Part shown: positions 1 to 64,000 of the stretch, piece by piece
Layout: each line of letters begins with the position of its first letter
How positions within the stretch are numbered: position 1 is the stretch's first letter
Assembly: GCA_029227815.1 (NCBI GenBank)
Contig: CP118523.1
Coordinates: 4,395,500-4,459,499 of the forward strand
Direction of reading: 5' to 3'
Source of the DNA: Clostridiaceae bacterium M8S5
GTDB taxonomy: Bacteria; Bacillota; Clostridia; Tissierellales; MCWD3
Length of the DNA: 64,000 nucleotides
The notes under the pieces: generated by a model
The model's input: only the letters and a program-made list of their open reading frames with translations
What the model was told of the DNA's origin: nothing
Databases searched by the model: none
Program-made: the position numbers and the translations under genes

Positions 1-862
1 TTGATTCCTGATACTCAGTATCAAATCCTACTTTCTCTATTAACTTTGCTTTTTCTTTTGTTACTACTGTTATAAATGGTTTAGGCACTGTTAAACTCAA
101 CTCATCATTAATTTGCAAATAACCATTTACATATTGTGGATTAGCTTTTTCTAAATCCTTAATTGATATATCATAATCTTTTGATATACTCCATAAGCTA
201 TCCCCTTTTTGAACCACATGTGTCTTTTCCTGGGTTGTTCCTTTTTTTATGTAATTTAGCAAATCATCATAATCCATTAATTTGGATAGTGACTGTTCTA
301 CTTCTACTATCTCTGTTTTTTCTAAGAAATCTATTTTTTCTAATTCCCCATCTTGCTCTTTTATTCTATCTATATATGGTTGTTTTATTTCACCCAGTAG
401 TCTATTTGCAACTTCTTTTGTTTTAACATGTCCTACTACTTTTCCATTTATCTTTATTGCATATGCTTTAACGTTAAACGACAATACATCTAAAATCTCT
501 TTTTTAAGCTGCGCTGTTGTTGTTATCTCTTCGTCTTCAACATGAATATCTTCAAATCTCAGCTTTTGATTTATTACTATATCACAATTATAATCTGTCT
601 TTATGATTTTCTTTATATCTTTAACTAGCTTTTGCGCTGAATTCTGGTCTCTAACTTTACCTATTTCTTTATCTCCAAAGTATACACTAAAAGCTCTTGT
701 CTCAATTTCACGCCTTACTCTGTATTCATGTCTGTCATTTATAACTCTTATCGTCGTTCCGCACATTATTCCTATTAGTAGAAAAATAGAAAGCCTTAAG
801 CATGTCTTACCATTGGCTAGCTTCTTTAGTCTATCAATTATATCTGAATATTTAATATTCAT
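1..862 (-). CDS. LysM domain-containing protein, 3' part truncated by window start. The N-terminus has a hydrophobic segment and the C-terminal part carries a LysM motif (VQKGDSLWSISKDYDISIKDLEKAN).
   Basis: Manual reverse-strand translation from the ATG at 860-862 (rc), preceded by a GGAGAGAT Shine-Dalgarno. The open frame runs to position 1. The +strand ORFs 163-866 are low-complexity shadows. Confidence 0.6.
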   Translation of the reverse strand, partial: MNIKYSDIIDRLKKLANGKTCLRLSIFLLIGIMCGTTIRVINDRHEYRVRREIETRAFSVYFGDKEIGKVRDQNSAQKLVKDIKKIIKTDYNCDIVINQKLRFEDIHVEDEEITTTAQLKKEILDVLSFNVKAYAIKINGKVVGHVKTKEVANRLLGEIKQPYIDRIKEQDGELEKIDFLEKTEIVEVEQSLSKLMDYDDLLNYIKKGTTQEKTHVVQKGDSLWSISKDYDISIKDLEKANPQYVNGYLQINDELSLTVPKPFITVVTKEKAKLIEKVGFDTEYQES

Positions 863-1299
863 ATAATCTCTCCTATATTTTATCTTTGTATCTTAATTTT
901 TTTTGTAATAAATACGTAATGATTTTGTAACATAATGACCCTAAGTTTTATTATACCATAGTTAATATATATTTCAACTATGTAAACTATTTATTTTCTA
1001 GCTTTATTTATTATTTTCAATTTTCGTTAATTTAATACCTCCTTTTTTACTAAATTATTTTATTATTTAAATTTTATATATATTTTTCTTGTTTATTCCT
1101 ATATATCCAAAACTTAAATATTTCGATTAATAAGCTTATAATAACAGTTTTAAGCACTCCCCTAGAATAGTGAATTAATTGATTTAGAAGGATTTAAAAG
1201 AGTTTTTCTTTTTCTACGAATATTTTAGGATTAATACATATTCATATTTACGTATATGTTATAATATATTAAAGATAGTTATATGGAAGGTGGATTTAA

Positions 1300-2418
1300 T
1301 TGAATTTCTTTTTAGGTACAACTGAAATTGATTTAGGAAATACAACATTTGAGAATATTTTTATTGATGATTTTATGCCTATGGCTAATGGTACAGCTGT
1401 AAAGGTTTATTTGCTTGGGTATAAATTTGCGCACAGCAAAGAAAATAAGTCTATCTCTAATCAAACTATTGCAAAACATCTGAGAACTAGTTTAGATGAT
1501 GTTTTGAAAGCATGGGATTTTTGGGAAGAAAAAGGGATTATCAAAAAACATTTTACAAATGTAGAAAATGATAATGATTACAGTGTTGAATTTATAAATT
1601 TGAAGCAACTCTATATAGATAAGATAATCAAGCCAGCTCAAACCGAAACTAGTAAAAAGAACTACACTTGTACTCCTACTGATATTGTAGAGCTTAATAG
1701 CTCTCCTGCAATAAATAACATGTTTAATAATATATCAGGCATTATTGGGAGGACTCTAGTTCCAAATGAATATAAAAAAGTTCTTGAATGGCTTTATAAT
1801 TACAATATGAGCACTGATGTTATTATTAGAGCTTTTGAATTTGCTAAAGAAAAGAGGAGCATTAAAAACATAAATTATGTACAAGGTATACTAAAAAATT
1901 GGTTTGATAATGGTCTAACTAATATAGACAACTTGAATGTACATATGGAGTATAATTACTCTAGGTACAATCTATTCAATCTAATTAAGCAAGCTATCGG
2001 ATATAAAGGTAGTTTTTCTACGTCTATTAAAGATATTATAAATAAATGGGTTGATGAGTGGAACTTTAGCAATGAAGTAATACTGCTTGCATGTGAGGAA
2101 ACCCTCAAAATATCACAACCTAATTTTAAATATCTTGATGGAATTTTATCTAGATGGTATAAAAGTAATCTAAAAACTACTGAAGCTGTTAAAGAAAACA
2201 AGAAACAATTTTCTGCTAACCAACAGTCTAAAACTTATAGTCGTTCAAATAATAAAAATAGCAAAGAACAGTTTCAAACTAAGTTCCATAATTTTAAACA
2301 CACTACCACAAAATATACTGACCATGAATTAGAAGAAAAGTTAAATAAAAACCTTCAAAAAAAATTAAAAAATAAAGGTTTAAACAACTTATACAATAAA
2401 AAATCTGAGAATGTATAA
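1300..2418 (+). CDS. DnaD-domain (DnaB/DnaD family) replication initiation / membrane attachment protein
   Basis: TTG start with an AAGGTGG RBS. The C-terminal region has the DDBH2-type YxxxIxxxW motif (YVQGILKNWFDNG). It is followed directly by a DnaI-like loader, as in the Bacillus dnaB-dnaI arrangement. Confidence 0.6.
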   Translation: MNFFLGTTEIDLGNTTFENIFIDDFMPMANGTAVKVYLLGYKFAHSKENKSISNQTIAKHLRTSLDDVLKAWDFWEEKGIIKKHFTNVENDNDYSVEFINLKQLYIDKIIKPAQTETSKKNYTCTPTDIVELNSSPAINNMFNNISGIIGRTLVPNEYKKVLEWLYNYNMSTDVIIRAFEFAKEKRSIKNINYVQGILKNWFDNGLTNIDNLNVHMEYNYSRYNLFNLIKQAIGYKGSFSTSIKDIINKWVDEWNFSNEVILLACEETLKISQPNFKYLDGILSRWYKSNLKTTEAVKENKKQFSANQQSKTYSRSNNKNSKEQFQTKFHNFKHTTTKYTDHELEEKLNKNLQKKLKNKGLNNLYNKKSENV

Positions 2419-2431
2419 GGGAGGAAATACC

Positions 2432-3418
2432 ATGAACGATAGTGTTATTAGAGAAATACTAAAAAATTACGAATCTAAGTTAGATCAAAAAAAACGTGAG
2501 CAAACTATACGAGTAAGAGAAATCTACAACTTAATTCCTCGTATTGAAGAAATAGATAAAAAAATTGCATCTTTAGGCGTAGCAACTTCAAAGGAGATAT
2601 TAAAGAACTCTGGTTGTATAGAGAATAAGATAGAGCAATTACAACACCAAATACAATCTCTTAAGCAAGAAAAAGCTATACTAATGACCGAAAACAATAT
2701 CCCTATAAATTATACAGATATTGCATATGATTGTGTAAGGTGTAAGGATACTGGATATCTTGAGAATGGTAAAAAATGCAATTGTTTTAAGCAAGCATTA
2801 ATAAGAACTGCTTACAAGATGTCTAATTTAGAGAGAATGCTTGCTAAAGAAAATTTTCAAACCTTTAATATAAATCTGTTCTCTGATGAGTCTTATGAAA
2901 ATGAACAGCGTACTCCAAAAGAGAATATGAAATTTATAGCTAATGTATGCGAAGGTTTTGTTATTAATTTTGATAAGGATAATGAAGAAAATTTACTATT
3001 TTATGGTACTACTGGTTTAGGAAAAACATTCATGTGCAACTGCATTGCTAAAAACTTACTTGATAAGGGGAAAATTGTACTGTATCAAACTGCTTTTAAT
3101 ATATTAGATATTATTAGAACCTATAAATTTAAGGACATAGCAAAAGATACTTCTTACCAACTAGCATACAATCTATTGTTTAGTTCTGATTTGCTAATAA
3201 TTGACGACCTTGGTACTGAACTAACCACTGCTTTTACAAATACTGAGATGTTTAACATCATAAATTCTAGACTTGTAAATGGTAAGAAAACTATAATCTC
3301 TACAAATCATCATCCTAGAGAACTATCGCAAATGTATTCCGACAGGTTTTTTTCTAGAATATTTGGTAAGTTTATAGAACTAAAGTTTTATGGTAATGAT
3401 TTAAGATGGGAAGAATAG
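2432..3418 (+). CDS. dnaI: Primosomal helicase loader, DnaC/DnaI family AAA+ ATPase
   Basis: Walker A GTTGLGKT, Walker B LLIIDDLG, and an N-terminal Cys-rich zinc motif (CVRCKDTGY..KCNC). A GGGAGG RBS lies 7 nt before the ATG at 2432; the ORF track start at 2411 is probably too early. Confidence 0.75.
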   Translation: MNDSVIREILKNYESKLDQKKREQTIRVREIYNLIPRIEEIDKKIASLGVATSKEILKNSGCIENKIEQLQHQIQSLKQEKAILMTENNIPINYTDIAYDCVRCKDTGYLENGKKCNCFKQALIRTAYKMSNLERMLAKENFQTFNINLFSDESYENEQRTPKENMKFIANVCEGFVINFDKDNEENLLFYGTTGLGKTFMCNCIAKNLLDKGKIVLYQTAFNILDIIRTYKFKDIAKDTSYQLAYNLLFSSDLLIIDDLGTELTTAFTNTEMFNIINSRLVNGKKTIISTNHHPRELSQMYSDRFFSRIFGKFIELKFYGNDLRWEE

Positions 3419-3432
3419 AATAATAATAAATA

Positions 3433-3460
3433 AAAAAATCAGCGTTAACGCTGATTTTTT
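3433..3460. terminator. Bidirectional rho-independent terminator hairpin (AAAAATCAGCGTTAACGCTGATTTTT) between convergent dnaI and the tRNA cluster
   Basis: Perfect 10-bp stem with a TTAA loop, flanked by an A-run and a T-run. Confidence 0.8.
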
Positions 3461-3461
3461 A

Positions 3462-3539
3462 TGGTGGGCACAACAGGGCTCGAACCTATGACCCCCTGCT
3501 TGTAAGGCAGGTGCTCTCCCAACTGAGCTATGCGCCCAC
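3462..3539 (-). tRNA. tRNA-Val (anticodon TAC)
   Basis: The reverse complement gives GGGCGCATAGCTCAGTTGGGAGAGC...CCTTACAAGCAGG...GGTTCGAGCCC...CCACCA. Anticodon loop is CTTACAA, and CCA is encoded. Confidence 0.9.
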
Positions 3540-3544
3540 AAATA

Positions 3545-3619
3545 TGGTGACCCTACCGGGACTCGAACCCGGGTTACCGCCGTGAAAGGGCGGTGTCTTA
3601 ACCGCTTGACCATAGGGCC
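3545..3619 (-). tRNA. tRNA-Glu (anticodon TTC)
   Basis: The reverse complement gives GGCCCTATGGTCAAGCGGTTAAGACACCGCCCTTTCACGGCGGTAACCCGGGTTCGAGTCCCGGTAGGGTCACCA. Anticodon loop is CTTTCAC. Confidence 0.9.
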
Positions 3620-3625
3620 TAAAAA

Positions 3626-3701
3626 TGGTGACCCATCGGCGACTCGAACGCCGGACACCCTGATTAAAAGTCAGATGCTCTACCAACTGAGCTAATGGGT
3701 C
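3626..3701 (-). tRNA. tRNA-Lys (anticodon TTT)
   Basis: The reverse complement gives GACCCATTAGCTCAGTTGGTAGAGCATCTGACTTTTAATCAG..GTTCGAGTC..GGGTCACCA. Anticodon loop is CTTTTAA. Confidence 0.9.
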
Positions 3702-3832
3702 TTACAGACTACTCTTAGTATTTTACATGATAGAAGAATGTATGTCAACAGTTTTTTCTACTTTTTTTTAAAATCTTATCGTATATCAACAAATACTGTT
3801 TAAATAGGTAATTTAACGTAATTTTTTTATGC

Positions 3833-5596
3833 TTATTCCTCTTTATAACTATCTAACAATTCTTTTAACATACTGTCATTATCTGTTATTATATTGTCTA
3901 CTCCAAGCTCTATCATGTTTTCCATACTAGTTTCTGTATTTATAGTCCATACATGCACTTCTCTTCCTATGGAATGAGCCGTACTTACAAAACCTTCATT
4001 AACATTTGTTTCCTCTATACTATAAAAATCTACTTTTAATTTTTCAAGCTCCCCTACCGCAAAATACATTATATATCCTGTTTTAATTAAATGCTCTTGT
4101 CGTTTTATTTCTAATAACGCATTATAATCTAAAGATGTAACTACACAAGATTTTATAAAGTTCTTTTCTTTAATAATTTTTGTAACTTTTTTTATTAAAA
4201 CCTTGTCACTTTTGTTTGTTTTTAACTCTATATTTAACTTTATCTTTCCTTTAGCATAATCAATAACTTCCTGTAGTGTTGGGACTTTTTCTCCTTTAAA
4301 TTTTGAATCAAACAGTATTCCTGTATCTAACTGTTTTATCTCCTCTAGAGTCATTTGTGATGGCATTTCGTCAGTTCCAACTGTTCTCTTAAACGTATTA
4401 TCATGCAACAATATAACCTGCCCATCTTTTGTTTCTTGAACATCTATTTCTGCATAGGTTGCACCATTTTTTATTGCTACCTTTAATGCTGATATTGTAT
4501 TTTCTGGAGCTAGCTTTGAGCTACCTCTATGAGCTGTTATATCTATATCATATTTAGCATTATCTAATCCATCTAAAATCATAAAAGAATAAACTGATAA
4601 AGCCGTTACACATATAACAAATACAAGTACTATTACCTTTTTATTTGTTATAACTTTATCTATAATATTATCTTTATCACGTATTTTTATATCTAATATT
4701 ACATCATGGCCTTGTAGATGAAAATACAGTTTTGTTAGCTTCAGTATTTCTATTGGTATTAAAAAAAACAATGCTCCAAATATGAATACTCCACCTATAC
4801 AAAGAAGCAATATAAACACTATTTCGTAATATTGTCCACTAATAGGTAGCAATATTAATGTTGATATTAATGCATATATCAAAATACTTGCTCCCACTGT
4901 AATAATATTTAAAAGTCCTGTCCCAAGGGTATATTTTAGTATATACCTAAGATTACCTTTGACTAGTCTAGCACTTTCTTTTAGTGAGTTTTTGACTTTC
5001 TTTTTTAACATTATAATATGCAGTGAAAACATCCATCTGATAGATAAAATAACTATTACTATTGTGACTACTACCAAATATGCTATATATGAAGTCTTCG
5101 ATTGTATTACATCCATTATAAATCCAGGTACTTTAATATTTACTACACTTGTAGTTATTATATTTCCATACAATGGACCAATTAAAAATAGATAAAACGT
5201 TATAAGTATACCATTTATTCCTATTAAATATTTACTTTTACTTAGGCTGTATTTAATTACTTGGAAATAACTATATTCTTGTTTCTCTCTCAGTATTGCT
5301 TGATAACTAAGAACAATAAGTCCTCCTAACTCTATTAAAACAACTATTATAGCAAATATAACTCCTAGTAGTATGAATATAATTCCCTGTGGTGATAATA
5401 CGAACTTTTTTATTAAACCGTTAGTTATGTATGAAAGACCTGCACTCTTCATAAGTGTATTTGATATCCAGCCAAATAACGGTAGTAGTATTATTGCTAT
5501 TAATATTTTAGTAGCTATCTGGTATTTCAAGAATTTAGTTATGTTATCCTTAAATATTCTTACTAAACTTCTGTATTCATTCCATATCTCCTTCAT
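3833..5596 (-). CDS. Membrane-anchored glycerophosphodiester phosphodiesterase: a multi-TM N-terminal domain plus a C-terminal GP-PDE domain
   Basis: The C-terminal domain has HRG..APENT, an E.D motif and the signatures LHDNTFKRT / VHVWTIN typical of GDPD. The N-terminal ~330 aa are strongly hydrophobic. Confidence 0.7.
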   Translation of the reverse strand: MKEIWNEYRSLVRIFKDNITKFLKYQIATKILIAIILLPLFGWISNTLMKSAGLSYITNGLIKKFVLSPQGIIFILLGVIFAIIVVLIELGGLIVLSYQAILREKQEYSYFQVIKYSLSKSKYLIGINGILITFYLFLIGPLYGNIITTSVVNIKVPGFIMDVIQSKTSYIAYLVVVTIVIVILSIRWMFSLHIIMLKKKVKNSLKESARLVKGNLRYILKYTLGTGLLNIITVGASILIYALISTLILLPISGQYYEIVFILLLCIGGVFIFGALFFLIPIEILKLTKLYFHLQGHDVILDIKIRDKDNIIDKVITNKKVIVLVFVICVTALSVYSFMILDGLDNAKYDIDITAHRGSSKLAPENTISALKVAIKNGATYAEIDVQETKDGQVILLHDNTFKRTVGTDEMPSQMTLEEIKQLDTGILFDSKFKGEKVPTLQEVIDYAKGKIKLNIELKTNKSDKVLIKKVTKIIKEKNFIKSCVVTSLDYNALLEIKRQEHLIKTGYIMYFAVGELEKLKVDFYSIEETNVNEGFVSTAHSIGREVHVWTINTETSMENMIELGVDNIITDNDSMLKELLDSYKEE

Positions 5597-5690
5597 AGTG
5601 TGACCTCCCCAAGTGACATTTATAGATCTTTATTATCCTAATATTATTAAAGGACTGCTTATAATTCAAACAGCCCCTTGCATCACTTTT

Positions 5691-7004
<1,314 letters not shown>

Positions 7005-7182
7005 TTATCCATATAGTGCAGTTTTATACAAAAGTGAATATTAATTTATGTAAATTTTGCTTTTACTCTATTATTCCTTCTAAATAATATCAAAATATTA
7101 CTCCAAAGTCAATCAAACACGAATTTTATTTTGTTTGACTCCATAAATGTTCGTGTAAACTTTTTTGCTTTATTCTATTATG

Positions 7183-7316
7183 TTATCCACAGTTTTAATT
7201 TTTAATTCCCACACTATATCACCCCGTCAATTTGTGTAATTTTCAACATTTGTAAATTCTATGTTGAAATTGTTTATTTTTTTATCCACAAGTTATCCAC
7301 TGTTTTTGTGGATAAG
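7183..7316. promoter_or_regulatory. Cluster of four DnaA boxes: TTATCCACA at 7183-7191 and 7282-7290, TTATCCACT at 7293-7301, and TGTGGATAA (reverse complement of TTATCCACA) at 7308-7316, in the purA upstream region
   Basis: Direct match to the canonical DnaA 9-mer TTATCCACA: three perfect boxes and one 1-mismatch box within 135 bp. Confidence 0.6.
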
Positions 7317-7387
7317 ATACATGTGCAAATTACTCAAAATTATAGAGGACGTCAATGACATCCCCTTATTTTTTCATTTCTAGTATT

Positions 7388-8584
7388 TTATTTAATAGCA
7401 TTGACAAATTCTTTTCCAAAGTCTCTACATTTATCAATGGTATCTTCGTCTGGTAAAAATATTGCTTTTAAACCTGGCAGCGCCACTTTTAGTTTATGAT
7501 TCTGTATATTGTCTTCTATTATTTTTATTGATTCTCCACTCCATCCATATGATCCAAATGCTGCTGCTTTTTTTCCTCTGTTTGTTATCGGGTTTAATAC
7601 TGCAAACAGTTTATATATAGGTAACAGTATATTTTGATTTATTGTTGGACATCCAATTATTATTGATGTACAGTTTTCAACTTTTTCTTCTAATTCAAAT
7701 ATATCTATGTCCTCCACATCACAAACTTCTACATTTATACCCTCATCTACTGCTTTAATTCCGTTTGCTATCTCATCAGCCATTTTTGCTGTATAACCAT
7801 AAGCTGATACATACGGTATAAAAATGTTCTTTGTCTGTTCTTTTCTTTTTATCCTACACAAACTTTTTGCCATCTGAATATATTTCTGTGGATTGGTTCT
7901 AAGTATTGGTCCATGACCTGGGCATATTATAGCTATTTCTAAGTCTTTAACTTTATCTATAGCACTTAGCATATAGTTACTAAATGGTTTCAATATAACA
8001 TCAAAGTAATATTTGAAAGCTTCATCAAAATTCCCTACTAAATCATCAAACATCCTTTCATCACAATAATGACAACCAAAAGAATCACATGAGAACAGTA
8101 TCTTATCTTCGACTAAATATGTATACATTGAATCAGGCCAATGCAAAAATGGAGCTGAAATAAACCTTAATGTTTTATTACCTAAGTCAAGCTCGTCTCC
8201 ATCTTTTACGACCATGTTCTTAAATTCGATATCTACTAAGTTTTTTAAGAAATTGATTGCTGCTTTAGAACCTACTACTGTCGCATTGGGTGCTAATCTA
8301 AGTAAATGCTTAAGATTCCCTGAATGATCTGGTTCTGTATGATTTAATATTATATATTCTATTTCATTTGGATCTACAACGCTTTTTAATTTGTTGATAT
8401 ATTCTTCCTTGTAAGTTTCCTTACTAGTTTCAACTATCGTTTTTTTATCTGCATCTATAAAATATGAATTATAAGTTGTTCCAAATTTAGTCTCCATCAC
8501 AACATCAAATGTAATTAATGTAGGATCTAATATTCCTATCCATTTAACATCTTTCACTATGTCAAAAACTTTACTGTTATCCAT
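7388..8584 (-). CDS. Flavo-diiron protein (type A flavoprotein; rubredoxin-oxygen / NO reductase family): an MBL-like diiron domain plus a flavodoxin domain
   Basis: Diiron-site HxExDH-like motif (NHTEPDHSGN), a C-terminal flavodoxin-like segment, and 398 aa. Confidence 0.75.
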   Translation of the reverse strand: MDNSKVFDIVKDVKWIGILDPTLITFDVVMETKFGTTYNSYFIDADKKTIVETSKETYKEEYINKLKSVVDPNEIEYIILNHTEPDHSGNLKHLLRLAPNATVVGSKAAINFLKNLVDIEFKNMVVKDGDELDLGNKTLRFISAPFLHWPDSMYTYLVEDKILFSCDSFGCHYCDERMFDDLVGNFDEAFKYYFDVILKPFSNYMLSAIDKVKDLEIAIICPGHGPILRTNPQKYIQMAKSLCRIKRKEQTKNIFIPYVSAYGYTAKMADEIANGIKAVDEGINVEVCDVEDIDIFELEEKVENCTSIIIGCPTINQNILLPIYKLFAVLNPITNRGKKAAAFGSYGWSGESIKIIEDNIQNHKLKVALPGLKAIFLPDEDTIDKCRDFGKEFVNAIK

Positions 8585-8750
8585 ATTATTTTCCTCCTAA
8601 CACACTTCCTGATATTAATGTTATACCCCAATTTCAAAACCTTTAATCAATTATTGTTAATTATTTATTTAAGTTTTATAATAATAAAAGAAGCATCCAT
8701 CAAACATTTAATGTTATGCTTCTTTTTATATCGCTCTATTTTTTGTTTAA

Positions 8751-10082
8751 TTATCTCTCTAAATTTAAGAATTTAGTATAATTACCCATAAACGCAAGTT
8801 CTATAGTCCCTGTTGGACCATTACGTTGCTTAACTATGATAACTTCACCTATATTTTTCTTTTCTGTATCCTTGTTATAGTACTCATCTCTATATAACAT
8901 CATAACTATATCAGCATCCTGCTCTATCGCTCCTGATTCTCTTAAGTCTGACATTATAGGTCTATGGTCAGCTCTAAGCTCTGGTGCTCTTGATAGCTGA
9001 GCTAGTGCTAGTACTGGGATATTTAGTTCTCTTGCCATACCTTTAAGTCCTCTAGATATTGCAGATATCTCTTGTTGTCTATTCTCTGAGCGACCATCTC
9101 CACTCATTAATTGGAGATAATCTATAACAACTAAATCTAATCCCTTTTCCATCTTTAGCTTTCTACACTTTGCTTTCATATCATTGAGTGTTACTGCTGG
9201 TGTATCATCTATATATATCTTAGCGCTACCGAGTGGTCCCATTGCCCTACCAAGCTTTGCCCACTCTTCATCATTCAAGTTACCTGTAATGATGTTTTGC
9301 AAATCAACATGCGACTCAGAACTTAGTATACGCTGTACTATTTGTGATACTGACATCTCTAGACTAAATATAGCTACTGATGCGCCATGTCTTAATGCAC
9401 AGTTTTGGGCAAGATTAACACCAAAAACCGATTTTCCCATCGACGGTCTTGCTGCTAGTAATATTAGGTCTGATCTCTGAAGTCCTGAAGTCTTTCTATC
9501 TAAATCTGTAAAACCAGTCGCAAGCCCTGTTATTCCTCCACCACTTTGTGATGCTTCCTCTATTCTATTCAACGTTTCCATTAGTGCTTTATTCATTTCT
9601 ACAAAACCTTGCGAACTTTTCCGTTGGGTTATTTCAAATATTCTTTTTTCTGCTTGATCTATTATATTATTCAGTTCTAGTTCATCTTTGTAACCTTCTG
9701 CTATTATTTCATTAGATGCCTTTATTAGTCTTCTAAGTATAGATTTTTCTTCTACTATTTTACAATACACATCTATATTCGCGGTAGTTGACACACCATC
9801 TGCTAGATTAGCTAGGTATGTAATACCTCCCACTGCTTCTAGCGTATCTTTCTTCGCCAATTCTTCTGATAATGTTACCAAATCAACTGGTTCATTTTTA
9901 TTATAAAGACTAGAAATAGATTCAAATATCTCTTTATTTGCTTCCTTGTAGAAATCTTCTCCACTTAGATGCTCTACTGCTGTCACCACTGCATCTTTAT
10001 CTAGTATCATTGCCCCTAGTACAGATTGCTCTGCCTCTAAGTTATTTGGTGGAATCCTTAGTATGTCTTTTGTTCCTTCCAT
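8751..10082 (-). CDS. dnaB: Replicative DNA helicase (DnaB family; named DnaC in Bacillus)
   Basis: N-terminal PPNNLEAEQSVLGAMIL, Walker A ARPSMGKS and an RecA-like fold. It sits immediately downstream of rplI, as in Firmicutes. Confidence 0.95.
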   Translation of the reverse strand: MEGTKDILRIPPNNLEAEQSVLGAMILDKDAVVTAVEHLSGEDFYKEANKEIFESISSLYNKNEPVDLVTLSEELAKKDTLEAVGGITYLANLADGVSTTANIDVYCKIVEEKSILRRLIKASNEIIAEGYKDELELNNIIDQAEKRIFEITQRKSSQGFVEMNKALMETLNRIEEASQSGGGITGLATGFTDLDRKTSGLQRSDLILLAARPSMGKSVFGVNLAQNCALRHGASVAIFSLEMSVSQIVQRILSSESHVDLQNIITGNLNDEEWAKLGRAMGPLGSAKIYIDDTPAVTLNDMKAKCRKLKMEKGLDLVVIDYLQLMSGDGRSENRQQEISAISRGLKGMARELNIPVLALAQLSRAPELRADHRPIMSDLRESGAIEQDADIVMMLYRDEYYNKDTEKKNIGEVIIVKQRNGPTGTIELAFMGNYTKFLNLER

Positions 10083-10116
10083 ATTATCATCTCCACTATC
10101 TGAAAATAAAATTTAT

Positions 10117-10563
10117 CTAGAGTTTGACAACATCTACTGTGAGTTTAGCTTTTACTTTTGGATGTAACTTAATCTCTACACTACTTGAACCTAGCGTCTT
10201 GATGTTATCTTTCATTATTATTTTCTTCTTGTCTATTTTTATCTTATGTTGCTCAAATAGTAAATCTGATATATCTTTAGTTGTTATTGAACCAAACAAT
10301 CTACCCTTATCTCCTGATTTACTTTTTATTGTAACTGTCAATTTAGACAGGTTATCTGCTAATTCTTTTGCTTGATTTAGAAGTTCTTCTTCTCTATGGT
10401 CTTTTGCTTTTTTTTGTTGATCTAATACCTTTATATTTCCTGCTGTTGCCTCTTTGGCTAAGTTTTTAGGGAATAAAAAGTTTCTTACATACCCATCTTT
10501 TGCCTTTACTACATCTCCTTTTTTACCTAATCCTTTGACGTCTTGTAAAAGTATTACCTTCAT
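10117..10563 (-). CDS. rplI: 50S ribosomal protein L9
   Basis: [32 protein letters not shown] signature; 148 aa. Confidence 0.95.
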
Positions 10564-12572
10564 TACTCTTCACCTTCCTCTAAGTATTCTGTAACTGCTT
10601 TTTCTACTAGATCTTCAGCTTCCTGGAGCGATACATCATAAAGTTGTGCCCCAGCAACTTCTAAATGGCCTCCTCCGCCTAGCTTTTCAAGCACTAATTG
10701 AACATTGATTTTACCTAGCGATCTACCACTTATATGGATTTTATTGTCTTTAGCAGCTAGTACAAATGATGCTGTTATACCATTTATATTTAAAAGTGCA
10801 TCAGCAGACTGTGCAGCAACTAATATATAATCATCTACATTTTCATTTATTGATGATATTGCAATTTCGTTGTTTATTATCCTTGCTTTTTTGACAACAT
10901 CTGCCTTCATTATAAATGTTGCAAGGTCATCCTGGAATAATTGCTTAACTGATGTTGTATCAGCTCCATAACGTCTTAGTAAAGCTGCCGCTTCAAATGT
11001 TCTAACTCCTGTTTTAAATGTAAAGTTCTTTGTATCCACTGTTATTCCTGCTAGTAAAGCTTCTGCTTCAAATTTATTTAAATTTATTTTGTTTTCCATG
11101 TACGATAGAATCTCAGTAACCAACTCGCATGACGATGATGCATATGGCTCTAAGTAGGTCAATACTGGATTTTCTATAAACTCTGCGCCTCTTCTATGAT
11201 GATCTATCAATACTACTTTATCAACTATCTCTAATAATTTTGGTGCTTCTGTATATGTAGGCCTATGGATATCTACTACTACACACAATGATTCCTCAGT
11301 TGCCTTTAGATAGGCTTGACTTGATGTTATTATTGTCTCAAAAAGTTCAGGTTCATCTTGATATAATCTGTTATATAAATTTTTAATTTGAGGGTTAACA
11401 TCATCTAGAACTATAAATGCTTTTTTCCCTCTACTTCTTACTGCGTTTGATATACCTATTGAAGCTCCAAAGCTATCCATATCTCCATTTTTATGTCCCA
11501 TTATAAATACTTTGTCTGATTGGTCTATTAATTGTCTCAATGCATGAGATATAACTCTTGCTCTTACTTTTGTCCTCTTTTCTACTGCTTTGCTTTTTCC
11601 TCCGAAGAAATTAAGCCTTTCAATTTTCTTAACTACAGCCTGGTCTCCGCCTCTACCTAGTGCTATATCTATAGCCGCTCTAGCATATTCGTACATCTGT
11701 GCTGGGTTTTTACCAAATACTCCTACTCCAACACTCAGTGTTATAGGCATCTCGTTACCTTGATCTATGTTTCTTATTTTATCTAATACATCGAATTTAG
11801 TATCCTCTAATGTTTTTAAAAACCTATTCTCAAATACTATTATGTATTTATCCTGCTCATATTTTCTCATAAATCCATCTATACTTTTTGTAAATTCATT
11901 AAGTATTTTATCTACCTCAGCAAATACAACTGGTACTCTTGTACTTTCTGTTTTTTTTCTTACTTCGTCATAGTTATCAACCTCTACTAAACAAACGCTC
12001 GTTTTTTCATCTAGATACTTTTCTTTCAGTATAGAAAAGCTAGTATTATCAATAAAATACAACATGAGAATATTATTATCATCATTGTGACTGATTTCCT
12101 CATTTGTTTTCACAATATTAAATAGTACTTTATAATCTCTTTTTCCAATGCTCACTTCTATTGAGCTAATCTTATCAGTAACCAATATATCTTTTATACT
12201 CAGATCTGGTATTATTTGCTTTATATCTTCTCCTAAAATATGTTCTTCTTTAATAATATCCATAAATTTAGGATTATACCAAAGTACTTTACTGTCTTTA
12301 CTTAATATAACTAGTGGCAACGGTAAATTAAACAATGAATCCCTTGTAGCATAGTCAAAATCATCTGTTAACTTCTGTATATAACTAGTCCATTCTAATT
12401 TTCTTAAATGAATATTTCTCTTGTAATAATATATTAGATAACCTAATATAAACAGCATAAATATCGTTATTCTGATTTCATAAAATGCTAATATACACGT
12501 TAAAAGTCCTATTATAAGTAGGTATATCTTTGTGTCAACTATTAGGTTTTTGACATTGAATTTGTTTGACAT
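10563..12572 (-). CDS. gdpP: Cyclic-di-AMP phosphodiesterase GdpP (YybT): two N-terminal TM helices, a degenerate PAS/GGDEF region, and DHH plus DHHA1 domains
   Basis: DHH motif (VIDHHRR), the DHHA1 C-terminal GGGGH motif, and the conserved yybS-gdpP-rplI-dnaB synteny. Confidence 0.9.
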
Positions 12573-12584
12573 ATTTGCCTCCTA

Positions 12585-13487
12585 CTATTTAGCTTCCTTT
12601 TTTAACCTTCTTAAATCTACTAATGCATCTATGAAGCCAAGCATTGATATAATTATGCTGGCTCTTAAATAAAGTACTAATGTTATGACTATTATTACAA
12701 CCAAAATTTTGCTAACCTTTAGCTTTTTCATAAAATACATCAGAACTGCTAAACCTTGTATAAAATAAAAAGTTGATGTCAACATCATTACGTTTAAGAA
12801 TATTGTATCATAATAAAAGACTTTTAAATACCTTATTGCTACTGACAAAATTAATATAACCAAAGTTCCTAAAATAATATTGTTTGGCAATCTAAATCTG
12901 TTAAATTTCGGAATTGTCATAGTGCTGATTTTTAATCTATGTAGTATCACAACTGACAATAAGTAATTAACATATGTAAATATTAGCGATACTAGTATAG
13001 CCACTGTCGGTAACGTCAATATCGTTAATTCTTTATTAATATCTTGTTTTGTAAATTTAATTATAATATCTAAATTAACATTCACCCTCTCAATAAAATC
13101 TACTTGCGTTACATAACTTACTGCTATTATTAATACACTCATAGATAACAAACATACTACGCTACCACCTATACAAATTTCTATTAACTTATATTCTTTA
13201 TTTATCATATATGCTATAACTACAGCTAATAAACCAAATTGTACAAATATGAATATTCCAATAACGATATTCGTAACCATTGAAATTAATAGCGATGTGG
13301 CCACTAATGATAATATGCAATACTTTATATCAGCTTTAACTCCTAATACTATAAAAACCGTAGGATATAATAGCAAAAAGATTGAAAAGCTATTAATAAA
13401 TAGTATTGTCAATATAGTAGCTATACCTATTATAGCTGCAGATAGCACAAGTTTGTTAGTATCTTCGTAATGTTTCACGAAATTCAC
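12585..13487 (-). CDS. yybS: YybS-family (DUF2232) polytopic membrane protein
   Basis: 300-aa highly hydrophobic multi-TM protein immediately upstream of gdpP, which is the conserved yybS position. Confidence 0.7.
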   Translation of the reverse strand: MNFVKHYEDTNKLVLSAAIIGIATILTILFINSFSIFLLLYPTVFIVLGVKADIKYCILSLVATSLLISMVTNIVIGIFIFVQFGLLAVVIAYMINKEYKLIEICIGGSVVCLLSMSVLIIAVSYVTQVDFIERVNVNLDIIIKFTKQDINKELTILTLPTVAILVSLIFTYVNYLLSVVILHRLKISTMTIPKFNRFRLPNNIILGTLVILILSVAIRYLKVFYYDTIFLNVMMLTSTFYFIQGLAVLMYFMKKLKVSKILVVIIVITLVLYLRASIIISMLGFIDALVDLRRLKKEAK

Positions 13488-13488
13488 C

Positions 13489-13806
13489 TCAATTATCTTT
13501 TCTATTAAAATGCTCTAACAAAACACTTAACTCCCCATACCATTTTTCAATTTTATGCTCTTCAACTATTTTAAGCTTGATTTTACTTTTGATTTTAGCA
13601 TCTAGTTTTTGAAAAGGTATGCCCAGTCTTTTGCCCAGTAAATATGTCACAAAAATAATATTAGCTAGCACATCTATTACTACTTCCCTACTTTGTTTAG
13701 TCTCATGCATTAACGATTCATATAAAGAAGATATGGATGATAATAGCTCACACTTTAACCATTCAATTACTTTGATGTTTTTTGTAATATCAACATCATT
13801 TTTCAT
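13489..13806 (-). CDS. Small MazG-like family protein (putative nucleotide pyrophosphohydrolase fold)
   Basis: A 105-aa alpha-helical protein in the position usually held by a MazG-like ORF upstream of yybS in Clostridia. The assignment is by context and weak motif resemblance only. Confidence 0.4.
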   Translation of the reverse strand: MKNDVDITKNIKVIEWLKCELLSSISSLYESLMHETKQSREVVIDVLANIIFVTYLLGKRLGIPFQKLDAKIKSKIKLKIVEEHKIEKWYGELSVLLEHFNRKDN

Positions 13807-14061
13807 ATCTTTAGCCCCCTAATATATTATACCAATAAATGGCTATATTTTAATCATTATAATACCTTTGATTAACGCTATTACTATTTTGTAAAATATT
13901 TATGTTAAGTTGTTTTAGATTAAACGTTATATATATTTTCTATAAACACGCTTAAAAAGCCTTTAATTTGAGTTCTTTACTATATTTATTTTATAGGTAT
14001 CTTTAAGTTGTATACAATTTATATAAAAAGAGAAGCTTTATCAACTTCTCTTCTCTTAGCT

Positions 14062-14289
14062 TTATTCTGCTGTATATGGTAATAATGCTATTGTTCTAGC
14101 TCTTTTTATAGCTTGTGTAACTTGTCTTTGATGTTTAGCGCAAGTTCCAGTTATTCTTCTAGGTAAAATTTTACCTCTTTCAGTTATATATTTTTTAAGT
14201 TTGTTTATGTCTTTGTAATCTACGCTATCAACTTTATCTACACAGAAGTTACAAACTTTTTTCTTTCTTCTGAAATTCTTTTTAGCCAT
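14062..14289 (-). CDS. rpsR: 30S ribosomal protein S18
   Basis: [38 protein letters not shown] signature; 75 aa. Confidence 0.95.
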
Positions 14290-14307
14290 AATATCCCTCC
14301 TTACAAG

Positions 14308-14769
14308 CTAAAATGGTATATCTTCATCGTCTATTGGTTGAAAACCACCAGTCGCATCAAAATCATTATTAACCGGCTGTTGTTGTTGCTGTTGGAATGA
14401 AGTATTTCTACCTTGTGATTTATTACCTTCTCCCCATTCTAAAAATTGCACTTGTTCAGCTACTACTTCTGTAGTGTAAACTTTTTGACCTTGAGCATTT
14501 TGATAAGATCCGGTTTGGATTCTTCCTTTTATAGCTACCATTCTGCCTTTAGCAAGGTAATTAGCACAGTTTTCAGCCTGTCTTCCCCAGACAGTTATCC
14601 TTGGGAAATCAGCAGTAGGCCTACCCATTCTCTCTGCTTCTGCTTTCTTTTCTTTGGATAAATCTTTATCAACAGCTAAAGAAAACCTAGCTACAGCAGT
14701 TCCATTTCCCGGCAAAAATCTTAGTTCAGGGTCAGCTGTTAATCTTCCTATTAAAAATACGCTATTCAT
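14308..14769 (-). CDS. ssb: Single-stranded DNA-binding protein
   Basis: OB-fold N-terminus (MNSVFLIGRLTADPELRF), a Gln-rich linker and the acidic C-terminal tail DDEDIPF. Confidence 0.95.
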   Translation of the reverse strand: MNSVFLIGRLTADPELRFLPGNGTAVARFSLAVDKDLSKEKKAEAERMGRPTADFPRITVWGRQAENCANYLAKGRMVAIKGRIQTGSYQNAQGQKVYTTEVVAEQVQFLEWGEGNKSQGRNTSFQQQQQQPVNNDFDATGGFQPIDDEDIPF

Positions 14770-14789
14770 ACAGTTTGACCACCTTTAAT

Positions 14790-15083
14790 TTATTCTTCAA
14801 TCTTAATTATCATGTGTCTTAATACAGGTTCTGTTATTCTTGCTATTCTATCTACTTCTTGTATTGCTTCATAAGCAGCTTCAAAATTAACTAAGATGTA
14901 ATATCCATCTCTTTCATCTTTAATTTCGTATGCAAGCTTTCTTAAACCCCACTCATCCACGTTATCTATAGTACCGTTGCTTTCGATTATACCTTTGAAT
15001 CTATCAAATAACGCTACTCTATCAGCTTCTTCTAAGTTTGATTTAAAAATAAATACAGCTTCATATTTTCTCATTCGATTCAC
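14790..15083 (-). CDS. rpsF: 30S ribosomal protein S6
   Basis: MRKYEAVFIF..LRKLAYEI signature and rpsF-ssb-rpsR synteny. Confidence 0.95.
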   Translation of the reverse strand: MNRMRKYEAVFIFKSNLEEADRVALFDRFKGIIESNGTIDNVDEWGLRKLAYEIKDERDGYYILVNFEAAYEAIQEVDRIARITEPVLRHMIIKIEE

Positions 15084-15249
15084 CTCCTTTTGGACTATGG
15101 CCCATTAAAAATGGGCAAGGACTAAATATCACTTTATTATATCACCTAAGTTAAATTATTACAAGGGATAATTTCTGCTTTATCTATTTCTAGTTTGTTA
15201 GTATTTTAATACTACATTTAAGAAACGACTTGTACTTAAACTCTACATA

Positions 15250-16041
15250 TTAAATTTGTACAATTTCACCCTTTGAGAGTAAAACACAATTTATTCCTCT
15301 CTTTTCTACTTCTGTTTTAAACCATTTGTCATCAGCTTGATTATATGATTTTTTAAAAATATCAGGACAATTATAGTGACATGGTATAACCATTTTAGGA
15401 TTAATTATTTCTACAGCTCTCAATGCTTCTTGTTCGTCCATCGTATTTTTAGGTATCTTTCCTCCAATAGGTATCATTAGAACATCTGGTCTTTCCTCTT
15501 GTTCCCATTTTTTATCAAGTAATAGTGTGTCTCCCAGGTTTATTAGGCATTTATTATTTATTTTAATTTTATAACCTATCGCTCCAAATCCAGCTCTCTC
15601 GTTAGGACCTACCTTGAATTTTTTTGTAAATGGGCCCATCTTAAATATAATTGGTCCATGCTCACTATGCATTCCAGTTATTTTTATCCCATCAATTTCT
15701 TTTGTTTCGTTATAACAAACAGTATAAACTTTATTGAGTTTTGTTTTGAATGTTAATCCTTTACTTCTTGGTCCAAGCATTACTTTCTTTCCATTAATAT
15801 TTTTTACTAATGTTCTATTACATATTACCTTTGCTCCTGACATATTTGCAACTTTATCTGTATACCAGTAATGATCAGGGTCTCCATGAGTAATAAAAAT
15901 ATGTGTGATGCTATCCCATTCATATTTAGGTAAAATACTATTAAATCTAAATCTGTATAATTCTGCACCGGGGTCTATGACAATTTTCTTGTCACTAGAT
16001 TTAATTACAAACGTATTATACAAATAATATTTAATATTCAT
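15250..16041 (-). CDS. MBL-fold metallo-hydrolase
   Basis: HxHxDH-type motif (ITHGDPDHY) and 263 aa. Confidence 0.6.
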   Translation of the reverse strand: MNIKYYLYNTFVIKSSDKKIVIDPGAELYRFRFNSILPKYEWDSITHIFITHGDPDHYWYTDKVANMSGAKVICNRTLVKNINGKKVMLGPRSKGLTFKTKLNKVYTVCYNETKEIDGIKITGMHSEHGPIIFKMGPFTKKFKVGPNERAGFGAIGYKIKINNKCLINLGDTLLLDKKWEQEERPDVLMIPIGGKIPKNTMDEQEALRAVEIINPKMVIPCHYNCPDIFKKSYNQADDKWFKTEVEKRGINCVLLSKGEIVQI

Positions 16042-16093
16042 TATTTCCTCCCTTTAGAATTAAATTATTAACATTTCACATACTTCTTTAGCT

Positions 16094-16288
16094 TTATTCA
16101 TTATTTTCATTACACTGTAGTATCTTTTTTACTCTTTTCTCAAAATCTCTTCTAGCTAGCCAAACTTGTCTTGAACAACCAAGACATTTTATTCTAAAGT
16201 CAACCCCTACTCTCATTATTTGCCATTTATTCTCACCACAGGGATGCCCTTTTTTTAGCATAACTATATCTCCTACATTATATTTCAT
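16094..16288 (-). CDS. DUF951 family small protein (YyzM-like)
   Basis: 64-aa protein with the DIVxLKKxHPCG..W..RVG.D.R.KC..C motif, in its usual location near rpsF. Confidence 0.6.
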   Translation of the reverse strand: MKYNVGDIVMLKKGHPCGENKWQIMRVGVDFRIKCLGCSRQVWLARRDFEKRVKKILQCNENNE

Positions 16289-16339
16289 ATTTTACATCAA
16301 AGCAAAAAGCTCTGACTCCTCCTCTCTCAATATTTCTAT

Positions 16340-17212
16340 TTAATCATTATTCTCATTAATTAATACTCTTTTTGGGTAAGGTATCTCTATTCCTTTCTTA
16401 TCAAACTCATACTTTATAAGCCTTCTAAGGTCTCTCTCTACTGACCATTGCTCCATTGGTTTTGTCTTAGCTACAACTGATATAACGACATCTGAATCTC
16501 CTAGATTTGTTACTCCAAGTACTGTAGGTCCTTCTATAATATTAACATTTTCTTTTGCTACTTTATCACAAACTTTCTTTAGAGATTCTACTGCATTATC
16601 TATATCTTCTTCGTATGCAATTGATACATCCACCCACGCTCTTGATAAGCCTCTTGATTTATTCGTTACTATCTCTACTTTACCATTTGGTACGATATGC
16701 AAGTCTCCATTAAATGATCTGATTTTAGTAGATCTTATAGTCATTTCTTCTACTATTCCTTCGCTAGAGTTTATCTTTATATAGTCACCAACTGAATATT
16801 GGTTTTCTAACAATATAAAAAATCCAGTAATTATATCCCTTACAAAGTTTTGTGCTCCAAAACCAATAGCTAGACCTCCTATACCGGCTGTAGCTAGTAT
16901 TGGTGAAATATCTACCTCATATATATCAAGTATCATTACTCCACCTATAAAATATATACCGTACCTGACTATACTTTTTATTATAGATGAAAAGGTAGTT
17001 GACTTCCTATCATCTATTTTGTATTTCATTTTTTGCTGTCCCTCAAAAAATTTATCTACAATTTTATTGATTGCTTTTATGCTAATTTTTATTAATATCA
17101 GTAATATTAATGTCATAGCTATCTTTTTTATAATGTTCATAGGTTGAATATCTGAATCAGGAATCTTTAGTTTATCTGCTATAGTTATAAAAAAGGTTTT
17201 AATCTTATCCAA
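16340..17212 (-). CDS. Small-conductance mechanosensitive channel (MscS family)
   Basis: Three TM helices followed by an MscS beta-domain; 290 aa. Confidence 0.7.
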   Translation of the reverse strand: MDKIKTFFITIADKLKIPDSDIQPMNIIKKIAMTLILLILIKISIKAINKIVDKFFEGQQKMKYKIDDRKSTTFSSIIKSIVRYGIYFIGGVMILDIYEVDISPILATAGIGGLAIGFGAQNFVRDIITGFFILLENQYSVGDYIKINSSEGIVEEMTIRSTKIRSFNGDLHIVPNGKVEIVTNKSRGLSRAWVDVSIAYEEDIDNAVESLKKVCDKVAKENVNIIEGPTVLGVTNLGDSDVVISVVAKTKPMEQWSVERDLRRLIKYEFDKKGIEIPYPKRVLINENND

Positions 17213-17495
17213 CGTTCTCCTTCTCCTTGTCTATCATAATCTGATTTACAGTTTTATTTGTACCATTTTTTTCAATCTTGTATATCCCTAATATATTTAG
17301 CTTTTCTGCTTTTACTATATCAATAATCATGGGGACATTTTCTAAACACGTTTTTATTGCTAATCCACAGCTTGCTGTTATCTCTCTTGGTGTTGGTATC
17401 GTCATAATATCATCTAAACCACTAAATAGCTTTTCTCCTCTTATAGCATGATGTGTTGAGTTGAATGCAACTACTGCATAAATATCATTCTTCAA
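17205..17495 (-). CDS. DUF3343 family protein (putative Se/S-trafficking accessory protein, frequently paired with YedF/YedE)
   Basis: 96-aa protein directly downstream of the YedF-like gene. Family assignment rests on size, N-terminal motif (AVVAFNSTHHAIRGEK) and context. Confidence 0.45.
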   Translation of the reverse strand: MKNDIYAVVAFNSTHHAIRGEKLFSGLDDIMTIPTPREITASCGLAIKTCLENVPMIIDIVKAEKLNILGIYKIEKNGTNKTVNQIMIDKEKENVG

Positions 17496-17575
17496 TTTAT
17501 TTTACCTTCCTTTTATTATTATTTTAATAGTACTTTAATGTAATAATTATTATGAATACATTTTTGTAAACACCA

Positions 17576-17610
17576 CAAAAAGACAGCTAATACTAACTGT
17601 CTTTATTTTA
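17576..17610 (-). terminator. Terminator hairpin (AGACAGctaatactaaCTGTCT) after the yedF-like gene
   Basis: 6-bp stem flanked by an A-run on the + strand, which is a T-run on the - strand. Confidence 0.5.
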
Positions 17611-17656
17611 TCACCTCATACTACGTGACTCAAGGGTATTTTATAATGAATAATCA

Positions 17657-18247
17657 CTATATATTAATAACTCTGTCAGCATTTTTAAGCGTTTCAGTTA
17701 TTGTATACATGTTACTTATCTGTCCAACTTTTAATTTGTCCTTCAACTCAAAATAGTCAAGGCATGTTCCACACGATATAATTTCTACTCCTGCCTGCTC
17801 TAGATGAATTAGGTTTTGCAATGCTTTCGATCCTTCACAAGTTAGCTTAACACCGTTATTGAAAAAAATAATACTCCTTGGATATGGCTCCACTTCAGTT
17901 AGCGAATATATGAATCCATTGATTAAAACTCTCCCTAACTCCTCGTCTCCACTTCCCATTAAATCATTGCTTATAGAAATAACTACATTTTCTGTATCAC
18001 TTTTTTGCATAGGTATATTCACTACACTTTCTTCATCGTTAGTTATTGTTATTGTATAATCAGTTCCTTTTTGAACAACAATATGTTTTAACCCCATTTT
18101 GTTAATAAGTTTTAATACATTCTCTTTTGCTATATCATTATCTACTAAGACATTAATCTCTTTTGCATCTGATTCATCTAATGCCTTTTTTGTCATTATA
18201 ACAGGTTTAGGGCATCCCTCGCCTCTTGCATCTACTGTTTTTAGCAC
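17657..18247 (-). CDS. yedF: YedF-type selenium-metabolism protein: an N-terminal TusA/SirA-like domain with a CPxP motif plus a C-terminal DsrE-like domain
   Basis: N-terminal VDARGEGCPKPV (TusA CPxP active-site motif) and a ~196-aa two-domain architecture. Confidence 0.6.
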   Translation of the reverse strand: MLKTVDARGEGCPKPVIMTKKALDESDAKEINVLVDNDIAKENVLKLINKMGLKHIVVQKGTDYTITITNDEESVVNIPMQKSDTENVVISISNDLMGSGDEELGRVLINGFIYSLTEVEPYPRSIIFFNNGVKLTCEGSKALQNLIHLEQAGVEIISCGTCLDYFELKDKLKVGQISNMYTITETLKNADRVINI

Positions 18248-18609
18248 ATTATCCTCTCCTTATATAGGATCTAAAATTTTTAACCTATATATAATTTTAC
18301 ATTATATGTAGGCAATGTTACAAATATAATTGACATTATCAATGATATTTTAATTTTCTATAAATTTTATCTATTCTCATAAAAGCAAATATGAACAAAA
18401 TTAATTTTTTATATTATAAATTTAAAAATATTAATTTTATTATTGACAATTTTCATTTTTAGTTATACTATAAAAGCAGATATTAATTTATTTAAACTAA
18501 AAGTTTAATTTTTAAATATATTACTGATAAACAAAAGTATAAACAATATAAATATAAATTAACTGTCTTATAATTATAACAATTTTTATAATAAAAAGGA
18601 GGTTTTTCT

Positions 18610-18972
18610 ATGAAAAATGAAGTTATTGGTAGATGTCCTGTTTGTGATAGTGAACTACACGTTTCTAAACTGCACTGTGATAGTTGTGAGACCTCTATAG
18701 AAGGAAGCTTTTCATTATGTAAGTTTTGTAAGCTAAATCCAGATCAGAAACATTTTGTTGAAGTATTTATAAAAAACAGAGGTAATATTAAGGAAATTGA
18801 AAAAGAACTAGGGATATCATATCCAACAGTAAGAAATAAACTAGAAAACGTTATTGAAGCTTTAGGTTATACTGCTAAATATTCACCAAAGGTTGATAGA
18901 AAAGACGTACTAGCAAAATTAAGTGCTGGTGAAATCAGTGCTGACGAAGCTGTAAAACTTCTTAAAGAATAA
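18610..18972 (+). CDS. DUF2089-type protein: N-terminal zinc ribbon (CPVC..C..C), an HTH segment and a C-terminal SHOCT-like motif
   Basis: Four Cys in CPVCDS...CDSCE, HTH-like NIKEIEKELGISYPTVRNKLE, and a C-terminal LAKLSAGEISADEAVKLLKE. Confidence 0.6.
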   Translation: MKNEVIGRCPVCDSELHVSKLHCDSCETSIEGSFSLCKFCKLNPDQKHFVEVFIKNRGNIKEIEKELGISYPTVRNKLENVIEALGYTAKYSPKVDRKDVLAKLSAGEISADEAVKLLKE

Positions 18973-18996
18973 ATTTATTACAGGAGGGATAATTTT

Positions 18997-20322
18997 ATGA
19001 ATGATGAAAGAATGATGATTTTATCAATGTTGAGTTCAGGGAAAATAACAGACGAAGAAGCTGCTAAATTATTAGACGCTTTAGATCAAAAAGAATCAGA
19101 AAATGATTTTAAAGTAAATCTTGATAAAAACAAATCAGAAAAATCAAAGCAAAAAAGTAAAACATGGGATATAAAGTTTAAAAAAGAACATCTGGATAAT
19201 CTAGAAAAATTAGGCGAAGAACTTGGAAGTAAAGTCGAGAAAATAAGTGAAGACCTTGCAGAAGGAGCAACAGCTCTAGCTGATAAATTGCTCGGTAAGC
19301 TTGATAACTTTATTAAATCAAATGACGGTATTAATATCAATAGTTTTTTTGGAAGCTATGACACTAAGAGTCAAGCTATTTCTAGGATAATTACTAACGC
19401 TGAAGGTAAAACTTTAGATTTTAGCGCGGTTAATGGTCATATAGTGATTAAATCATGGCCAGAAGACAATATGAGAATAGATGCAGAATGTAAATATAAA
19501 AAGAGTGTTTACGAAGTTATGGGAGATTTCTATGAAATAAAAGAAACAGATGATAAGATAAGTATTTATCCAAAATATACAAAAAATATAAGCACTAGCT
19601 TAGATATAATGATTCCAAATAAAACATTTGAAAGAATTTATGCTAATACGAAAAATAGTAGAATTAAGTTAAATACTATATCAGCAAAAAATTTATTCTG
19701 TGAAACAAAAAATTCTTCTATTAGATTAGTAAACTGTACTAGTGAAAAAGCAAGTTTACACGATTCTAATTCAAGTATCACAATTGAAAATTCCACAATA
19801 GATGAAGTAGAGGCAATAACTTCTAATGCTAAAATACAGCTAATTAATAGCTCTCTTAAAACTGTAGATGGCTTAACTAAAAATGGCGGTATAATATGTG
19901 AATATATTAACTCTGATAATCTAAGCTTAGTTTCATCTAATGCTACTGTTAAATTAAACGATTTGAGATGTAAAGCAATAAAAGCTAAAACTTCTAATGC
20001 AACAATAAAAGCGCATAATATTAATACAAATGATTTAAAGCTAGTAAATCTATATACTACTAATAGTTCAATCAATCTTTCTCTGGATAGTAATCCAAAA
20101 TCATATGACGTTGAAGCTCACACTTCAAATGGTAATATTGCATTAAATATACCTAATATGGTATATAAAAATAATGATATAAGTAATAGAAATAAAAAAA
20201 TTCTTGCTATTAGCGAAGGTGCTGTTGAGCCAGATATAACTATAAAAACTGTTACTACTAATGGTTCTATAAATATAAACAAAGCCGATAAAACGGTGAA
20301 TATTGATGTCACGAAATCATAA
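18997..20322 (+). CDS. DUF4097-type (YvlB/LiaF-like) putative beta-helix protein with an N-terminal SHOCT-like motif
   Basis: N-terminal ILSMLSSGKITDEEAAKLLDAL, then many Asn/Ser/Thr-rich ~20-aa repeats (SNATIKAHNINTNDLKLVNLYTTNSSINLSL...) typical of DUF4097 beta-helices. Confidence 0.6.
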   Translation: MNDERMMILSMLSSGKITDEEAAKLLDALDQKESENDFKVNLDKNKSEKSKQKSKTWDIKFKKEHLDNLEKLGEELGSKVEKISEDLAEGATALADKLLGKLDNFIKSNDGININSFFGSYDTKSQAISRIITNAEGKTLDFSAVNGHIVIKSWPEDNMRIDAECKYKKSVYEVMGDFYEIKETDDKISIYPKYTKNISTSLDIMIPNKTFERIYANTKNSRIKLNTISAKNLFCETKNSSIRLVNCTSEKASLHDSNSSITIENSTIDEVEAITSNAKIQLINSSLKTVDGLTKNGGIICEYINSDNLSLVSSNATVKLNDLRCKAIKAKTSNATIKAHNINTNDLKLVNLYTTNSSINLSLDSNPKSYDVEAHTSNGNIALNIPNMVYKNNDISNRNKKILAISEGAVEPDITIKTVTTNGSININKADKTVNIDVTKS

Positions 20323-20674
20323 ACAAGATAAAATTAGAATTCTTGAAATGATTGAGAAGGGTCAAATTACTTCTTCTGACGGTTTTGATTTATTAGAAGC
20401 GCTAAACGCTAATTATAGCAAAGAGAATGATAAAACGATTAAAATTAATGTGTATGATAAAAATAAAAAACTTAAATCAAATGCTAGTATACCACTTACT
20501 ATACTAGAACTAAGTGCAAATTTTATATCCAAGTATATATCAAACGTAAGTGGTTCTAAACATTATATTGATAAAGATATTATGATAAATGCAGTCCGTA
20601 AAAATAAAAAAGGGATTATTTTTGAGTTTTGGGACGAAGAATCCGAGAAACGTATAGAAATAAGCATAAATTAA
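20303..20674 (+). CDS. Small protein with an N-terminal SHOCT-like motif (ILEMIEKGQITSSDGFDLLEAL); third member of the module
   Basis: 123-aa ORF overlapping the upstream gene by 20 nt, with the same N-terminal motif as its neighbours. Confidence 0.45.
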   Translation: MMSRNHKQDKIRILEMIEKGQITSSDGFDLLEALNANYSKENDKTIKINVYDKNKKLKSNASIPLTILELSANFISKYISNVSGSKHYIDKDIMINAVRKNKKGIIFEFWDEESEKRIEISIN

Positions 20675-20916
20675 ATATTTCTATGTCTTTAAAAAGATTA
20701 TACAAATAGTGTATTCAAAAGTACCAGAGAATTGTAATTTGGTGATAATAGCACCTATCTAGGAAAAGTTTCACTAGCTATGTTACTTACTTGTAAAAAA
20801 GCTAATGATAATTTATGTGTGATAAAGAAAAAATGACTGCTATTTGATATAGAAAACAAAATTAATGAATTTGTTTAATCTAAAATTAATAATTCGAAAG
20901 CAAAAGGGGTGTTTTT

Positions 20917-21492
20917 TTGAGTAATATTACAGAGGATAGAATGTATTTTCATAAAGAACAGAAGGTTAATTTACAAGAGTTAAACTGCGATGGTACCATC
21001 TTAGATATAGGCGGTGGTGGAGAAGGCGTAATAGGTAATATATTCAAAGAAAAGGTTATTGCAATTGATCCTAGAAGAGATGAATTAGAAGAAGCTTTAG
21101 AAGGGCCTGTAAAGCTAGTTATGGACGCTAGAAATATGGATTTTCTAGACAATATGTTTGATTATGTTACTTCATTTTTTACACTTATGTATATAGCAAA
21201 GAAAGATCACAAAAAAGTATTGCAGGAGATGTATAGAGTATTAAAACCTAATGGTAAAGTAATGATATGGGATACGTGTATACCTAAACCATTTGTAGAA
21301 GATAAGGATATATATGTCGTGCAATTAGATATATCTACAAAAGATAAGAATATAAAAACTGGGTATGGTACTAAATGGTCTGAAGAAAAAATACAGGATA
21401 TAAGTTACTATATTAAACTATGCGAGGATGTAGGGTTTAGTATTTTAGATAGAAAAGAAGGAGAGATATTCAGTATAGTATTACAAAAATAG
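20917..21492 (+). CDS. Class I SAM-dependent methyltransferase
   Basis: Motif I ILDIGGGGEGVIG; 191 aa; TTG start with an AAAGGGG RBS. Confidence 0.65.
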   Translation: MSNITEDRMYFHKEQKVNLQELNCDGTILDIGGGGEGVIGNIFKEKVIAIDPRRDELEEALEGPVKLVMDARNMDFLDNMFDYVTSFFTLMYIAKKDHKKVLQEMYRVLKPNGKVMIWDTCIPKPFVEDKDIYVVQLDISTKDKNIKTGYGTKWSEEKIQDISYYIKLCEDVGFSILDRKEGEIFSIVLQK

Positions 21493-21504
21493 AACAATAA
21501 AGAC

Positions 21505-21540
21505 AAAGGGACTGTCTATTTTTCCGACAGCCCCTTTTAT
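21505..21540 (+). terminator. Rho-independent terminator (AAGGGACTGTC..GACAGCCCCTTTT)
   Basis: GC-rich imperfect hairpin followed by a T-run. Confidence 0.6.
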
Positions 21541-21563
21541 TAATTTAAAGGAGGTAACTTCAA

Positions 21564-22364
21564 ATGAAAAATAACAATATAAATTGGCAAAAAGAAAGTA
21601 CTCGATTTGATGTTGCATCTGATTATTACGATAAATATCGACCTAGCTATCCTAGTCAAATGATAGAACACCTTTTAAAGTATACAAATATGGTCCCTAC
21701 AAAACAAATATTAGAAATAGGTTCTGGTAGCGGGAAAGCAACAGAACTGTTCGTTAATAGAGGCTATAATTTAACATGTATAGAACAAGGTGTAAACCTT
21801 GTCTCTAAAGGAAACGAAAAGTTTGCTCATACAAATCAAGTCAGTTTTATTAACACTAGATTTGAAGATTGGCATGTATCAAAAAACACTTATGATTTGG
21901 TAATTTCTGCTCAAGCGTTTCACTGGGTTGAAAAACCATTAGGTTTTATTAAGAGTGCAAAAGCCTTGAAACCAAATGGTCATGTTGGGTTATTCTGGAA
22001 TATGTACTATGACGATGAAGATATATCTACAAAGCCACTTATTGATATATGTAAAAAATATGGTGTTGTACCATTTTCAACTCGTAGCAATCTACAGAAA
22101 TTACAACTAATTAACATTAAAGAAATAAATGAAAGCAATGTCTTTAATAAACCTGATGTTTTTGTGTATCCATGGTCTATTATTACAGATTGGCAAGCCT
22201 TTGTAGGCTTTTTAAAAACAGGAAACGGATATATTGCTTTAAAACCTTCCGTTAAAACCCAACTTGAGAACGAATTATTATCAATTTTTAAAGCTTTAGG
22301 TGGAAGTTTTGAGTTTAAATTTAAATGCACACTATATATAGCTCAAAAAAAAATAGCCTCATAA
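21564..22364 (+). CDS. Class I SAM-dependent methyltransferase
   Basis: Motif I ILEIGSGSGKATELF; 266 aa; an AAAGGAGG RBS. Confidence 0.65.
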   Translation: MKNNNINWQKESTRFDVASDYYDKYRPSYPSQMIEHLLKYTNMVPTKQILEIGSGSGKATELFVNRGYNLTCIEQGVNLVSKGNEKFAHTNQVSFINTRFEDWHVSKNTYDLVISAQAFHWVEKPLGFIKSAKALKPNGHVGLFWNMYYDDEDISTKPLIDICKKYGVVPFSTRSNLQKLQLINIKEINESNVFNKPDVFVYPWSIITDWQAFVGFLKTGNGYIALKPSVKTQLENELLSIFKALGGSFEFKFKCTLYIAQKKIAS

Positions 22365-22549
22365 AATGAGGCTATTAGATTGATTACAAAGTCATCAAGA
22401 TAGCAGACTGTGGTAAGAGTTCAAGTTCAAGGCGTGTTAAAATTGAGTAGCACAGCTTACTTAGAGGTAAGTGAGCAACGGAAATTTTGGGACAACGCAG
22501 AAATTGGGCTTTTGTCTACAGTCTGATAGCCTCATAAAAATGAGGCTAT
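22353..22549 (+). repeat. Copy A of a ~148-nt structured repeat element (core 22379-22525), bracketed by two copies of the local terminator hairpin ATAGCCTCATAAA(A)TGAGGCTAT (22353-22375 and 22526-22549)
   Basis: About 90% identical to copy B at 26151-26298 in the same orientation. It has internal stems with compensatory changes, and the flanking hairpin is duplicated on both sides. Confidence 0.7.
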
Positions 22550-22563
22550 TACTTATTCTACTA

Positions 22564-23283
22564 CTACCCTAAATAATCTAATACTTTAGCTATATGTAAA
22601 TCATTTATTAAATACAATATAATGTTATTTGAGTAAAAAAAGTTCCCTATCACTGAACCTTCCATTAACTTTGACAACCACCCATCTGTTGATATAGATA
22701 TAAATGGTGAAAGTATTACAAACATAAACGAAATAAATAATCCTCCTTTAACAACACCAAGAATCATGCCCATCAACTGATTTAGTTGTTTTATACCAGG
22801 TATCTCTGTAAAGCCTTCTATCGCTTTGAATACTATATGTAAAACAATCTTGATTATTATGAACACTAGTAAAATACTAATAACGTTTATAATCAAGTTG
22901 GTAAGTATCAAAGTCAGTTCTGAACCTGTATTTAATCCTGCTCCGCCTACAACACTACTATTACTTGCTATTGAATTCTTTACTTGTGATGGTAAATTAA
23001 CATTATCAAATACATTACTCCCATCTAACATCTTAGCTATTAGTGCATTACTTTTTTTACTTGCAAAATTATATACTGCACTATATATCTTTTCATTTTT
23101 TGCTATCAACACTGCCATATTACTATAAAACTTTTTTGTAATAAGGATTGCTATTATAAATCCAGTAAGCTTAAAAACTTCTGAAACAAATCCCTTGCAA
23201 TAACCTGCTATCATTGAATATAACAGCAAAGCAAGTATTATTATATCTAATGCATTCACTGGCTCCCTCCTATTGTTCTTCAA
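22564..23283 (-). CDS. cvpA: CvpA-family membrane protein
   Basis: N-terminal LDIIILALLLYSMIAGYCKGFV and a multi-TM profile typical of CvpA. Confidence 0.6.
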   Translation of the reverse strand: MKNNRREPVNALDIIILALLLYSMIAGYCKGFVSEVFKLTGFIIAILITKKFYSNMAVLIAKNEKIYSAVYNFASKKSNALIAKMLDGSNVFDNVNLPSQVKNSIASNSSVVGGAGLNTGSELTLILTNLIINVISILLVFIIIKIVLHIVFKAIEGFTEIPGIKQLNQLMGMILGVVKGGLFISFMFVILSPFISISTDGWLSKLMEGSVIGNFFYSNNIILYLINDLHIAKVLDYLG

Positions 23284-24367
23284 TGTATTTGTATTCTAGT
23301 ACTGTACATTTGTTTTGTGCTATTAATACTACTTTATTATTTATCATGTCCATATTTGATATGGATTCTTCATGTGTATATTTATTTACAACCTTTTTTG
23401 AATCCTCTATCATCGCTAAATCTTGTCCATTTATCAAATAAGTAAACTTGTTAGCAAAGACTATGTCATCATACGTTCCTTTTACTTCTACTTTATTTAT
23501 AACATTTCCATTGTACCGAATGTATTTTAGAAAACCTTCTACTATACAACATATTATATTTTTGTTTTTGTCTATTTCCACATATGAATCTTCATCAATT
23601 TCTTTACTCCAAACTACTGATTCTTTACTTATTCTCCCATAAGTCTTGTCAGAAACATATATTAGATTTTCTCTATCTATAAAACTTATGTCATATACAA
23701 ACTCGCCATCAAACTCCTTTGAGAATATCAATTTACCATTTATATCAAATGCATAAACATAACTTTTGACTTTATTGTCAAACATCTCAATTGATATACA
23801 GGCATACTCTCTATACTTATTAGACACCTCTATGTTTAAGGCAGTTCCTTTTTCCAGCATATTATTTGAAACTAGTTTACCAGAGCTATCTACTATATTG
23901 ATTCTTGATTTCTGTGATAGATTTTGTGATAGTATAATTAAATTTCCATCCTCTTCTCCAATATTCAATATTGCGTTCTTAGGCTCATATTTCCAAATTA
24001 TCTGTCCATTGATGTTCAATGCGTTGATTTGTCCACTATCACTATCTGCTACATAAATCTTGTCTTTTCCTAAATGCACTAGGGGATTTAAATAAGCTAT
24101 AGTTTTACTCCATATTTTTTTCCCAGTATAATCTAAGAGTGTTACTTTATTATTTGAATAATATGCTATCCCTTTATTATAAAATCTAGACTTATCAGGG
24201 TTCACTTCATTTATTTCAAAACTATTAATTGGTACTATTTCTACATCCAAACTAGAAAATACTTTTTTTATTTTGTCCATCTTAAAAATAGCTATTATTA
24301 TAACTGCTAGGATTAATACTGTCAAAAACTTGTAATTTACTTTTCTTACCCTCATATTATCCTCCAA
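23270..24367 (-). CDS. Membrane-anchored protein with beta-propeller-like repeats (uncharacterised)
   Basis: N-terminal TM helix, then repeated segments such as IYVADSDSGQINALNINGQIIWKY. No catalytic motif was recognised. Confidence 0.3.
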   Translation of the reverse strand: MEDNMRVRKVNYKFLTVLILAVIIIAIFKMDKIKKVFSSLDVEIVPINSFEINEVNPDKSRFYNKGIAYYSNNKVTLLDYTGKKIWSKTIAYLNPLVHLGKDKIYVADSDSGQINALNINGQIIWKYEPKNAILNIGEEDGNLIILSQNLSQKSRINIVDSSGKLVSNNMLEKGTALNIEVSNKYREYACISIEMFDNKVKSYVYAFDINGKLIFSKEFDGEFVYDISFIDRENLIYVSDKTYGRISKESVVWSKEIDEDSYVEIDKNKNIICCIVEGFLKYIRYNGNVINKVEVKGTYDDIVFANKFTYLINGQDLAMIEDSKKVVNKYTHEESISNMDMINNKVVLIAQNKCTVLEYKYIEEQ

Positions 24368-24392
24368 AGTTAACTTGTAATATCTTATATTA

Positions 24393-25442
24393 TTATATAT
24401 TCTTTAATCTAGAGTGTAAATCTCTAAATACTATAGTTACTATCAATATCACTCCAACATACCCTAAAACAGGATACAAAAGTTCAACTAGTGTAGAAAA
24501 TCCAAACTGAGATAATGGTATCGCACTTATACAAAATATAAATGAAACTACATATATGTTTAAATCCAATATCTGAGCAAATCTCTTAACAAATCCAAAT
24601 GCATTACCTATAGCTGTTGTAAACATTGCTATCAATAAAACCATACTATATGTATATTCTGCAAACCTCCCGAGTCTTCCTGCTACTAAGAGCATTGGAA
24701 TTTCAACTCCCTGCAAATCATTATTAAACATCATAAGTGGTATTATTATAAACAAGCTCATTATAAATAAAATAATCCCACTCATGATACCTGCCTTTAT
24801 CGCTATCTTTTTGTTTGGTATTATGTCTAATGTAGCTCCAAGTACTACCATTGAAGGTATGCTGTTATAACTAACATACAATATCGATGAAAATAACCAA
24901 CTCTTTTTCATATCTTCTGCACCATAAAAATTACTATAGTACATTTTTCCTTGACTACTGATAATATATATTGATATAGCAATTATAGCTACCACTAAAA
25001 TTGGTATTAGTAATGTATTGGCCTTAGCTAATCCTTCAACATTGTTAATTAGCACTATAAAGACAGCTATAGACATCAAATAAATCCCCATTTGAGGGCT
25101 ACACTTTAACAGTTGCATTGTTATAGCTCCAGATCCCGCAAGCATAACACAATATATAATATATAAAAATGACAATACTGCTATTTCAAATATCCCAATC
25201 AAATTCTTTCCCAATAAAGGATTAATCAACTGAGCAAAACTTCTTGCTCTAGCTTCATACGTCTTTATCAATACTACACTTCCTATTATCATAAAAAAAA
25301 CTGAGGAAATTATTGCTCCAATCAATCCTCTATATCCATGTATTGAAAAGAAATCCATTAGTTCTTTTCCAGAGGCAAACCCTGCTCCAACTACACTCCC
25401 TACATATATACAACTTAGCTTAATCCATCCTTTATTGTGCAT
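24393..25442 (-). CDS. YkvI-family polytopic membrane protein (transporter-like)
   Basis: N-terminal IYVGSVVGAGFASGKELMDFF matches the YkvI signature; ~11 TM segments. Confidence 0.6.
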   Translation of the reverse strand: MHNKGWIKLSCIYVGSVVGAGFASGKELMDFFSIHGYRGLIGAIISSVFFMIIGSVVLIKTYEARARSFAQLINPLLGKNLIGIFEIAVLSFLYIIYCVMLAGSGAITMQLLKCSPQMGIYLMSIAVFIVLINNVEGLAKANTLLIPILVVAIIAISIYIISSQGKMYYSNFYGAEDMKKSWLFSSILYVSYNSIPSMVVLGATLDIIPNKKIAIKAGIMSGIILFIMSLFIIIPLMMFNNDLQGVEIPMLLVAGRLGRFAEYTYSMVLLIAMFTTAIGNAFGFVKRFAQILDLNIYVVSFIFCISAIPLSQFGFSTLVELLYPVLGYVGVILIVTIVFRDLHSRLKNI

Positions 25443-25691
25443 TTTACTCCTCCATTACATTATAATACTAAGAGTATATTATTTGAATTTTTTAGTTATT
25501 ACATTTTGATTACATTTGTGCTTAATTAGGTAGAATATATTATTATTGCTTTTAGACAAAGGAATATCGTTAATCTTATCGAACTATATAAGTATAATCA
25601 GAACAAAATATATTATGAAGGGAGTGAAAGTTATCAAGTTCGAAGATTAGTACATAGATCGTACATAGTACTAATTAACCTTGGTAACTAT

Positions 25692-26075
25692 ATGATTATG
25701 AATTCTGTGGAGCAAGCTGTTTCTAAATATTTTGAGGATTGCAACAAAGGGTGTAACAATATTGTATCTTGCGAAATGCTAGACGAATTGATGGACAATA
25801 ATAAGGAAGACTTATTTATTTTAGACATAAGAAAAGCAGAAGATTTTAAAAAAGGACACATTGATAGTGCTATAAATATTTTTTGGTATGAGTTAGGTGA
25901 ATGTATAGATGTCTTACCAAAAGACAAAAAAATTATAGTTGTTTGCTACTCTGGTCAATCTGCAGGGCAAGTAGTTTCATTGTTAAAAATATTAGGATAT
26001 GATGCATGTTCATTAAAGGGTGGTATGTTGAACGGGTGGTTACAAAGTTCTCTCCCTATTAAAGAGGGCTGCTGA
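25692..26075 (+). CDS. Rhodanese-like (sulfurtransferase) single-domain protein
   Basis: Active-site loop CYSGQSAGQ; 127 aa. Confidence 0.7.
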   Translation: MIMNSVEQAVSKYFEDCNKGCNNIVSCEMLDELMDNNKEDLFILDIRKAEDFKKGHIDSAINIFWYELGECIDVLPKDKKIIVVCYSGQSAGQVVSLLKILGYDACSLKGGMLNGWLQSSLPIKEGC

Positions 26076-26118
26076 GACTAAACTACTTCTCTAGTTTAGA
26101 GAAATTAGTAAAACACTA

Positions 26119-26326
26119 AGAGGATGGCTTATATTAAGCCATCTTCTTAGGTTGATGACAAAGTCATCAAGATAGCAGACTTTAGTAAAAGTTCAATTTC
26201 AAGGCGTGTTAAAATTGAGTAGCAGAGCTTACTTAGAGGTAAGTGAGCAACGGAAATTTTAACAACAACGCAAAAATTGGGCTTTTGTCTAAAGTCTGAG
26301 AGGATGGCTTATATTAAGCCACCCTA
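26119..26326 (+). repeat. Copy B of the ~148-nt structured repeat element (core 26151-26298), bracketed by two copies of a different local hairpin GAGGATGGCTTATATTAAGCCA (26119-26146 and 26299-26326)
   Basis: Same element as copy A; here the flanking duplicated hairpin is specific to this locus. Confidence 0.7.
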
Positions 26327-26840
26327 TTGGATATTAATTACTAGCGTTTTGCAAAATAATATCTTGTATATCTAATAATAGGTGGTGGTTTCTTTCATTA
26401 TATCGGGCTATATCATCACTAATAGTATTTTCTGGGCAATACTTATAACATGCAAGACAGTTTTGACTGATTTTAAAGCTATTGTCGTATAGTTGTCTAA
26501 AATATCTATATCAAATACAGCTTCTTTGAAATTACGGATAAACCGAACTATACTTTTGCAACAATTTATAACTAAAAACATAGCATTTGAATCTAAAGAC
26601 GACAATGATATTTATATTATATAAAATATCATATATATTTTTATATTAAATATCCGAATATCTTTGAGTCTTTATTTTTTAAATAGAACGGAAAAAATCA
26701 TTGAATTTTTAATTTTAGAACGACTAAAGTGCTTAGCTCCGTTTAAATATCGAAACCAAGCACTCGTGTATTAAATTTTAATTAATTGATTGTCCACTTG
26801 ACAAAACCCATTTCAACTAATGAATGTTATCTTAATCTTA

Positions 26841-27575
26841 TTACTTGCTTAACATCATAGCAGCTTCTCTGTCTAATATAACAGTTACATCTGGATGTAG
26901 TTGTAATATCGAAGCTGGTACTTCTGGTGTGATATCTCCTTTTACTGCACTATATATAGCATGTGCCTTACTTTCTCCACTCGCTAGTAGTACTATCTTT
27001 TTTGCTTTCATTATAGATTTTATACCCATACTTATTGCTTTTTTAGGAACTTCATCTACCGAACTAAAGAATCTCGCATTTGCGTTAATTGTATCTTCTT
27101 TTAAGTTGACTAGATGTGTCTCACCAACAAATTTGCTATCTGGTTCATTAAAGCCAATATGACCATTCTGCCCTATACCTAATACCTGGATATCTATCCC
27201 TCCATGTTTATTAATGATTTGATCATAGTATTTACAAGCTTGATCTAGATCTTCAATCTTTGAACTTGGTATAAAAGTATTCTCTTTTTTGATATTAATA
27301 TGTTTAAAGAAATTCTCATTCATATAGTAGTTATAACTTTGACTATTATCTTTATTTATTCCGTAGTATTCATCTAAATTAAAAGATAACACATTACTAA
27401 AGTCAACATCTCCTCTTTTATATGCTTTCACTAATTCTTTATACATACCCAATGGAGTAGAGCCAGTAGCTAACCCTAAAACACTATTAGGCTTTAATAC
27501 TACACAACTCATAATAATACTAGCTGCTTTTTTGCTCATCTCTTCATAATTATCTACAATTATTATATTCATCAA
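26841..27575 (-). CDS. nagB: Glucosamine-6-phosphate deaminase
   Basis: N-terminal MNIIIVDNYEEMSKKAA, GLATGSTP and GIGQNGHIGFNEP motifs; 244 aa. Confidence 0.9.
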   Translation of the reverse strand: MMNIIIVDNYEEMSKKAASIIMSCVVLKPNSVLGLATGSTPLGMYKELVKAYKRGDVDFSNVLSFNLDEYYGINKDNSQSYNYYMNENFFKHINIKKENTFIPSSKIEDLDQACKYYDQIINKHGGIDIQVLGIGQNGHIGFNEPDSKFVGETHLVNLKEDTINANARFFSSVDEVPKKAISMGIKSIMKAKKIVLLASGESKAHAIYSAVKGDITPEVPASILQLHPDVTVILDREAAMMLSK

Positions 27576-27583
27576 ATTCCTCC

Positions 27584-28741
27584 CTAAAGCTGTCCTTTAT
27601 AAACAATATTTCCATTTACTATAGTTTTAAATATGTTTAAATCTTCATTAAAAATCACTATATCTGCATCCTTATTTTTAGATAAGCTTCCTTTAAATTT
27701 ATCCACACCAATAGCTCGAGCTGGATTTGATGTGGCCATTCTAACTACTTCATACAAACTTAATGATGTATTATTATAAATATTCCTTACAGCATCATTC
27801 ATTCTAAGTATACTTCCTGCCAGAGTTCCATCCTGTAATCTAGCTGAATTACTATCAACTATAACCTTTTGTCCTCCAAGGTCATATTCGCCACTACCTA
27901 AACCTCCTGCTCTCATAGAGTCAGTTATAAGTACTACTTTATCAATACCTTTTATATCGCAAAACATTTGATATAAACCTGGATGTACATGTATATTATC
28001 TGCTATCAATTCACATGTTACATCACTGGATAGTGCTGCTCCAACTACACCCGGCTCTCTGTGATGTAAGGGCGTCATAGCATTGAACATATGAGTTATA
28101 TGATTAACTCCATGTTTAAAAGATTCCAATGCCTTATCAAATGTTGCATTCGTATGGCCGATAGATACTGTAATATTTTTATATGTTTCTTTAACTTTTG
28201 ATAAAAATTCAAACTCAATGTCTAATTCAGGTGCTATAACTATAATCTTTATAATGTCCAAATACTCCTGTATCAAATCAAATTCAGGTCTAATTATATA
28301 CTTTGCATCTTGTGCACCTTTATATACATCACTAATAAAAGGCCCTTCTAAATGAGCTCCTAATATATTAGCTCCTTTGTGCTCTAAACTCATACACTTC
28401 TTTATATTATTTAAAGCAAGCTCTATATTTGCTCTACTCATTGTCATAGTTGTAGGCAGAAATGATGTAACACCTGATTTAGTTATATTTCTACCCATCT
28501 CTAACATAGACTCTTCATCTGCATCCATCGTATCCTTACCTGCACTACCATGAATATGAATATCAATAAATCCAGGAGAAACATAATTGTTTTTAGCATC
28601 AATGATATCCACATTTTCTAAATTTGCTTTGTCTTTATCCACAATATCTTTAATTTTATCATCAAAAAAAATTACTTTATCTTCATCTATTCTATCTTTT
28701 AATATAAGTTTGCCCTTAATGATAGCTTTCAAGTTTTTCAC
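27584..28741 (-). CDS. nagA: N-acetylglucosamine-6-phosphate deacetylase
   Basis: Amidohydrolase motifs: HIHG near the N-terminus and GAHLEGPF; 385 aa. Confidence 0.9.
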   Translation of the reverse strand: MKNLKAIIKGKLILKDRIDEDKVIFFDDKIKDIVDKDKANLENVDIIDAKNNYVSPGFIDIHIHGSAGKDTMDADEESMLEMGRNITKSGVTSFLPTTMTMSRANIELALNNIKKCMSLEHKGANILGAHLEGPFISDVYKGAQDAKYIIRPEFDLIQEYLDIIKIIVIAPELDIEFEFLSKVKETYKNITVSIGHTNATFDKALESFKHGVNHITHMFNAMTPLHHREPGVVGAALSSDVTCELIADNIHVHPGLYQMFCDIKGIDKVVLITDSMRAGGLGSGEYDLGGQKVIVDSNSARLQDGTLAGSILRMNDAVRNIYNNTSLSLYEVVRMATSNPARAIGVDKFKGSLSKNKDADIVIFNEDLNIFKTIVNGNIVYKGQL

Positions 28742-28746
28742 CTTCT

Positions 28747-29487
28747 TTATGCTTTTAACGTAACCTCATATTTATATCTATCACTTCTATATATAGCTCT
28801 AACATACTCAATTGGTCTACCTGCCTCTAAATAAGTAATACCCGTAAATAATAACTGCATAGATTCTTCATCAATATTTAAAAGCTCACTTTCATATTCA
28901 TTGACCTTGATTGGTTCTATAGTTTGTTTTGCATGACTAAATACAAAATCATATCTCTCTTTAAATATCTGATATAGTGATTTATTTAATAGCATTTCTT
29001 CCGTTAAGTCTGAACACAAATTAAATGGTATATACACGGTTTCTATTAGAAAAGGTTCGCCCTCTACCATCCTTAATCTCTTGATTTCAAAGACTTTTTC
29101 ATCATCTTTAATTTCTAATGCTTTTTTGATTTTATTAGTTGTATCAACAATTTTAAATGATAGTTCCTTGGTATTTGTTTTTAGCCCTTTTTCCTCCATT
29201 TGCTCAGTAAACCCTTTTAGTTGAAATATATTATGTCTTTTTTTTGGCTCTGATACAAACGTACCTTTCCCTTGCTCTCTATATAATACTCCTTCATTTA
29301 CAAGTGCCATTACTGCTCTTCGTGCAGTCATCCTACTTACATTATACATTTGGCACAATTCTCTTTCAGGAGGTATATTATCGCCAGGTTTATATAAATC
29401 ATTGTCAATCATCTCATTAAGTAACTCTTTTAACTGATAGTAAAGTGGTAACGGATTTTGTCTAGATACAGTTTTCAAACTCATCAC
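28747..29487 (-). CDS. GntR/HutC-family transcriptional regulator with a UTRA domain (NagR/YvoA-like)
   Basis: N-terminal wHTH (LPLYYQLKELL..GDNIPPERELCQMYNVSRMTARRA) and its position heading the nagA-nagB operon. Confidence 0.75.
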   Translation of the reverse strand: MMSLKTVSRQNPLPLYYQLKELLNEMIDNDLYKPGDNIPPERELCQMYNVSRMTARRAVMALVNEGVLYREQGKGTFVSEPKKRHNIFQLKGFTEQMEEKGLKTNTKELSFKIVDTTNKIKKALEIKDDEKVFEIKRLRMVEGEPFLIETVYIPFNLCSDLTEEMLLNKSLYQIFKERYDFVFSHAKQTIEPIKVNEYESELLNIDEESMQLLFTGITYLEAGRPIEYVRAIYRSDRYKYEVTLKA

Positions 29488-29584
29488 CTCTATTGTTATA
29501 TTGTTATGTTGTATATACCAATTTTAATCCAAATATTTATTAATGTCAAATAGTTTTATGCATATTAACTTAGATTTGTTAGTT

Positions 29585-30451
29585 CTATTTTTTTAATAAA
29601 TTATTTTCTTTTATAGAATAGAGATAAGCTCTTTCAAAGTCTTGTCTCTTAGAGTACACTTCACGCAGTCTGCTATAAATATCTAATAGTAATATCTCAT
29701 TGGCTGTATCTGATAAATAATCTTTGCTTAATTTCAAAAAACTCAAATATTCATTTTCATCATATTCCTTTGCAAAGATAGCTCTAATATAATAGTACTT
29801 ACCTTTCCAAAAACCTTCTAACCTATTTACTTCTATATCTTGTATAAGCTCTCTTGCTTTTTTTATCTTATCCTTCTTTAAGAATATCTCTGCTTTGATT
29901 ATTTTGTCTATACTACTCAAACAAAAACTCTCTATTTCTTGTGATATTTCTGCTTGTAACGTATTATATTCCTCATTAGATTCACATAATCCAATAGTGC
30001 CTAATTTAATATCTATAATATGTTCTCTAGGTACATATTCCATCTGTTCTGCCATCTGTTTAGCTTTATTATAAAGCTCAATAGACTCCTGCCCGTGTAC
30101 CTGTTTAGCACATTCAATATAGGCTTTTTGCAAAATTATATAGCTATTACTGTTCATTTTGTTTTCTTCATTTTCTAGCATATCTATTATAGTTCTATAC
30201 TTATGTTTTGATACCAATTCCTTAAGTTTATTTTTTTTATCTATACTTTCTTCCTTATATGCATCTAGGAAATAACTGACTTTTTGATCGAGCACTGATG
30301 CTAAATACTCAATAGTTTTAATTGAAGGCATAGCGACATCATTCTCTATTTTGCTTAACATATTTCTTGTAATAAAGTTTCCTGCTACTTCTGATTGAGT
30401 CATTTTTAATCTCAATCTAGCTTCTCTAACTCTTTTACCTATAGTATCCAA
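29585..30451 (-). CDS. XRE-family HTH regulator with a C-terminal helical-repeat (TPR-like) domain; RNPP/PlcR-like architecture
   Basis: N-terminal HTH (IGKRVREARLRLKMTQSEVAG..SKIEND) and a ~220-aa alpha-helical C-terminal domain; 288 aa. Confidence 0.6.
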   Translation of the reverse strand: MDTIGKRVREARLRLKMTQSEVAGNFITRNMLSKIENDVAMPSIKTIEYLASVLDQKVSYFLDAYKEESIDKKNKLKELVSKHKYRTIIDMLENEENKMNSNSYIILQKAYIECAKQVHGQESIELYNKAKQMAEQMEYVPREHIIDIKLGTIGLCESNEEYNTLQAEISQEIESFCLSSIDKIIKAEIFLKKDKIKKARELIQDIEVNRLEGFWKGKYYYIRAIFAKEYDENEYLSFLKLSKDYLSDTANEILLLDIYSRLREVYSKRQDFERAYLYSIKENNLLKK

Positions 30452-30477
30452 TGCCTATCTCCCCTCTATTATTTCAT

Positions 30478-30596
30478 GTGAATTATATTCACCCTCTTTG
30501 TATATTAGTATAGCATTATTGTAAATAATAATCAAATTCTCTAACTTGACATCAAGAAATAAATGGTATATCATGTAATAGTGAATATAATTCACT
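30478..30596. promoter_or_regulatory. Two palindromic operator-like sites, TGTGAATTATATTCAC (30478-30493) and AGTGAATATAATTCACT (30580-30596), in the divergent intergenic region. A TTGACA -35 element lies at 30546-30551.
   Basis: Near-identical GTGAAT-N3/4-ATTCAC inverted repeats seen directly; one lies just upstream of the XRE gene start and one at the nfeD promoter/RBS. Confidence 0.5.
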
Positions 30597-30615
30597 ATTT
30601 GGAGGTGTTAATATT

Positions 30616-31230
30616 ATGTTAAATTCTATTGACTTAAAGCAATTATTTTTTTATGTGGCGATACCTTCCACTCTAGTATTGATTATCCAAACAGTCATTA
30701 CCATATTAGGTCTGTCTTTAGACTCAGATTTTGATATTGATTCAGACGTAGATTTAGATACTGATATTGATTTTGATACTGATGCAGATTTTGATACATC
30801 TGCTATTTCATCTCTACATGGGTTAAGATTCTTTTCTATCCGTGGTTTATTAGCATTTTTTACTGTCTTTGGATGGGTTGGAGTATCTCTTTGCAATACA
30901 TCATTACCACGGCTTGTTATTATCTTTATAGCTTTACTTTGTGGACTTATATCAATGTTTATAATCGCTCTACTTTTTCTATGGATTACAAGACTTCAAT
31001 CAAATGGTCTATTAAATTTAAAAAATGCGCTAGGGAAAACCTGTGAAATTTATCTTACTATACCTGCTAACCGCAATGGAATGGGTAAGATAAATGTAAT
31101 GATTCAAGATAGATATGTAGAATTTGACGCTGTAACTGATGATAATGAAAATATATCTACCGGCTCTCAAGCCAGAGTTATAGATATTTCTGGTAACAAT
31201 ATTTTAGTTATTACAAAAGAAAAATACTGA
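30616..31230 (+). CDS. NfeD-family membrane protein (YuaF-like) with an OB-fold C-terminus and an unusual acidic DxDxD repeat
   Basis: TM helices plus a C-terminal beta-rich NfeD domain; upstream of a flotillin gene as in yuaF-floT. Confidence 0.7.
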   Translation: MLNSIDLKQLFFYVAIPSTLVLIIQTVITILGLSLDSDFDIDSDVDLDTDIDFDTDADFDTSAISSLHGLRFFSIRGLLAFFTVFGWVGVSLCNTSLPRLVIIFIALLCGLISMFIIALLFLWITRLQSNGLLNLKNALGKTCEIYLTIPANRNGMGKINVMIQDRYVEFDAVTDDNENISTGSQARVIDISGNNILVITKEKY

Positions 31231-31307
31231 TGAATTAGTAATGATATCACAGATTTTATATCTATGATTAATAAATTTATTTATAAATATTATAAGGGGG
31301 TATTATA

Positions 31308-32693
31308 ATGAATGAAACTATGATTACTATCATTGTATGTGTCATTTTGTTGTTATCAACATTATTAGCACTACTATCAAGGTACAAAAAATGTCCATCC
31401 GATAAGATAATGGTTGTTTATGGTAAGGTGGGTAAGAGCTCTGAAGGAGGTCAGCGTTCTGCTAAATGTATACATGGTGGAGCAGCTTTTATTTGGCCAG
31501 TATTTCAATTCTACCAATTCTTAGATTTAACGCCTATTTCTATTGAAGTAAATTTAACCAATGCACTGTCTAAGCAGAACATAAGGGTTGATGTACCTTC
31601 AAGATTTACAGTTGGTATCTCTACAGAGCATGGTATAATGCAGAATGCAGCTGAACGTTTGTTGGGTCTACAACTAAACGATATTCAAGAACTTGCAAAA
31701 GATATTATATTTGGTCAACTGCGTCTAGTTGTAGCTACCATGGATATTGAAGAAATCAATACTGACAGAGATAAATTTTTAGATGCTGTTTCTCGAAATG
31801 TTGAATCAGAACTTAAAAAAATAGGTCTGCGATTAATTAACGTTAACGTAACAGATATTAACGATGAATCAGGATACATAGCTGCACTTGGTAAAGAAGC
31901 TGCTGCTAAAGCTATAAATGATGCTAAGAAAACCGTTGCTGAAAAGAATAGAGATGGAGCAATCGGTGAATCAAATGCTCTTAAGGATCAACGTGTTAGA
32001 GTTGCAGAAGCTAACTCTATGGCTATAAAAGGTGAGAACGAAGCTAAAGTAACAATAGCTGATTCAGAAGCTGAAAGAAGAGAAAAGGAAGCTGAAGCAC
32101 TTAGAAAAGCGACTGCAGCTGAAAAAGTTCAATCAGCTCGTGCATTAGAAGAAGCTTACGAGGCAGAGAAAACAGCCGAAAAAGCTAGAGCTCAAAGAGA
32201 ACGTGCTACTAAGGAAGCTGATGTTATTGTACTTGCTGAAATAGATAAGCGTAAAGCAGAGATAGAAGCAGAAGCTCAAGCTGAGCAAAAGAGAAGAATT
32301 GCAAAAGGTGAAGCTGACGCTATCTATGCTAAAATGGAAGCTAAAGCACGCGGTATTTCTGAATTACTGAGCAAACAAGCTGCTGGTTTTAAAGAAATCG
32401 TCAATTCAACGGGTGGTAATGCTAATGATGCAATCAAACTTATGCTAGCTGATAAGATGGAATCTCTTGTTGAAAAACAAGTAGACGCGATTAAAAATCT
32501 TAAAATCGATAAAGTTACTGTTTGGGATGGTATGTCTAAAGATGGTACACCAACAACAGCCAACTTTTTGTCAGGTATGATGAAATCAATACCACCAATG
32601 AAAGATATGTTTGACATGGCTGGTATGGAGCTTCCTGAGTACTTGGGAAAAGAAAAGAAAGATAAAAAAACTATCTCAAAAGAAGATGAATAA
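31308..32693 (+). CDS. floT: Flotillin-like SPFH/band-7 protein (FloT/YuaG-like)
   Basis: N-terminal TM, an SPFH domain, then a long Ala/Glu-rich coiled-coil (EAEAQAEQKRR...); 461 aa. Confidence 0.8.
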   Translation: MNETMITIIVCVILLLSTLLALLSRYKKCPSDKIMVVYGKVGKSSEGGQRSAKCIHGGAAFIWPVFQFYQFLDLTPISIEVNLTNALSKQNIRVDVPSRFTVGISTEHGIMQNAAERLLGLQLNDIQELAKDIIFGQLRLVVATMDIEEINTDRDKFLDAVSRNVESELKKIGLRLINVNVTDINDESGYIAALGKEAAAKAINDAKKTVAEKNRDGAIGESNALKDQRVRVAEANSMAIKGENEAKVTIADSEAERREKEAEALRKATAAEKVQSARALEEAYEAEKTAEKARAQRERATKEADVIVLAEIDKRKAEIEAEAQAEQKRRIAKGEADAIYAKMEAKARGISELLSKQAAGFKEIVNSTGGNANDAIKLMLADKMESLVEKQVDAIKNLKIDKVTVWDGMSKDGTPTTANFLSGMMKSIPPMKDMFDMAGMELPEYLGKEKKDKKTISKEDE

Positions 32694-32716
32694 TATTGTG
32701 GCTTAAATAAAATGAA

Positions 32717-32760
32717 AAGACTATACTATCCCTTAATGGGTATCAGTATAGTCTTTAATG
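32717..32760 (+). terminator. Terminator hairpin with an 11-bp perfect stem (AAGACTATACT...AGTATAGTCTT) after floT
   Basis: Seen directly; it sits between convergent genes. Confidence 0.6.
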
Positions 32761-32975
32761 TTATATGGATTGTCCTATTAGATGAACTGTATTTATTAAC
32801 TCAATCTATACAATAGAATAAATTAAACCAATAAAAACGACGTTTAAAAGTACAAATAAAAAAGTCCTGAGTTATATAATGCATTGAACCTCAGTTTCTA
32901 TTTCTCAAATTCATGCTTATATACACTCAGGAAAAAATAAGGATTGGGAAATTTACATGCTTTTAAACATGTTAA

Positions 32976-34694
32976 TTAGCTTCTATCTGTGTAGTGTGTA
33001 TGAAGTAATTCGTGTGACACATGACTTAATGGCTTTTCTAAAAATTCTTCATATAACACAGCTACTGCAGGATTCTTGTGAGATTTTCTAATCTCTGAAT
33101 TTCCATCTATCTGATATATTCCTTTTATTCTATTTTCTCTTATTTCGTTAGTTATAGGTATAGGTTGACCACCTCCACCTATACAACCTCCTGGACAACA
33201 CATAATCTCTATAAAATGAAAATCTTCTTTACCTGATTTGACTAGCTCTAGTATTTCCCTTGCGCTTGCCAGGCTATTTGCTACTGCCACTTTAACATCT
33301 AAATCGCCAACTTTAACTGTAGCTTTTTTAATTCCTTTAAGTCCCCTAACTCCCTTAAATTCAATATTTTCTAGTTCCTCTCCTGTAACTACCTCATAAA
33401 CAGTTCTAAGAGCTGCCTCCATAACACCTCCAGATGCTCCAAATATTACTGCTGCACCTGTTGAAATCCCCAATGGATCATCAAAATTATCTTCTACTAA
33501 TGTATTTATATCAAGCCCAACTTCTTTTATCATCTTAGCTAACTCTCTTGTAGTTAAAACCACATCTACATCCTGATATCCACTATCCGCCATTTCTTTT
33601 CTTCCTGCTTCTGCTTTTTTTGCGGTACATGGCATTATTGAAACTACATAAACATCTTTTGGATCAATACCTATCTTTTTAGGATAATAAGTTTTTGCTA
33701 ACGCACCAAACATCTGTTGTGGTGATTTACAAGTAGAAACATTATCTAAGAATTCTGGATAGAACTGTTCTACAAAATTAATCCAACCAGGGCTACATGA
33801 AGTCAACATTGGCAGTTTACCGTTGTTTTGTATTCTGTGAAGAAGTTCATTTCCTTCTTCCATGATTGTCAAATCGGCTGTAAAATTTGTATCAAACACA
33901 GCGTCAAACCCTAAATGCCTAAGTGCTGTAACTATTTTACCTGTTACTATACTTCCTGGCGGTAAACCAAAATCCTCACCTAATGCAACTCTTACTGCTG
34001 GAGCTATCTGTACAACAACATGTTTGCTATTATCATCTAAAGCACGCCAAACTGTGTTAATATCACTTTTTTCATATAATGCTCCTACTGGACAAACATT
34101 AATACATTGCCCACAATAAACACACTTAGTATCAGCAAGCCCCAAAGAAAAAGGTGTATCTATTCTCATATCACTACTTCTATGAACATTGTCAATAGCA
34201 CCTATACCCTGCACTTCATGGCATACTTCTACACATCTACCACATTTAATACACTTGCTTAAATCTCTAACTATAGATGGATTAGAGCTATCTATAGGCA
34301 AATATTCAACTGTTTTTTCTAGTTTATACTCTCTTATATTTAGTTCATTACATAACTGCTGCAACTCACAATTTCCGTTTCTAACACAGGCAAGACATTC
34401 TGCGTTATGATTTGATATAATCATTTCAACTATTGCTCTTCTTGCATCTCTTACCTTTTTAGTATTAGTTTTTATGACCATACCTTCTCTTACTGGCGTA
34501 CAACATGATGCTGCAAGTGTATTTTGTCCTTCTACCTCTACCACACATACACGACAGCTACCTTTTATATGTTGATCTGGATGAAAACATAATGTTGGTA
34601 TTTTTACATTTACCATTTTTGCTGCATCTAATATAGTTGTTCCATCATCCACAGAAACAGTTTTATTGTCTATAGTCAAATTTATTTTACTCAT
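32976..34694 (-). CDS. hydA: [FeFe] hydrogenase catalytic subunit (HndD/HydA-like): an N-terminal 2Fe-2S domain, 4Fe-4S ferredoxin domains and an H-cluster domain
   Basis: H-cluster motifs L1 TSCSPGW, L2 MPCTAKKAEA and L3 EIMCCPGGCIGGGGQP; 572 aa. Confidence 0.85.
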   Translation of the reverse strand: MSKINLTIDNKTVSVDDGTTILDAAKMVNVKIPTLCFHPDQHIKGSCRVCVVEVEGQNTLAASCCTPVREGMVIKTNTKKVRDARRAIVEMIISNHNAECLACVRNGNCELQQLCNELNIREYKLEKTVEYLPIDSSNPSIVRDLSKCIKCGRCVEVCHEVQGIGAIDNVHRSSDMRIDTPFSLGLADTKCVYCGQCINVCPVGALYEKSDINTVWRALDDNSKHVVVQIAPAVRVALGEDFGLPPGSIVTGKIVTALRHLGFDAVFDTNFTADLTIMEEGNELLHRIQNNGKLPMLTSCSPGWINFVEQFYPEFLDNVSTCKSPQQMFGALAKTYYPKKIGIDPKDVYVVSIMPCTAKKAEAGRKEMADSGYQDVDVVLTTRELAKMIKEVGLDINTLVEDNFDDPLGISTGAAVIFGASGGVMEAALRTVYEVVTGEELENIEFKGVRGLKGIKKATVKVGDLDVKVAVANSLASAREILELVKSGKEDFHFIEIMCCPGGCIGGGGQPIPITNEIRENRIKGIYQIDGNSEIRKSHKNPAVAVLYEEFLEKPLSHVSHELLHTHYTDRS

Positions 34695-35979
34695 TTATTA
34701 TCGCCCCCTTATCGAACAGACAACTGTTTGCTCTACATTCCTTGTTAATATGCTCTTTAATCTCATCTTTAAAATACTGTAAACAAGATATCACAGCTGT
34801 AGGAGCGGCTTGCCCTAGTCCACAAAGGGAGGCCGTCTTCATTACTTCGCAGATTTCTTCTAATATCTCTACATCTTTCTCTGTAGCAACACCTTTGGTT
34901 ATCTTATGCAATATCCTTACTATATGTCTATTTCCCTCTCTACATGGAGTACATTTACCACAAGACTCATGTTTAAAGAACTCCATAGTTGCTAATAAAA
35001 AGTCTAACACGCACACACTATCATCAGCCACAAACATTGCTCCTGAGCCTAAGCTTACTCCGTTCTCTCTCAAGCAATCAAAGTCTATCTTTATATCTAG
35101 TAAATTCTCTGGAATACAGGCTCCTGAAGAACCTCCTAGTTGTACAAATTTAACTTTTTTATCCGTATCCATTCCATCGCATAAATTATTTATTATTTCT
35201 CTTAAGCTAATTCCAAACTCTATCTCAAATACTCCTTTATTCACTACATTACCTGATACAGATATGAGTTTTGTTCCACTACTTGATTTTGTTCCATATT
35301 CTTTGTATTTCTCTGCACCTAAATTGAGTATAACAGGTATATTAGCTAGAGTTTCAACATTGTTAACAAGCGTTGGTTTGTTCCAAAGCCCTGCTACTGG
35401 AGGATAAGGTGGCTTAAATCTAGTCCTTCCTGCTTTTCCTTCTATTGATTCAATTAGTGCAGTCTCTTCTCCACATACATATGCACCAGCACCCGATCTA
35501 ACTTCTATATCAAAATCAAAATTAAACCCAAATATATTAGTTCCTAAATAACCTGCTTTTCTTAAAACATCTATACTCTTTATCAAAAGTTCTTTTGTCT
35601 TAGGATACTCTCCCCTTATATATATATATCCCTTAGTCGCTCCAACTGCGTGACCACAGATTATCATACCCTCTATTATTTGAAATGGACTTCCATCTAA
35701 TAACACTCTGTCTTTAAATGTGCCAGGTTCACCTTCATCTGCATTACATATAACATATTTTATAGGCGAATCTTCAGATGCTGTAAACGACCACTTTAGT
35801 CCAGTTGGGAAAGCTGCTCCTCCTCTACCTCTAAGGTTCGACGCTTTTACCTCATCTAGTACTTCCTGTGGCTTCTTTGAAAGTGCCTTCTTAGTAGCAC
35901 TAAAACCACCATTGCTTTCATATTCAGTTATGGATAGTGGATCTATCTTACCACACAATTTAGATATCAAATTTACCAT
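34687..35979 (-). CDS. NuoF-like NAD(P)H-binding flavoprotein subunit of the hydrogenase (HndC/HydB-like, short form)
   Basis: NADH dehydrogenase 51-kDa family motifs (GRGGAAFPTG, the FMN site, and a C-terminal 4Fe-4S motif CGKCTPCREG); 430 aa. Confidence 0.8.
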   Translation of the reverse strand: MVNLISKLCGKIDPLSITEYESNGGFSATKKALSKKPQEVLDEVKASNLRGRGGAAFPTGLKWSFTASEDSPIKYVICNADEGEPGTFKDRVLLDGSPFQIIEGMIICGHAVGATKGYIYIRGEYPKTKELLIKSIDVLRKAGYLGTNIFGFNFDFDIEVRSGAGAYVCGEETALIESIEGKAGRTRFKPPYPPVAGLWNKPTLVNNVETLANIPVILNLGAEKYKEYGTKSSSGTKLISVSGNVVNKGVFEIEFGISLREIINNLCDGMDTDKKVKFVQLGGSSGACIPENLLDIKIDFDCLRENGVSLGSGAMFVADDSVCVLDFLLATMEFFKHESCGKCTPCREGNRHIVRILHKITKGVATEKDVEILEEICEVMKTASLCGLGQAAPTAVISCLQYFKDEIKEHINKECRANSCLFDKGAIINE

Positions 35980-36449
35980 TACTCCACACCTTCTTTCAAG
36001 TCGTTTATAATTTGCATTGCTCTATTAACAGTCAAATTACCATACACTTTATCATTAACTTTTATAGCCGGTGCAACATCACAAGCTCCAAAACAGCTCG
36101 TATATTCAAGAGTAAATAACTTATCTGACGTAGTATCTCCCATCTTTATTCCAAGTACTTGCTCAAACGCATTTGCAATAGCTTTTCCTCTATTTATATA
36201 ACAGGGCCCACTATTACATATCTGTATCAAATATTTACCTCTTTCTTTTGTAGATAGCATAGAATAAAATCCTGCTACGCTGTAAGCTTTACTAAGAGGT
36301 ACATTTAATTCCTTTGAAATATCTCTTAGAGATGTTTCGCTGATGTAATTACCAGGTGTCTGTGACTGTACCTCTATTAACACTTCTAACAGTTTATCTT
36401 GAGTATTACCCACTTTGTTTATGGCTTCCATTACCACTTTGGATTGCAT
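35979..36449 (-). CDS. NuoE-like [2Fe-2S] thioredoxin-fold subunit (HndA/HydC-like)
   Basis: Cys motif C..C...C..C (CNSGPC...CFGAC). A GGGAGG RBS precedes the ATG at 36449; the ORF track start at 36467 is probably too early. Confidence 0.75.
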   Translation of the reverse strand: MQSKVVMEAINKVGNTQDKLLEVLIEVQSQTPGNYISETSLRDISKELNVPLSKAYSVAGFYSMLSTKERGKYLIQICNSGPCYINRGKAIANAFEQVLGIKMGDTTSDKLFTLEYTSCFGACDVAPAIKVNDKVYGNLTVNRAMQIINDLKEGVE

Positions 36450-36502
36450 AATATATCCTCCCTTCAACTTTTAAACATGATTATTTACTCTTCATTAAAT
36501 AA

Positions 36503-36862
36503 TCATAGCTTAATTAACCATTCATTAATCGGCTCATCATACATACTATGCGATATTATTATCGCTCTAGCCATTTTCTGATTTACGTATTCATATGTGT
36601 ATTTTTCGCCCTCTGGAGTGTATATGTCTAACAACGGTTCCCTACAGCACATTCCAATACATCCTGTAGTTTCAATTATTATATTATCTAATTCAGCTTG
36701 TTTTACAGTCTCCTGCAAACTGATTAAGACATCGTTAGCACCAACGCTAACGCTACAGATAGAGTATCCTAATACCGCTCGAAATTTTCCTGATGGTCTT
36801 TTTTTATCTATAGCTTCTAGTGCTTCACTCCTTAATTGTTGATATGACGTTACTATAGACAT
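36503..36862 (-). CDS. Small thioredoxin-like [2Fe-2S] ferredoxin subunit (HndB-like)
   Basis: 119 aa; TGCIGMCCREP motif; first gene of the operon. Confidence 0.6.
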   Translation of the reverse strand: MSIVTSYQQLRSEALEAIDKKRPSGKFRAVLGYSICSVSVGANDVLISLQETVKQAELDNIIIETTGCIGMCCREPLLDIYTPEGEKYTYEYVNQKMARAIIISHSMYDEPINEWLIKL

Positions 36863-36896
36863 AATGTAACCTCCTTTTATAATTTATCTAAATATA

Positions 36897-36914
36897 TTGC
36901 AACTACTGTGCCAA
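36897..36914 (-). promoter_or_regulatory. Sigma-54 (-24/-12) promoter TGGCAC-agtag-TTGCA on the minus strand, ~35 nt upstream of the first hydrogenase-operon gene
   Basis: The plus strand reads TGCAActactGTGCCA. Its reverse complement is a perfect match to the RpoN consensus TGGCAC-N5-TTGCW, correctly spaced before the AGGAGG RBS and the ATG at 36862. Confidence 0.8.
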
Positions 36915-37024
36915 ATTTTTCTATTAGTTCAAATTTTAATTTTTTGAGTCACAGAGCTGTAATTTACTAATAAATAAAGAAAGGCTAATATTTTAGACTT
37001 TCTTTGGTAATTTTTACCTAAATG

Positions 37025-37052
37025 CATACTTGCATTTAATCATGCACAAATG
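37025..37052. promoter_or_regulatory. Candidate enhancer (UAS) for the sigma-54 promoter: inverted repeat AATGCAtactTGCATT followed by TCATGCACAAATGCATT. A near-identical 17-mer, TCATGCATAAATGCATT, recurs at 37527-37545.
   Basis: Palindromic TGCA-containing repeats ~120-150 bp upstream of the -24/-12 element; the second copy overlaps the regulator's last codons. Confidence 0.45.
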
Positions 37053-37522
37053 CATTATTTGAGCTTTACAGTACTACTATTGGTTAAACTTAATCTTACT
37101 AATAAAATTATTTATTATTCGCAATATTTTTTCTTCTCACTTTAGAGAATTAAGCATCATATTTTACATTAAAAAACGTTTTCATTTAAGTTATTATAAT
37201 AATTCGCACATGCTCTATTTTCGATTTGATCTTTGGATTGTTTAAGTCAAAGCTCATGATTAAATTTAGTAAATATCCTTTTAATTTATTTTAGAATATT
37301 CTGATTTTTGATTTTTTATTGCGAGTTGCACAAAAATAATCATATCAAAGACAGATAAAATTTTTGATTAAATTTTAATATTGATTGCAATTTATATAAA
37401 TCCCTCTTTACTGTAATTTTTGAACCTTTACTACAAAACAAAAGAAGTACTCAAATAATGAGTACTTCTTTTTATTACCCTCAGTTTAAATTTATTTAAG
37501 CTAATAACAGCTCTAATTAATT

Positions 37523-40180
37523 CTAATCATGCATAAATGCATTGTTTTTAAAATATTTTTGTATTTTTCTTACTACTGTGGATTGATTAACTTTTAAAAC
37601 TTGTGCTATTTCATAGGTTGTCCTGTATTTTTTGTATGCATTCTCAATCAATTGTTTTTCTAATAGCTCTATTGCTTCTTTAAGTGGAATAATTCCGTTA
37701 ATATCTATTTTATTAGCATTTCTAAGGTTCTCCATAAACAAAAATGCTGGCAAATCATTCTTATCTATTGTATCATTTCTAGTGGTTACTATTAGTCTCT
37801 CTATTAAATTCTCTAGTTCCCTAACATTCCCAGGCCAATCGTAAGTTTTTAAGATTTCTTCTCCTTGGCTAGTTATTTTTTTAGAGCAACTGTATTTATT
37901 ATTGTATATGTTAAGAAAATAATAACAAAGCGGTAATATATCATCAACTCTTTCTCTAAGTGGAGGTATGTTTATTGGCACAACATTTAGTCTATAATAT
38001 AAATCTGCTCTAAATGTCCCCTCCTTAACCATTTGGAACAAATCTCTATTGGTCGCGGCTATTATTCTTACATCTACATAAATTTCCTTTGTTCCTCCTA
38101 TTCTTATAAGCTTTCTTTCTTGTAAGACTCTTAATAGCTTAACTTGTATATTAAGAGGTAATTCTCCTATCTCGTCTAGGAAAAGTGTCCCTTTATCTGC
38201 TATTTCTATTAATCCTGGTTTTCCACGCTTAGATGCGCCTGTGAATGCACCTGTTTCATATCCAAAAAGTTCTGATTCTATCAAACTTTCTGGAATGGCT
38301 CCACAGTTTATCTTAACCATGGGAATATCTTTTCTTCCGCTAAGGCTATGTATGAATTTTGCAATTACTTCTTTTCCTACCCCTGATTCTCCTAGTATAA
38401 GTATTGTTGAATCAACACATGCTACTTTGCTTGCTGTCTGCAGTACTTTACCGAACTCAATACTGTTTGCAACAAGATTTGCATTGTTCGTCACATTGTT
38501 ATACATTTCTTTTTTATCATTTTCAATATTAAAATATTTTTGTAACTTCTTTGTCTCATTTAGTTGCTCTCTAAGCTTAATTAATTCTTCAATATCTCTT
38601 ATATTCGTGACAACTCTAGCTATATTGTTACTTTCATCAAAAACAGGTGTAGCTGTTGCTAAATATTGATTTGAATTAAACGAATTTTGTATAAATGATA
38701 TTCTTCTCTTTTCTTTTAGTACTAGGAGTGTTCCTGATGGGAATATTATGTTATTATTCTCCATTTCTAGTACATTGTCTTTCTCTCTATCAAACCCGAT
38801 CATGTTTTTCCATGCTTTATTCGTCTTTAATATTTTGCCTTGCCCATCTGTTACCATCATCCCATCATACGAAGATTCTATTATCGTCTCAAGCTCTTCT
38901 TTTAGTGTAGTAATCTCTTTTAATCTTCCCGATATCTCCTTTAATAACTTAGTCTTTTTGTTGTTCAGATAAGGAAGGCACATCTCAACTTCTGCAATAC
39001 CTTGCACAACAGCTACTGCTTTGTCTCTACATGTGTTGTATCCACATGCCCCACAATTGAGTTGATCTTTTTCCGTTTGCTTATCTGTTAGTTTAAGTAC
39101 CTGATCTATTTCTCTTTCCGACGGATATGGCATTATACTTCTTCTGTTAGTGAACGTCCTTTTATAGTTAATTTCTGTATCTAACTCTACTGCATTTTTT
39201 ACGTATTTTCTATTATTGTAGAATTTTTTTATTGTATGTAATTTCTCAAACATACTAAGATCACTATCTATTTTACATCCATTTATACAACCATTACACA
39301 TAAGCACATCTACAAATTTAAAAGTAAATTTTCCTTCAAGAAGTGAATCTACAAGTTCAAAGCATTCTTCCTCACCATCAATATATATGTAATCTTCATT
39401 TATTAGGCTGTCGTCTTGTTTAAACACATTCTTAATCATTCCACCTGATAGAGGGAATAATCTGCCATTTCTATTACCAACAACATCAAACTCTTGCTCA
39501 CTTGACTGCCTTATATTGATTTTATTTTTTATAAAAAGCCTTTTAAGCTCCTCAAATGTTAAGGCACAATCTATTACACCACTATTTTGAAATTCCATAG
39601 CCTCAGCTTTTTTAGCAACACATGGTCCTATAAATACTATCTTTGTATCATCCTCTGGGTATTTTTTTCTTATTATTCTACCAGTGCTTATCATTGGAGA
39701 TACAAAGGGTAACAGATTATCAATAAGCTCAGGATAATGCTTTTCTATCATCGTTGTAAATGCTGTACACGCAGTACTAATATATGTTTTCTTATCATTA
39801 TCAGATATGTAGTCTTTTACTCTATTCGATAGCTCTTCTGCTCCAAAAGCTACTTCCCATACTTCGTCAAACCCTAATTCTTTTAAAGCACCTACTACTT
39901 TTTTATATGAAAACGTATGAAAACTTACGACAAAAGAAGGAGCTATACAAGCAACTATTCTCTTATTTTGTTTTAGAATGTTTTGGCATCTTGTCTCACT
40001 ATCTAGGACAATTTTAGCATTTTGAGGACAACTGCTTATACACTTACCACAGTTGATGCATCTAGAATACATTATTTCTGCTTGTCCATTTTTTATCTGA
40101 ACAGCTTTAACTGGACAATTTCTAACACATGCATAACACTGTTTACACTTGTTTTGTGTCACACTTATTATATTTTTCAT
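37523..40180 (-). CDS. Sigma-54-dependent enhancer-binding protein with an N-terminal 2x[4Fe-4S] ferredoxin plus [FeFe]-hydrogenase-like (H-cluster-type) sensor domain, a central PAS-like region, an AAA+ sigma-54 activator domain and a C-terminal Fis-type HTH
   Basis: N-terminal CxxCxxCxxxCP x2, then hydrogenase large-subunit-like motifs (STACTAF, GPCVAKKAEA, LMCNGCINGC). The AAA+ part has Walker A GESGVGKE and a GAFTGA-like GAFTGASKRG. The HTH is C-terminal. An AGGAAAGGTG RBS precedes the ATG at 40180. Confidence 0.8.
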   Translation of the reverse strand: MKNIISVTQNKCKQCYACVRNCPVKAVQIKNGQAEIMYSRCINCGKCISSCPQNAKIVLDSETRCQNILKQNKRIVACIAPSFVVSFHTFSYKKVVGALKELGFDEVWEVAFGAEELSNRVKDYISDNDKKTYISTACTAFTTMIEKHYPELIDNLLPFVSPMISTGRIIRKKYPEDDTKIVFIGPCVAKKAEAMEFQNSGVIDCALTFEELKRLFIKNKINIRQSSEQEFDVVGNRNGRLFPLSGGMIKNVFKQDDSLINEDYIYIDGEEECFELVDSLLEGKFTFKFVDVLMCNGCINGCKIDSDLSMFEKLHTIKKFYNNRKYVKNAVELDTEINYKRTFTNRRSIMPYPSEREIDQVLKLTDKQTEKDQLNCGACGYNTCRDKAVAVVQGIAEVEMCLPYLNNKKTKLLKEISGRLKEITTLKEELETIIESSYDGMMVTDGQGKILKTNKAWKNMIGFDREKDNVLEMENNNIIFPSGTLLVLKEKRRISFIQNSFNSNQYLATATPVFDESNNIARVVTNIRDIEELIKLREQLNETKKLQKYFNIENDKKEMYNNVTNNANLVANSIEFGKVLQTASKVACVDSTILILGESGVGKEVIAKFIHSLSGRKDIPMVKINCGAIPESLIESELFGYETGAFTGASKRGKPGLIEIADKGTLFLDEIGELPLNIQVKLLRVLQERKLIRIGGTKEIYVDVRIIAATNRDLFQMVKEGTFRADLYYRLNVVPINIPPLRERVDDILPLCYYFLNIYNNKYSCSKKITSQGEEILKTYDWPGNVRELENLIERLIVTTRNDTIDKNDLPAFLFMENLRNANKIDINGIIPLKEAIELLEKQLIENAYKKYRTTYEIAQVLKVNQSTVVRKIQKYFKNNAFMHD

Positions 40181-40609
40181 CTTGAACACCTTTCCTGTAA
40201 TTTCTTTTTGTGTTTAATTACAAAATGTAATTTTTTAATATGTATTAAATAATTGAGAATTTTATGCCTAGAATTTTTTTATGAGTAACTATGGAATTGA
40301 ATTGCGTATATTTTAAATGTTATATATTATATTTTGTGCAATATAAATAAATTGTACTTTATATTTTAATGAAATGCAATGCTTATATCTACAATACTTA
40401 ATATTATATTTATTATATTAGTTATATTATTATTGTCTTTTCTTATCATTCGTCAACTAGAATAGTTATTTGTATAAACTTTTTTAAGTTATCTTATTAA
40501 ATGTAAGTATACAACATTTTTCATGCTAAATTTGTCAAAATCAATAATAGTCAAATAAAAGTAGCTAATTCTTATGAAAAGCTACTCTTTAATATGTATG
40601 CGTTATTAT

Positions 40610-41293
40610 TTATCTTTTATATAAAAATTTTTTTATTACTTTCTCTTGAGCCTTTGAATTTAATTCTAAAATTCTTTTTTTTATTTTATCTATTGCTTCA
40701 CTTTCATTAATATTATTAGCTTTTGTAAATACCTCTTCTTCGAAAAATTCTTCTACTCTTACAAATGTAGTCACCGGCCAGCCATACTCTCTGCCCTCTT
40801 TTGATATTTTATATTTCTGCCCACTTATAGTAATAAACATTTTCATTTGTAGTGTAGTAAGTGCTGTACTAAGTTTTTTACTCTCATCTTTATTAAAATG
40901 TGATTTTATCTCATGCAATGCTATATTTGGATTGCTACATATAATTTTATAAACTTTTTTAGCAATATTGCTAATTTTCCCATCACCATAACACTTATCA
41001 AATGATTCTCCACCACGTCTTACAGCTAAAAAGTACGGGTACCATTCTTTAGTAATCCAGCCTCCTTTATTAAAAAACAATTTACCGTATGCTATATCAC
41101 CACACTCCATAATACTTCTAATTCTCCATTTCCAAGGATCAGTTTCTTCATCATCAGTATGACTTTCGATGTTATCTCCATAATAGCTTGATAATGCAAA
41201 TATTCCTTCATCAATACTTCCTCCAAGAGAAAAGCCAGCTTTTCTAAGTTCACTACAGAAATCGTTAAAACAAGTGATGTTATTAATTTGCAT
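40610..41293 (-). CDS. Hypothetical soluble protein (227 aa); no confident family assignment
   Basis: Intact ORF with plausible codon usage; Trp/Tyr-rich motif WKWRIRSIMECGDIAYGKLFF. Confidence 0.4.
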   Translation of the reverse strand: MQINNITCFNDFCSELRKAGFSLGGSIDEGIFALSSYYGDNIESHTDDEETDPWKWRIRSIMECGDIAYGKLFFNKGGWITKEWYPYFLAVRRGGESFDKCYGDGKISNIAKKVYKIICSNPNIALHEIKSHFNKDESKKLSTALTTLQMKMFITISGQKYKISKEGREYGWPVTTFVRVEEFFEEEVFTKANNINESEAIDKIKKRILELNSKAQEKVIKKFLYKR

Positions 41294-41510
41294 ACCATTT
41301 ACACTCCTTTTTAATTGTTACTAGTTTAATTTTATTAATAAATTTATTACATGTCAATAATAGATGCCAATTATAGAAGCAGTTACAGATATTTAATTAT
41401 ATTTTTACTATTTTTTCAAAATTACGTATTGTATTACATTATTATTAGTATTATGTTATAATAGTCCTTGTGTTAAAACTAATAAATGAAAGAAAGGAAC
41501 TATTTCTAAT

Positions 41511-42062
41511 ATGGCAAGAGATTATAAACTTCTGAAATGGTCTGTAATTTTTATATTCATCAACGTAAAGATTCAGTTTATAAATATAACACCTAATATA
41601 TTGGGCTATATATTAATAGTAATTGCTTGTTCTAACTTATATTATGATACTAACGATAAGTTTTTCTTAAAATCTAAAAAAATAGCCAGTATATTGATTC
41701 TCGTTGACGTGATTATATTCTTTATAAACACTACTAGTCCGTCTTATATTATTTTGCAAACGATAGTATACAATATTTTAAGATTAATGTTATTTTACAA
41801 TATTTATAGTGGAACTATTGCTTTAGTCCATTCCAAATATGCGACTTTAACAATCAAATTGTTTAAAACACAAAAAACCTTGATATATTATTTTGTATTT
41901 CTGTCTATCCTATTTAGTCTAACTTTGTTTTCAAATAATAATGGTCTTACATTTGTACTCTTTTTTAGTATATTTTTTCGATTAGTTTTTGCATTATACT
42001 TAATGGTTGATTTCAATAATATAAAAGCCAAGTTGGAAGAATATGAAGCAACTAATCTATAA
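41511..42062 (+). CDS. Hypothetical polytopic membrane protein (183 aa)
   Basis: Five or six hydrophobic segments; no recognisable motif. Confidence 0.35.
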   Translation: MARDYKLLKWSVIFIFINVKIQFINITPNILGYILIVIACSNLYYDTNDKFFLKSKKIASILILVDVIIFFINTTSPSYIILQTIVYNILRLMLFYNIYSGTIALVHSKYATLTIKLFKTQKTLIYYFVFLSILFSLTLFSNNNGLTFVLFFSIFFRLVFALYLMVDFNNIKAKLEEYEATNL

Positions 42063-42180
42063 ATAATTATAAAGTATAAAAAAGATATCTTTTTGGATAG
42101 ATGTCTTTTTTATATCGTTTATTTGTACAGATTGTTATCTTTTTATGCACAATATAATATCAAAATTGGGTTATTACAAA

Positions 42181-42655
42181 AAAGTATCAAGGGTTTATAA
42201 GATGAAAGAAATACAAGGCATTAAAATGTTTTGTAAAGAACGTTGTACGTGAATTTTTTGATTTACAAAAAATAAGTAACCAAAAAACTAATAGGCGTTG
42301 TATGTCGAGTGAAGTGCAAGGAACATAAAAAATTCTAGTGAATGAGCGTACTAAGGACGTGATTGAACTAATTACTACCGAAAAGGGTTTATAAGAGGAA
42401 TGAGCATACTTAGTATGTATGACTTAAAAATTTTGATTTACAAAAAATAAGAAACCAAAAATTATCTATGATGAGTAAAGTGCAAGGAATAAAAAAATTT
42501 CAGTGAATGAGCGTATTTTAAGATACGTGATTGAACTAATTGCTACCGAAAAATCCCAAGGGTTAATAAGATGAGTGAAGTACAAGGCATTTAAATATTT
42601 TAGCGAGTGAGCGTACTTAGGTACGTGAATGAACTAAAAATTTAAATAACGCAGT
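42181..42655. repeat. Degenerate tandem repeat array (4-5 copies of an ~85-nt unit containing GAGTGAAGTGCAAGGAA...AGTGAATGAGCGTACttagGTACGTGATTGAACTAATTaCTACCGAAAA, with a recurring ~45-nt AT-rich spacer) immediately 3' of the 5S rRNA gene
   Basis: Read directly. Unit starts lie near 42307, 42471 and 42571, with partial copies at 42190 and 42385. The inner hairpin shows compensatory changes (CGTAC/GTACG versus CGTAT/ATACG). Confidence 0.6.
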
Positions 42656-42687
42656 AATTCGCCATCTTAGAAGGCAAACACAAAAAA

Positions 42688-42803
42688 ACTGGCGACGTCC
42701 TACTCTCCCAGGCAGTCTCCCACCAAGTACCATCAGCGCTAAGAGGCTTAACTTCCGTGTTCGGTATGGGAACGGGTGTGACCCTCTTGCTGTAATCACC
42801 AGA
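42688..42803 (-). rRNA. rrf: 5S ribosomal RNA
   Basis: The reverse complement reads TCTGGTGATTACAGCAAGAGGGTCACACCCGTTCCCATACCGAACACGGAAGTTAAGC...GAGAGTAGGACGTCGCCAG, a canonical 5S. Confidence 0.9.
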
Positions 42804-42855
42804 TTTAAAATAAAATATTAAGTTTGAAGTTAATACCTTCAAAACTACACAGAAA

Positions 42856-47716
<4,861 letters not shown>

Positions 47717-48380
47717 CAAAATAAAAATTTATCCTAAAGTTAATTTCTTAACTTTCTTACTCTTTTAACGAATTGACTTCGTTTTGTTTCTGGCTTTGCA
47801 CTGTTCAATTTTCAAGGTTCAACTTTGCTTACTGCTGTAAGCGACTTCTCTATAATATCATTTTTTTTCATTTTTGTCAAGGACTTATTTTTTTCGATAT
47901 TTTCTTTCGTCCTTGGCTGTTGTTGTTTTTGCCAACTTTTATAGTTTAACCGCATTTTGTGTTCTTGTCAATAGTTTATTGATATTTTTATAAAAAAATT
48001 TGTCTAATAACTTGCTACTGCTGATATATTGTCTTTTAACAGAATCTATATATCATCTTAAATTATTTGTAATATAAACTCTAATACAAAACCAATCCTG
48101 TCCCTATTTTTTTCTTAAACATATTTTTAGATTTTTATTACTTTATTTTAAATTCGTGTTAATCAATTTTATTTTAACATTTTCTTTTTATAGATTGCAT
48201 AAAAATATATAAACTTAATATCTGTAAACGAGTATCTATAAATATATTTCTAAATATGAATAAATAAAAATAGATGTGGTAAAACTTTTATTATTAAATT
48301 TTTTATAGTTTGTATAATTCTACTATTTTTAAAAATTGAATATTGCAACTGATTTGTTGCAAAACTGGTGGGAGGAACAT

Positions 48381-48968
48381 ATGAATTTAACTTTTAGCAA
48401 TAAGAAATCTAGTATTAACTCTAATTCAAATAATGCGATACACAAGTTTGGTAATATCATCTACGATTATTTATCGTGTCATTATACAGATTCTTACTCT
48501 GACTTAATTATACTTTGTATTGGTAGTGATAGATCAACGGGTGATAGTTTAGGTCCTATCGTAGGATATAATTTATCTAAATATCCATTGTCCAATTTTA
48601 TAGTTTTGGGTACTTTGCAAAATCCAGTTCATGCTAAAAACCTAAAGGAAACTATATGTTTTATTAAGCAACAATTTGTAAATCCATATGTTATTGCAAT
48701 AGATGCATGTTTGGGTAAGTTTGATAGAATAGGTTATATATCTTTAAATGAAGGTCCTCTACGTCCTGGAGCTGGCGTTAAAAAAGCATTGCCTGAAATA
48801 GGAAATGTTAATATTACTGGGGTCGTCAATATTGATGGTTTTATGGAATACACTATATTACAAAATACTAGACTGCATACTGTTGTTAAAATGGCAGATA
48901 TTATTTCAGCTTCTATCAAAAATGCTGTGTGGAAATACTCTAATGAACATGTTAAAAAAACACAATAA
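48381..48968 (+). CDS. yyaC: YyaC-family putative sporulation protease (GPR/HybD-like fold)
   Basis: Signature ILCIGSDRSTGDSLGPIVG; its location next to parB is conserved; a GGGAGG RBS precedes the ATG at 48381. Confidence 0.75.
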   Translation: MNLTFSNKKSSINSNSNNAIHKFGNIIYDYLSCHYTDSYSDLIILCIGSDRSTGDSLGPIVGYNLSKYPLSNFIVLGTLQNPVHAKNLKETICFIKQQFVNPYVIAIDACLGKFDRIGYISLNEGPLRPGAGVKKALPEIGNVNITGVVNIDGFMEYTILQNTRLHTVVKMADIISASIKNAVWKYSNEHVKKTQ

Positions 48969-48981
48969 CTATTTATTGTAT

Positions 48982-49245
48982 TTAGAATAATGGACTGTAT
49001 GATTTATGCGTTATCATATAGTCTATTTCTTTTATATCTTTTCCTTTTGCGTTTATAAGTAATATGCTATTAATATTGTTTTCACTACTGGAAATTTGAT
49101 TATAGTAGTTTATATCATAACCATCTGCTTCATATACAAATACATCATAATTGGTATCCTCTTTATCTACTATATTGTATCCTCTTTTTTTCAATTCTTC
49201 TTTAAGTTCGTATAAATTATTCTGTACAAATACATTTTTGGTCAA
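48982..49245 (-). CDS. UPF0180 (YkuS-like) small protein
   Basis: 87 aa; N-terminal pattern ..NLYELKEELKKRGYNIV and an ..NAKG.. motif resembling YkuS. Confidence 0.45.
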   Translation of the reverse strand: MTKNVFVQNNLYELKEELKKRGYNIVDKEDTNYDVFVYEADGYDINYYNQISSSENNINSILLINAKGKDIKEIDYMITHKSYSPLF

Positions 49246-49304
49246 AATAAAACACCTCCAATGGATATATAAAATATTATTATCCTTGGAGGTACTTTTT
49301 ATCC

Positions 49305-49817
49305 TTACTTTTTCGAGTTTCTTTTACTAGAAGCAATTTGTAAAGCTTCTGTTTCTTCTTTTGATAATGTGTATTTTGTCTCAGACCCTTTTACTGGTTT
49401 TCCATAAATACTACATCCATCTCTACCGTATAAACTAGTTATGATTACTCCGTCCAAATTGTCATCAAGCATAGCCAAAGAAAAACTTAGATCGCTTCCC
49501 ATGTCATCAAATGCGTTGTATCTAATTATGCCAACATTTTGAAGTGTTAATCTTAGTCGTTGGTCTAATTTCATACATTTTCCATCAACAACACGTAATT
49601 CTTCTTTCACACTGTTTACTTTTTCAAGATGTTCAAATAATACATCTTCTAGATTAACACTATCTACATCTTTTAATAAAAGATCGTATTTCTTTTTTAG
49701 CTTACTTATACGCATTTGGCTTGATAGCATTATTAATAACAATAAAACAGTTGTTATCATAAGAACAAATAAAATAGTATTATTATTGCTTTGGATAAAA
49801 TTTATTATATTGTCCAT
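49305..49817 (-). CDS. DUF4446 family protein (N-terminal TM plus coiled coil)
   Basis: 170 aa, in the typical position beside parB in Firmicutes; motif IIRYNAFDDMGSDLSFSLAMLD. Confidence 0.55.
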   Translation of the reverse strand: MDNIINFIQSNNNTILFVLMITTVLLLLIMLSSQMRISKLKKKYDLLLKDVDSVNLEDVLFEHLEKVNSVKEELRVVDGKCMKLDQRLRLTLQNVGIIRYNAFDDMGSDLSFSLAMLDDNLDGVIITSLYGRDGCSIYGKPVKGSETKYTLSKEETEALQIASSKRNSKK

Positions 49818-49908
49818 TAAGTATCTCCTTTATATTAAATTCTATACCTTTTTACTATATAATATTTATTTGCTCTATTCAAGTATTTATAGTAAGTTTA
49901 TGTGATTT

Positions 49909-51042
49909 TTAAAACTCATTTATTATTGACTTTATAGCTTTTATTGTATCATCTATTTCTTTATGTGTATTGAAAAAACCCAAGCTAAATCTTACTACTC
50001 CTTGTTCGAAAGTCCCTATAGTTTTATGCGCAAGCGGAGCACAATGTAATCCTGGTCTAGTGCATATTCCATACATGCTGTCTAATATAAAGCTAACCTC
50101 TGAAGAATCTCTGTTATCTATGTTTATTGGTATAACTGGTGCTCTATGTTCTTTAGGCCCATAGATAATAACCTCTTTTATCTTTTTGAGTTCTGTTATA
50201 AAATGCTCAGTTAACTCTGTTTCGTGTCTTCTTATATTTTCCATCCCAGTTTCTTTTATGAAACTAACTCCTTCACCTAAACCTATAATCCCAGGAGCAT
50301 TTGGAGTCCCACTTTCATATCTATCGGGTAACATTATTGGTTGATATAGTTCGTTTGACTTACTACCAGTTCCACCTTCTTTTAATTGTGTTATATCTAG
50401 ACCATCTCTAATATAAAGTCCTCCCGTTCCTTGTGGCCCTAACAAACTTTTATGTCCTGGAAATGCTAATATATCTATCCCTTTTCTGACATCTATATCA
50501 TATACGCCTGCAGTTTGTGCAGCATCTACCATATATAATACTCCACATTCTTTTGCTATTTTTGCTATATCGTATATAGGCATAATACTACCTACAACAT
50601 TTGAAGCATGTGTAGTTATAATCATTTTCGTGTTTCTTTTGATATTATCTTTTATATTCTCTATATCGAGTACTCCATAATTATCACAATTTACAATGGT
50701 TGTTTCTATATTCTTATCTTTTAATGCCATAAGTGGTCTTAAAACTGAATTATGCTCCATGCTTGTTGTTATAACATGGTCTCCTTCTTTTAATATACCT
50801 TTTATACCGAGATTTAAACTATCAGTAGCGTTATGAGTAAAAATAATATTCATTGGGTCTTTTACTTTGAATAAATCAGCTATTATTTCTCTTGCCTCAT
50901 ATATACCTCTTCCTGCTTTCATTGCTAGTTTATGTCCTGATCTGCCCGGGTTAGCTCCATATTTAGTCATTACCTGCAAAATTGTATTATATACTCTTTC
51001 AGGCTTTGGAAATGATGTTGCTGCATTATCTAAATATATCAT
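49909..51042 (-). CDS. Class-V aminotransferase-fold PLP enzyme: cysteine desulfurase / selenocysteine lyase family
   Basis: N-terminal YLDNAATSFPKP, a PLP-lysine region (GHKSLLGPQGTG) and an active-site Cys loop near GICTRPGLHCAP. Confidence 0.7.
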   Translation of the reverse strand: MIYLDNAATSFPKPERVYNTILQVMTKYGANPGRSGHKLAMKAGRGIYEAREIIADLFKVKDPMNIIFTHNATDSLNLGIKGILKEGDHVITTSMEHNSVLRPLMALKDKNIETTIVNCDNYGVLDIENIKDNIKRNTKMIITTHASNVVGSIMPIYDIAKIAKECGVLYMVDAAQTAGVYDIDVRKGIDILAFPGHKSLLGPQGTGGLYIRDGLDITQLKEGGTGSKSNELYQPIMLPDRYESGTPNAPGIIGLGEGVSFIKETGMENIRRHETELTEHFITELKKIKEVIIYGPKEHRAPVIPINIDNRDSSEVSFILDSMYGICTRPGLHCAPLAHKTIGTFEQGVVRFSLGFFNTHKEIDDTIKAIKSIINEF

Positions 51043-51229
51043 TTATTCGCCTCCATATTTTTTTACTCTTTACTATCATATTCTATCAATAATAAAATAT
51101 CAATAGCTTTTGTGTTCAATATATTCTATTATATGTATAATCAACATTGAAAATTTTTATAAAATAAAAAAAGAAGCATTGTTATAGCAATAAGCTAACG
51201 CCTCTTTTTTCTCTAGTATTATTTTGTTA

Positions 51230-52000
51230 TTATTCTTTAATATAGCATATATAATAAACCATTGGCACTATTATAGCTCCACCAATCAAATTTCCAATAG
51301 TAACTGGTATTAAATTATTAGTCCACATTTCAACCCAAGTAAATCCTGCACCTACTAACTTTCCCATTGGTATAAAAAACATATTTGCAACAGAATGCTC
51401 AAAACCTGATAATACAAATAGCATTATTGGGAACCAGCATGTGAAAATTTTCCCTATAACATCTGTTGATGCTGTTGATATCCATACTGCTAATACTACT
51501 ACTATGTTACATAATATACCTCTAGTAATACATTCTACTAATGTTAAATTTACTTTAGCGGTTGCTATTGCTTTAATATTATCTCCCACTAAACCTGCAT
51601 ACAAATTCGTTTTACTAAATATTAATGCTAGTAATACAGATCCTATGAAATTACCTATATAAACTAATATCCAGTTTTTTAACATTTTATTAAGGGATAT
51701 CTTTTTACTCATGAGTGCAATTGTCATAGTGTTGTTTCCAGTGAATAATTCTGCTCCTGCTAATATTACTAACATTAAACCTACTGGAAATACTGATGCA
51801 CCTACAAATTTTGCAAAACCCGCATCAAATTTTCCTAGCGATTGTGTCACTACTAAATATCCATGTGCTCCAAAACCTATAAATGCTCCTGCAAATATAC
51901 CTAACAATATCATCTTTATGCTTGATAATTTTGATTTTTTTACAGAAGTTTCAATTGTTTTATTCGCTATCTCTCTTGGAGTTAATAGCGGTTTTCTCAT
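51230..52000 (-). CDS. focA: Formate/nitrite transporter family channel (FocA-like)
   Basis: FNT-family TM pattern (FAGAFIGFG, GAELFTGN). An AGGGGGA RBS precedes the second in-frame ATG at 52000. Confidence 0.75.
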   Translation of the reverse strand: MRKPLLTPREIANKTIETSVKKSKLSSIKMILLGIFAGAFIGFGAHGYLVVTQSLGKFDAGFAKFVGASVFPVGLMLVILAGAELFTGNNTMTIALMSKKISLNKMLKNWILVYIGNFIGSVLLALIFSKTNLYAGLVGDNIKAIATAKVNLTLVECITRGILCNIVVVLAVWISTASTDVIGKIFTCWFPIMLFVLSGFEHSVANMFFIPMGKLVGAGFTWVEMWTNNLIPVTIGNLIGGAIIVPMVYYICYIKE

Positions 52001-52108
52001 AAATATTCCCCCTTGCATTTTGTATACAGTAAAGCATTAACGCTTTACCAAGTTCTAGTGTTTTTTAGACATTTATAAATATTCAATACTTTTATAGAAT
52101 ATCATATA

Positions 52109-52939
52109 TTAAGTATCTTTGTTAAGTTTAAATTTTCTATCAATTAATATATTGCCACTTTGTGTGTATACATTCATTTTGTTACCTCTCGCAAAACCAA
52201 TTAATGTTAAATTTAAAGATTTTGCTATCTCTATAGATAGATTTGTTGGAGCTGATTTTGAAACCACAGCAGGTATGTTTATTTTGGCTGCTTTTATCAC
52301 CATATCAGATGATAATCTGCCACTTGTAACTATATATTTGTCTTTGACCTCTAAATCATTCAATATTATATATCCTATTATTTTATCTATTGCATTATGT
52401 CTACCTATATCTTCTTCAAAAACTATTATTCTATCATCGATGCATAAACCACAACTATGAACGCCCCCTGTTTCTTTAAATAGTTGAGATTGAGTTGTGA
52501 ATTTTTTCATAACTCTACTAACTTTACTATTATTTATAATAATGTTACTTGTATTTATTTTTGAATTAAATGAATCTAGCTCATTATAAAAAATTGTACC
52601 TTTACCACACGACGATGTTATAGTTTTTTTAGAGTATAATTTATAACTAAACTCTTTAAGTGATACATATATTAACCCCTTCTCTTCTAATATATTTATA
52701 GCTAAAATATCGCTTTTTTTCTTTATTAATTCCTCTACAAAAATATACCCAACGGTTAGATATTTTATAGATTTTGGAGTACATAATAAAGTTACAATCT
52801 CTTTATCATTTACAAATATAGTATATGGTTTTTCAACGATGATTTCATCTTCTTTAAATATTGATCTATTTTTATTAATCTCCAAAATCTTGTATTTTAC
52901 TTTTGTTTTCATCACTTGACCTCTACTTTTATTTGGCAT
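52109..52939 (-). CDS. fdhD: Formate dehydrogenase accessory sulfurtransferase FdhD
   Basis: Conserved Cys-containing segment (SSCGKGT..) and a C-terminal SGRLSSDMV; 276 aa. Confidence 0.8.
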   Translation of the reverse strand: MPNKSRGQVMKTKVKYKILEINKNRSIFKEDEIIVEKPYTIFVNDKEIVTLLCTPKSIKYLTVGYIFVEELIKKKSDILAINILEEKGLIYVSLKEFSYKLYSKKTITSSCGKGTIFYNELDSFNSKINTSNIIINNSKVSRVMKKFTTQSQLFKETGGVHSCGLCIDDRIIVFEEDIGRHNAIDKIIGYIILNDLEVKDKYIVTSGRLSSDMVIKAAKINIPAVVSKSAPTNLSIEIAKSLNLTLIGFARGNKMNVYTQSGNILIDRKFKLNKDT

Positions 52940-53567
52940 TATGAATATATATGTTCAAATCTTCTTTTGTGTTTAAATTTATAAACATACTTAGGTCGTT
53001 ACTATAGTTTCTTGCTACTTTTTCTTCTATATATTCACATTTTATTTTTTTTACAAATGAATGTATTGAATTGCTATTTTTTAAAATATGTTCTTCTAAC
53101 TGAGTGAGTATGGATACATTATAGAAAGAGTTTAATGGCTCTATCCACTTTCCGTTTTTTGTTATACATGCGCTTATATCTTTACTGCAAATTCTTCTTT
53201 TCATAAATCTAATGTATTTTAGATTTATATTTGGCATATCACATGCTATAAAATATACGTATTTACTCTTTGCTTCTTTTAATCCTTTGTGTATACCACT
53301 TAAAGGTCCTTTTCCTATAATTTCATCTCTATATATTCTTATATTTTTATTTTTATTGTAATTTGGTTTATTTGTAATGATTATTATATCATTGAATTCG
53401 TCTTGAAGCTTACTTGATATGGTATCCAGTAACCTAACATTGTTTATTTTTAATGTTTGTTTATCAAATCCCATTCTTTTGCTTTTTCCTCCAGCCAATA
53501 TAACACATGTGCCAAAATCATCACTCATAAATAATCCCTCTTCATGTATATTCGTATATGTTAACAA
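52929..53567 (-). CDS. mobA: Molybdenum cofactor guanylyltransferase (MobA-like)
   Basis: N-terminal VILAGGKSKRMGFDK nucleotide-binding motif; 212 aa. Confidence 0.75.
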   Translation of the reverse strand: MLTYTNIHEEGLFMSDDFGTCVILAGGKSKRMGFDKQTLKINNVRLLDTISSKLQDEFNDIIIITNKPNYNKNKNIRIYRDEIIGKGPLSGIHKGLKEAKSKYVYFIACDMPNINLKYIRFMKRRICSKDISACITKNGKWIEPLNSFYNVSILTQLEEHILKNSNSIHSFVKKIKCEYIEEKVARNYSNDLSMFINLNTKEDLNIYIHNAK

Positions 53568-56239
53568 ATCTTTTTTATACTTACTGCACTTACTTTTAGT
53601 TCAGGAATTTTACAGATTTCATCCAAATGATTCCCTGTCAGAACATTTGCTGCACCTTGAGCAAAATGAAATGGCATAAAAACAATTCCCCGAGCTATTG
53701 TTTTTACTATCTTGACCTTAGTTTTGATAACACCTCTCCTTGATGAAACTTCCACAATTTCAGCATCTTTTATACAGTATGCTTTTGCATCTAATTCATT
53801 AATCTCTATATATGATTCTGCTGATTTTTTGTTAAGTCCCTCTACTCTACCTGTCATACTCCTTGTATGATAATGGTATAAATTTCTACCAGTAGTCATA
53901 ATAAATGGATAGTCACTGTTTGGTGTTTCAGCGCTTTCTTGATGCTCTTGGGGTAAAAATAGTCCTTTTCCTCTCACACAATGCCCCTCATGCAAAAACT
54001 TAGTACCTTTATGCTCTTTGTCTAAACAAGGCCATTGTAATCCTTTGTTCTCTATTCTACTATAGTCAATCCCTCCATATTGTGGAGTCACTTTTGCTAT
54101 TTCTTTCATTATCTCAGAAGCATTATCGTATGTTTGACTGTATCCAAGCTTATTCATTATTTCCATTATTATTTTCCAATCAGCTTTAGATTCACCAACT
54201 TCAGTAATAGCTTTTCTCACTCTCTGTATTCTTCTCTCTGTATTTGTAAATGTTCCATCTTTTTCAGCAAATGAACTTGCCGGGAGCACAACATCAGCAA
54301 ACATTGCTGTTTCTGTTAAAAATATATCTTGTACTATTAAAAACTCTATGTTTTCTAATGCTTTTCTGACATGTTTTGTATCTGGGTCGGATACAATAGG
54401 GTTTTCTCCCATAATATATAATGCCTTTATATTTCCATCTACTGCACCATCCATGATTTCTGGTATGGTGTAACCTATGTCATTTGACATATCATCTACT
54501 TGCCATGCTTTTTTGAATTTTTCTATTACCTTTTCATCATCAACCTTTTGATAGCCCGGGAAATTATTTGGTAAGGCTCCCATATCACATGCCCCTTGAA
54601 CATTATTCTGCCCTCTTAATGGATTAACTCCAGCCGATTCTATACCAACGTTTCCACATAGTAATGCTAAATTTGAAACGCTCATTACTGTATGTGTCCC
54701 TGTTTTATGTTGCGTTATTCCCATTGCGTAATATATTCCCGCATTATTAGCCTGGGCATAAATTCTAGCAGCTCTTTTTATATCATTAGCATCTATCTCA
54801 CAAATTTTGGCTACTTTTTCTGGAGTATAGTTTTTAACTAAATCTACTAATTTTGCGTATCCCTCGGTCTTCTTTTTTATGTAGTGTTTATCTTCTAGTT
54901 CCTCTGTAATTATGACATACATCATGGAATTCAAAAGAGCTATATTAGTTCCTGGCTTGATTTGTAAAAATACATCAGCATCTTTAGCTAAATCTATTTT
55001 TCTAGGATCTGCTACTATTAATTTTGAACCTCGCTCCTTTGCTTGGAGTATTTTTGAGCCAATTACTGGGTGATTTTCTGTTGTATTTGAGCCTATAACA
55101 AAAATAGCTTCATTATTTATAATTTCACCTATACTGTTTGTCATTGCTCCACTACCTAAAGTTGTTGCAAGACCTGCAACTGTTGATGAATGTCAGAGCC
55201 TTGCACAATGATCAATATTATTTGTTTTCAATACTCCTCTGAAAAGTTTTTGGAATAAATAATTTTCTTCATTAGTACACCTTGCGCTACTTAAACCTGC
55301 TATAACTTTTGACCCATGTTTTTTTCTTATTATATTAATATTTTTTGCTATCGTAGCGTATGCTTCTTCCCACTCTGCCTCGATTAATTTACCCTCTTTA
55401 CGTATAAGTGGTCTTTGTAATCTATCGTCATGATTAATAAACTTATACCCAAACTTACCTTTAACACATAAAAGTCCATCATTTGAGTGTCCTTTTATTG
55501 GATTAACTCCAACTACTTTTTCTTCTTTTACTAATAGCTCCATCTGACAACCTACTCCACAATAAGAACATGTAGTTTTGACTTTTTTTACCTCCCACAA
55601 TCTAAACTTTTCTTTTGACTTAGGTAGTAAAGCACCTACAGGACAAATTGATACACAATTTCCACATGATACACATGTTGAATTGTTGATGTCGTCTTCA
55701 AAAGGCGCACTTACATGTGTTTTGAATCCTCTTTCACTAAATGATATAGCTCTAGTATGTTGTAATTCATTGCATACCCTAACACATTTGCCACATTCGA
55801 TACATTTATTAAGCTCTATAGTGAAAAATGGATTGCTATCATCTAATTCAAATTCTTTTCTTTCTCCATAATAAGACGTCCTATGTACATCATATTCATA
55901 GCAGTATTGCTGCAACTTACATTCCCCTGATTTTTTACATGTTAAGCAGTCTTCTGGATGATTTGATAAAATCATATCTAATATATCACGTCTTGCATCC
56001 ATTACCTTTTGGCTATGGGTCTGTATCACCATTCCTTCTATGGCTATAGTAGAGCATGATGTTGATAACGTTTGCATGCCTTCTATCTCAACTACGCAAA
56101 GTCTACAGGCGGAATGTGGTTCTAATCTGTCATCATGGCAAAGTGTCGGAATTTTGATATTTAATCTTCTGCATATTTGAAGTATAGTTTCTCCTTTTTT
56201 CGCCTGTACTGATTTTCCATTGATTTCTAAATTTATCAC
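53561..56239 (-). CDS. fdhA: Selenocysteine-containing formate dehydrogenase catalytic subunit (FdhA/FdhF-type) with N-terminal 2Fe-2S and 4Fe-4S ferredoxin domains. A single reading frame with an in-frame TGA (Sec) at 55193-55195.
   Basis: Across the TGA the frame reads ...[33 protein letters not shown]..., matching the FdhF ARV-U-HGPSVAGL Sec region. The molybdopterin oxidoreductase 4Fe-4S motif CSYCGVGC is present, and a SECIS hairpin follows the TGA. Confidence 0.85.
55160..55192 (-). promoter_or_regulatory. Bacterial SECIS element: hairpin GUUGCA-GGUCU-UGCAAC, 12 nt downstream of the UGA
   Basis: The mRNA reads UGA CAUUCAUCAACA GUUGCAGGUCUUGCAAC, nearly identical to the E. coli fdhF SECIS apical stem-loop GGUUGCAGGUCUGCACC. 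Confidence 0.8.
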
Positions 56240-56526
56240 CTATGCTACCTCCTTTTAATGATTATCAGTTTATTCGGTGTCATGATGCTCTGATACTGGT
56301 ACAGGTTCTACTCGATACATTTGAATAAATTTAGAGGATATAATATACTGTATACACCATGTTAAAATTATAACATTATAAGTTGCTAATTACAATCATT
56401 TTAATACACATAATAAGATGCTAATATCTCAATATGTCTATATAATCATATATATTTAATTTATGGTTAAGTTTTTAGGTGGTTATTATTGATATTTTTT
56501 TATTAAAGTTTGTTAATACATACCAT

Positions 56527-56775
56527 CTATTCGTCGTAAATTTCACCTTTTATTAACACTCTTCCATTGTCTGGACATCTAAACCTAAACATTTTACATT
56601 TCTTAGATCCAAAATCTAGATTACCTCCATTTAATAGTGTATATACATTTGGATAAATACATTGCCATAATTCATGACATATAGGTGGGCATAAATCTTC
56701 TACTATAAATGTATCTCCTTTTTTATGATAGCCTGACCTACATTTACTTTCTAACACTTCTAATTTTACTTTCAT
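56527..56775 (-). CDS. Small Cys-rich protein (TIGR04076-like)
   Basis: 82 aa with CxxxxHxxxG..C, CPPICHELW and a C-terminal Cys pair. Confidence 0.5.
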   Translation of the reverse strand: MKVKLEVLESKCRSGYHKKGDTFIVEDLCPPICHELWQCIYPNVYTLLNGGNLDFGSKKCKMFRFRCPDNGRVLIKGEIYDE

Positions 56776-57010
56776 ATTGTTATTTAATTCCTTTCTATTG
56801 TGTATTAATTAAAACAGCTCATTTGATATAGTTAATTACAATTATATGATATCATGAATCTTTTAAATTATTTAATAAATATTTCATTGTAAATTTTCCT
56901 TTTATCTCTGCTTCCTTTATAGTTAACACAAATAATCCCCTTTTACAAAGACCTACTATCTTATAGGTTCTTCACAAAGGGGATTAATAACCTTATAATT
57001 TTAATATATT

Positions 57011-58765
57011 CTACAGTGGATATATATCTCTTTTTACATAATGAGTATGAAGTAAATCATGTGCTTTATGACTATTTGGCTTTTCAAAATACTCATCGTA
57101 TATTTTCTTAATCATTGGGTTTTTATGAGATTTTCTTATTACTTTTGCCTCATCTTCATTATATAACGCTTTTGCTCTTTCTCTTCTAACGTCTACATTC
57201 ATTTTAACTTTAGAACTAACATGTGGTTGTCCACCACCATTTACACAACCGCCAGAACAACCCATTACTTCAATAAAGTGATATTGCTTTTCGCCAGATT
57301 TAACTTTTTCTAATAATTCACTTGCACAACCTGTACTATGTGCTACTGCAATATTTACATCTAAGTCGCCAATTTTAATTGTAGCTTCTTTTATTCCTTC
57401 TGTTCCTCTTACCTGTGTGAAGTTTATTTCTTTTAATTCTTCGTTTGTTAATACTTCATACACTGTTCTTAACGCAGCCTCCATAACTCCACCTGTAGCA
57501 CCAAATATTACTCCTGCTCCTGATGATTCACCTAATATTGAATCAAAGTCTTCATCTGGTAGATTTACAAAATCTAAACCTGCTTGTTTTATCATCTTAG
57601 CGAACTCTCTAGTTGTCAATACTGCATCAACATCTTGATGTCCATTACAAGCTAATTCTTCTCTTTTTGCTTCGTATTTTTTAGCTGTACAAGGCATTAT
57701 TGAAACTACATATATCTTAGATGGATCTATATTGTTTTTCTCAGCATAGTAAGATTTAACTACTGCTCCTAACATTTCATGTGGAGATTTACATGTTGAT
57801 AAATTGTCTAGGAACTCTGGATAATAATGCTCACAGTATTTTATCCAACCTGGTGAACATGATGTAATCATCGGTAATTTGCCACCATTATTTATTCTAC
57901 CAAGTAATTCTGTTCCTTCTTCCATTATTGTTAAGTCAGCTGCAAAATCTGTATCAAATACTTTATCAAATCCAAGTCTTCTAAGGGCAGCTGCCATTCT
58001 ACCAGTTACTGACGTACCCATTGCTAACCCAAACTCTTCTCCAAGTGCTGCTCTAACCGCTGGTGCTGTTTGAACTACTACATGTATATCTTTATCTTCT
58101 ATAGCATCCCATACATAATCTATCTCAGTTTTTTCTCTTAATGCTCCTACTGGACATGACACTATACATTGTCCGCAATTTATACATGGAGTATCTCCTA
58201 TTTCTTTATCAAAAGCTGGTGATACAGTAGACTCGAAGCCTCTATTTGCATAGTTTAGTACCCCTATTTTTTGAACATCATTACATACACTTACACATCT
58301 ACCACACAAGATACATTTATTTGGATCCCTTACTATTGAAGGTGATGATGTATCTACTGGTCTTATAGTTTTTTCACCTTTAAACTCTATATCTGTTACA
58401 CCTAACTCTTCACAAAGTGTTTGTAACTCACAGTTATGGTTTCTACTACAAGTTAGACATTCTCTATCATGATTTGATAAAAGTAATTCTAAGTTTGTCT
58501 TTCTTGCCTCTCTGATTTTCTTGGTATTTGTTCTAATAACCATACCTTCACCAACTTTGGCAACACATGATGCTTGTAAAACCCTAGCTCCTTCTACATC
58601 TACTAGGCACATTCTACAGGCTCCTGTCTGGTTTACATCTTTTAAATAACAAAGAGTCGGTATTTTAATTCCAGCACTATTTGCTGCTTCAAGTATAGTA
58701 TATTCTTCTGGAACTTGAATTGATTTATTATCTATAGTAATGGTAACCATACCCATCATATACAC
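57011..58765 (-). CDS. hydA: [FeFe] hydrogenase catalytic subunit HydA (bifurcating HydABC / HndD type)
   Basis: L1 TSCSPGW, L2 MPCTAKKYEA, L3 EVMGCSGGCVNGGGQP, with N-terminal 2Fe-2S and ferredoxin domains; 584 aa. Confidence 0.85.
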   Translation of the reverse strand: MYMMGMVTITIDNKSIQVPEEYTILEAANSAGIKIPTLCYLKDVNQTGACRMCLVDVEGARVLQASCVAKVGEGMVIRTNTKKIREARKTNLELLLSNHDRECLTCSRNHNCELQTLCEELGVTDIEFKGEKTIRPVDTSSPSIVRDPNKCILCGRCVSVCNDVQKIGVLNYANRGFESTVSPAFDKEIGDTPCINCGQCIVSCPVGALREKTEIDYVWDAIEDKDIHVVVQTAPAVRAALGEEFGLAMGTSVTGRMAAALRRLGFDKVFDTDFAADLTIMEEGTELLGRINNGGKLPMITSCSPGWIKYCEHYYPEFLDNLSTCKSPHEMLGAVVKSYYAEKNNIDPSKIYVVSIMPCTAKKYEAKREELACNGHQDVDAVLTTREFAKMIKQAGLDFVNLPDEDFDSILGESSGAGVIFGATGGVMEAALRTVYEVLTNEELKEINFTQVRGTEGIKEATIKIGDLDVNIAVAHSTGCASELLEKVKSGEKQYHFIEVMGCSGGCVNGGGQPHVSSKVKMNVDVRRERAKALYNEDEAKVIRKSHKNPMIKKIYDEYFEKPNSHKAHDLLHTHYVKRDIYPL

Positions 58766-58793
58766 CCCTTACTTTTATTATTTTTATATTTAA

Positions 58794-60587
58794 TTATCCT
58801 AATTTAATTGCATTAAACGGACATTTCTCCATACATGCACCACATTTTATACATTTCTCTTGATCAATACTATGAGGCTTTTTAGTCTCTCCTTCAATTG
58901 CATCAACAGGACAAGCTCTAGCACACAATGTGCATCCTTTACAAGCATCTTCTATTATGCTATATGCTAATAAATCTTTACAGTTTCCTGCTGGACATTT
59001 TTTATCTAATACGTGTGCTTCATACTCGTGTCTAAAATACTGTAATGTTGATATTACTGGATTAGGAGCTGTTTGGCCTAACCCACATAATGCTGAAGCT
59101 TTAATACTATCTGATAACTTCTCTAGCTTATCGATATCTTCTAGCTCTCCATTTCCACTAGTTATTTTCTCTAATAACTCTAACATTCTCTTGGTACCTA
59201 TTCTACATGGTGTACACTTTCCACATGACTCTTCAACTGTGAAATCCAAAAAGAATCTAGCTATATCTACCATACAGTTATCTTCATCCATAACAATCAT
59301 TCCACCAGAACCCATCATAGATCCTAAAGCTGTTAACGAGTCATAGTCTATTGGAGTATCTAAATACTCAGCAGGGATACATCCTCCTGATGGTCCACCT
59401 GTTTGAACAGCCTTAAACTTTTTACCGTTTGGAATACCTCCACCGATATCATATATTACTTCTCTTAGAGTTGTTCCCATAGGTATCTCAACTAAACCTG
59501 TATTATTTATTTTTCCACCCAATGCGAATACTTTTGTTCCTGGTGATTTTTCAGTTCCTATACTTCTAAACCACTTTGCACCATTATTAATGATACTTGG
59601 TATATTTGCATAAGTCTCAACATTGTTGATTAATGTTGGTTTGCCCCATAGACCTTTGTTAGCAGGATATGGTGGCTTATTTCTAGACATTCCTCTTTCC
59701 CCTTCTATAGAAGCAATTAACGCCGTCTCCTCTCCACAAACAAAAGCTCCAGCTCCAAGTCTTATTTCTATATCAAAGTTAAATCCACTACTAAAGATAT
59801 TTTCTCCTAAAAGTCCTTTCTCTTTAGCTTGCTCAATTGCTATTTCTAATCTTTCTACAGCTATAGGATATTCAGCTCTTACATATATAAATCCTTGATC
59901 TGCACCTATTGCATAACCTGCTATTGCCATCGCCTCTAAAACAGCATGCGGATCTCCTTCAAGTATACTTCTATCCATAAAAGCACCTGGGTCTCCTTCA
60001 TCCGCATTACATATTACATACTTTTGGTCTCCTTTTGCACTAGCACAGAATCCCCATTTTAAACCTGTAGGGAATCCTCCACCACCTCTTCCTCTTAATC
60101 CTGAATCTTTTATTACATCTATAACCTCTAAAGGTTTCATTTCAGTTAAGACTTTACCTAGAGCCATATATCCATCAACTGCTATATACTCATTTATATC
60201 TTCTGGATCTATAACTCCACAGTTTTTAAGCGCAACTCTAGTTTGTTTCTTATAGAAGTTTACTTCATTAACTGACTTAATTATGTCTTCTTCCTGAGCT
60301 CCTTTATAAAGAAGATCTTTAACTATTCTACCTTTTAATAAGTGTTCTTCTACTATAGTATCAACGTCTTCTAACTTGATATGGCTGTAAAATGCTCCTT
60401 CAGGATAGACAACGATTATAGGACCTGCCTCACATAGTCCAAAACATCCTGTTCTAACAACCATTATTTCCTTATCCAATCCAGCTTCTTGGATTTTTTC
60501 TTTCATTTTCTCTTCTATTTTATCAGATTTTGAAGATGTACATCCTGTACCTCCACAAATTAATACATGTGATCTGTAAAAATCCAT
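58794..60587 (-). CDS. hydB: NuoF-like flavoprotein subunit HydB/HndC (long form with an N-terminal thioredoxin-like domain and C-terminal ferredoxin domains)
   Basis: GRGGGGFPTG, an FMN/NAD-binding core, a C-terminal 2x CxxCxxCxxxCP; 597 aa. Confidence 0.85.
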   Translation of the reverse strand: MDFYRSHVLICGGTGCTSSKSDKIEEKMKEKIQEAGLDKEIMVVRTGCFGLCEAGPIIVVYPEGAFYSHIKLEDVDTIVEEHLLKGRIVKDLLYKGAQEEDIIKSVNEVNFYKKQTRVALKNCGVIDPEDINEYIAVDGYMALGKVLTEMKPLEVIDVIKDSGLRGRGGGGFPTGLKWGFCASAKGDQKYVICNADEGDPGAFMDRSILEGDPHAVLEAMAIAGYAIGADQGFIYVRAEYPIAVERLEIAIEQAKEKGLLGENIFSSGFNFDIEIRLGAGAFVCGEETALIASIEGERGMSRNKPPYPANKGLWGKPTLINNVETYANIPSIINNGAKWFRSIGTEKSPGTKVFALGGKINNTGLVEIPMGTTLREVIYDIGGGIPNGKKFKAVQTGGPSGGCIPAEYLDTPIDYDSLTALGSMMGSGGMIVMDEDNCMVDIARFFLDFTVEESCGKCTPCRIGTKRMLELLEKITSGNGELEDIDKLEKLSDSIKASALCGLGQTAPNPVISTLQYFRHEYEAHVLDKKCPAGNCKDLLAYSIIEDACKGCTLCARACPVDAIEGETKKPHSIDQEKCIKCGACMEKCPFNAIKLG

Positions 60588-60630
60588 CTTTCTACCCCCT
60601 TTAGAATTAGAGTTGTTTATTTTTATTTAA

Positions 60631-60999
60631 CTACTTTTCATATGCTCCTACAGTATACTCTGTTACAACGTTGCCGTTTACAATATGTTCAGCTATAACC
60701 CTTTTCGCTTTTTCTGCATCCATGTGTACATAGGTAACTTTCTCTTCACCTGGTTTAAATACTTCTACTATTGGTTCTAAACGACAAACGCCAATACAGC
60801 CTGTTTGATTTACTACAACATCGTTTAAATTTCTTTTATTTACTTCTTCTAGTAATGCAGTTAGAACAGGTCTTGCTCCAGCTGATATACCACAAGTTGC
60901 CATACCTACTATTATTCTAGTTCCGTTACTATCTTGTCTAAGTTGAATCTTCTTTTTAGCTTCTTCTCTAATTTTCTTTAATTCTTCAAGAGATTTCAT
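60631..60999 (-). CDS. HndB-like small [2Fe-2S] thioredoxin-like ferredoxin subunit
   Basis: 122 aa; TGCIGVCRLEP motif. Confidence 0.6.
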   Translation of the reverse strand: MKSLEELKKIREEAKKKIQLRQDSNGTRIIVGMATCGISAGARPVLTALLEEVNKRNLNDVVVNQTGCIGVCRLEPIVEVFKPGEEKVTYVHMDAEKAKRVIAEHIVNGNVVTEYTVGAYEK

Positions 61000-61039
61000 T
61001 ATTTTACACCTCCATTATTAATTAACTAGTATTTATCTA

Positions 61040-61531
61040 TTATTTATTCATGTATTTTTTTATTATACCTGTAACATCCTGTACTACAAGTTTTCCGTAA
61101 ACATCTTCGTTGACAGTTAAAACTGGAGCTAAACCACAGGCTCCTATACATCTAGTAGCTTGTAGTGAAAATTTCTTATCTGGAGTTGTTTGTCCTACTT
61201 CAATGTTAAGTTCTTTTTTAATTTTGTCGATTATATCTTGCGCTCCCTTAACATAACACGCTGTACCTAAACAAACACCGATAGTATATTCACCACTTGG
61301 TATTAATGTAAATTGTGAATAGAATGTAGCAACACCATATATCTCGGACAATGGCACATTCAATTCTTCCGAAATTATTTTTTGAACTTCTATTGGTAGA
61401 TATCCAAAAATAACTTGTGCTTTATGCATTACTGGCATTAAAGCTCCTTTTGTCAATTTCTTTTCGTCAATAAATTGTCTTAGCTCGTTAATTTTAGCTT
61501 CATTTTCTTTCCAGTTAAATTCAAAAGACAT
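61040..61531 (-). CDS. hydC: NuoE-like [2Fe-2S] subunit HydC/HndA
   Basis: CLGTACY...CIGACGLAP motif; 163 aa. Confidence 0.8.
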   Translation of the reverse strand: MSFEFNWKENEAKINELRQFIDEKKLTKGALMPVMHKAQVIFGYLPIEVQKIISEELNVPLSEIYGVATFYSQFTLIPSGEYTIGVCLGTACYVKGAQDIIDKIKKELNIEVGQTTPDKKFSLQATRCIGACGLAPVLTVNEDVYGKLVVQDVTGIIKKYMNK

Positions 61532-62850
61532 TGTAAACCCCCCTAATTAATTTTCTTAATTTTCTAAATATTTCACCTTATTACGCTAATAATACTTAGT
61601 CCCAAGAAATGAAACTAAGCATTATCATTTAAAAAGGTTATTTAGAAGATAAAATAGATAATTTTATATATATATTTATAATTAACTACTTTTACTACTA
61701 AATTAACTTCCAAAATCTTTTATTATCTAGGTTCAATTATCTAGATCTTGACAAATTTATATTTACCTATTTTATAGTGCTTTATATAATCTACCTATTG
61801 ATAAATATATGTCAATTTAATATAGTTTTATTACTAGGTTCATTATAACTGCTATGTTTAAAATTTGTCAATGATTTATGCGCTATTATACTGTATACAA
61901 GACATTATTCGAGAAATTTTTATTCAAACTGTTAAAATTGTGAATTTATAAGTTTTTTAGTATTGATTTTTTGTATTTTTTGATAACAAATTAAGTATTT
62001 GTTTTTTTAGATTATAAATGTTTTCACAAAGTAATATTCTATATTTGTTAAATTTAATCATGATTATATTATAATTATGATTGAATGTAAAGCGAATTTA
62101 TTATAATTTATGAAATTTATTTTACTAATTTGTTATTTTTTTAACATATATTATGTTTTATATACATTTATGAGTATCTACCTATTATATAGTGTTTCTA
62201 TTAATTATTTTATCAATTATAAAACAACTATTCAAATTATCTCTTCATTAAAAATATCTAACAAAGTAATTCACTTGCATGAAAGAAGTTCTATTTTTAT
62301 ACTTTAACTAGATTATTTAATATGTAAAAACCATATTAGCTACTATGTTTACAATATAGGTACTCTAAAAAATATATGATTCGATAAATCTCTTTATGTT
62401 GAACTTGAATTTAAACATTATAGAGCGTAATTGAAAACACTTATTATCCTGAAGGTGATATATCTTGTCTTGTTTCATTATTTAAATTAAATATTATTAA
62501 ATTATTTAGGTCAATGTGTTATCACTTTGCAGTTGCTAAAATAGTAAATTATTATATCCAGGACTAACTATTATACTTTCTTAGTAATTATCAATTATCT
62601 TTGTCCCACCCCTATAATTATATGTATAATCATTAGCATGATTACCTAATAAATGAATTTTTGATTATTCATATCTATTCTGTAAGACTATATTATCTAT
62701 AAGTTTGTTTTTTAATTGTACTGTGATTTAAAAACCTAAATTGAGTGATTGTTTATCTTTCTATTCTTGAATATGTACAGATGTATTGGCTACAATTAAG
62801 CTTATTTTATTACTAAGTCCCTTTATAATTAATATTTAAATTACTTTTAA

Positions 62851-62866
62851 TGTTTCACGTGAAACA
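62851..62866. promoter_or_regulatory. parS centromere site TGTTTCACGTGAAACA, a perfect 16-bp palindrome
   Basis: One substitution from the Bacillus parS consensus TGTTCCACGTGAAACA that keeps it fully palindromic; it lies 79 bp downstream of the parB stop. Confidence 0.8.
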
Positions 62867-62944
62867 ACATATAAAAAAGCTGTACTAAAATAATAAAACA
62901 TTATTCTAATACAGCCTTTATATTTACTAATTCTTAGTATATAC

Positions 62945-63817
62945 TTAATTATACTCATTATCAATAAGCATATCAACTATCCTATTTAAATCCTCTTGAT
63001 TGTAAAATTCTATTTCTATTTTTCCTTTTTTCTTTTTCTTTATTACATTAACCCTTGTTCCAAATTTCTTCATCAATCCATCTTCTATATATATTAATTG
63101 AGGTTCTTTTTTTTCATTAGTTTTTTTTGAATTACTTATTCCTTCATTGTCATTGATTTTCTTGACAAGTTTTTCTGTTTCTCTAACACTTAAACCTTTA
63201 TTTTCTATCTGTTTAGCCAATTTTAATTGGTTGTCTTTATCATTTAACATTAATAAAGCTTTTCCATGTCCTCCACTAATAGTTCCATCGTTAATCATAT
63301 CCACTATTTCACCATCTAATTTTAAAAGTCTAAGTAAATTTGATACATATGGTCTGCTTTTTCCTACTATTTTAGATAGGTCTTCTTGTGTAAAGTCATA
63401 TTTTTTTGCTATATTATCATATGCTATAGCTTCTTCTATGGGATTTAAGTTTTCTCTTTGTACATTTTCTATTAGTGCCATTTCAGCTGATTTTATATCT
63501 TCTACATTTCTAACTATACAAGGTATTGAATCTGATCCTGCAAGTCTGGTAGCTCTCCATCTTCTTTCGCCAGCAATGATTTGATACCCCTTCTTTTTTT
63601 TTCGGACTATTATAGGTTGTAATACTCCATGCTCTTTTATTGATTTTGCTAGTTCCTCTATTGTCGAAATATCAATATTCTTCCTTGGCTGATTTATATT
63701 AGGTTCAAGCATATTTATATCTATATATTCAATTCTATCGTCTGTATTTACATCTTCTATACTACTTTCGGGAATTAATGCTGCTAATCCCTTTCCTAGT
63801 CCTCTTTTTTTTACCAT
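62945..63817 (-). CDS. parB: Chromosome partitioning protein ParB/Spo0J
   Basis: ParB box GERRWRA and the HTH region; 290 aa; overlaps the parA stop. Confidence 0.9.
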   Translation of the reverse strand: MVKKRGLGKGLAALIPESSIEDVNTDDRIEYIDINMLEPNINQPRKNIDISTIEELAKSIKEHGVLQPIIVRKKKKGYQIIAGERRWRATRLAGSDSIPCIVRNVEDIKSAEMALIENVQRENLNPIEEAIAYDNIAKKYDFTQEDLSKIVGKSRPYVSNLLRLLKLDGEIVDMINDGTISGGHGKALLMLNDKDNQLKLAKQIENKGLSVRETEKLVKKINDNEGISNSKKTNEKKEPQLIYIEDGLMKKFGTRVNVIKKKKKGKIEIEFYNQEDLNRIVDMLIDNEYN

Positions 63818-64000
63818 CCTTTTATCACTCTTTTCTGTCTTTTTATAAATTCTTTTGCTAAATCTTTATATGCTAGAGCCCCTTTAGATTTCGCATCAAA
63901 ATCTGTTATTGCTAATCCATAACTAGGTGACTCAGCTAAGCGGACATTTCTTGGTATAAGAGTTTTATAAACATCATTTTTAAAATATTCTTTAACTTGC
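63811..64000 (-). CDS. parA: ParA/Soj chromosome-partitioning ATPase, C-terminal part only (continues beyond the window end)
   Basis: Reverse-strand translation gives ...TLIPRNVRLAESPSYGLAITDFDAKSKGALAYKDLAKEFIKRQKRVIKGW*, the ParA C-terminus. Confidence 0.8.
   Translation of the reverse strand, partial: QVKEYFKNDVYKTLIPRNVRLAESPSYGLAITDFDAKSKGALAYKDLAKEFIKRQKRVIKGW

Follow-up and report, generated by a model that had tools for sequence, protein, structure and literature searches.

A putative clostridial member of the ERIC superfamily lies between duplicated terminator hairpins

Results

In the 64-kb window analysed here (the whole stretch of 64,000 nucleotides from Clostridiaceae bacterium M8S5), a methyltransferase ORF (21564-22364) is followed by copy A (22378-22525, plus strand) of a 148-bp non-coding, ERIC-like MITE, and a rhodanese-like ORF (25692-26075) by copy B (26150-26298, plus strand, 149 bp). 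Both copies are intergenic, with convergent genes on either side, and no other close copies occur within the window. An earlier note on this DNA had described a repeat pair of about 90% identity in the same orientation; blastn bears this out (same strand, 147 nt aligned at 91.8% identity, E=1e-46) with the boundaries just given, and the copies are set apart by 12 substitutions and one indel. Searches with exact 20-27-mers from the element gave no match in viral, genome or metagenome collections, and blastn yielded no match in plasmids and only chance 30-nt matches in phages.

As read from the sequence, copy A begins with the terminal inverted repeat GATTGATTACAAAGTC (22378-22393, plus strand) and ends with GCTTTTGTCTACAGTCTG (22508-22525, plus strand), the reverse complement of which is CAGACTGTAGACAAAAGC; the two ends are imperfect repeats, with about 11 of 16 positions complementary. 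For the clostridial subfamily the terminal inverted repeats, likewise imperfect, are GATTGWTKACAAAG... and ...TTTTGTCTAMAGTCTG, the left end also being written GATTGATKACAAAG... when paired with the same right end. The left end of copy A is homologous in position and sequence to GAGATTGTTGAAAAAGCC, the left end of Anaerovorax-type elements, and in both of them 45 nt precede AAGTTCAAGG. Presumably these termini resemble the inverted repeats of the IS6 or IS256 family, which we take as a lead only. A 5' hairpin proposed in the earlier note overlaps a stretch that is better interpreted as the left terminal inverted repeat. The conserved ERIC-like core of copy A (22417-22511, plus strand), which a covariance model of the wider family matches from end to end, consists of P1 (AAGTTC/GAAATT), an AAGG loop, a variable stem, the apex ..AGCTTAC-TTAGAG-GTAAGTGAG.. 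and AACGCAG, in this order. Contrary to the wording of the note, copy A does contain an ORF, a 38-codon GTG frame ending at the terminal TGA of the element; copy B has a stop and an indel within this frame, which is therefore not conserved, so that the claim stands for conserved ORFs. With its 148 bp, its terminal inverted repeats and neither a transposase nor a conserved ORF, the element has the generic attributes of a MITE.

Each copy is bracketed by two copies of a hairpin. At site A, the window contains the hairpin ATAGCCTCATAAA(A)ATGAGGCTATTA exactly twice, at 22353-22377 and at 22526-22551. The left copy (ATAGCCTCATAAAATGAGGCTATTA, plus strand) is the methyltransferase gene's own terminator hairpin, with the TAA stop codon of that gene (22362-22364) in its loop, just as had been noted before; the right copy (plus strand) has one extra A in the loop, yielding a duplication of 25/26 bp. 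On the minus strand the left hairpin is followed by T7, and on the plus strand the right hairpin is followed by CTTATTCT, both with a terminator-like score. At site B, a hairpin with a 14-bp stem (AGAGGATGGCTTATATTAAGCCATCTTCTTA, 26119-26149, plus strand) lies downstream of the rhodanese-like ORF to the left of the element, and its counterpart to the right (26299-26329, plus strand) is identical to it over the first 23 nt and diverged over the last 8 nt. The hairpin sequence AGAGGATGGCTTATATTAAGCCA at 26119 and 26299 thus matches at 23 of 23 positions, and at 27 of 31 out to the element boundary; agreement falls to 4 of 8 over the final nucleotides, which puts the real length of the putative duplication at 23-31 bp. 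The hairpins of sites A and B differ from each other, and within the window each is found solely at its own element. The bracketing of copy B by a different hairpin is absent from the earlier note.

The family to which the element belongs was reached by a degenerate motif scan, followed by a covariance model built from related elements. The scan returned at least 111 related loci in over ten phyla, among them Bacillota, Bacteroidota, Desulfobacterota, Campylobacterota, Proteobacteria and Patescibacteria. The covariance model, trained on 53 related elements of other phyla and on no window or E. coli sequences, recognised copy A with 72.2 bits (E ~1e-14) and copy B with 64.1 bits (E ~1e-12; core 26189-26284). 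A third family member in the window, belonging to a different subfamily with the apex CGTAC/GTACG, is located at 42566-42672 (plus strand; core 42572-42665, 74.9 bits), with some 15 nt between it and the 3' end of a 5S rRNA gene; a long flanking duplication is not evident at this copy. Next to it, at 42170-42565 (plus strand), decayed or partial copies of the same subfamily are clustered (for example 42472-42560, 22.6 bits), and a hairpin-containing stretch occurs twice in this cluster, 175 bp apart (42247-42286 and 42422-42461). Across the superfamily, the elements are hairpin-shaped and about 95-175 bp long, and what is conserved over more than ten phyla is the internal core, while the termini vary between lineages. 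In the related loci examined, a transposase or an autonomous element sharing these ends did not turn up, and terminal-repeat pairs at the spacing of a full insertion sequence gave nothing usable.

In copy A, nucleotides 22404-22525 fold into a 122-nt hairpin with a minimum free energy of -51 kcal/mol on the plus strand (z=-6.1 against shuffles), and copy B forms a hairpin of about 120 nt with -57 kcal/mol (z=-9.4); folding of the minus strand is weaker (-30 and -44 kcal/mol, respectively). Folds and alignment confirm the compensatory changes reported in the note, namely the replacement of G-C by U-A in the outer stem and changes from G.U to A-U. Evidence from two copies is thin by itself, and it is the covariation at the family level that backs the structure. 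Among 104 family members, pairing is seen in 91% of cells (shuffles, 72%), the covariation score reaches 0.47 versus 0.13 (0.05-0.10 with slid partners), and 14 of 19 pairs show double changes. G.U/U.G combinations outnumber A.C/C.A by 156 to 27, and still by 61 to 27 when the invariant pair is left out. The family structure therefore displays strong, strand-biased covariation, and selection on it is strand-specific. Together with the match of copies A and B to a model derived from other phyla, this supports the proposal in the note of a conserved structure under selection.

Based on these properties, it seemed conceivable that the family represents small-RNA genes, that is, stand-alone sRNAs that use the right hairpin as a terminator and were spread by ordinary duplication or recombination. 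The structure is strand-biased and covarying, its unpaired nucleotides are conserved across phyla, the plus strand folds far better than the minus strand, and on the plus strand a terminator-like hairpin follows the element. Against this stands the lack of a promoter-like site within or just upstream of A or B, the sole such site on the plus strand at A being inside the methyltransferase ORF, with none at B. The elements show no preferred orientation towards the upstream gene (53 versus 51, by crude ORF calling), and rough counts by the same ORF calling give a weak excess of convergent downstream genes. Defined ends with terminal inverted repeats, site-specific flanking duplications and the single hairpin found where the element is absent (below) speak against such a gene family too, and we regard it as improbable. 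This judgement concerns the primary nature of the element and leaves an RNA function possible, since a MITE can also be expressed as RNA.

The earlier note had also allowed for a match to a known RNA or MITE family. With Rfam 15, at gathering and E-value thresholds, only noise was obtained at the window element and at 17 related loci; a remote relationship did emerge with ERIC. ERIC (also IRU or RU-1, 127 bp) and the present element are both long imperfect palindromes that form a hairpin of about 120 nt, and both are multicopy, non-coding and intergenic at gene ends. ERIC and the family have in common, in equal order and spacing, the blocks CAAGGCG, N~19, GGAGCTTAC-loop-GTAAGTGA, N~20 and CAACGCAG. 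The E. coli ERIC consensus carries this four-block signature with spacers of 19/4/21, and shuffled sequence gave 0 matches; copies A and B deviate from it in one block, with ACAGC and AGAGC, respectively, instead of GGAGC. The family covariance model lands exactly on the E. coli ERIC locus, albeit with a modest 20.0 bits (E ~0.04). A sequence-only nhmmer profile of the family found nothing above shuffles in ERIC consensus sequences, so that the link is carried by the spaced blocks together with the covariance model. Judging from the same four blocks at the same spacing in the E. coli ERIC consensus, we assign the element to the ERIC superfamily as a putative distant clostridial member and a MITE beyond the described host range. 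This membership reclassifies the element and undercuts neither the structure nor the duplication.

ERIC repeats have served as typing targets for thirty years, and reviews up to 2024 list them without a known transposase or function. They have been described only from Enterobacteriaceae and Vibrionaceae (PMC10969869), a range that does not include the host of the present element, and their termini are TATA..., their target duplication TA (PMC2759123, PMC3184786). The element described here differs from them in its termini (GATTGAT.../...CAGTCTG), in the duplication of a whole hairpin of 25-31 bp and in an additional 26-nt left arm.

Its nearest subfamily resides in Anaerovorax-like MAGs and metagenomes, where seven independent insertions are each flanked by a different duplicated hairpin. 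The duplications measure 17, 18, 20, 21, 25, 26 and 30-32 bp, and their boundaries coincide with the ends of the palindromes. At all but one of these sites the non-palindromic loops have the same orientation on both flanks, indicating that the flanking hairpins are direct duplications. Terminator-like hairpins are found at site A and at the related site L013. At L119 and L071 a hairpin duplication is not evident, and at L127, L134 and L135 the flanks are mismatched, possibly owing to assembly chimeras across the repeat. Following a check suggested in the note, we inspected orthologous loci in a relative for one insertion: both empty loci, L137 and L140, carry a single, recognisably homologous hairpin and no element, with orthologues of 81% and 69% amino-acid identity and conserved gene order. 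The pattern at site B, the seven further hairpin duplications and the single hairpin at empty loci all favour the idea, already put forward in the note, that the duplication arose on insertion.

One could still imagine that the paired hairpins were not made by insertion, and that the element either prefers pre-existing tandem terminators or was joined by a second hairpin later, through slippage or template switching at palindromes. Palindromes are known to provoke replication errors, and at L125/L129 the loop sequence is unlike between the two hairpin copies, as such events might produce. Yet nine sites (A, B and the seven in relatives) present nine hairpins, with the element exactly between the copies and with constant element boundaries, where orthologous sites lack the element there is one hairpin, and no other tandem identical terminators exist in the window, all of which renders this scenario extremely unlikely.

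Both end types of copy A recur in the Anaerovorax-type copies and also in a mini-element beside one copy, which lacks the core and has matching asymmetric termini, suggesting that in that subfamily it is the termini that are recognised. The mini-element also bears on retro-mobility, in which target-primed reverse transcription would copy the plus-strand RNA into DNA where nicks occur beside terminators. Such a process would naturally result in duplications of variable length, as seen here with 17-32 bp, and it would agree with the conservation of an internal RNA-like structure rather than of the termini, and with a strand bias pointing to selection on one single strand. The boundaries of the duplications, however, do not vary freely and coincide with palindrome ends, the termini are inverted repeats, a 3' A-tail or primer-binding feature is missing, and the mini-element retains the termini without the core. 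Clustering of ORFs within 2.5 kb of the 111 loci revealed no common neighbour gene and no reverse transcriptase. We consequently deem retro-mobility very unlikely.

Other members of the superfamily present a different picture at their ends. Bacillaceae family members have duplications of 6-9 bp, and the E. coli copy has TATAC...GTATA ends with a TA duplication, so that TATA-type and GTTGAAAAA-type termini can be distinguished. In view of these short duplications, one mechanism may not cover the whole superfamily.

Discussion

The evidence from the window and from the Anaerovorax-type insertions is probably best explained by a non-autonomous transposon of the ERIC superfamily, whose transposase would attack a palindromic terminator in its extruded form, at the base and on both strands. 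A transposase gene at another genomic position would supply the enzyme in trans, and the element would integrate into palindromic, bidirectional intrinsic terminators between genes. Strand transfer would take place on the two strands at opposite ends of the palindrome, and subsequent gap repair would duplicate the entire hairpin, which would explain why the duplication is as long as the hairpin at each site (17-32 bp) and has no constant size. In the simplest geometry, the two attacked sites would be brought next to each other at the foot of a hairpin or cruciform that has been extruded.

Such an insertion would have consequences for the flanking genes. The upstream A-tract would stay with the left hairpin and the downstream T-tract with the right one, so that the complete terminator of each convergent gene, hairpin plus U-tract, would be the distal copy. 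With the complete terminators in distal position, the element would come to lie in both 3' UTRs, and it is probably transcribed into those of both convergent genes. Yersinia ERICs reportedly affect mRNA 3'-end stability, and a strand-biased RNA hairpin in the 3' UTRs could have the same effect here.

An alternative role for the core, which we consider rather unlikely, would make it the functional heart, instead of mere cargo, of a hitherto unrecognised kind of mobile element, as a structured single-stranded RNA or DNA by which a structure-specific integration machinery is recruited, or guided, to terminator hairpins once these are extruded. Conservation of the core rather than of the termini in more than ten phyla would then make sense, as would a duplication of exactly hairpin length.

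On this evidence, the ERIC core is one branch of a structured element family that spans many phyla and is absent from Rfam. In Clostridia, insertion appears to duplicate entire terminator hairpins, and the hairpin-length duplication points to structure-directed strand transfer at the base of a cruciform or hairpin; if true, this constitutes a new target-capture geometry for bacterial transposition. For genome annotation, tandem terminators around a 150-bp hairpin should be read as probable insertion scars, by which the effective terminator of each gene would be shifted about 175 bp downstream.

Several known systems were considered as models for this process. We rejected IS200/IS605 PATE elements, which make no duplication and have another end architecture, integron attC sites, which lack a duplication, and class C group II introns, which differ in size and also give no duplication. 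During spacer acquisition by Cas1-Cas2 and in casposons, staggered attack at the target ends duplicates the whole, often palindromic, target, which is the repeat in spacer acquisition and 14-15 bp in casposons; in both systems the duplication length is fixed by a ruler and a Cas1 integrase is needed. The likeness is one of analogy only, as the present duplications vary between 17 and 32 bp and a cas1 context is lacking, and a casposase or Cas1 ruler mechanism was rejected on account of this variable length. In the literature, we found no precedent for cruciform-targeted transposition with long duplications, and no description of whole-hairpin duplication for ERIC or other insertion elements.

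The choice of target does have precedent. Insertion sequences of the IS1182 family, such as IS1272/TnSha1 in staphylococci and ISCbo5/ISBma2 in Clostridium novyi and C. botulinum group III, target terminator hairpins, inverted repeats of about 22-30 bp that are chosen by secondary structure and without primary-sequence specificity (PMC4923244, PMC5678879, PMC3098183). IS1272/TnSha1 and ISCbo5 set an example of structure-directed targeting of terminator hairpins by a transposase; reportedly they produce no target duplication, and part of the hairpin is deleted or replaced (PMC4923244, PMC5678879). Both kinds of element occur in Clostridia and settle in gene-end terminator hairpins irrespective of sequence, nine different hairpins in the present case. 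The IS1182-family elements, however, are autonomous, about 1.9 kb long and equipped with a DDE transposase, whereas the present element is non-coding, has 148 bp and leaves the whole hairpin on both sides.

In its general form, the element resembles Correia/NEMIS, RUP, bcr1 and Nezha, small non-coding multicopy MITEs that can fold into an RNA hairpin (PMC3184786, PMC10969869), and like them it is intergenic and has terminal inverted repeats and target duplications. These MITEs, however, are restricted to certain lineages, with conserved termini and fixed duplications of 2-9 bp, whereas the element described here combines a core conserved in more than ten phyla with a duplication whose length follows that of the target hairpin.

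Results

The window is part of a bacterial chromosome of low GC content that has an rRNA operon and tRNAs, and its only close copies of the element are A (22378-22525) and B (26150-26298), both on the plus strand and, by sequence comparison, 91.8% identical over 147 nt, in agreement with the earlier note's estimate of about 90%. Their boundaries are identical, G(A/G)TTGAT ... AGTCTG, and both lie between convergent genes: a SAM-methyltransferase (+) and a CvpA-like membrane protein (-) for copy A, a rhodanese-like ORF (+) and nagB (-) for copy B. The methyltransferase is 100% identical to a protein of M8S5 and only 52% identical to its next best homologue, so that the lineage is an isolated one. 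As had been described, copy A is set between two copies of the methyltransferase terminator hairpin, ATAGCCTCATAAA(A)ATGAGGCTATTA, at 22353-22377 and 22526-22551, with the TAA stop codon of the gene in the loop of the left one. Copy B, for which such bracketing had not been described, is flanked by a different hairpin, AGAGGATGGCTTATATTAAGCCA, whose repeats start at 26119 and 26299 and agree at 23 of 23 positions, or at 27 of 31 when taken to the element boundary.

Each copy folds as a hairpin of about 120 nt, with a stability far above that of shuffled sequences and with the plus strand clearly favoured. The compensatory differences claimed between A and B comprise one full exchange, G-C to U-A, and several changes from G.U to A-U. 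Copy A does hold a 38-codon frame, contrary to the claim that the element contains no ORF, but as this frame is broken in copy B, the element is non-coding.

Exact words of the element had no match in any collection searched (the M8S5 genome was not among them). A weak blastn match inside the window, at 42578-42659, pointed to clustered repeat units next to the 5S rRNA gene that have a motif in common with the element, and across the two the apical stems vary compensatorily (CTTAC/GTAAG, CGTAC/GTACG, CGTAT/ATACG). A degenerate pattern of their common features, run on species-representative genomes, matched at least 111 loci; among the matches listed are many Bacillaceae, Alistipes and other Bacteroidales, Desulfonatronum and other Desulfobacterota, Arcobacter and other Campylobacterales, Halomonas, Polaromonas, Thiomicrospira, Gracilibacteria, Anaerovorax, Filifactor, Tepidibacillus and others. 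No neighbour gene recurs consistently near the matched loci. Conservation extends beyond the search pattern (...AAGTTCAAGGC, variable stem, GGAGCRTAY-loop-RTAYGTGAG, variable stem, CAACGCAGAAATT...). A covariance model of 53 related cores from outside the window (the family model) recovered copy A (72.2 bits), copy B (64.1 bits) and, as a third member in the window, an ERIC-like element that is intact and belongs to a second subfamily (74.9 bits, core at 42572-42665), with E about 1e-15 to 1e-12 (filters off) and a background maximum near 17 bits.

This family bears out the proposed selection on secondary structure. For the alignment of the 53 diverse cores on which the family model is built, none of them from the window, RNAalifold gave 19 pairs, with compensatory changes at 10. 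Over 104 family-model hits, 91.3% of cells pair, compared to 71.6% in shuffles; the covariation score was 0.470 versus 0.131 in shuffles (reached in 0 of 500) and 0.05-0.10 with slid partners, and double changes occurred at 14 of the 19 pairs. Since G.U/U.G exceeds A.C/C.A by 156:27, or by 61:27 with invariant G.U left out, selection acts on one strand, with the element as single-stranded nucleic acid. The conserved GGAG and UGAG on either side of the apical stem may come together as tandem sheared G.A pairs.

The third member lies within 42170-42672, in the interval from a plus-strand ORF whose end is near 42062 to the 5S rRNA gene (42687-42803, -). Three decayed or partial copies adjoin it there, and a 40-nt stretch with a hairpin occurs twice, at 42247-42286 and 175 bp further on at 42422-42461. 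The cluster could have arisen by repeated insertion into already duplicated hairpins. Elsewhere in the window, 32990-36810 and 57040-60025 form collinear direct repeats of 70-76% identity (repeat families D1, D5, D7, D9 and D13), likewise families D3 and D4, in three copies; they indicate a paralogous minus-strand gene block, duplicated about 24 kb apart.

A second pattern, specific for the CTTAC/GTAAG subfamily, matched 24 loci in metagenomes, about 17 of which share nearly the same element, about 175 bp long, that is also found in an Anaerovorax MAG (L013; L-numbers denote related loci). Its left arm is as long as that of A and B (45 nt) and has a similar terminal sequence. At each independent insertion site, a different terminator-like palindrome is directly duplicated on the two sides of the element: ACCAATYAAAGATTGGR (L123, 17 bp), AGAAGCCAAAAGGCTTTT (L013, 18 bp), AACGGGCGTAATGCCCGTTT (L128, 20 bp), AAATATCGCTTTGCGATATTG (L113, 21 bp), AAGCATCAATTATTGATGCTTYTTT (L117/L131, 25 bp), AAAGGCTGCTTTATAAAGCAGCCTTT (L114/L121, 26 bp) and, in L125/L129, a palindrome of 30-32 bp whose copies have identical stems and unlike loops (CAAAA and TTTTTAA), which may reflect inversion or turnover of the loop after insertion. 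The non-palindromic, matching loops of L013, L113, L123 and L128 are oriented alike on both sides, so that these are direct duplications. The duplicated stretch begins on the side of the extended palindrome that has the A-tract and runs to the side that has the T-tract. L119 and L071 have no hairpin repeat, and the mismatched flanks of L127, L134 and L135, which recombine among contigs, probably reflect assembly across the repeat. The duplication on insertion proposed for copy A is thereby extended to copy B, with its other hairpin, and to seven independent sites of this Anaerovorax-type subfamily, with lengths of 17-32 bp.

The single hairpin anticipated at orthologous loci without the insert was seen for L013, which was compared with three loci of the same gene order whose upstream GGDEF proteins are orthologues of 81%, 72% and 69% identity. 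L137 (81%) and L140 (69%) hold no element and one terminator hairpin each, that of L137, GAAGCCTAGGGGCTTCTTTTTT, being recognisably homologous to the hairpin duplicated in L013. L139 (72%) carries an internally deleted copy at 1280-1335, its left terminus fused to the 3' part (GATTTTGTTGAAAAAGAGCGCAACGCAGAAATTCGGAGATTTTCAACAACCTG), with a hairpin on the right side only.

Bacillaceae copies end in GYGTGTTCAAAAAG.../...CTTTTTGAACAWCCTC and are flanked by AT-rich direct repeats of 6-9 bp at fixed positions, such as TCTATAAGT, TCTTTTAGT and TTAAAGTGA, while the E. coli copy has TA flanks, within TATAC...GTATA; the core is thus common, and termini and duplication class vary by lineage. The minus strand of L113 bears, at about 350-440, a mini-element of about 100 bp, separated by 30 bp from a complete copy, that has no ERIC-like core and the same two asymmetric termini as the Anaerovorax-type element (CAGGTTGTTGAAAAACT... 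and ...AACTTTTTCAACAATCCC). This suggests that in this subfamily the mobilising enzyme recognises the termini, and implies that one enzyme serves at least two types of cargo.

Several genomes contain head-to-tail arrays: four copies with a 175-bp period in Pseudohongiella (L046:5905-6524), four with a period of about 130 bp in an uncultured Clostridia MAG (L067:6354-6837) and two with one of 122 bp in Bacillus sp. SCS-153A (L050:2413-2630). Some Bacillaceae copies (L017, L076 and L110, in the 3' arm; L007, L025, L101) have either an additional hairpin of about 35 nt (..GGTGGGGCGAGTAATCGCAGACCCCATCGG..) or about 55 nt of inserted sequence with CCACGTCCTGTGGCG, the position inside the element being fixed. 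Repeats of the CCACGTCCTGTGGCG type also occur beside other copies (flanks of L008, L029, L055, L060 and L097), which suggests a second family of small repeats nested in the element or next to it.

Discussion

The observation made in the earlier note is confirmed and its interpretation supported, for the two copies examined in M8S5. The element has defined ends, duplicates a whole palindrome with a length that tracks the palindrome, and is matched by one hairpin at empty sites; from this we infer a mechanism, as we would any role of the element as RNA. A transposase acting in trans would attach the termini of the element to both strands, at either end of the palindrome. With lengths of 17-32 bp, a fixed stagger on B-DNA hardly accounts for such joining, which would follow naturally from an extruded palindrome, since both attack points would then lie at the base of the hairpins. 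At site A, a terminator scan flagged the right hairpin copy on the plus and the left copy on the minus strand, so that after insertion the distal copy is the hairpin-plus-U-tract of each convergent gene; going by this layout, both genes probably have the transcribed element in their 3' UTRs.

As to known families, Rfam had no match at A and B, at both thresholds, and no family for the related loci, but there is kinship to a known MITE, if remote. The apex of the family resembles the region of the ERIC primers. [quoted passage not shown] By eye, 21 of 22 positions of its apex agree with a Pseudohongiella copy, and the family model found the E. coli ERIC locus at the exact place and strand (20 bits, E about 0.04). 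A sequence-only HMM did not recover ERIC above shuffles, and the link is therefore real but remote.

In the literature consulted, ERIC has been reported from Enterobacteriaceae and Vibrionaceae only, with TA termini, a TA duplication and no known transposase (PMC10969869, PMC3184786, PMC2267715). The element adds a new and distant member to the ERIC superfamily, from a phylum for which ERIC had not been described, and it duplicates a whole hairpin instead of TA, a mode for which we found no report for ERIC or other insertion elements. The IS1182 family (IS1272/TnSha1, ISCbo5; PMC4923244, PMC5678879, PMC3098183) sets a precedent for selecting terminator hairpins by their structure; there, however, the hairpin is reported to be deleted or replaced, whereas here it is duplicated.

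Follow-up and report, generated by a model that had tools for sequence, protein, structure and literature searches.

Small non-coding elements between duplicated stem-loops in Clostridiaceae bacterium M8S5, and a wider structured family resembling ERIC

Background

A core of about 150 nt occurs twice in a 64-kb stretch of DNA from Clostridiaceae bacterium M8S5, and each time it stands between two copies of a hairpin that belongs to that place alone. What kind of element keeps its core from site to site while its flanking hairpins change? For the copy at 26119-26323 (copy B), the original prediction was a non-autonomous mobile element that inserts into a terminator and duplicates it as a long target-site duplication. 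We examine that proposal by comparing both copies, their neighbourhood, a syntenic genome and related elements elsewhere. Coordinates refer to the window, by which we mean the whole 64-kb stretch of DNA that was analysed.

Results

Copy B and its flanks

In the whole 64-kb window, GAGGATGGCTTATATTAAGCCA has exactly two occurrences (+ strand, 26120-26141 and 26300-26321), against a chance expectation of 0 even when up to 3 mismatches are allowed. A 5' A adds to the identity, so that copy B is indeed bracketed by identical left and right repeats, exact over 23 nt (26119-26141 / 26299-26321); the two bases that follow are TC in the left copy and CC in the right, and a looser form of the flank repeat (38 nt, 84% identity) was also detected. 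The 9-bp stem GATGGCTTA/TAAGCCATC that had been assigned to these flanks is present in the left one, where it grows to a 16-bp stem, but in the right one the 3' arm reads TAAGCCACC, with one mismatch to the stem. The parts of copy B are as follows.

26119..26143, + strand: left stem-loop duplicate, AGAGGATGGCTTATATTAAGCCA exact and then TC; the stem is 16 bp over 26116-26150
26144..26147, + strand: TTCT, of uncertain assignment, from direct reading and inference
26148..26298, + strand: copy B of the element itself (151 nt; termini TAGG...GTCTG), in which a small-hairpin 5' extension leads into the rod
26152..26170, + strand: 5' small hairpin, TTGATGAC-AAA-GTCATCAA, within the left TIR-like end
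26176..26298, + strand: rod-like hairpin CAGACT...AGTCTG, -48.8 kcal/mol, z = -9.5
26200..26246, + strand: conserved apical module consisting of CAAGG, a stem, a GA-rich internal loop, GCTTAC-loop-GTAAGT and GA
26299..26323, + strand: right stem-loop duplicate, AGAGGATGGCTTATATTAAGCCA exact and then CC

The junction is untidy, with four extra bases and the T/C mismatch, and TTCT may be filler at the junction or, if the duplication was originally 29 nt long, its diverged tail. Copy B lies 3' of a rhodanese-domain gene (25692-26075, Pfam PF00581), as first described, and the distance to the 3' end of the nag operon, put originally at about 530 bp, measures ~518 bp to nagB (26841-27575).

Copy A and the locus-specific hairpins

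The core of copy B is ~92-94% identical to that of copy A (22375-22527). The hairpin on either side of copy A is unrelated to that of copy B; its two versions, ATAGCCTCATAAAATGAGGCTAT at 22353-22375 and ATAGCCTCATAAAAATGAGGCTAT at 22526-22549, differ by one extra loop A. As the original prediction had it, each locus has flanks of its own around a common core.

22353..22375, + strand: left stem-loop duplicate of copy A, ATAGCCTCATAAAATGAGGCTAT, with an A9 tract before it
22376..22525, + strand: copy A element, 150 nt, with termini TAGA...GTCTG
22526..22549, + strand: right stem-loop duplicate of copy A, with one extra loop A and a T-rich tail after it; terminator-like on the + strand

The first TA of copy A could belong to the duplication instead of the element. 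Copy A lies in a bidirectional terminator between convergent genes. Because its left hairpin is preceded by the A9 tract, it reads as the terminator of the - strand cvpA-like gene; it keeps this T9 tract for the - strand, while the right hairpin keeps the T-rich tail for the + strand. Subtracting the element and one repeat from the sequence yields a canonical A-tract/hairpin/T-tract bidirectional terminator. The claim that the target is a terminator is borne out at copy A but not at copy B, where the hairpin has no canonical T-tract and 'stem-loop' is therefore the safer term.

Structure and coding capacity

Both copies are built alike: a small hairpin occupies the 5' segment, the rod (CAGACT...AGTCTG) takes up the next ~123 nt, and the termini are TAG(A/G)...GTCTG. 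Compared with shuffled sequences, they fold at z of about -10 to -11 with their flanks, and the rods alone at -7 to -9.5. The + strand of A and B folds more stably, and where the two copies differ at the rod base, the changes compensate each other. The core is non-coding: the only ATG-initiated frame has 6 codons, and copy A does not preserve it. No promoter-like site was found inside either copy.

The terminal inverted match (TIR) is imperfect in the window copies, in which TAGGTTGATGACAAAGTC corresponds to the reverse complement of the right end, CAGACTTTAGACAAAAGCC, centred on GACAAAG; it is clearer in copies from a MAG described below (CAGGATGTTGACAAAGT versus CAGAGCGCTGACAAAGC). A hairpin equivalent to the small one of copy B, GTTGAC-AAA-GTCAAC, is present in the MAG copies L111 and L105. 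Overall, the element ends can be written (T/C)AGG...TGACAAAG, with a right end ...CTG. A length of 150-151 nt, the lack of coding capacity, imperfect TIRs and a copy-specific flank duplication (at six insertions, including those in the MAG) are all features of a MITE.

Genes of the window and further copies

A Pfam scan covered 30 ORFs, namely those of the 19-30 kb neighbourhood together with most, not all, of the window ORFs of at least 180 aa. Around the copies are genes for DUF2089/DUF4097 proteins, two methyltransferases, CvpA, a DUF5711 protein, a membrane protein, the rhodanese and NagB/NagA/NagR; the other scanned ORFs are core chromosomal (ParB, DnaB, PurA, hydrogenase genes), and an rRNA operon is also present. 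Transposase, recombinase and RT domains were absent from these 30 ORFs, in line with the original reading that neither a transposase nor a reverse transcriptase is adjacent. NagB is 100% identical to a protein of Clostridiaceae bacterium M8S5, and its next relatives are 71-74% identical; the contig of the closest of them ends 51 nt after nagB, which makes the site comparison uninformative. Elsewhere in the window, paralogous Fe-S / hydrogenase-related segments at 34209-35548, 55760-55981 and 58271-59811 form direct repeats of 67-78% identity.

A sensitive search of the whole 64-kb window found no full copies beyond A and B, and one diverged relative.

42561..42675, + strand: u3, a diverged family member, rod only; 80.8 bits with the covariance model R1 described below; no flank duplication seen

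This unit (rod z = -5.7) is the final one of a degenerate tandem array beside a 5S rRNA gene. The array spans 42185-42690 on the + strand, with 3-4 units of ~110-175 nt each, and adjoins the 5S rRNA gene at 42687-42803 on the - strand; u1 and u2 are decayed, and flank duplication was not seen. Directly adjacent tandem rods also occur in gut Firmicutes (Scatosoma, Christensenellales; L037:2408-2723, L037:4482-4727, L009:966-1383). We considered whether tandem arrays might be element/hairpin/element structures from repeated insertion and rejected this, the inter-unit hairpins being basal stems of adjacent rods.

Duplicated stem-loops at other insertions

An unrelated GC-rich Firmicutes MAG, CAWVKS01, holds four sister insertions, each with its own duplication consisting of one complete stem-loop.

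L111: duplication of 26 nt
L008: duplication of 27 nt
L110: duplication of 28 nt
L012: duplication of ~32 nt, with one loop mismatch

Their termini are constant (CAGGATG...GCGCTCTG) and the 5' small hairpin is the same. A T-run follows solely the distal hairpin in three of the four (L111, L110, L012), and L008 has instead an A-run ahead of the left hairpin. Lengths of 156, 200, 279 and 351 nt, in order of size, occur among the elements with identical termini at these loci, a variation that arises because internal modules are present or absent. In the copy at L110:513-668 the left hairpin is complex and duplicated only in part.

Over the six insertions (two in the window, four in the MAG) the duplications range from 23 to 32 nt and follow the size of the hairpin, starting and ending at the feet of the stem. 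Whole stem-loops duplicated at varying length indicate that the duplication is set by structure and not by a fixed length. The original prediction of a long target-site duplication holds in that a duplication is present; it is not the classic one of fixed length, but one whole stem-loop. The hairpins differ at all six insertions, in agreement with the earlier argument that they are not part of the element. Recurrence of the pattern at the four CAWVKS01 insertions, together with a core that lacks coding capacity, supports the proposal of a non-autonomous mobile element. Site-specific recombination would not yield this pattern, because the flanks differ between loci.

A syntenic site without the element

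Inspection of empty sites had been suggested from the outset, and Abyssisolibacter fermentans, which is syntenic across the whole 16-30 kb segment, offers a genus-level comparison. Its rhodanese/nagB gap is 145 bp, versus 766 bp here, and contains a single bidirectional terminator hairpin with no element; the family model found no member in 20 kb of this genome. A. fermentans shows the ancestral-type, one-hairpin state, although, as another genus with another hairpin sequence, it does not represent the exact pre-insertion allele.

Two further differences between the genomes lie close to the copies. The ~500 bp of AT-rich DNA between copy B and nagB (26330-26840) have no counterpart in A. fermentans and contain a 65-aa ORF (26408-26605, - strand) with no Pfam match, as well as several promoter-like sites. 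The A. fermentans locus (L001:14549-15084), otherwise syntenic, lacks the two methyltransferase genes that directly precede copy A (20917-22364), so that copy A abuts a lineage-specific indel.

A wider structured family

Positions common to A, B and u3 gave the search pattern CAAGG N16-26 AGCNTACTTAG N0-2 GTANGTGA, for which we estimate that ~2 hits would arise by chance across 596 Gb. More than 111 matching loci were listed, and this number is a lower bound. Most of the listed loci come from Desulfobacterales and Thermodesulfobacteriota MAGs, in which one genome contributes many loci and several lie at true contig ends. Bacillota are represented by the GC-rich 'uncultured Firmicutes' HiFi MAG, Christensenellales, Coproplasma and Scatosoma; Bacteroidota by Alistipes, Rikenellaceae, Paludibacteraceae and Bacteroidales; and Enterobacterales by Serratia and Buttiauxella.

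A covariance model (CM, R1) was built from 29 dereplicated members, excluding the window and the enterobacterial sequences. Copy A (76.1 bits), copy B (72.3 bits, 26178-26294) and u3 are recovered over their full length, with blocks outside the pattern (GUUCAAG.UCAAGGCG and AACGCAGA.AUUGG.CUUUU) among the matched positions, and the model also detects members within the loci that the pattern had not picked. In 59 aligned members, 95% of cells are paired, versus 74% when shuffled and 17-43% with slid partners, and double-sided changes occur in 191 cells versus 58 expected, a number reached by none of 500 shuffles. The apical helix is closed by a near-invariant G.U. The strand running from CAAGG to GTGA folds better than its complement in all 93 distinct copies (mean -50 versus -40 kcal/mol), and the orientation of the copies to neighbouring genes is mixed.

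Searches of Rfam 15 with the window, both copies and 16 related loci gave no family at gathering or permissive thresholds, only rRNA/tRNA matches. Plasmid and phage BLAST with the core, and plasmid BLAST with the MAG and Desulfobacterales elements, returned no matches. Exact-word scans with core blocks found nothing in viral contigs and, with a 19-mer, nothing in genome contigs; six matches in metagenome contigs are chance or unrelated. The family is absent from Rfam 15 and from the literature searched, and it spans Desulfobacterota, Bacillota and Bacteroidota.

Members of the Desulfobacterales branch behave like conventional multicopy MITEs: they are ~150 nt long and have a TIR (GATGG..CGTAAAAAGTC) and A/T-rich direct repeats of ~7-8 nt, often CAAnnnTT; these TIRs and direct repeats, with many copies per MAG, indicate that the family is mobile. 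Examples among L011-L118 are L028:6242-6358 and L048:2864-2981. Some copies of this branch have a variant end (GGACTTCTAAGTAAC / CCTTGGAAGTC), which might belong to another element or to a parent IS. Copies of the Desulfobacterales type also occur on short contigs of Bacteroidota MAGs (L076, Tangfeifania; L100, Bacteroidales), a finding explained either by misbinning or by recent horizontal transfer. As flank signatures differ among branches (~7-8 nt here, TA in ERIC), it would be unsafe to extend one mechanism to all of the family. The internal module is common to the family, and the ends and the insertion signature depend on the lineage.

No conserved protein neighbour was found among the 111 loci listed, nor were there near-identical large ORFs common to the loci. 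Recurrent neighbour clusters (histidine kinases, sigma-54 activators, ABC ATPases) are ordinary paralogous families and were set aside.

Relation to ERIC

Among known elements, ERIC (IRU, RU-1) of Enterobacteriaceae and Vibrionaceae invite comparison. Like the family described here, ERIC/IRU are long imperfect palindromes in intergenic positions (~127 nt, compared with the ~123-nt rod), and both may be co-transcribed. The order of blocks is also the same: CAAGGC, an apex GAGCTTAC-loop-GTAAGTGA with tandem G.A, and AACGCAG. The full 22-position family pattern is matched in Serratia, in Buttiauxella and by an ERIC copy on a viral contig (L121:3675-3792, an IMG/VR contig classed as viral, with an ERIC-type copy and complete apical pattern). 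The Serratia locus is a bona fide ERIC: it matches a repeat of ~130 bp that every one of 5,426 E. coli genomes carries, the median genome having it at 12 sites. One E. coli copy has the exact ERIC2 primer site.

The family sequence profile (nhmmer) misses the canonical E. coli ERIC, and the CM scores it at 16 bits (E = 0.18). ERIC insertion duplicates TA and ERIC RNAs affect mRNA stability (PMC2229807), whereas here the duplication is a 23-25-nt stem-loop; ERIC also lacks the extra 5' arm. ERIC has been described only from Gammaproteobacteria (PMC2229807, PMC10969869), and Clostridiaceae bacterium M8S5 lies outside its range (Enterobacteriaceae, Vibrionaceae). Given the failure of the profile to detect E. 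coli ERIC, the lack of a TA duplication and the different host range, we reject membership of the window element in ERIC. We nonetheless regard ERIC, with reasonable though incomplete confidence, as the known element that looks most like the family and as possibly its distant relative.

Discussion

Taken together, copies A and B are probably non-autonomous, MITE-like mobile elements of ~150 nt with an ERIC/IRU-like apical module, whose insertion would be directed by structure and would duplicate a whole stem-loop, with an enzyme acting in trans that is likeliest of the IS1182 family. Such an element would begin with an imperfect terminal repeat carrying the small hairpin and continue into a rod of ~120 nt whose 3' arm forms the right terminal repeat. 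In the Firmicutes branch, DNA structure and not sequence would direct insertion: each end of the element may be transferred to one strand of a stem-loop or cruciform (in most cases an intrinsic terminator), the two transfers falling at opposite feet, and gap repair would then copy the entire stem-loop, leaving one hairpin on each side and a duplication as long as the hairpin. Of the two hairpins, the proximal one is cut off from its U-tract and the distal one retains it, so that termination of the host gene would persist, and the folded element would presumably be carried in the 3' UTR of that gene. The two direct copies of the hairpin would allow precise loss.

The enzyme in trans would most plausibly be an IS1182-family DDE transposase, like that of IS1272 but transferring at the 5' feet. 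Direct repeats of IS1182 elements are reportedly listed in ISfinder as 0-60 bp. IS1272, of the IS1182 family, targets stem-loops (22, 24 and 30 bp) in a structure-dependent way; of its new insertions, two lay downstream of genes and the third inside the 3'-end region of one (PMC5678879). The insertions observed delete the stem-loop, for which attack at the cruciform feet was proposed, and the same model contains a hypothetical pathway b, by which a transfer to the 5' feet would leave the entire stem-loop duplicated (PMC5678879). The likeness lies in recognised structure, in targets of variable size and sequence and in their position near gene 3' ends (Wan et al. 2017, PMC5678879); moreover, the left end of IS1272L is tandemly duplicated (PMC5678879), reminiscent of the extra left-end repeat here. 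The difference is that IS1272 is a 1.9-kb autonomous element that deletes its stem-loop, whereas the present elements are 150 nt, non-coding and accompanied by a duplicated stem-loop; replacement without duplication, the IS1272 outcome, is not matched at any of the six insertions. IS1182-derived MITEs exist (MITEPye1, PMC11578231), and clostridia are rich in IS1182 elements (PMC3098183). On this combination of the IS1272 precedent, IS1182-derived MITEs and clostridial abundance, we propose mobilisation in trans with transfer at the 5' feet.

The related autonomous element that had been sought, a partner with matching ends, did not turn up in the scanned window ORFs, the 111 listed loci or plasmids. 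Paired termini 0.7-3.5 kb apart were considered as a possible autonomous version and rejected, since host genes lie between two separate copies. The elements share small size, lack of coding capacity, TIRs, target duplications, intergenic location and a long stem-loop RNA fold with bacterial MITEs such as MITEPye1, Correia and RUP, and differ from MITEs in general in that the duplication is a whole stem-loop of variable length versus 2-10 bp, and in an internal module conserved across phyla. Cas1-Cas2 makes strand transfers at the borders of a partly palindromic repeat, and gap repair duplicates the whole repeat. CRISPR spacer integration serves here as an analogy only, and differs in that the insert has defined ends and no CRISPR array or cas gene is present.

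Of the other explanations, the one we would place next, while considering it unlikely, is a structured RNA gene or 3'-UTR module whose hairpins are functional (the 5' one protective, the 3' one a terminator) and which arose through local duplication or selection instead of transposition. Strong covariation, the near-invariant G.U, the better folding of one strand in 93 of 93 copies, z values of about -11 and the effect of ERIC RNAs on mRNA stability (PMC2229807) all fit such a module. Flanking hairpins that are unrelated between loci, identical within a locus and recurrent in another genome do not fit it, nor do the TIRs, short direct repeats and high copy numbers of other branches, the mixed orientation to genes and the want of a promoter-like site within either copy; besides, a role as RNA is compatible with mobility and is not an alternative to it. 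Somewhat less probable still is a transposase with a fixed long staggered cut, of the IS1202 subgroup, to which the hairpin would be incidental. IS1202-subgroup elements do occur in Firmicutes, and their direct repeats of 27-28 bp, sometimes 29 bp, overlap our 23-32 nt; but those repeats are fixed per subgroup, while a fixed stagger would not yield the range seen here, which tracks the hairpins and is bounded by the feet of the stem, and the IS1202 ends are TGT...ACA as against (T/C)AGG...CTG.

Hairpins are also central to single-strand (HUH) or RNA-guided hairpin-targeting elements (IS200/IS605-type PATE or IS110-like), and both the strand-specific folding and a left junction adjoining TTAG/TTGAT-like motifs would suit them. 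We judge this very improbable: PATE and IS110-type elements carry subterminal hairpins of their own, the same in every copy, and duplicate no target, whereas these hairpins are locus-specific and duplicated; TnpA, TnpB and IS110 genes are absent from the scanned ORFs, and there was no Rfam match to an omega- or bridge-type RNA. Class C group II introns home beside terminator stem-loops. This habit, together with the variable-length duplications typical of target-primed reverse transcription (TPRT), would accord with a retro-element inserted at terminators by that route, which we nevertheless hold to be the least probable of all these readings, given that the scanned window ORFs and the fetched loci contain no RT domain, that no Rfam intron or retron RNA matched, that TIRs are present and that the duplications end exactly at the stem feet. 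We therefore retain structure-directed transposition of a MITE-like element as the preferred reading.

Conclusions

Relative to the literature searched, two things are new: the duplication of a whole stem-loop, of structure-defined length, by a small non-autonomous element, and a cross-phylum, strand-specific family that shares its apex with ERIC. A much bolder reading, which we offer as speculation and think rather doubtful as a whole, is that the apical module (CAAGGC, stem, tandem G.A, 6-7-bp hairpin, AACGCAG) may be a functional single-stranded motif, likely RNA, carried by different mobile chassis across at least four phyla. ERIC would then be the enterobacterial branch, and the Firmicutes branch would duplicate terminators by cruciform-foot integration, parking a hairpin-protected RNA in 3' UTRs with termination unbroken and with the insertion reversible through the direct hairpin repeats.

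If the preferred reading is correct, these insertions would be natural examples of an outcome that has so far only been modelled, cruciform-foot transfer duplicating a whole stem-loop, and of a target duplication whose length is set by DNA structure. It would also explain how an element can insert into a terminator, one of the safest and most abundant kinds of intergenic target, and yet leave termination intact. On the practical side, short-read assemblies break at such elements, whose local direct repeats can drive deletions. Finally, ERIC, long known but a mechanistic orphan, is placed beside a wider structured family in Desulfobacterota, Bacillota and Bacteroidota, which opens a route to the mobilising agent and to what the conserved module binds.

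Follow-up and report, generated by a model that had tools for sequence, protein, structure and literature searches.

Introduction

In Cupriavidus necator (Ralstonia eutropha), the [NiFe] sensor HoxBC and the kinase HoxJ govern HoxA, an NtrC-type activator that acts at sigma-54 promoters of hydrogenase operons. The locus analysed here likewise appears to place a sigma-54 activator of a hydrogenase operon under a hydrogenase-derived sensor. The C. necator cascade, however, consists of three separate proteins with a [NiFe] sensor, whereas here a single polypeptide of [FeFe] type is encoded, and the two sensors are not homologous. NorR, which detects NO via non-haem iron, and FhlA, which detects formate, are one-component sigma-54 activators of NO reductase and formate hydrogenlyase, respectively. 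The regulator described here resembles them in having an N-terminal sensor that would gate the AAA+ domain, dyads arranged in tandem upstream and its own target operon next door, but the NorR and FhlA sensors are GAF domains, unlike the sensor found here.

Fusion of a hydrogenase-like sensor to a sigma-54 activator was already noted in 2005, when CHY1547 of Carboxydothermus hydrogenoformans, in which a sigma-54 activator is combined with HTH_8 and a sensory domain resembling iron hydrogenase, was suggested to turn genes on when H2 is present; it adjoins a [NiFe] hydrogenase cluster (Wu et al. 2005, PMC1287953). Two regulators of the CHY1547 type, CFE_2753 and TherJR_2992, are given in the supplement of Nie et al. 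2019 (PMC6615313). The regulator described here shares with this type the joining of a sigma-54 AAA+ activator to an FeS module that resembles [FeFe] hydrogenase but is not CHY1547-type, as the latter has no PAS, carries HTH_8 and is about 750 aa in length whereas the former contains PAS, carries HTH_50 and extends to 885 aa. In the searchable literature, no target promoter or binding site is defined for either fusion type and no regulon or motif is described.

The sensory portion of the regulator resembles HydS. HydS-type [FeFe] hydrogenases are still termed 'putative' sensors in papers from 2018 to 2026, the missing interaction partner being the main gap (PMC13104023). The group C HydS proteins of Thermotoga maritima and Ruminococcus albus share the sensory module, with 2x[4Fe-4S], Ala/Gly substitutions in the H-domain, a four-Cys cluster and PAS, a likeness at the level of features. 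They end after PAS and are thought to signal via separate kinases or phosphatases, whereas here the output domain is fused and a DNA target can be read. In the regulator family described here, the HydS partner is fused to the sensor and the predicted output is readable from the DNA as an 18-bp dyad pair and a -24/-12 promoter, so that the H2-sensing hypothesis becomes testable by reporter, gel shift and ATPase assay. Should H2 prove to be the signal, no earlier H2 sensor of [FeFe] type would have had a known, easily assayed output, the question of HydS signalling could be addressed directly, and a portable H2 biosensor for sigma-54 hosts could be derived. We report that a HydS-type sensor-sigma-54 activator, tandem palindromes, a -24/-12 promoter and an [FeFe] hydrogenase operon probably constitute one control unit.

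Results and Discussion

Organization and conservation of the locus

The regulator gene and the operon were located in the window, by which we mean the whole 64-kb stretch of DNA that was analysed, as follows.

37523 to 40180, minus strand: regulator, 885 aa, with Pfam matches to Fer4 (twice), Fe_hyd_lg_C, FeS (PF04060), PAS, Sigma54_activat, AAA_lid and HTH_50
36503 to 36862, minus strand: first operon gene, 119-aa thioredoxin-like [2Fe-2S] protein (E 2e-12 to 9n5u_B residues 8-94)
35979 to 36467, minus strand: NuoE/HydC-like subunit
34687 to 35979, minus strand: short NuoF/HydB-like subunit, 430 aa, with a non-bifurcating signature
32976 to 34694, minus strand: HydA catalytic subunit, 572 aa (NF040763, 924 bits against a cut-off of 765)

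The same regulator is encoded directly upstream of a multimeric [FeFe] hydrogenase operon, composed of NuoE/NuoF/HydA, in 17 related loci (39-78% identity) from at least 12 genera. The order regulator, palindromes, -24/-12 element, hydrogenase operon is maintained on one strand in all 17. This conserved order, together with the intact AAA+ and HTH motifs described below, strongly supports the original prediction of a self-contained regulatory unit with an adjacent enhancer-binding protein. Members of the regulator family also precede operons in which signatures of the bifurcating type are found in fusion with a GltD-like domain.

A metagenome search with the sensor alignment added little to these statistics, as 76 of its best 80 loci encode HydS-like sensor-histidine kinase fusions and only 2 are further members of the regulator family. 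Seven of the 76 fusions were scanned with Pfam (HATPase_c in 7/7, HisKA in 5/7), the others being assigned from a length of ~650-690 aa and the lack of AAA+ motifs. These kinases, which we take to be the 'histidine kinase-linked' group C1 of HydDB, contain the same sensor module as the regulator but their output is phosphotransfer to a response regulator, not direct activation of transcription.

A HydS-like module fused to a sigma-54 activator

According to its domain matches, the regulator joins a sensory [FeFe]-hydrogenase module of the HydS type to a sigma-54 AAA+ activator and an HTH domain, an assignment absent from the original prediction. The activator domain (PF00158, E 7e-70) contains the AAA+ motifs GESGVGK at residue 597, GAFTGA at 644, DEI at 669 and RADLYYR at 724, Walker A, Walker B, GAFTGA and the arginine fingers being present, and GAFTGA is present in 47 of 50 regulator homologues. 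HTH_50 extends over residues 836-879, with helices at 855-862 and 866-876 in the structure model, and the HTH helix NQST(V/I)VRK is conserved across the 50 homologues. In the sensory module, the H-cluster cysteines C138, C187, C295 and C298 (equivalent to CpI C300, C355, C499 and C503) are invariant in the same 50 proteins, as are eight N-terminal cysteines, G185-P186-C187 and the Lys/Glu of motif L2. The cysteines of the C-terminal four-Cys site (C376/C379/C384/C401, PF04060 at 376-406) are also invariant, with PAS located at 431-535; a four-Cys [4Fe-4S] site followed by PAS is a feature of HydS (PMC13104023). Three substitutions are of the sensory type, relay Cys299 being replaced by Ala137, Met353 by Gly185, which is invariant, and Met497 by Leu293. 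Within the family the relay position is occupied by A, P, S or N, never Cys. The regulator in this respect matches HydS, for which substitutions at the relay Cys, Met353 and Met497 are reported (PMC10055695). With respect to the sensory hydrogenase, the best curated match is FeFe_hydrog_B1, at 208 bits against a cut-off of 450, and the scores of the regulator for NorR (322 against 476 bits) and FhlA (278 against 830 bits) are likewise under the curated cut-offs.

The proposal that H2 is the signal rests on homology to HydS, and the sensory role of HydS proteins is itself putative, a status compatible with a second reading in which the cis-architecture stays the same while the quantity detected by the sensor is general redox state, FeS status, O2 or CO, the domain functioning as an electron-accepting or cluster-stability sensor. 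Invariance of the four H-cluster cysteines and of the L2 Lys/Glu in 50 homologues argues against this, as these residues would be needless in a plain FeS redox sensor, and so does the invariable linkage of the regulator to H2-converting enzymes. The characterized HydS proteins point in both directions, since TmHydS carries an H-cluster that is functional and shows turnover of H2 (PMC10055695) whereas the C-terminal cluster of the group D protein TamHydS was not reduced by H2 in a 2026 study (PMC13104023). Three accessory [4Fe-4S] clusters and PAS could also couple the regulator to ferredoxin or NAD(P)H pools, and hydE, hydF and hydG maturase genes were not found within the 64-kb window, both of which favour a signal other than H2. 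On balance, we regard such a signal as unlikely, although it is a reading to be taken seriously.

Tandem palindromes as candidate enhancer sites

The region between the regulator gene and the promoter, including the regulator gene end, contains the following features.

37042 to 37055: copy of UAS site 1, reading ATGCATTTGTGCAT on the minus strand
37020 to 37037 (core 37022-37035): UAS site 2, promoter-proximal, a perfect 18-bp palindrome AAATGCAAGTATGCATTT
37036 to 37041, minus strand: GATTAA spacer between the UAS pair, read as a relic of the ancestral last codon and stop (GAT TAA)
37529 to 37542: gene-end copy of UAS site 1, within the last six codons of the regulator, AAT GCA TTT ATG CAT GAT
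37524 to 37547: left 24-nt direct repeat, 92% identical to 37037-37060 at a spacing of 487 bp
37037 to 37060: right 24-nt direct repeat
37061 to 37522: AT-rich insert (462 bp), missing from the closest relative
37440 to 37472, minus strand: intrinsic terminator of the regulator, a 14-pair stem followed by a T-run
36969 to 37012, minus strand: weak hairpin with a T-rich tail between the UAS and the promoter, in the place of the regulator terminator of relatives

ATGCA-N4-TGCAT occurs only three times in the 64 kb, at 37022-37035, 37042-37055 and 37529-37542, all at the hydrogenase locus, compared with 0.06 copies expected from shuffles; none of 100 shuffles reached three. Window copies of the relaxed core, ATGC-N6-GCAT, are restricted to the same three places. 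The copy of UAS site 1 and site 2 are separated by 20 bp centre to centre and lie ~150 and ~130 bp upstream of the -12 GC, in agreement with the palindromes originally placed ~120-150 bp further upstream. When the window and the related loci are considered together (18 loci), 36 exact ATGC-N6-GCAT sites are present in 5,503 nt of gene end and intergenic DNA against 2 in the remaining 243,534 nt, a ~800-fold enrichment that ignores shared ancestry among the loci. Tandem sites 19-20 bp apart are located at the stop codon of the regulator in each of the 17 related loci, 75-320 bp upstream of the -12 element, and a pair is accompanied by one single site in L018-L022. Downstream of two HTH_8-type fusions retrieved here, the CHY1547-type L048 and L068, which are followed by other genes, no ATGC-N6-GCAT site was found. 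Across loci the palindrome arms are invariant while the spacer varies, a pattern of protein recognition and not of an RNA stem. The conserved tandem dyads, linked to the regulator family, are candidate enhancer sites at the distance typical of the NtrC/NifA class (80-300 bp).

The last six codons of the regulator are, in the closest clade, formed by the first palindrome. Counted from the end of the stop codon, the gene-end site has its start at -19 in the window, in 12 close relatives and in L018, and in 12 of 13 loci the codon preceding His has G as its third base, compared with a background of 14% (P about 8e-10, shared ancestry again being ignored). The tail encoded by the site, residues 880-885, is predicted to be disordered (pLDDT < 50), and distant homologues are without it, both of their sites being located 3' of the stop codon. 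Overlap of the enhancer with the last codons of its activator offers a clear example of a protein tail shaped by selection at the DNA level. With the enhancer at the regulator's own stop codon, regulator, enhancer, terminator and promoter would move as one compact cassette.

Predicted insertion at the regulator gene end

The recurrence of a 17-mer, TCATGCATAAATGCATT, at the gene end was noted in the original prediction; the sequence is present, although at 37527-37543 and not at 37527-37545. It lies inside the last six codons (N-A-F-M-H-D), with the stop codon at 37525-37523. Comparison with relatives indicates how this copy arose. UAS site 2 is the counterpart of a site that, in 12 close relatives, begins at +1 relative to the stop codon, the copy of UAS site 1 at 37042-37055 is collinear with the regulator gene end of Abyssisolibacter fermentans, and GATTAA, an Asp codon and stop, is located between the two sites in L001, L006, L007, L008, L010 and L016. 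The regulator-operon intergenic region is 660 bp here compared with 207 bp in L016. An insertion of ~487 bp with flanking 24-nt repeats appears to have split the ancestral layout, which explains the "third copy". After the insertion, the palindrome pair remained with the promoter and not with the gene end, where the sequence 3' of the regulator stop is now AATTAATTAG and the partner site of the gene-end copy is lost. By this comparison, the gene-end 17-mer is the ancestral enhancer position, duplicated here by the insertion, and not an extra site. In related loci, terminator hairpins are found between the UAS and the promoter.

The insert, 37061-37522, has no second copy in the window, where only chance-level matches were obtained, and contains no ORF above 33 aa. 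Rfam detected nothing at the locus, either in an intergenic scan at E up to 1 or in a whole-window scan. A 12-nt inverted repeat, 36953-36964/37503-37514, was considered as possible mobile-element ends and rejected as a chance occurrence, since 28 pairs of this kind are present in 750 AT-rich bases. The 24-mer has a further, weak copy at 37197-37220 (75% identity) with no extended similarity around it, and this third copy is unexplained or due to chance.

Enhancer-binding proteins are able to act from several hundred bp, and the palindrome at 37529-37542, still exact, could function as a third enhancer, ~640 bp upstream of the promoter, instead of being a passive coding relic, a layout of pair plus single site being known from L018-L022. 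We consider this doubtful, as the site has lost its partner after the stop, is separated from the promoter by about 400 bp of unrelated sequence and by a terminator that is strong, and would be supplementary to an intact pair already at the usual distance. In addition, the identical sequence in Abyssisolibacter suggests that the coding copy has simply not diverged.

Far less probable is a reading in which the palindromes are operators of another factor, for example a repressor, or act on the 3' end of the regulator mRNA, with the activator binding elsewhere. The location of the sites at the gene end beside a terminator would accommodate such roles. However, the sites travel with the regulator family in at least 12 genera but do not accompany regulators that carry HTH_8 as DNA-binding domain, tandem dyads at this spacing and distance above the -12 element have typical enhancer geometry, and in the window it is with the promoter, not the gene end, that the pair was kept. 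The palindromes are also unlike the Rex box, TTGTGAA-N4-TTCACAA. With respect to an mRNA role, the arms are conserved without covariation and, at 4-5 bp, are too short for a stable RNA stem.

Predicted sigma-54 promoter of the operon

The candidate enhancer pair precedes the following elements at the start of the operon.

36913-36908 and 36902-36898, minus strand: -24 element TGGCAC and -12 element TTGCA, a sequence match with equivalents in 17/17 related loci
36876-36870, minus strand: RBS of the first operon gene, AAGGAGG, as read

The original prediction of a correctly spaced sigma-54 promoter ~35 nt before the ATG was borne out, as an exact TGGCAC-N5-TTGCA, TGGCACAGTAGTTGCA, extends over 36913-36898 of the minus strand upstream of the hydrogenase operon, its last base being 35 nt from the first operon ATG (36862). 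This is the single exact match to TGGCAC-N5-TTGCW in the whole 64-kb window, the GG and GC doublets being exactly 10 nt apart. The only match with one mismatch (51263, plus strand) was rejected, being inside focA on the wrong strand. A -24/-12 element is present in 17/17 related loci, the distance from the -12 GC to the ATG being 36-49 nt with the exception of L020, in which it is 105 nt. The pattern occurs 23 times in 472,874 nt of the remaining locus DNA, so that ~0.2 occurrences would be expected by chance in the intergenic regions of the loci. Transcription is predicted to start at ~36887-36888, about 25 nt 5' of the ATG of the 119-aa gene. The RpoN box had no match in the 64-kb window nor in any of 100 fetched loci. 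A non-functional -24/-12 match, with the operon transcribed either from a sigma-70 promoter or through read-through out of the regulator gene, is the least credible reading of all, since AT-rich DNA does yield many sigma-70-like matches (26 observed against 25.6 expected) but none on the minus strand lies within ~290 nt of the operon ATG, GG-N10-GC is kept at a fixed distance to the ATG in 17/17 related loci, and terminators are located between the regulator gene and the operon.

Proposed mechanism

A sigma-54 promoter and palindromes before the operon, combined with a hydrogenase-like sensor in the adjoining activator, suggest a probable one-protein switch, one that probably connects H2, or redox state, to transcription and is conserved across many anaerobes. 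The sequence and its comparison with relatives show the domain make-up, the conservation of all cluster ligands, the promoter and the palindromic sites, and how these are linked to the regulator gene; the steps that would connect these features are as follows. Dimers of the HTH domain would bind the tandem TAATGCA-N4-TGCATTA sites, which have the core ATGC-N6-GCAT and a spacing of 19-20 bp. H2 would most likely set the redox or ligand state of the H-cluster, and this state, relayed via the FeS/PAS region, would govern either assembly of the AAA+ ring or its ATPase activity. The ring would then loop to RNA polymerase-sigma-54 at TGGCAC-N5-TTGCA and open the promoter, after which transcription would begin ~25 nt 5' of the first operon ATG, that of the 119-aa gene, and extend through all four genes of the hydrogenase operon. 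In the window, the ~487-bp insertion would have parted the gene end from the enhancer pair, which stayed beside the promoter. We regard as about as likely as not the strongest form of this proposal, a complete route from H2 to transcription within one protein that combines a sensor of the [FeFe] H-cluster type, PAS as relay, a sigma-54 ATPase and a domain for DNA binding, with the enhancer located at, and in one clade running through, the protein's own stop codon.

Predicted type of the controlled hydrogenase

Gene content of the operon agrees with the original description of the other three genes as NuoE-like, NuoF-like and HydA-like. The 119-aa product of the first gene, which has no Pfam match, is identified here as the split-off N-terminal thioredoxin-like domain of the NuoF-like subunit (HydB/HoxF/NfnB equivalent), an identity not included in that description.

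By the beta-subunit signatures of Losey et al. 2020 (PMC7311640), the controlled beta subunit is predicted to be of the non-bifurcating (NADH-dependent) type. T87 and K89 align with A232 and M234 of T. maritima HydB (7p5h_B), the criterion being Thr/Ser at 232 and Lys/Ser/Ala at 234. The subunit contains GAGAYVCGEE, compared with GAGAFVCGEE in T. maritima HydB (F312) and in the long HydB of the window; for this Tyr-for-Phe criterion, the residue meant is our interpretation, as 'position 367' of Losey does not match the 7p5h_B numbering. GGSSG (282-286) is present in place of GGPSG in the SLBB region, and both Fer4 and a C-terminal ferredoxin domain are lacking. Thr/Lys, GGSSG and the lack of a C-terminal ferredoxin domain and, if the Tyr criterion is read as above, GAGAY are shared with the non-bifurcating enzymes Hyd1ABC of Syntrophomonas wolfei and HydAB of Syntrophus aciditrophicus (PMC7311640). 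The operon controlled here differs from these in its extra 119-aa thioredoxin-like subunit.

An enzyme of the NADH-dependent, non-bifurcating type evolves H2 only at very low H2 pressure, and coupling of its expression to H2 would therefore be sensible in either direction. A bifurcating-type operon located 20 kb away has no such sigma-54/palindrome control and is preceded by a sigma-70-like promoter. The locus also points to a way in which a fermenter might select one of two hydrogenases, with sensor control for the NADH-dependent type and a sigma-70-like promoter for the bifurcating-type operon.

Predicted sigma-54 promoter and paired dyads upstream of the hydrogenase operon

The original prediction placed a sigma-54 promoter upstream of an [FeFe] hydrogenase operon, and such an element is present at 36913-36898, the single exact match to TGGCAC-N5-TTGCW in a pattern scan of the whole 64 kb. 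Four genes, all on the minus strand, lie downstream. Features of the locus are the following, the first three being read from the sequence and the regulator defined by Pfam.

36913-36898, minus strand: sigma-54 -24/-12 element, TGGCACAGTAGTTGCA
36876-36870, minus strand: RBS, AAGGAGG
36862, minus strand: ATG of a 119-aa ORF
37472-37440, minus strand: strong terminator
37523-40180, minus strand: regulator, 885 aa from ATG

The predicted palindromic repeats are also real, as the window has three copies of ATGCA-N4-TGCAT (37022-37035, 37042-37055 and 37529-37542), all at this locus, compared with 0.06 expected from shuffles. The looser core, ATGC-N6-GCAT, detects the identical three sites and none besides. 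The promoter-proximal dyads have a centre-to-centre spacing of 20 bp and lie ~130 and ~150 bp ahead of the -12 GC, and the third is contained in the final six codons of the regulator gene upstream. Recurrence of a 17-mer at this gene end was correctly noted, its span being 37527-37543 and not 37527-37545.

Both elements are retained in the 17 related loci used for comparison (L001-L010, L016-L020, L021 and L022). A -24/-12 element is observed 36-49 nt ahead of the first ATG in 17/17 (105 nt in L020), with variants TGGCA(C/T), TGGTAT, AGGTAT or CGGCAC followed by N5, one variable base and TGC; this pattern has 23 matches in the other 472,874 nt of the loci, giving ~0.2 expected in the intergenic regions. 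No rpoN was detected in the window or the fetched loci. At the regulator stop codon, all 17 loci have ATGC-N6-GCAT in tandem, the two copies spaced by 19-20 bp, and, with the window included, exact copies number 36 in 5,503 nt at the gene end and intergenic region versus 2 in 243,534 nt elsewhere, a ~800-fold enrichment when loci are counted as independent. The symmetrised consensus is TAATGCA-N4-TGCATTA, with near-invariant ATGC/GCAT arms and a free centre, a pattern expected of sequence-specific protein binding and not of an RNA stem. Codons and spacers vary among loci, which points to repeated independent retention of the dyads. In the relatives, the dyads are separated from the promoter by a terminator hairpin. 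Distant family members L018-L022 have, on top of the stop-codon pair, a single third dyad near the promoter, beside the terminator hairpin and 73-185 nt upstream of the -12 element.

The putative enhancer extends through the activator stop codon

In the closest clade (13 loci, window included), the first dyad begins at -19 from the end of the stop codon and encodes the regulator's final six residues, (N/D)-A-x-x-H-(D/N/Y/K), while in the 12 close relatives the second begins at +1, directly after TAA. The codon before His is G-ending in 12/13 loci (AAG, GAG, ACG, CTG, ATG), G-ending codons constituting 14% in these genes (binomial P ~8e-10, uncorrected for relatedness). In distant homologues the protein stops right after the HTH helix and both dyads are downstream of the stop, and the C-terminal tail of the regulator is predicted to be disordered in the AlphaFold model. 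Combined, the codon bias, the tail-less homologues and the predicted disorder indicate that selection probably acts on the DNA of the gene end and not on the encoded peptide.

The window departs from this arrangement. In Abyssisolibacter fermentans, whose regulator is 78% identical and whose operon and flanking genes are as in the window, the intergenic region is 207 bp with the sequence AATGCATTTATGCAT GAT TAA ATGCAAATAAACAT. The promoter-proximal pair in the window is ATGCATTTGTGCAT-GATTAA-ATGCAAGTATGCAT, in which GAT TAA appears to be left over from an earlier gene end. The gene now ends in ATGCATTTATGCAT GAT TAG, a 24-nt direct repeat of the promoter-proximal copy, 92% identical and 487 bp apart. 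Since the pair retains GAT TAA and the gene end repeats it 487 bp away, an insertion or duplication appears to have split the ancestral gene end/enhancer arrangement, after which the gene would have retained its last codons and an intact dyad pair would have remained beside the promoter. The DNA between the repeats is AT-rich and contains the strong terminator at 37472-37440; Rfam gave no match, and neither an ORF >33 aa nor a further copy in the window was found. A weak third copy of the 24-nt repeat (75% identity) lies inside the insert at 37197-37220, 160 bp from the enhancer pair; no extended similarity surrounds it, and either chance or a decayed duplication could account for it.

A putative hydrogenase-derived sensor in the activator

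The main point missed by the original prediction is the hydrogenase-like sensor of the regulator. Pfam detects two 4Fe-4S ferredoxin motifs, Fe_hyd_lg_C (E 1e-52), PF04060 FeS, PAS, Sigma54_activat (E 7e-70), an AAA lid and HTH_50, a combination that, from sequence, identifies the protein as a fusion of a HydS-type sensory [FeFe] hydrogenase with a sigma-54 enhancer-binding protein. The AAA+ motifs are GESGVGK, DEI, GAFTGA and RADLYYR, and each domain is confidently modelled by AlphaFold (mean pLDDT 83.5). The regulator falls below all curated NCBIfam cut-offs, the top being PrdR (407 bits versus 795), and the identical database protein is a 'sigma 54-interacting transcriptional regulator' of Clostridiaceae bacterium M8S5.

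Sensor motifs were read from alignment to solved hydrogenases. L1 is STACT versus TSCCP, the proton-relay Cys being replaced by Ala with the cluster ligand retained, L2 has GPC in place of MPC, and L3 (DVLMC-NGC) retains both Cys with Met497 changed to Leu. These substitutions match those of T. maritima HydS (A131, G177 and non-conserved 267), reported as typical of sensory enzymes (PMC10055695). Across two alignments, of 15 and of 50 homologues, eight N-terminal Cys, C138, G185-P186-C187, C295/C298 and four C-terminal Cys (C376/C379/C384/C401) are invariant, and no homologue has Cys at the relay position.

At least 120 full-length homologues share this architecture (44-78% identity), from Abyssisolibacter, Caloranaerobacter, Caldisalinibacter, Wukongibacter, Alkaliphilus, Lucifera, Thermovenabulum, Tepidanaerobacteraceae, Peptococcaceae and others. 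A NuoE/NuoF/HydA operon follows the regulator on the same strand in every related locus whose contig reaches far enough.

The sensor module also occurs in other contexts. In metagenome loci L023-L100, 76/80 best matches to it are not activators; 7/7 of those scanned with Pfam are histidine-kinase fusions (some with receiver, GAF-GAF or PAS), and kinase fusion is presumed for the remainder from a length of ~650-690 aa and missing AAA+ motifs. The HydS-type sensor seems to be an input module that can be reused. In L020 (1-15693, Thermoanaerobacteraceae), a stand-alone classical HydS of 449 aa, with DRTGG, PHP and HATPase proteins and a bifurcating-type HydABC, is directly upstream of a HydS-activator fusion and that fusion's own hydrogenase operon, such that two apparently differently wired sensors adjoin each other.

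Proposed mechanism and relation to known systems

The interpretation of the locus as an activator/enhancer/sigma-54 unit holds, its parts, their conservation and their linkage being seen by sequence and comparison. The regulator HTH would bind the dyads. H2 is the most likely determinant of the H-cluster state, which would be signalled to the AAA+ domain via FeS/PAS, and the assembled ATPase would loop to RNA polymerase-sigma-54 on the -24/-12 element and open the promoter. The sign of the response is not deducible. Induction by H2 for uptake is plausible and would parallel the Cupriavidus necator cascade with its [NiFe] sensor; repression by H2 is equally plausible, because an NADH-dependent hydrogenase evolves H2 solely at very low H2 pressure. 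Purified S. aciditrophicus HydAB is reported to have produced 2.2-40.2 Pa H2 (PMC7311640).

Wu et al. (2005) reported that Carboxydothermus CHY1547, a sigma-54 activator, has a sensory domain resembling iron hydrogenase, and proposed that CHY1547 responds to H2 (PMC1287953), and Nie et al. (2019) listed two activators of Fer4-Fe_hyd_lg_C-FeS architecture in a table without a hydrogenase regulon (PMC6615313). These proteins have HTH_8 and no PAS, whereas the window regulator has HTH_50 and PAS. Two HTH_8-type hydrogenase-sensor/sigma-54 fusions, ~755 aa and without PAS, were retrieved from metagenome contigs.

L048, 6501-8780
L068, 3774-6044

Both have a -24/-12 element downstream, with no ATGC-N6-GCAT dyads and no adjoining hydrogenase operon, other genes being downstream. 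A full-text search, subscription journals lying mostly outside it, found no description of the targets, promoter or binding site of the regulator family, and the unit appears to be a conserved, previously undescribed (in the texts searched) variant of the classic activator/enhancer/sigma-54 design. It is distinguished by an activator with a hydrogenase-derived sensor and by a putative enhancer located at the stop codon of the activator and, in one clade, running through it.

Hydrogenase operons and surroundings

The NuoE-like, NuoF-like (430 aa) and HydA-like (572 aa) subunits originally predicted were all found by Pfam. The first operon protein (119 aa) has no Pfam match; its similarity is to the thioredoxin-like [2Fe-2S] domain at the N-terminus of NfnB, HoxF and HydB (E 2e-12). 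HydA clears the NCBI cut-off for 'NADH-dependent [FeFe] hydrogenase, group A6'. The 430-aa beta subunit is without the C-terminal 2x[4Fe-4S] domain and has T87/K89 at T. maritima HydB A232/M234, GAGAY versus GAGAF and GGSSG versus GGPSG; according to Losey et al., such features divide NADH-dependent non-bifurcating from bifurcating enzymes, one position number in these criteria not matching PDB numbering (PMC7311640). The short form is also present in the close clade, and in distant family members the downstream operon has NuoF fused to a GltD-like domain, with bifurcating-type residues.

Further features in the window are the following.

61531-57011, minus strand: second hydrogenase operon, multimeric [FeFe] type
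about 61842-61870, minus strand: its sigma-70-like promoter, TTGACA-17-TATAAT, near consensus by sequence
53561-56239, minus strand: formate dehydrogenase catalytic subunit, two ORFs, in-frame TGA at 55193-55195 within HCARL-U-HSSTVAGL
51230-53567: MobA, FdhD and formate transporter, downstream of formate dehydrogenase

The second operon encodes NuoE (163 aa), a thioredoxin-like protein (122 aa), full-length HydB (597 aa) and HydA (584 aa), its HydB being bifurcating-type (GGPSG/PGAFM/GAGAF and C-terminal 2x[4Fe-4S]); no dyads and no -24/-12 element are present at its promoter region. A selenocysteine formate dehydrogenase cluster comes after it, in which TGA 55193-55195 is likely the selenocysteine codon. 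No maturase genes occur within the window. Both catalytic HydA (approx. 33800-33820 and 57880-57900) have TSCSPGW versus TSCCPGW at L1, a normal variant of this enzyme group, as solved HydA1 chain 7q4v_A shares the motif. An rRNA operon (5S, 23S, 16S; 42687-47723) and replication-related genes (1300-14769 and 62945-63817: DnaB helicase, SSB, DnaD/DnaI-like, ParB, ribosomal protein L9 and purA) surround the locus, which suggests an origin-proximal chromosomal region.

Follow-up and report, generated by a model that had tools for sequence, protein, structure and literature searches.

A 64-kb stretch of DNA, referred to here as the window, encodes on its minus strand an 885-residue regulator that combines a hydrogenase-like sensor module with a sigma-54 activator and lies next to a hydrogenase operon. 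The explanation that we favor, with a probability of roughly 0.7, is that this protein is a one-component sigma-54 activator with a group C (HydS, M2f-type) sensor input, which switches on the hydDCBA operon. The domain combination as such has been listed in the table of a 2019 census (PMC6615313). Beyond this table, the searchable literature contained nothing on sigma-54-linked sensory [FeFe]-hydrogenases, and no regulon, binding site or experiment, in agreement with the preliminary description of this DNA, according to which such fusions have had little or no experimental characterisation. The computational checks that this description proposed (fold, sensory signature, co-conservation with the operon) supported its interpretation. 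The novelty of the regulator is that it is a one-component, sigma-54-linked form of the already known sensory [FeFe]-hydrogenases.

Domain architecture and sensory signature of the regulator

The regulator ORF runs from an ATG at 40180, which is preceded by a GGAAAGG ribosome-binding site, to a stop codon at 37523-37525 (885 codons). A plus-strand reading of this region was rejected, as all frames are filled with stop codons. NCBI has a "Clostridiaceae bacterium M8S5" protein that matches the whole translation without a difference (100%); its annotation goes no further than "sigma 54-interacting transcriptional regulator".

Pfam searches identified, in this order, a ferredoxin domain for two [4Fe-4S] clusters, the H-domain of [FeFe]-hydrogenases, a cluster domain with a Cx2Cx4Cx16C motif, a PAS domain, a sigma-54 AAA+ domain and a helix-turn-helix (HTH) (Table 1). 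The order of ferredoxin, hydrogenase-like, PAS, AAA+ and HTH parts agrees with the preliminary description, and the motifs quoted there were all found (two CxxCxxCxxxCP, STACTAF, GPCVAKKAEA, LMCNGCINGC, GESGVGKE). The loop that it called GAFTGA-like is present, but the wording can be sharpened, since the motif is an exact GAFTGA (residues 644-649). Together with the Sigma54_activat domain, Walker A (GESGVGK, 597) and Walker B (LDE, 668), this loop identifies the protein as a sigma-54 activator. HisKA/HATPase_c, MCP signal, PP2C and receiver domains were not detected by Pfam in the regulator at E values up to 0.1. The full-length AlphaFold model predicts a five-stranded sheet at residues 440-529 in the PAS region, and the HTH is modeled as three helices. 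We also note that the preliminary description gave no strand and missed the Cx2Cx4Cx16C cluster between H-domain and PAS, which is characteristic of sensory-type hydrogenases.

Table 1. Features of the regulator and hydDCBA region (positions in the window; aa, residues of the regulator).
Feature	Position	Strand	Basis
Regulator gene (885 aa; one-component sigma-54 enhancer-binding protein, HydS-type sensor)	37523..40180	-	ORF, translation, Pfam
N-terminal ferredoxin domain, two CxxCxxCxxxCP (aa 7-55), predicted 2x[4Fe-4S]	40016..40162	-	Pfam Fer4_7/Fer4_10 (Fer4 dicluster)
[FeFe]-hydrogenase H-domain (aa 73-301)	39278..39964	-	Pfam Fe_hyd_lg_C (E 1.4e-52), PDB alignments, 45-homologue columns, fold match
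Accessory cluster motif Cx2Cx4Cx16C (C376, C379, C384, C401), FeS PF04060 (aa 373-403)	38972..39064	-	Pfam
Predicted long helix between cluster domain and PAS (aa 398-436), possible signalling helix	38873..38989	-	AlphaFold full-length and sensor-only models
PAS domain (aa 428-532)	38585..38899	-	Pfam PAS, PAS_9, PAS_8
Sigma-54 AAA+ domain and lid (aa 570-818)	37727..38473	-	Pfam Sigma54_activat (PF00158, aa 570-736, E 6.6e-70), AAA_lid_14 (aa 742-818)
C-terminal helix-turn-helix, predicted DNA-binding (aa 833-876)	37553..37684	-	Pfam HTH_50
Distal palindrome copy CATGCATAAATGCATT	37528..37543	.	overlaps end of regulator gene (last codons, stop codon)
Hairpin resembling an intrinsic terminator (perfect 14-bp stem, T-rich tail)	37440..37472	-	3' of regulator gene
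Two tandem palindromes AATGC-N6-GCATT	37021-37036, 37041-37056	.	predicted upstream activator sequence
Sigma-54 -24/-12 promoter TGGCACAGTAGTTGCA	36898..36913	-	36 nt 5' of first operon gene's ATG
hydD/hndB-like 119-aa protein, first operon gene	36503..36862	-	synteny, phmmer
hydC, NuoE-like thioredoxin-like [2Fe-2S] subunit	35979..36449	-	Pfam 2Fe-2S_thioredx, NCBIfam NuoE family
hydB, short NuoF-like flavoprotein subunit, 430 aa	34687..35979	-	no Pfam matches but Complex1_51K and NADH_4Fe-4S
hydA, catalytic group A [FeFe]-hydrogenase, 572 aa	32976..34694	-	Pfam Fe_hyd_lg_C, Fe_hyd_SSU

The hydrogenase-like part has the H-cluster-binding fold and is not ferredoxin-like alone. The Fe_hyd_lg_C match covers positions 1-244 of the 245 in the profile, and when an AlphaFold model of the sensor (pLDDT 80.7) was used in a fold search, the top 50 PDB matches were all [FeFe]-hydrogenases (E 1e-16), including CpI and HydABC. 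A catalytic group A enzyme was nevertheless rejected as the identity of this part, with scores of 108 against a cut-off of 406 bits for TIGR02512 and of 208 against 450 bits for TIGR04105; the group A motifs (TSCCP/MPC/Cx3C) are replaced by STACT, GPC and CxxC.

Conservation was assessed in 45 diverse homologues (46-78% identity). The H-cluster ligand cysteines C138, C187, C295 and C298 are invariant, as are the counterparts of CpI K358, E361 and P231 (P81 here) and all four cysteines of the Cx2Cx4Cx16C motif. The counterpart of CpI S232, S82, is a serine in 44 sequences and a threonine in one; the eight ferredoxin cysteines are kept in 43-44 of the 45, with a gap in the rest, and the N-terminus is shortened in two homologues. 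The GAFTGA columns are conserved as well. At the proton-relay position (CpI 299, A137 here), a cysteine never occurs (A in 19, P in 18, T in 4, S in 3, N in 1). The counterpart of CpI M353 (G185) is always a glycine and that of M497 (L293) always a leucine, the CpI E279 segment is deleted, and the counterparts of E282, R286 and S319 are not conserved. Retention of the L2 and L3 cysteines with loss of the proton-transfer cysteine, as originally noted for the single protein, is a property of the family. The L3 motif given at the time, LMCNGCINGC, stands as a sequence and for its first two cysteines, but its third cysteine, C302, is not conserved (P in 32, A in 8, C in 2, V in 2, T in 1). The true L3 is L-x-C-x-G-C; its spacing is CxxC, where group A has one residue more (Cx3C). 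This spacing may alter the geometry at the bridging cysteine, which is a point against the favored explanation.

Loss of the group A proton pathway is a published trait of TmHydS and TamHydS (PMC10055695, PMC8163306). Group C sensory hydrogenases have N-terminal 2x[4Fe-4S], a C-terminal Cx2Cx4Cx16C cluster and PAS (PMC8163306, PMC13104023), and the cluster motif has been described for M2e/M2f sensory hydrogenases (PMC8163306). The regulator has the same layout. Comparison with sensory hydrogenases, which had been proposed as a check, gave a consistent picture in the wider family, as the residues at CpI 299 and 353 in the 149 nearest representatives match published group C statistics (PMC10055695). 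In a neighbor-joining (NJ) tree without support values, the group D protein TamHydS fell outside the sensor family; its sequence, recovered from a noisy codon-optimised version in a supplement, served only as tree outgroup. Invariant ligands and an absent relay cysteine mark, at the level of the alignments, a sensory hydrogenase of group C (HydS type), and the regulator probably receives an H-cluster. In the literature, sensing is termed a putative role for TmHydS and TamHydS as well (PMC8163306, PMC8924675, PMC13104023).

Proposed target operon and its promoter region

The hydrogenase operon that had been described as adjacent lies 3' of the regulator gene on the same strand and consists of four genes, hydDCBA (32976-36862). 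The hydD/hndB-like product has no Pfam or NCBIfam match. With phmmer, it was matched to equivalent small ORFs from further hyd operons, and syntenic genes of 118-119 aa in three loci (L081-L083) indicate a conserved first operon gene in close relatives. For hydC, the most likely start, as suggested by a preceding GGGAGG site, is the ATG at 36449. HydB lacks both an N-terminal [2Fe-2S] domain and a C-terminal ferredoxin domain; the HydB of a second hydrogenase operon in the window has 597 aa. HydA was assigned to "NADH-dependent [FeFe] hydrogenase, group A6" by NCBIfam (924 bits, cut-off 765), and its best PDB match was the HydA1 chain of T. kivui HydABC (8a6t_A, E 9e-199). The genes hydE, hydF and hydG are absent from the 64-kb window, and among its ORFs of at least 100 aa none had a CX3CX2C radical-SAM motif (hydE/hydG) and none was rpoN-like; the window was the part of the 4.68-Mb genome covered by these searches.

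Downstream of the regulator gene, a terminator hairpin, two tandem palindromes, a sigma-54 promoter and hydDCBA follow in this order. The promoter is the sole exact TGGCAC-N5-TTGCA match among three TGGC-N8-TGCW hits in the window. The tandem palindromes are spaced 20 bp center to center and lie 108-143 nt upstream of it; the distal copy at the end of the regulator gene has equivalents at the same place relative to the regulator stop codon in orthologous loci. The sequence ATGCA-N4-TGCAT occurs three times in the 64 kb, against 0.06 occurrences expected by chance, and all three copies are located between the last codons of the regulator and the promoter. Given an HTH in the regulator and upstream sites near a -24/-12 promoter, the palindromes are candidate binding sites, and we infer that it is the regulator that binds them. 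Rex boxes (TTGTGAA-N4-TTCACAA, up to 3 mismatches) were found 5 times in the window versus 7.45 times expected, and therefore give no Rex signal. One match with 2 mismatches is located at 62012-62029, upstream of the second hydrogenase operon. For that operon, the TGGC-N8-TGCW search (three hits in the window) found no sigma-54 promoter near 61531.

Co-conservation of regulator and operon was found in 11 of 12 orthologous loci inspected; the exception, L001, has no adjacent hyd operon within the stretch of DNA examined. Context was taken from exact-protein look-ups, since the matches listed in a sensor-only profile search of genome contigs were mostly distant kinase-linked relatives and not the closest orthologues. 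In all 8 of these look-ups and in three further loci (L002, L003, L046), the hydC/(D)/B/A genes come immediately after the regulator gene in the same orientation. The combination of regulator, palindromes, sigma-54 promoter and hyd operon recurs in 11 other loci, which span Clostridia to Negativicutes and Halanaerobium and have different flanking genes. Across 12 loci, 30 of 40 AATGC-N6-GCATT sites fall into the approximately 4 kb of regulator-hyd spacer out of approximately 250 kb, and in each locus a GG-N10-GC element is present 36-150 nt before the first hyd gene.

Proposed mechanism and alternative explanations

In an H-domain without a fast proton relay, the reaction of H2 with the H-cluster would be slow and reversible. 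The accessory clusters would then be reduced or oxidised in step with the H2/H+ couple of the cell and perhaps, via the N-terminal clusters, with the ferredoxin pool. From the C-terminal cluster, the redox state may be passed through the long helix to the PAS and on to the AAA+ domain, whose assembly into the active oligomer would be controlled by the signal. With the HTH bound to the palindromes upstream of hydDCBA, ATP hydrolysis and the GAFTGA loop would open the sigma-54 closed complex at TGGCACAGTAGTTGCA, so that the genes of an accessory NAD(H)-linked hydrogenase of the HydABC type would be switched on. H2 or redox is the probable signal. As to the sign of the response, induction by H2 is our guess, guided by the parallel with the [NiFe] regulatory hydrogenase/HoxA system. 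The PAS domain might, however, bind some separate ligand, which would speak against this mechanism.

The regulator might instead be a redox sensor of the ferredoxin or Fe-S pool rather than of H2, in which the domain holds only [4Fe-4S] clusters or relays electrons, and an H2-evolving hydrogenase is turned on when reduced ferredoxin or NADH accumulates. We regard this as unlikely. N-terminal 2x[4Fe-4S] clusters are the usual ferredoxin entry point of hydrogenases (PMC8163306), and the NAD(H)-linked HydABC-type target could dispose of reductant. However, the residues that contact only the [2Fe] subsite (counterparts of CpI K358, E361, P231 and S232, and the bridging cysteine) are invariant or nearly so in the 45 homologues, and an empty subsite is therefore hard to explain; moreover, purified TmHydS and TamHydS bind a functional H-cluster (PMC10055695, PMC8163306). 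Because the H-cluster equilibrates with H2, redox sensing overlaps with the H2-sensing mechanism and does not exclude it.

Sensing of an H-cluster poison, with CO binding or oxidative damage by O2 adjusting hydrogenase synthesis, is very improbable. Carboxydocella thermautotrophica and Thermincola potens are CO-utilising bacteria. They are the sources of the two family members in the 2019 census (PMC6615313), and TamHydS is unusually CO-tolerant and has a defined reaction with O2 (PMC8163306). Against this, the conserved target in the loci inspected is the hydrogenase operon and never CODH genes. Among the matches listed, the regulator family is present in many Clostridia and relatives, most of which are, to our knowledge, fermenters with no reported CO metabolism.

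Elsewhere, the sensor module is fused to histidine kinases or GGDEF domains or stands alone, and in all three forms it adjoins hydrogenase operons in many phyla. Kinase-fused sensors often adjoin NtrC-type sigma-54 regulators, a pair that is a two-component version of the same circuit. Kinase-linked forms correspond to HydDB subgroup C1, one of the kinase-, chemotaxis- and phosphatase-linked subgroups C1-C3 of group C. Outputs in the 149-member alignment were classed by phmmer against Pfam-identified domains, with MCP or phosphatase outputs falling under "unclassified tail". Kinase-linked and sigma-54-linked sensors are interleaved in a rough NJ tree without support values.

A cofactor checkpoint, in which the apo or holo state of the H-domain (delivery of [2Fe] by HydEFG) gates transcription of hydrogenase genes, would suit the fully conserved [2Fe] pocket and the low expected turnover, two features that fit binding and catalytic sensors alike. 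We know of no precedent for it. As PAS and C-terminal cluster are common to the kinase, GGDEF and stand-alone forms beside hydrogenase operons, a dynamic signal is suggested and not a one-time maturation check, which leaves the checkpoint with hardly any likelihood. It is just as doubtful that the PAS senses an unrelated small ligand, with a hydrogenase-like part that is only an evolutionary relic in degenerate form: PAS domains occur in most one-component sigma-54 activators of Clostridiales (PMC6615313), and the C-terminal 455 residues resemble PrdR, but 16 cluster-ligand cysteines and the [2Fe] pocket are almost unchanged at 46-78% identity, unlike a remnant, and the sensor is kept without a PAS in 10 of 16 representative clusters with a sigma-54 domain (confirmed by Pfam for L011 and L022).

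Returning to the H2-responsive activator, the odds are slightly better than even that it responds to H2 and is the first one-component transcription factor of this kind to be defined, with the H-cluster as ligand-sensing cofactor, AATGC-N6-GCATT as operator and a single-operon regulon, in a sigma-54-linked subgroup that arose from output-domain swapping with kinase-linked forms. Since sensor and output share one polypeptide, with one nearby target, a conserved promoter and a candidate operator, the H2-sensor hypothesis is directly testable. The locus bears on how fermentative anaerobes may choose among several HydABC-type hydrogenases, a choice relevant to H2 transfer in anaerobic communities. 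If true, the proposal would establish a subgroup of sensory [FeFe]-hydrogenases that is linked to sigma-54, whether or not a PAS is present, and supply the missing genetic read-out for H2 sensing by HydS-type proteins. It could also provide a compact part for anaerobic H2 biosensors, a counterpart to the [NiFe] regulatory-hydrogenase biosensors under engineering (PMC10073562).

Comparison with known systems

The closest counterparts are the putative sensory [FeFe]-hydrogenases of group C (M2f), such as Thermotoga maritima HydS (TmHydS) and Ruminococcus albus HydS, which share with the regulator the 2x[4Fe-4S] domain, H-domain, Cx2Cx4Cx16C cluster and PAS, and are likewise encoded beside a group A hydrogenase operon. 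The relay cysteine is replaced by alanine, as at A131 in TmHydS, and M353 by glycine in both. The position of M497 is occupied by leucine, as in the group D protein TamHydS, and not by serine, and L3 of the regulator has the CxxC spacing. HydS ends after the PAS (approximately 575 aa) and needs separate signalling partners. In the regulator, the PAS continues into the sigma-54 AAA+ and HTH domains, and sensor and transcription factor are therefore one polypeptide.

Kinase-linked sensory [FeFe]-hydrogenases have a related sensor module (36-43% identity). Some have REC-AAA+-HTH_8 neighbors, and some adjoin hydCBA with TGGCA-N6-TTGC promoters (L005, L007, L006, L051, L057). They use phosphotransfer (HisKA and HATPase_c to REC), whereas the regulator is without a kinase or receiver domain.

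In the HoxBC/HupUV - HoxJ/HupT - HoxA/HupR systems of Cupriavidus and Rhodobacter, H2 is sensed by a low-activity [NiFe]-hydrogenase. The logic, from a sensing hydrogenase through a PAS-containing transmitter to an NtrC-family activator of hydrogenase operons, is shared. However, metal center and fold are unrelated ([NiFe] in HoxBC/HupUV, [FeFe]-type in the regulator), and four proteins with a phosphorelay in aerobic proteobacteria contrast with a single protein in anaerobic Bacillota (on the [NiFe] systems, see PMC5665086 and PMC10073562).

Residues 422-876 of the regulator align to residues 128-576 of PrdR (E 1e-121). PrdR and other clostridial activators share the PAS-AAA+-HTH layout and, as here, tandem palindromic upstream sites (PMC6615313). 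With 407 bits against an NCBIfam cut-off of 795, PrdR was rejected as the identity of the regulator; the latter carries a 420-aa hydrogenase-like N-terminal extension, and its predicted target is a hydrogenase operon instead of proline reductase. NorR, one of the models that the AAA+ part matched best in NCBIfam, offers a parallel for the proposed control, as its AAA+ domain is directly gated by a metal center in the N-terminal regulatory domain of the protein itself. In NorR, this center is a mononuclear non-haem iron in a GAF domain that senses NO, whereas in the regulator a whole multi-cluster hydrogenase module would take its place.

A hydrogenase-like sensor on a sigma-54 activator

The regulator is encoded at 37523-40180 on the minus strand by an uninterrupted reading frame of 885 codons, in a window of 31.5% G+C, and GGAAAGG precedes its ATG at 40180. 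A plus-strand reading of the same interval is full of stops and was ruled out. Its translation matches, residue for residue and end to end, a Clostridiaceae bacterium M8S5 protein that NCBI annotates only as "sigma 54-interacting transcriptional regulator". Every motif quoted in the preliminary description was found in it, GAFTGA in its exact form. A C-terminal cluster motif, C376-x2-C379-x4-C384-x16-C401, was absent from that description; it is exactly the Cx2Cx4Cx16C motif common to the M2e and M2f sensory-type hydrogenases (Land et al., PMC8163306).

Features of the regulator protein (aa) and of the surrounding DNA (window positions)
Feature	Position	Strand	Remarks
Ferredoxin-type dicluster domain	aa 7-55		Pfam
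Fe_hyd_lg_C	aa 73-301		Pfam, E 1.4e-52, 244/245 profile positions covered
FeS PF04060	aa 373-403		Pfam
PAS	aa 428-532		Pfam
Sigma54_activat	aa 570-736		Pfam, E 6.6e-70
AAA_lid_14	aa 742-818		Pfam
HTH_50	aa 833-876		Pfam
Third palindrome copy	37528-37543		Overlaps the regulator's last codons and stop codon
Terminator-like hairpin	37440-37472		Regulator-operon spacer
Two tandem palindromes	37021-37036, 37041-37056		Regulator-operon spacer
Sigma-54 element TGGCACAGTAGTTGCA	36898-36913		Perfect consensus, 36 nt before first operon ATG
hydDCBA gene 1		minus	119-aa protein, no family match
hydDCBA gene 2		minus	NuoE-like [2Fe-2S] protein
hydDCBA gene 3		minus	Short NuoF-like flavoprotein, 430 aa
hydDCBA gene 4		minus	Group A HydA, 572 aa, passes NCBIfam model
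Second hydrogenase cluster	51230-61531	minus	hydC 163 aa, hydD-like 122 aa, hydB 597 aa, hydA 584 aa, then formate dehydrogenase alpha, MobA-like, FdhD-like and FocA-like genes

The N-terminal region had been described as a ferredoxin plus a degenerate [FeFe]-hydrogenase-like domain, and the alternative that it is only ferredoxin-like fails on several grounds. [FeFe]-hydrogenases were the only PDB sequences that aligned with the sensor, pairing its STACTAF, GPCVAKKAEA and LMC-NGC with TSCCPSW, MPCIAKKYEA and MACVGGC, respectively. They were also the only proteins among the 50 best PDB structure matches of an AlphaFold model of aa 70-545 (pLDDT 80.7), including 8a6t, 7p5h, CpI and CbA5H, at probability 1.0 and E-values down to 1e-16.

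Conserved columns, counted in an alignment of 45 full-length homologues with 46-78% identity to the window protein, point the same way. The cluster ligands C138, C187, C295 and C298 (C300, C355, C499 and C503 in the reference hydrogenase CpI) are invariant, as are the counterparts of CpI K358, E361 and P231 and the pair S161-P162 (CpI S323-P324); together with the counterpart of CpI S232 (Ser in 44 homologues, Thr in one), these latter residues surround the [2Fe] subsite. Cys never occupies the proton-relay position (CpI C299; A19 P18 T4 S3 N1), and the positions of CpI M353 and M497 are Gly and Leu throughout. The segment with CpI E279 is deleted, and conservation is lacking at the positions of E282, R286 and S319. 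In L3 the spacing is CxxC as opposed to Cx3C, and the third L3 cysteine proposed earlier is not conserved. This is the residue pattern published for the Thermotoga maritima protein TmHydS and for group C, in which about 43% have Ala at position 299, only 17% have Cys there, and Gly, Ser or Thr occupies position 353 (PMC10055695). The hydrogenase fold and the cofactor pocket are, to judge from model and alignment, present in the sensor.

In the full-length AlphaFold model (pLDDT 83.2), a predicted helix of 39 residues (aa 398-436) runs from the C-terminal cluster domain into the PAS domain, and the AAA+ domain comes after a disordered linker (aa 545-567).

The predicted target operon and its predicted operator

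Directly downstream of the regulator, on the same strand, lie the four hydDCBA genes. Their HydA scores 924 bits against 765 with the NCBIfam model "NADH-dependent [FeFe] hydrogenase, group A6", and its best PDB match is T. kivui HydABC chain 8a6t_A (E 9e-199). The layout of the spacer is like that of a classical enhancer-binding-protein promoter. Across the 64-kb window the palindrome core, ATGCA-N4-TGCAT, has three occurrences against 0.06 expected, and every one of them is in the stretch from the last regulator codons to the promoter. The spacer measures 660 bp (36863-37522), compared with 207 bp in the closest relative, Abyssisolibacter (L081, 2900-3106). The extra DNA is AT-rich, and the longer spacer splits the stop-codon palindrome from the tandem pair, from which it is shifted by about 470 bp.

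More than 120 clusters of full-length homologues were found among the matches listed, with sources including Abyssisolibacter, Caloranaerobacter, Wukongibacter, Alkaliphilus, Lucifera (Negativicutes), Thermovenabulum, Tepidanaerobacteraceae, Peptococcaceae and many MAGs. At eight loci from exact-protein look-ups and three from the genome scan (L002, L003, L046), the regulator gene directly precedes hydC/(hydD)/hydB/hydA in the same orientation, and the genes flanking this unit vary from locus to locus. The pairing of regulator and operon, first described from the window, is thus co-conserved at these 11 loci.

Each spacer at 12 of 12 loci contains 2-4 AATGC-N6-GCATT palindromes, counted with up to 1 mismatch, of which the first is often at the regulator stop codon; it also has a GG-N10-GC element for sigma-54, located 36-150 nt ahead of the first gene of the hyd operon. 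Of about 250 kb in total, the roughly 4 kb of spacer holds 30 of the 40 palindrome matches. Because this conservation has the character of a phylogenetic footprint, the palindrome is the predicted operator of the regulator.

With regulator and predicted operator unchanged, the regulated enzymes differ in HydB, their electron-input subunit. The window and its close relatives have a bare NuoF core of 430 aa, and distant orthologues (L084-L088, L002, L003, L046) have a fusion of NuoF with a GltD/NfnB-like part (Fer4_20 + Pyr_redox_2; ~1010-1037 aa). Nucleotide specificity and bifurcating ability may also differ among these enzymes.

Two loci have arrangements of their own. In the Clostridiaceae MAG AS09scLD_371 (L001), a full-length orthologue of 873 aa is followed by a TrkA-like gene and has no hydrogenase genes in the flanking DNA examined on either side. 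In a Thermoanaerobacteraceae MAG (L087, 1-15693), two sensor genes occur together. One, truncated by the end of the locus, encodes 449 aa with Fer4, Fe_hyd_lg_C and FeS domains and may be a group D-type HydS; with it are genes for DRTGG, PHP and HATPase proteins and a hydCBA operon whose HydB has 597 aa. The other, the sigma-54 fusion, follows directly with its own hydCDBA operon, whose HydB has 1014 aa. Since each sensor gene is accompanied by a hyd operon, the two different hydrogenases of this locus appear to be under the control of two different sensors.

Proposed signal and response, and the second hydrogenase cluster

In the model judged most likely, the sensor would be loaded with its cofactor and the H-cluster would be in slow equilibrium with H2. 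The accessory clusters, above all the C-terminal one beside the candidate signalling helix, would then set the conformation of the PAS domain through their redox state, and the PAS domain would gate AAA+ oligomerisation; the palindrome-bound regulator would remodel the sigma-54 closed complex and so turn hydDCBA on. That the protein is instead a pure redox sensor is unlikely, and a version relying on the clusters only is countered by the invariance of the residues that touch only the [2Fe] subsite. A sensor of CO or O2 is highly improbable, and a checkpoint for cofactor availability slightly more so. The same invariant residues speak against a ligand-binding PAS domain beside a vestigial hydrogenase domain, for which the chance is just as slim.

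For the H2 sensor, induction by H2 is the favoured sign of response, by analogy with the [NiFe] regulatory hydrogenase/HoxA system and because the second hydCDBA operon, which has a full-length HydB (597 aa), yielded no sigma-54 promoter in a search of the window, which suggests that the regulated hydDCBA enzyme is conditional. A single degenerate palindrome, AATGAAACTAAGCATT, with one core mismatch, lies at 61608-61623, about 77 bp upstream of the second hydC; with up to 1 mismatch allowed, 5 palindromes occur against 2.8 expected, and this copy is within chance.

The second hydA is followed by a formate dehydrogenase alpha gene and then by MobA-like, FdhD-like and FocA-like genes. The formate dehydrogenase is probably a selenocysteine enzyme, because its gene is split by an in-frame TGA (after "...NIDHCARL") and the Fdh-alpha profile resumes at position 146. 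Both catalytic HydA proteins (32976-34694 and 57011-58765) have TSCSPGW in place of TSCCPxW, which, by the spacing to the MPC motif, puts Ser at CpI C300, a [4Fe-4S]H ligand, and Cys at 299. The variant is also found in the HydA1 chain of PDB 7q4v (HydABC; 7q4w, the A. woodii complex, has an identical sequence) and, at loci L001-L080, in 41 of the 65 ORFs >350 aa that carry this L1 motif; PMC3787301 notes it and offers no explanation. Between about 42600 and 48000, both strands have only short ORFs, of which 43005-43322 and 44086-44418 give odd-looking translations; this region may be an rRNA operon.

Relation to known sensory hydrogenases

A scan of 1.84 billion representatives with the sensor returned 545 clusters at E 1e-30 or better, and output domains were assigned to the best 149 of these by phmmer against domains identified by Pfam. 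Stand-alone, HydS-like proteins of ~575 aa accounted for 75, histidine kinases for 44, sigma-54 AAA+ domains for 16 (6 with PAS, 10 without) and GGDEF for 3; with 16 of the 149 nearest representative clusters, the sigma-54-linked form is not rare. Position 299 (A40 P21 S19 C18 T12) and position 353 (all Gly) in these 149 reproduce the published spectrum of group C, within which C1-C3 are subgroup names.

Kinase-linked sensors usually stand directly after hydCBA. Some are followed by an NtrC-type REC-AAA+-HTH_8 regulator (L005, L007, L020, L037, L071), and TGGCA-N6-TTGC promoters are found on some of the linked operons (L006, L051, L057) and on the operon adjoining a PAS-less sigma-54 fusion (L011). 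These kinase-linked sensors, regulators and promoters show that the circuit has a two-component version as well, and the window protein is the version in which sensor and activator are fused into one component. A rough neighbour-joining tree without support values interleaves sigma-54 fusions with kinase fusions, apart from the stand-alone clade, which hints at repeated swapping of output domains. At L017 (9764-12163, Desulforadius tongensis) and L027 (8049-10646), the sensor module has other outputs: GGDEF + HD-GYP domains, which act in c-di-GMP turnover, and a receiver-bearing hybrid kinase. Given the GGDEF + HD-GYP fusion, some lineages may couple H2 or redox sensing to second-messenger signalling.

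Reviews and original studies of HydS-type proteins report a PAS domain and neighbouring kinases or AraC regulators, and they treat the signalling route as unsettled; the searchable part of this literature makes no mention of a sigma-54 fusion. Its only trace in the searchable literature is a census of Clostridiales enhancer-binding proteins that lists Fer4, Fe_hyd_lg_C and FeS among N-terminal domains and, in its supplement, two such proteins, Carboxydocella CFE_2753 and Thermincola TherJR_2992, with no regulon, site or hydrogenase comment for them (PMC6615313). New here for this form are a predicted operator and a predicted one-operon regulon, with which a simple reporter assay or in vitro transcription could address whether HydS proteins sense H2 and how they pass the signal on. 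The earlier observation is confirmed and, within the reach of sequence analysis, its interpretation is supported. The regulator is best described as a one-component representative of the sensory [FeFe]-hydrogenases that is linked to sigma-54.

Follow-up and report, generated by a model that had tools for sequence, protein, structure and literature searches.

Bacterial intergenic regions are known to contain clusters of palindromic repeats, represented by REP/BIME, ERIC, Correia, BOX/RUP and bcr1. ERIC/IRU, the Correia elements of Neisseria, RUP and BOX of the pneumococcus and bcr1 of Bacillus cereus are imperfect intergenic palindromes of ~100-160 bp that occur in multiple copies and are polymorphic for presence or absence. 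BOX is modular (A-B-C), and MITE-like palindromes can be terminators or RNase III substrates. Elements of the ERIC, Correia, RUP and bcr1 type have terminal inverted repeats matching a transposase, are flanked by target duplications of 2-5 bp, and keep to one genus or family. REP/BIME sequences and REPINs, known from Enterobacteria and Pseudomonas, resemble the locus described here in being extragenic hairpin palindromes that often lie after genes or between convergent genes, in forming mosaic clusters in which complete and partial units are joined by recurrent linkers, and in supplying hairpins at RNA 3′ ends. The RtT repeats of the E. coli tyrT operon resemble it in another way, as tandem repeats of ~178 bp directly 3′ of a stable RNA gene.

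Abyssisolibacter sp. M8S5 (Clostridiaceae bacterium M8S5) is an anaerobe from a cold seep; its genome measures 4.68 Mb and includes seven rrn operons (PMC10536192). In this study, we analyzed a stretch of 64,000 nucleotides from this genome (the window), in which an array of structured tandem repeats had been predicted at 42181-42655, directly 3′ of a 5S rRNA gene. One 227-aa protein encoded in the window is 100% identical to PV797_20750. The repeat units belong to a dispersed, covarying and strand-specific family of rod-shaped elements that is not confined to rrn loci. The array itself is probably (at a probability of roughly 0.6) a local pile-up, in a convergent intergenic region, in which one intact copy of a dispersed and probably insertional rod element of 105-150 nt is accompanied by four that are truncated or decayed.

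Results

The 16S (47723-46193), 23S (45976-42861) and 5S rRNA genes (42687-42803; RF00001, 103.7 bits) were located with Rfam on the minus strand. Since all three have this orientation, the array is 3′ of the 5S gene in the rrn sense. The 5S gene is the last of the 16S-23S-5S operon and converges on the array, the left neighbor of which is a plus-strand gene for a membrane protein (41511-42062). The left border of this convergent intergenic array is an A/T-rich inverted repeat at 42075-42114, with 16-nt arms that are 94% complementary and runs of A and T at its flanks. Judged from its sequence, it is likely the terminator of the membrane-protein gene, and likely also the first hairpin and T-tract that read-through from the rrn operon would encounter. 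No canonical terminator (hairpin plus T-tract) was found on the minus strand between the 5S gene (42687) and 42114, nor was any terminator-like site found on the plus strand within the array. Promoter-like matches in the array are weak; by our own reading, one is ATTACA-17-TATAAG at 42177-42205. Gene orientation and G>C skew indicate that the minus strand is the leading strand in the window.

Repeated sequence fills positions 42175-42669, and a repeat search distinguished nine direct-repeat families in 42175-42640. Three core motifs had matches solely inside the array across the 64 kb, with ~0-0.15 matches expected by chance, and the predicted repeats 3′ of the 5S gene are accordingly real. 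Tandem Repeats Finder did not detect the array because its copies differ by indels and truncations. The layout is not the predicted alternation of an ~85-nt unit with a ~45-nt spacer; there are instead ~2.5 copies of a composite of 170-195 nt made of four modules. Module M1 is CAAGGGTTTATAAGATGA (n = 3), M2 is GAGTGAAGTGCAAGG...GAGCGTAC-loop-GTACGTGATTGAAC (three full copies and two truncated ones), and M3 is TTRCTACCGAAAA. Module M4, the former "spacer," is TTTTGATTTACAAAAAATAAGWAACCAAAAA; its two copies are 97% identical to each other and it is probably a degenerate 3′ arm of the element. Units resemble each other at 70-86%, with indels between them and linkers that recur, and there are no near-identical repeats of 23-55 nt separated by unique spacers, in agreement with the earlier statement that this is not a CRISPR array. 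A type III toxin-antitoxin RNA (ToxI-like) was also considered and rejected: it needs 34-45-nt repeats and a toxin gene on the same strand, and the units here are ~85-190 nt and are followed by antisense 5S and 23S sequence with no ORF. BLAST of the units against the window gave no further copy at the sequence level, Rfam 15 (gathering score and E ≤ 10) matched nothing but the 5S gene within 41900-42900, and ARAGORN recognized no tRNA-like units in the array.

The sole intact element of the array is c5 (42567-42669, plus strand; minimum free energy (MFE) −33.6 kcal/mol, z −5.85), which ends 17 nt from the 3′ end of the 5S gene. It folds as a rod consisting of an outer stem, a CAAGGC/AACGCAG loop, a 14-bp stem (P2), a second loop CGAGUGAG/UGAAUGAA and the apical stem CGUAC-UUAG-GUACG. 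A covariance model made from four nearly identical metagenome copies, with no window sequences (R1), matched c5 over its full length with 49.6 bits (E 3e-11). The sense strand of c5 folds at −32.8 kcal/mol vs. −25.2 kcal/mol for the antisense. A flanking duplication was looked for around c5 and none was found.

The remaining four copies, all on the plus strand, have lost the rod. Copy c4 (42466-42556), 86% identical to c2 over 81 nt, consists of a 5′ arm, an apex with the apical stem CGTAT/ATACG, and the M3 linker. It is without the 3′ arm of P2, AACGCAG and the outer stem; its covariance match is confined to the apex (42502-42537, 25 bits), and its fold (42462-42560) is like that of shuffled sequence (z −0.29). 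Copy c3 (42383-42465), recognized from the repeat families and with no covariance match, comprises M1, the apex CATAC-TTA-GTATG with the 5′ arm deleted, and M4 (42431-42461). Copy c2 (42296-42384), recognized from the repeat families and BLAST, has the 5′ arm, apex and M3 linker and is without the 3′ arm, AACGCAG and the outer stem. Its match is likewise restricted to the apex (42336-42370, 20.6 bits) and its fold (42296-42392) is again like shuffled sequence (z −0.45). Copy c1 (42175-42295), identified by the same two means, contains an M3-like segment, M1, a 5′ arm, a shortened apex (ACGT-TGT-ACGT) and M4 (42256-42286). It is 81-87% identical to the 5′ part of c5 over 45-58 nt and is full length in outline, but it has decayed and gave no covariance match. 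A broader covariance model that has the window element E3 in its training set (R2), run over the whole window with filters off, returned three full copies, all on the plus strand (c5, E2, and E3), and apex-only matches in c2 and c4. From these matches and the folds of c2 and c4, the array is one intact plus four decayed or truncated copies within a tandemly duplicated composite.

Two details of the original prediction survive in part. The inner hairpin had been said to vary in a base-pair-preserving way, and true compensatory changes do occur between CGTAC/GTACG and CGTAT/ATACG and also with respect to CATAC/GTATG (42405-42417). The variant read as CGTAC/GGACG (42348-42360), however, is a 1-nt deletion in c2 (CGTAC/G-ACG) that damages the apical stem and weakens its pairing. 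Folding, proposed earlier as a check, bears out structure for the c5 rod and for the plus strand of the region as a whole (z −2.9), but not for c2 and c4, nor for the rrn-sense minus strand, which folds no better than shuffled sequence (z −0.75).

Of the three intact copies in the 64 kb, two are far from the rrn operon. E2 (22376-22527, plus strand) is an intact member of a second subfamily, matched by R1 with 35.7 bits (E 3e-7; match 22406-22523), with an MFE of −50 kcal/mol (z −6.8) vs. −29 for the antisense. The CAAGGCG/AACGCAG loop is the same, and the apex (CAGCUUAC...GUAAGUGAGCAAC) shows covariation relative to that of the c5 type. E3 (26150-26298, plus strand), also intact, is a second copy of the E2 subfamily, matched by R1 with 20.9 bits (match 26191-26282) and by R2, which was trained on E3, with 87.5 bits; its MFE is −56 kcal/mol (z −8.8). 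E2 and E3 are closely similar by eye and occupy unrelated loci, and they were detected by the covariance model alone, not by BLAST. Each follows a plus-strand gene in a convergent intergenic region, and in each the rod is preceded by a small subterminal hairpin containing TTGAT. On both sides of each element the local terminator is present as a direct repeat, of 25/26 nt at E2 (22353-22377 and 22526-22551) and of 26 nt at E3 (26116-26141 and 26296-26321); the sequence of the flanking repeat differs between the two loci. A search of relatives for an empty orthologous site of E2 yielded no close ortholog of the neighboring gene (best 52% identity).

The family extends well beyond M8S5. A metagenome scan with the conserved core TGAGCGTAY..ACGTGAWTGAAC retrieved eight contigs (L006-L013), which are not chance matches because their flanks are collinear with c5, in the order CAAGGCG, long 5′ arm, (A/G)UGAGCGUAY, loop, RUACGUGAUUGAAC, 3′ arm, AACGCAG. 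R1 also matched copies in L005, L006, L012 and L013. The rod is present in a Peptostreptococcaceae MAG, L006 is from Candidatus Limimorpha (Bacteroidales), and the family spans Bacillota and Bacteroidota. Next to the copies are unrelated housekeeping genes, among them htpG, rpiB/lepB, glutaminase and hpt, as well as a DUF937 gene and a tRNA cluster, and copies that are 93-96% identical adjoin htpG (L007/L008/L011) and rpiB (L010). In several lineages, family members follow the terminators of ordinary genes, separate convergent genes or lie within tRNA operons, and they do so either singly or head to tail: L013 has two head-to-tail copies plus a fragment, L009 has three copies between tRNA genes, and the Limimorpha contig has one copy in 20 kb. 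The L005 member lies between tRNAs, ~500 nt downstream of a 5S gene, at one MAG locus. The copies in L005 and L009 are in tRNA operons, on the tRNA strand, with a tRNA or a fragment of one lying 6-22 nt downstream. With intact relatives at 22406-22523 and 26178-26296 in the window, far from rRNA genes, and others beside htpG, rpiB, the DUF937 gene, hpt and tRNAs, the supposed tie to the rrn operon is not supported. Rfam gave no family for the elements in L006-L013, permissive thresholds included. Searches of viral contigs, plasmids and phages returned zero copies, and a scan with the repeat core of a genome collection without the M8S5 genome returned no matches. A narrow literature search on the core sequence and on terminator-duplicating repeats gave nothing relevant.

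Full-length members each form one long rod of 100-150 nt, with z from −4.6 to −9.5 and a G+C content of 30-57%, and in all of this the stems are variable and the loops conserved. The first conserved loop is CAAGG(C)G opposite AACGCAG, with the family consensus CAAGGCG. The second is (U)GAUUGAG opposite UGAUUGAAC, and above it is a short apical stem that appears in the family as CGUAC/GUACG, CGUAU/AUACG, CUUAC/GUAAG and CGUGC/GCACG. In c5, the loops that characterize the family, CAAGG(C)...AACGCAG and GA..GAG/UGA..GAAC, are all present around the covarying apical stem. By our own reading, the strands of loop 2 would run antiparallel as two tandem G.A/A.G pairs, with two variable pairs between them and a closing G.U. 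The G.U pair beside loop 2 is retained as G.U in 11 of 12 members, and together with the proposed loop pairing it argues for constraint at the RNA level. The symmetric GA-UU-GA loop within a single rod does not appear to match any of the candidates considered, namely a K-turn, loop E, the hairpin ribozyme, the T-box, SRP RNA, the IS110 bridge RNA and a retron ncRNA.

The earlier claim of selection on structure is upheld by covariation. In an alignment of 12 members fitted to the model, 91% of cells are paired; sliding the 3′ partners by 1-3 columns lowers this to 34-44%. Double changes occur in 37 of 44 pairs, and 500 shuffles never gave values as high as those observed. The outermost helix may covary trivially, because a duplicated palindromic target builds that stem when its inner arms pair. 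RNAalifold on the same 12-member alignment gave essentially the same rod, with 41 pairs, 35 of them showing double changes. MAFFT followed by RNAalifold on the unaligned units recovered the apical stem alone, and since a sequence-only alignment yields just the apex, structure-aware alignment through a covariance model is needed. Loops conserved across phyla are more in keeping with a cellular functional RNA than with a selfish repeat.

It is hardly credible that the units are a degenerate small protein-coding gene or the 5′ end of a gene, with an AUG in frame with CAA GGN (M..QG..). An SD-like AAGGG does lie 8 nt before an ATG in M1, and ATG and CAAGG share a frame in L006, L007 and L009 as in the window copies. 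Nevertheless, the ORFs have 7-32 codons with frames and stops that differ among close relatives (10 codons in L007 vs. 32 in L011 because of a 1-nt indel), substitutions show no third-codon-position bias, E2, E3 and L013 have no ATG, and tblastn of the reconstructed peptide gave no similar sequence elsewhere in the window. Six-frame translation, comparison of the peptides and tblastn, with neither frame nor length conserved, effectively refute protein-coding units.

In full-length members, the strand equivalent to the plus strand of the window is 7-19 kcal/mol more stable than its complement and contains more G.U pairs. At the array this folding strand is antisense to the rrn operon, which speaks against the proposed cluster of sRNAs co-transcribed with it. 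Equally bound to the minus strand is the proposal of a 3′ trailer that serves in termination, 5S processing or small-RNA release. Its appeal lies in position: the array begins 17 nt after the 5S gene and no canonical minus-strand terminator precedes 42114, so read-through probably crosses it. As other taxa terminate ~20-60 nt after the 5S gene, something must end the M8S5 operon, and the antisense of c5 still forms a hairpin of −25 kcal/mol. Yet the minus strand of the array does not fold better than chance, the G.U pairs and energies mark the opposite strand, no hairpin with a T-tract occurs on the rrn strand in the array or after the antisense rod, and identical architecture is found far from rrn. 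Retrieval anchored on the 5S gene produced only other taxa. Of these, the 5S 3′ flanks of Anaeromonas frigoriresistens and the Peptostreptococcaceae MAG were read; they have an ordinary terminator or tRNAs within tens of bases of the 5S gene and no such array. A trailer function is therefore quite unlikely.

The strand-specific fold of a long imperfect palindrome could also act as single-stranded DNA, in the manner of REPIN/REP or IS200/IS605-like elements moved by an HUH (Y1) transposase and with no role as RNA. Extragenic positions, BIME-like clusters and mosaics, and the subterminal TTGAT hairpin at the start of E2 and E3 would suit such an element. We regard this as very unlikely, since the minus strand is the leading strand and the lagging-strand template would carry the minus-strand sequence rather than the stable strand, and since the conserved G.U(T) wobble and the tandem G.A pairs are motifs typical of RNA. 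Furthermore, HUH transposition leaves no duplicated target, which is at odds with the 26-nt repeats of E2 and E3, and no Y1 transposase gene was present among the neighbors examined.

Signs of insertion are also found outside M8S5. In L009, one copy has an intact tRNA-Pro on one side and, on the other, a ~52-nt duplicate of the 3′ half of that tRNA. At the Limimorpha DUF937 locus, the rod stands immediately before a T-tract in L006, L016 and L018-23, and in L014, L015 and L017 the identical position ahead of this T-tract is taken by an ordinary terminator hairpin of 28 nt. The locus is polymorphic for presence or absence of the rod, which occupies the position of the terminator hairpin, and it is a case of replacement, not of insertion with duplication. 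No transposase, integrase or reverse transcriptase was found among the neighbor genes examined near the copies. The duplications of 26-52 nt are unlike the products of ordinary transposases.

Discussion

The main rival to an insertional element is a family of cellular sRNA genes; the single-stranded DNA, rrn-trailer and coding interpretations are less likely. The rod would then be a protein-binding or housekeeping small RNA that is not mobile, and the array a set of paralogous sibling genes on the plus strand. Conservation of the loops and the G.U pair between phyla over covarying stems is what one would expect of such a gene, as is a strand-specific fold. The L005 and L009 copies, being on the tRNA strand in tRNA operons, would be co-transcribed and processed. 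The htpG-adjoining copy (L007/L008/L011) is single, with a −35/−10-like sequence upstream and a hairpin downstream by eye, and the T-tract after the Limimorpha rod recalls a 3′-UTR-derived sRNA. At the array, however, the rod has been lost in four of five copies, promoter-like matches are weak, and no plus-strand terminator follows c5; transcription of the plus strand would continue antisense through 5S and 23S, against that of the rrn operon. Insertion events are indicated, moreover, by the flanking duplications and the presence/absence polymorphism. Taken together, we consider a family of immobile sRNA genes rather unlikely.

An insertional rod element is the reading we prefer. Weighing against it are the lack of a flanking duplication at c5, the lack of a transposase, integrase or reverse transcriptase among the neighbor genes, duplication lengths foreign to ordinary transposases, the replacement seen in Limimorpha together with its single copy in 20 kb, and the loops conserved between Bacillota and Bacteroidota. 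A non-autonomous element would spread by insertion at structured sequences of RNA 3′ ends, such as terminator hairpins and the 3′ halves of tRNAs, and its insertion would duplicate or replace the 3′-end sequence of the target. The tail of the 5S gene may have been a tolerated, "safe" convergent site, where a composite of copies could have been tandemly duplicated and then decayed. We have moderate confidence in this spread by insertion at structured 3′ ends and in the 5S tail as a tolerated site of landing and duplication. At the RNA level, the rod might act as a 3′-end hairpin, that is, as a terminator or stabilizer, and might also be the binding site of a putative conserved protein, although we hold this double role with less confidence. 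Read-through from the rrn operon would then merely transcribe the antisense of the rod at the array.

A bolder proposal can be made. The rod may be an undescribed class of structured RNA common to Bacillota and Bacteroidota, with a double tandem-G.A loop that binds a conserved protein, and it may copy itself beside the structured 3′ ends of transcripts and leave duplications of 26-52 nt. An RNA or cDNA intermediate might, for instance, capture a 3′ end from a cellular RNA and integrate through one crossover; the duplications are close in length to the minimal homology for RecA recombination. This proposal as a whole is speculative, and we think it unlikely to be right. If it were true, the rod would represent a novel type of mobile RNA element in bacteria, able to replace intrinsic terminators.

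The array at the 5S gene is mostly debris with no apparent part in rRNA biology, and its value is that it led to a covarying element invisible to Rfam. Should the rod be a functional RNA, a widespread motif with a putative protein partner would be added to those known. Should it be mobile, the length of its structured target duplications would imply an insertion route unlike that of known bacterial MITEs. Such rods can also be misread as operon-specific regulatory RNAs or as sRNA clusters.

Several units of ~100 nt with structure call to mind the sibling sRNA clusters (LhrC1-5, Qrr, PrrF) and the CsrB/RsmZ sponges, and the CAAGGA-like motif recalls CsrA sites. In sibling sRNA clusters, however, each unit keeps its promoter, terminator and structure, whereas the array has one intact unit. 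CsrB and RsmZ carry many GGA motifs in hairpin loops. The titration of a protein by AAGGAA/CAAGGA loops, which had been proposed for the array, does not agree with what the units contain, namely one CAAGG each, within an internal loop with the consensus CAAGGCG, which lacks GGA and is partly paired with AACGCAG. The RtT repeats are co-transcribed with the tRNA on the same strand and are specific to their locus, whereas the folding strand of the array is opposite to the rrn operon and its unit is dispersed. Class C group II introns share with the rod a preference for sites just downstream of intrinsic terminators, in the orientation of the upstream gene. The rod is 10 times smaller and has no ribozyme domains or Rfam intron match, and class C introns leave the terminator unduplicated.

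Among palindromic repeats, REPs are ~35 nt, G+C-rich, species-specific and moved by RAYT, with the stem conserved. The M8S5 element is, in contrast, a rod of 105-150 nt with variable stems and internal loops shared across phyla, and no RAYT gene was seen. Membership in the REP/REPIN class was rejected on length, on a G+C content of 30-57%, and on variable stems with conserved loops. Membership among MITEs was rejected as well, there being no short target duplication (2-10 bp) but 26-nt repeats at E2 and E3 and none at c5. Compared with ERIC, Correia, RUP and bcr1, elements of the M8S5 type have duplications of 26 nt (two copies) and ~52 nt (one copy), conserve the apex rather than the termini, and cross phyla. 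The rod family appears to be undescribed, as no Rfam model matches it and a narrow literature search returned no description. It is set apart from the known palindromic repeats by conserved loops within variable stems, by its spread over Bacillota and Bacteroidota, and by long duplications of structured targets.

Context of the element in the rRNA operon

In the rRNA operon of the window, which lies on the minus strand, no canonical hairpin followed by a T-tract was found directly after the 5S rRNA gene (window 42670-42686). The first such combination on that strand is an A/T-rich hairpin at window 42075-42114, about 570 nt past 5S. Unlike this operon, those of Anaeromonas (L002, L004) and of a Peptostreptococcaceae MAG (L003) carry a canonical terminator right after 5S. 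The 16S-23S spacer (window 45977-46192) lacks a tRNA gene; therefore, the operon belongs to the four of the 16S-23S-5S type that have been reported for strain M8S5 (PMC10536192).

Elsewhere in the window, a gene for a sigma-54-dependent activator occupies 37523-40189 on the minus strand. Its N-terminal part matches the C-terminal domain of the Fe-only hydrogenase large subunit and 4Fe-4S domains, followed by PAS, a predicted sensory module that is out of the ordinary.

Copies in other genomes

Tandem arrays of the element are not confined to the 5S tail, since a contig from another source (L013, 3815-4075, minus strand) carries two head-to-tail copies and a 3′-end fragment of a third, all of which stand behind a terminator-like hairpin. 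Copies adjoining htpG (L007, 1140-1257; L008, 455-572; L011, 450-566) and rpiB (L010, 1507-1624) in A/T-rich metagenomic organisms are 93-96% identical and have differing gene contexts.

Other copies lie beside tRNA genes and on the same strand. Three occur between tRNA genes on the minus strand of metagenome contig PDWI01011254.1 (L009, 8498-9338), where a tRNA or tRNA fragment begins 6-22 nt downstream of each; one of them has tRNA-Pro on one side and, on the other, a ~52-nt duplicate of that tRNA's 3′ half. A G+C-rich member from a Peptostreptococcaceae MAG (L005, 899-1014), whose apex covaries (CGUGC/GCACG), is situated between tRNA-Met and tRNA-Val, with 5S ~500 nt upstream and 6 nt separating its end from tRNA-Val.

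Coding potential of the units

At the 5′ arm, an AUG and CAA GGN share a reading frame in several lineages, as seen at window 42199-42252, 42302-42328, 42467-42505, and 42570-42593, and in the L006, L007, and L009 copies. One array module (M1) additionally has an SD-like AAGGG 8 nt 5′ of the AUG. Nevertheless, the in-frame arrangement probably arises as a side effect of conservation at the nucleotide level, because the AUG-initiated ORFs span merely 7-32 codons and their frame varies between copies.

Presence, absence, and flanking repeats

At the DUF937 locus of Candidatus Limimorpha, the element is present in some assemblies (L016, 3123-3239; L006, 3771-3887; L018, 2124-2240) and absent from others (L014, L015, and L017, about 3055-3165), in which an ordinary 28-nt terminator hairpin replaces it ahead of the same T-tract. 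Within the window, two intact elements related to the 5S-tail unit, E2 (22376-22527) and E3 (26150-26298), are each flanked on both sides by a 25/26-nt direct repeat (22353-22377 and 22526-22551 for E2; 26116-26141 and 26296-26321 for E3). The repeat corresponds to the local terminator hairpin, and it looks like a long target duplication.
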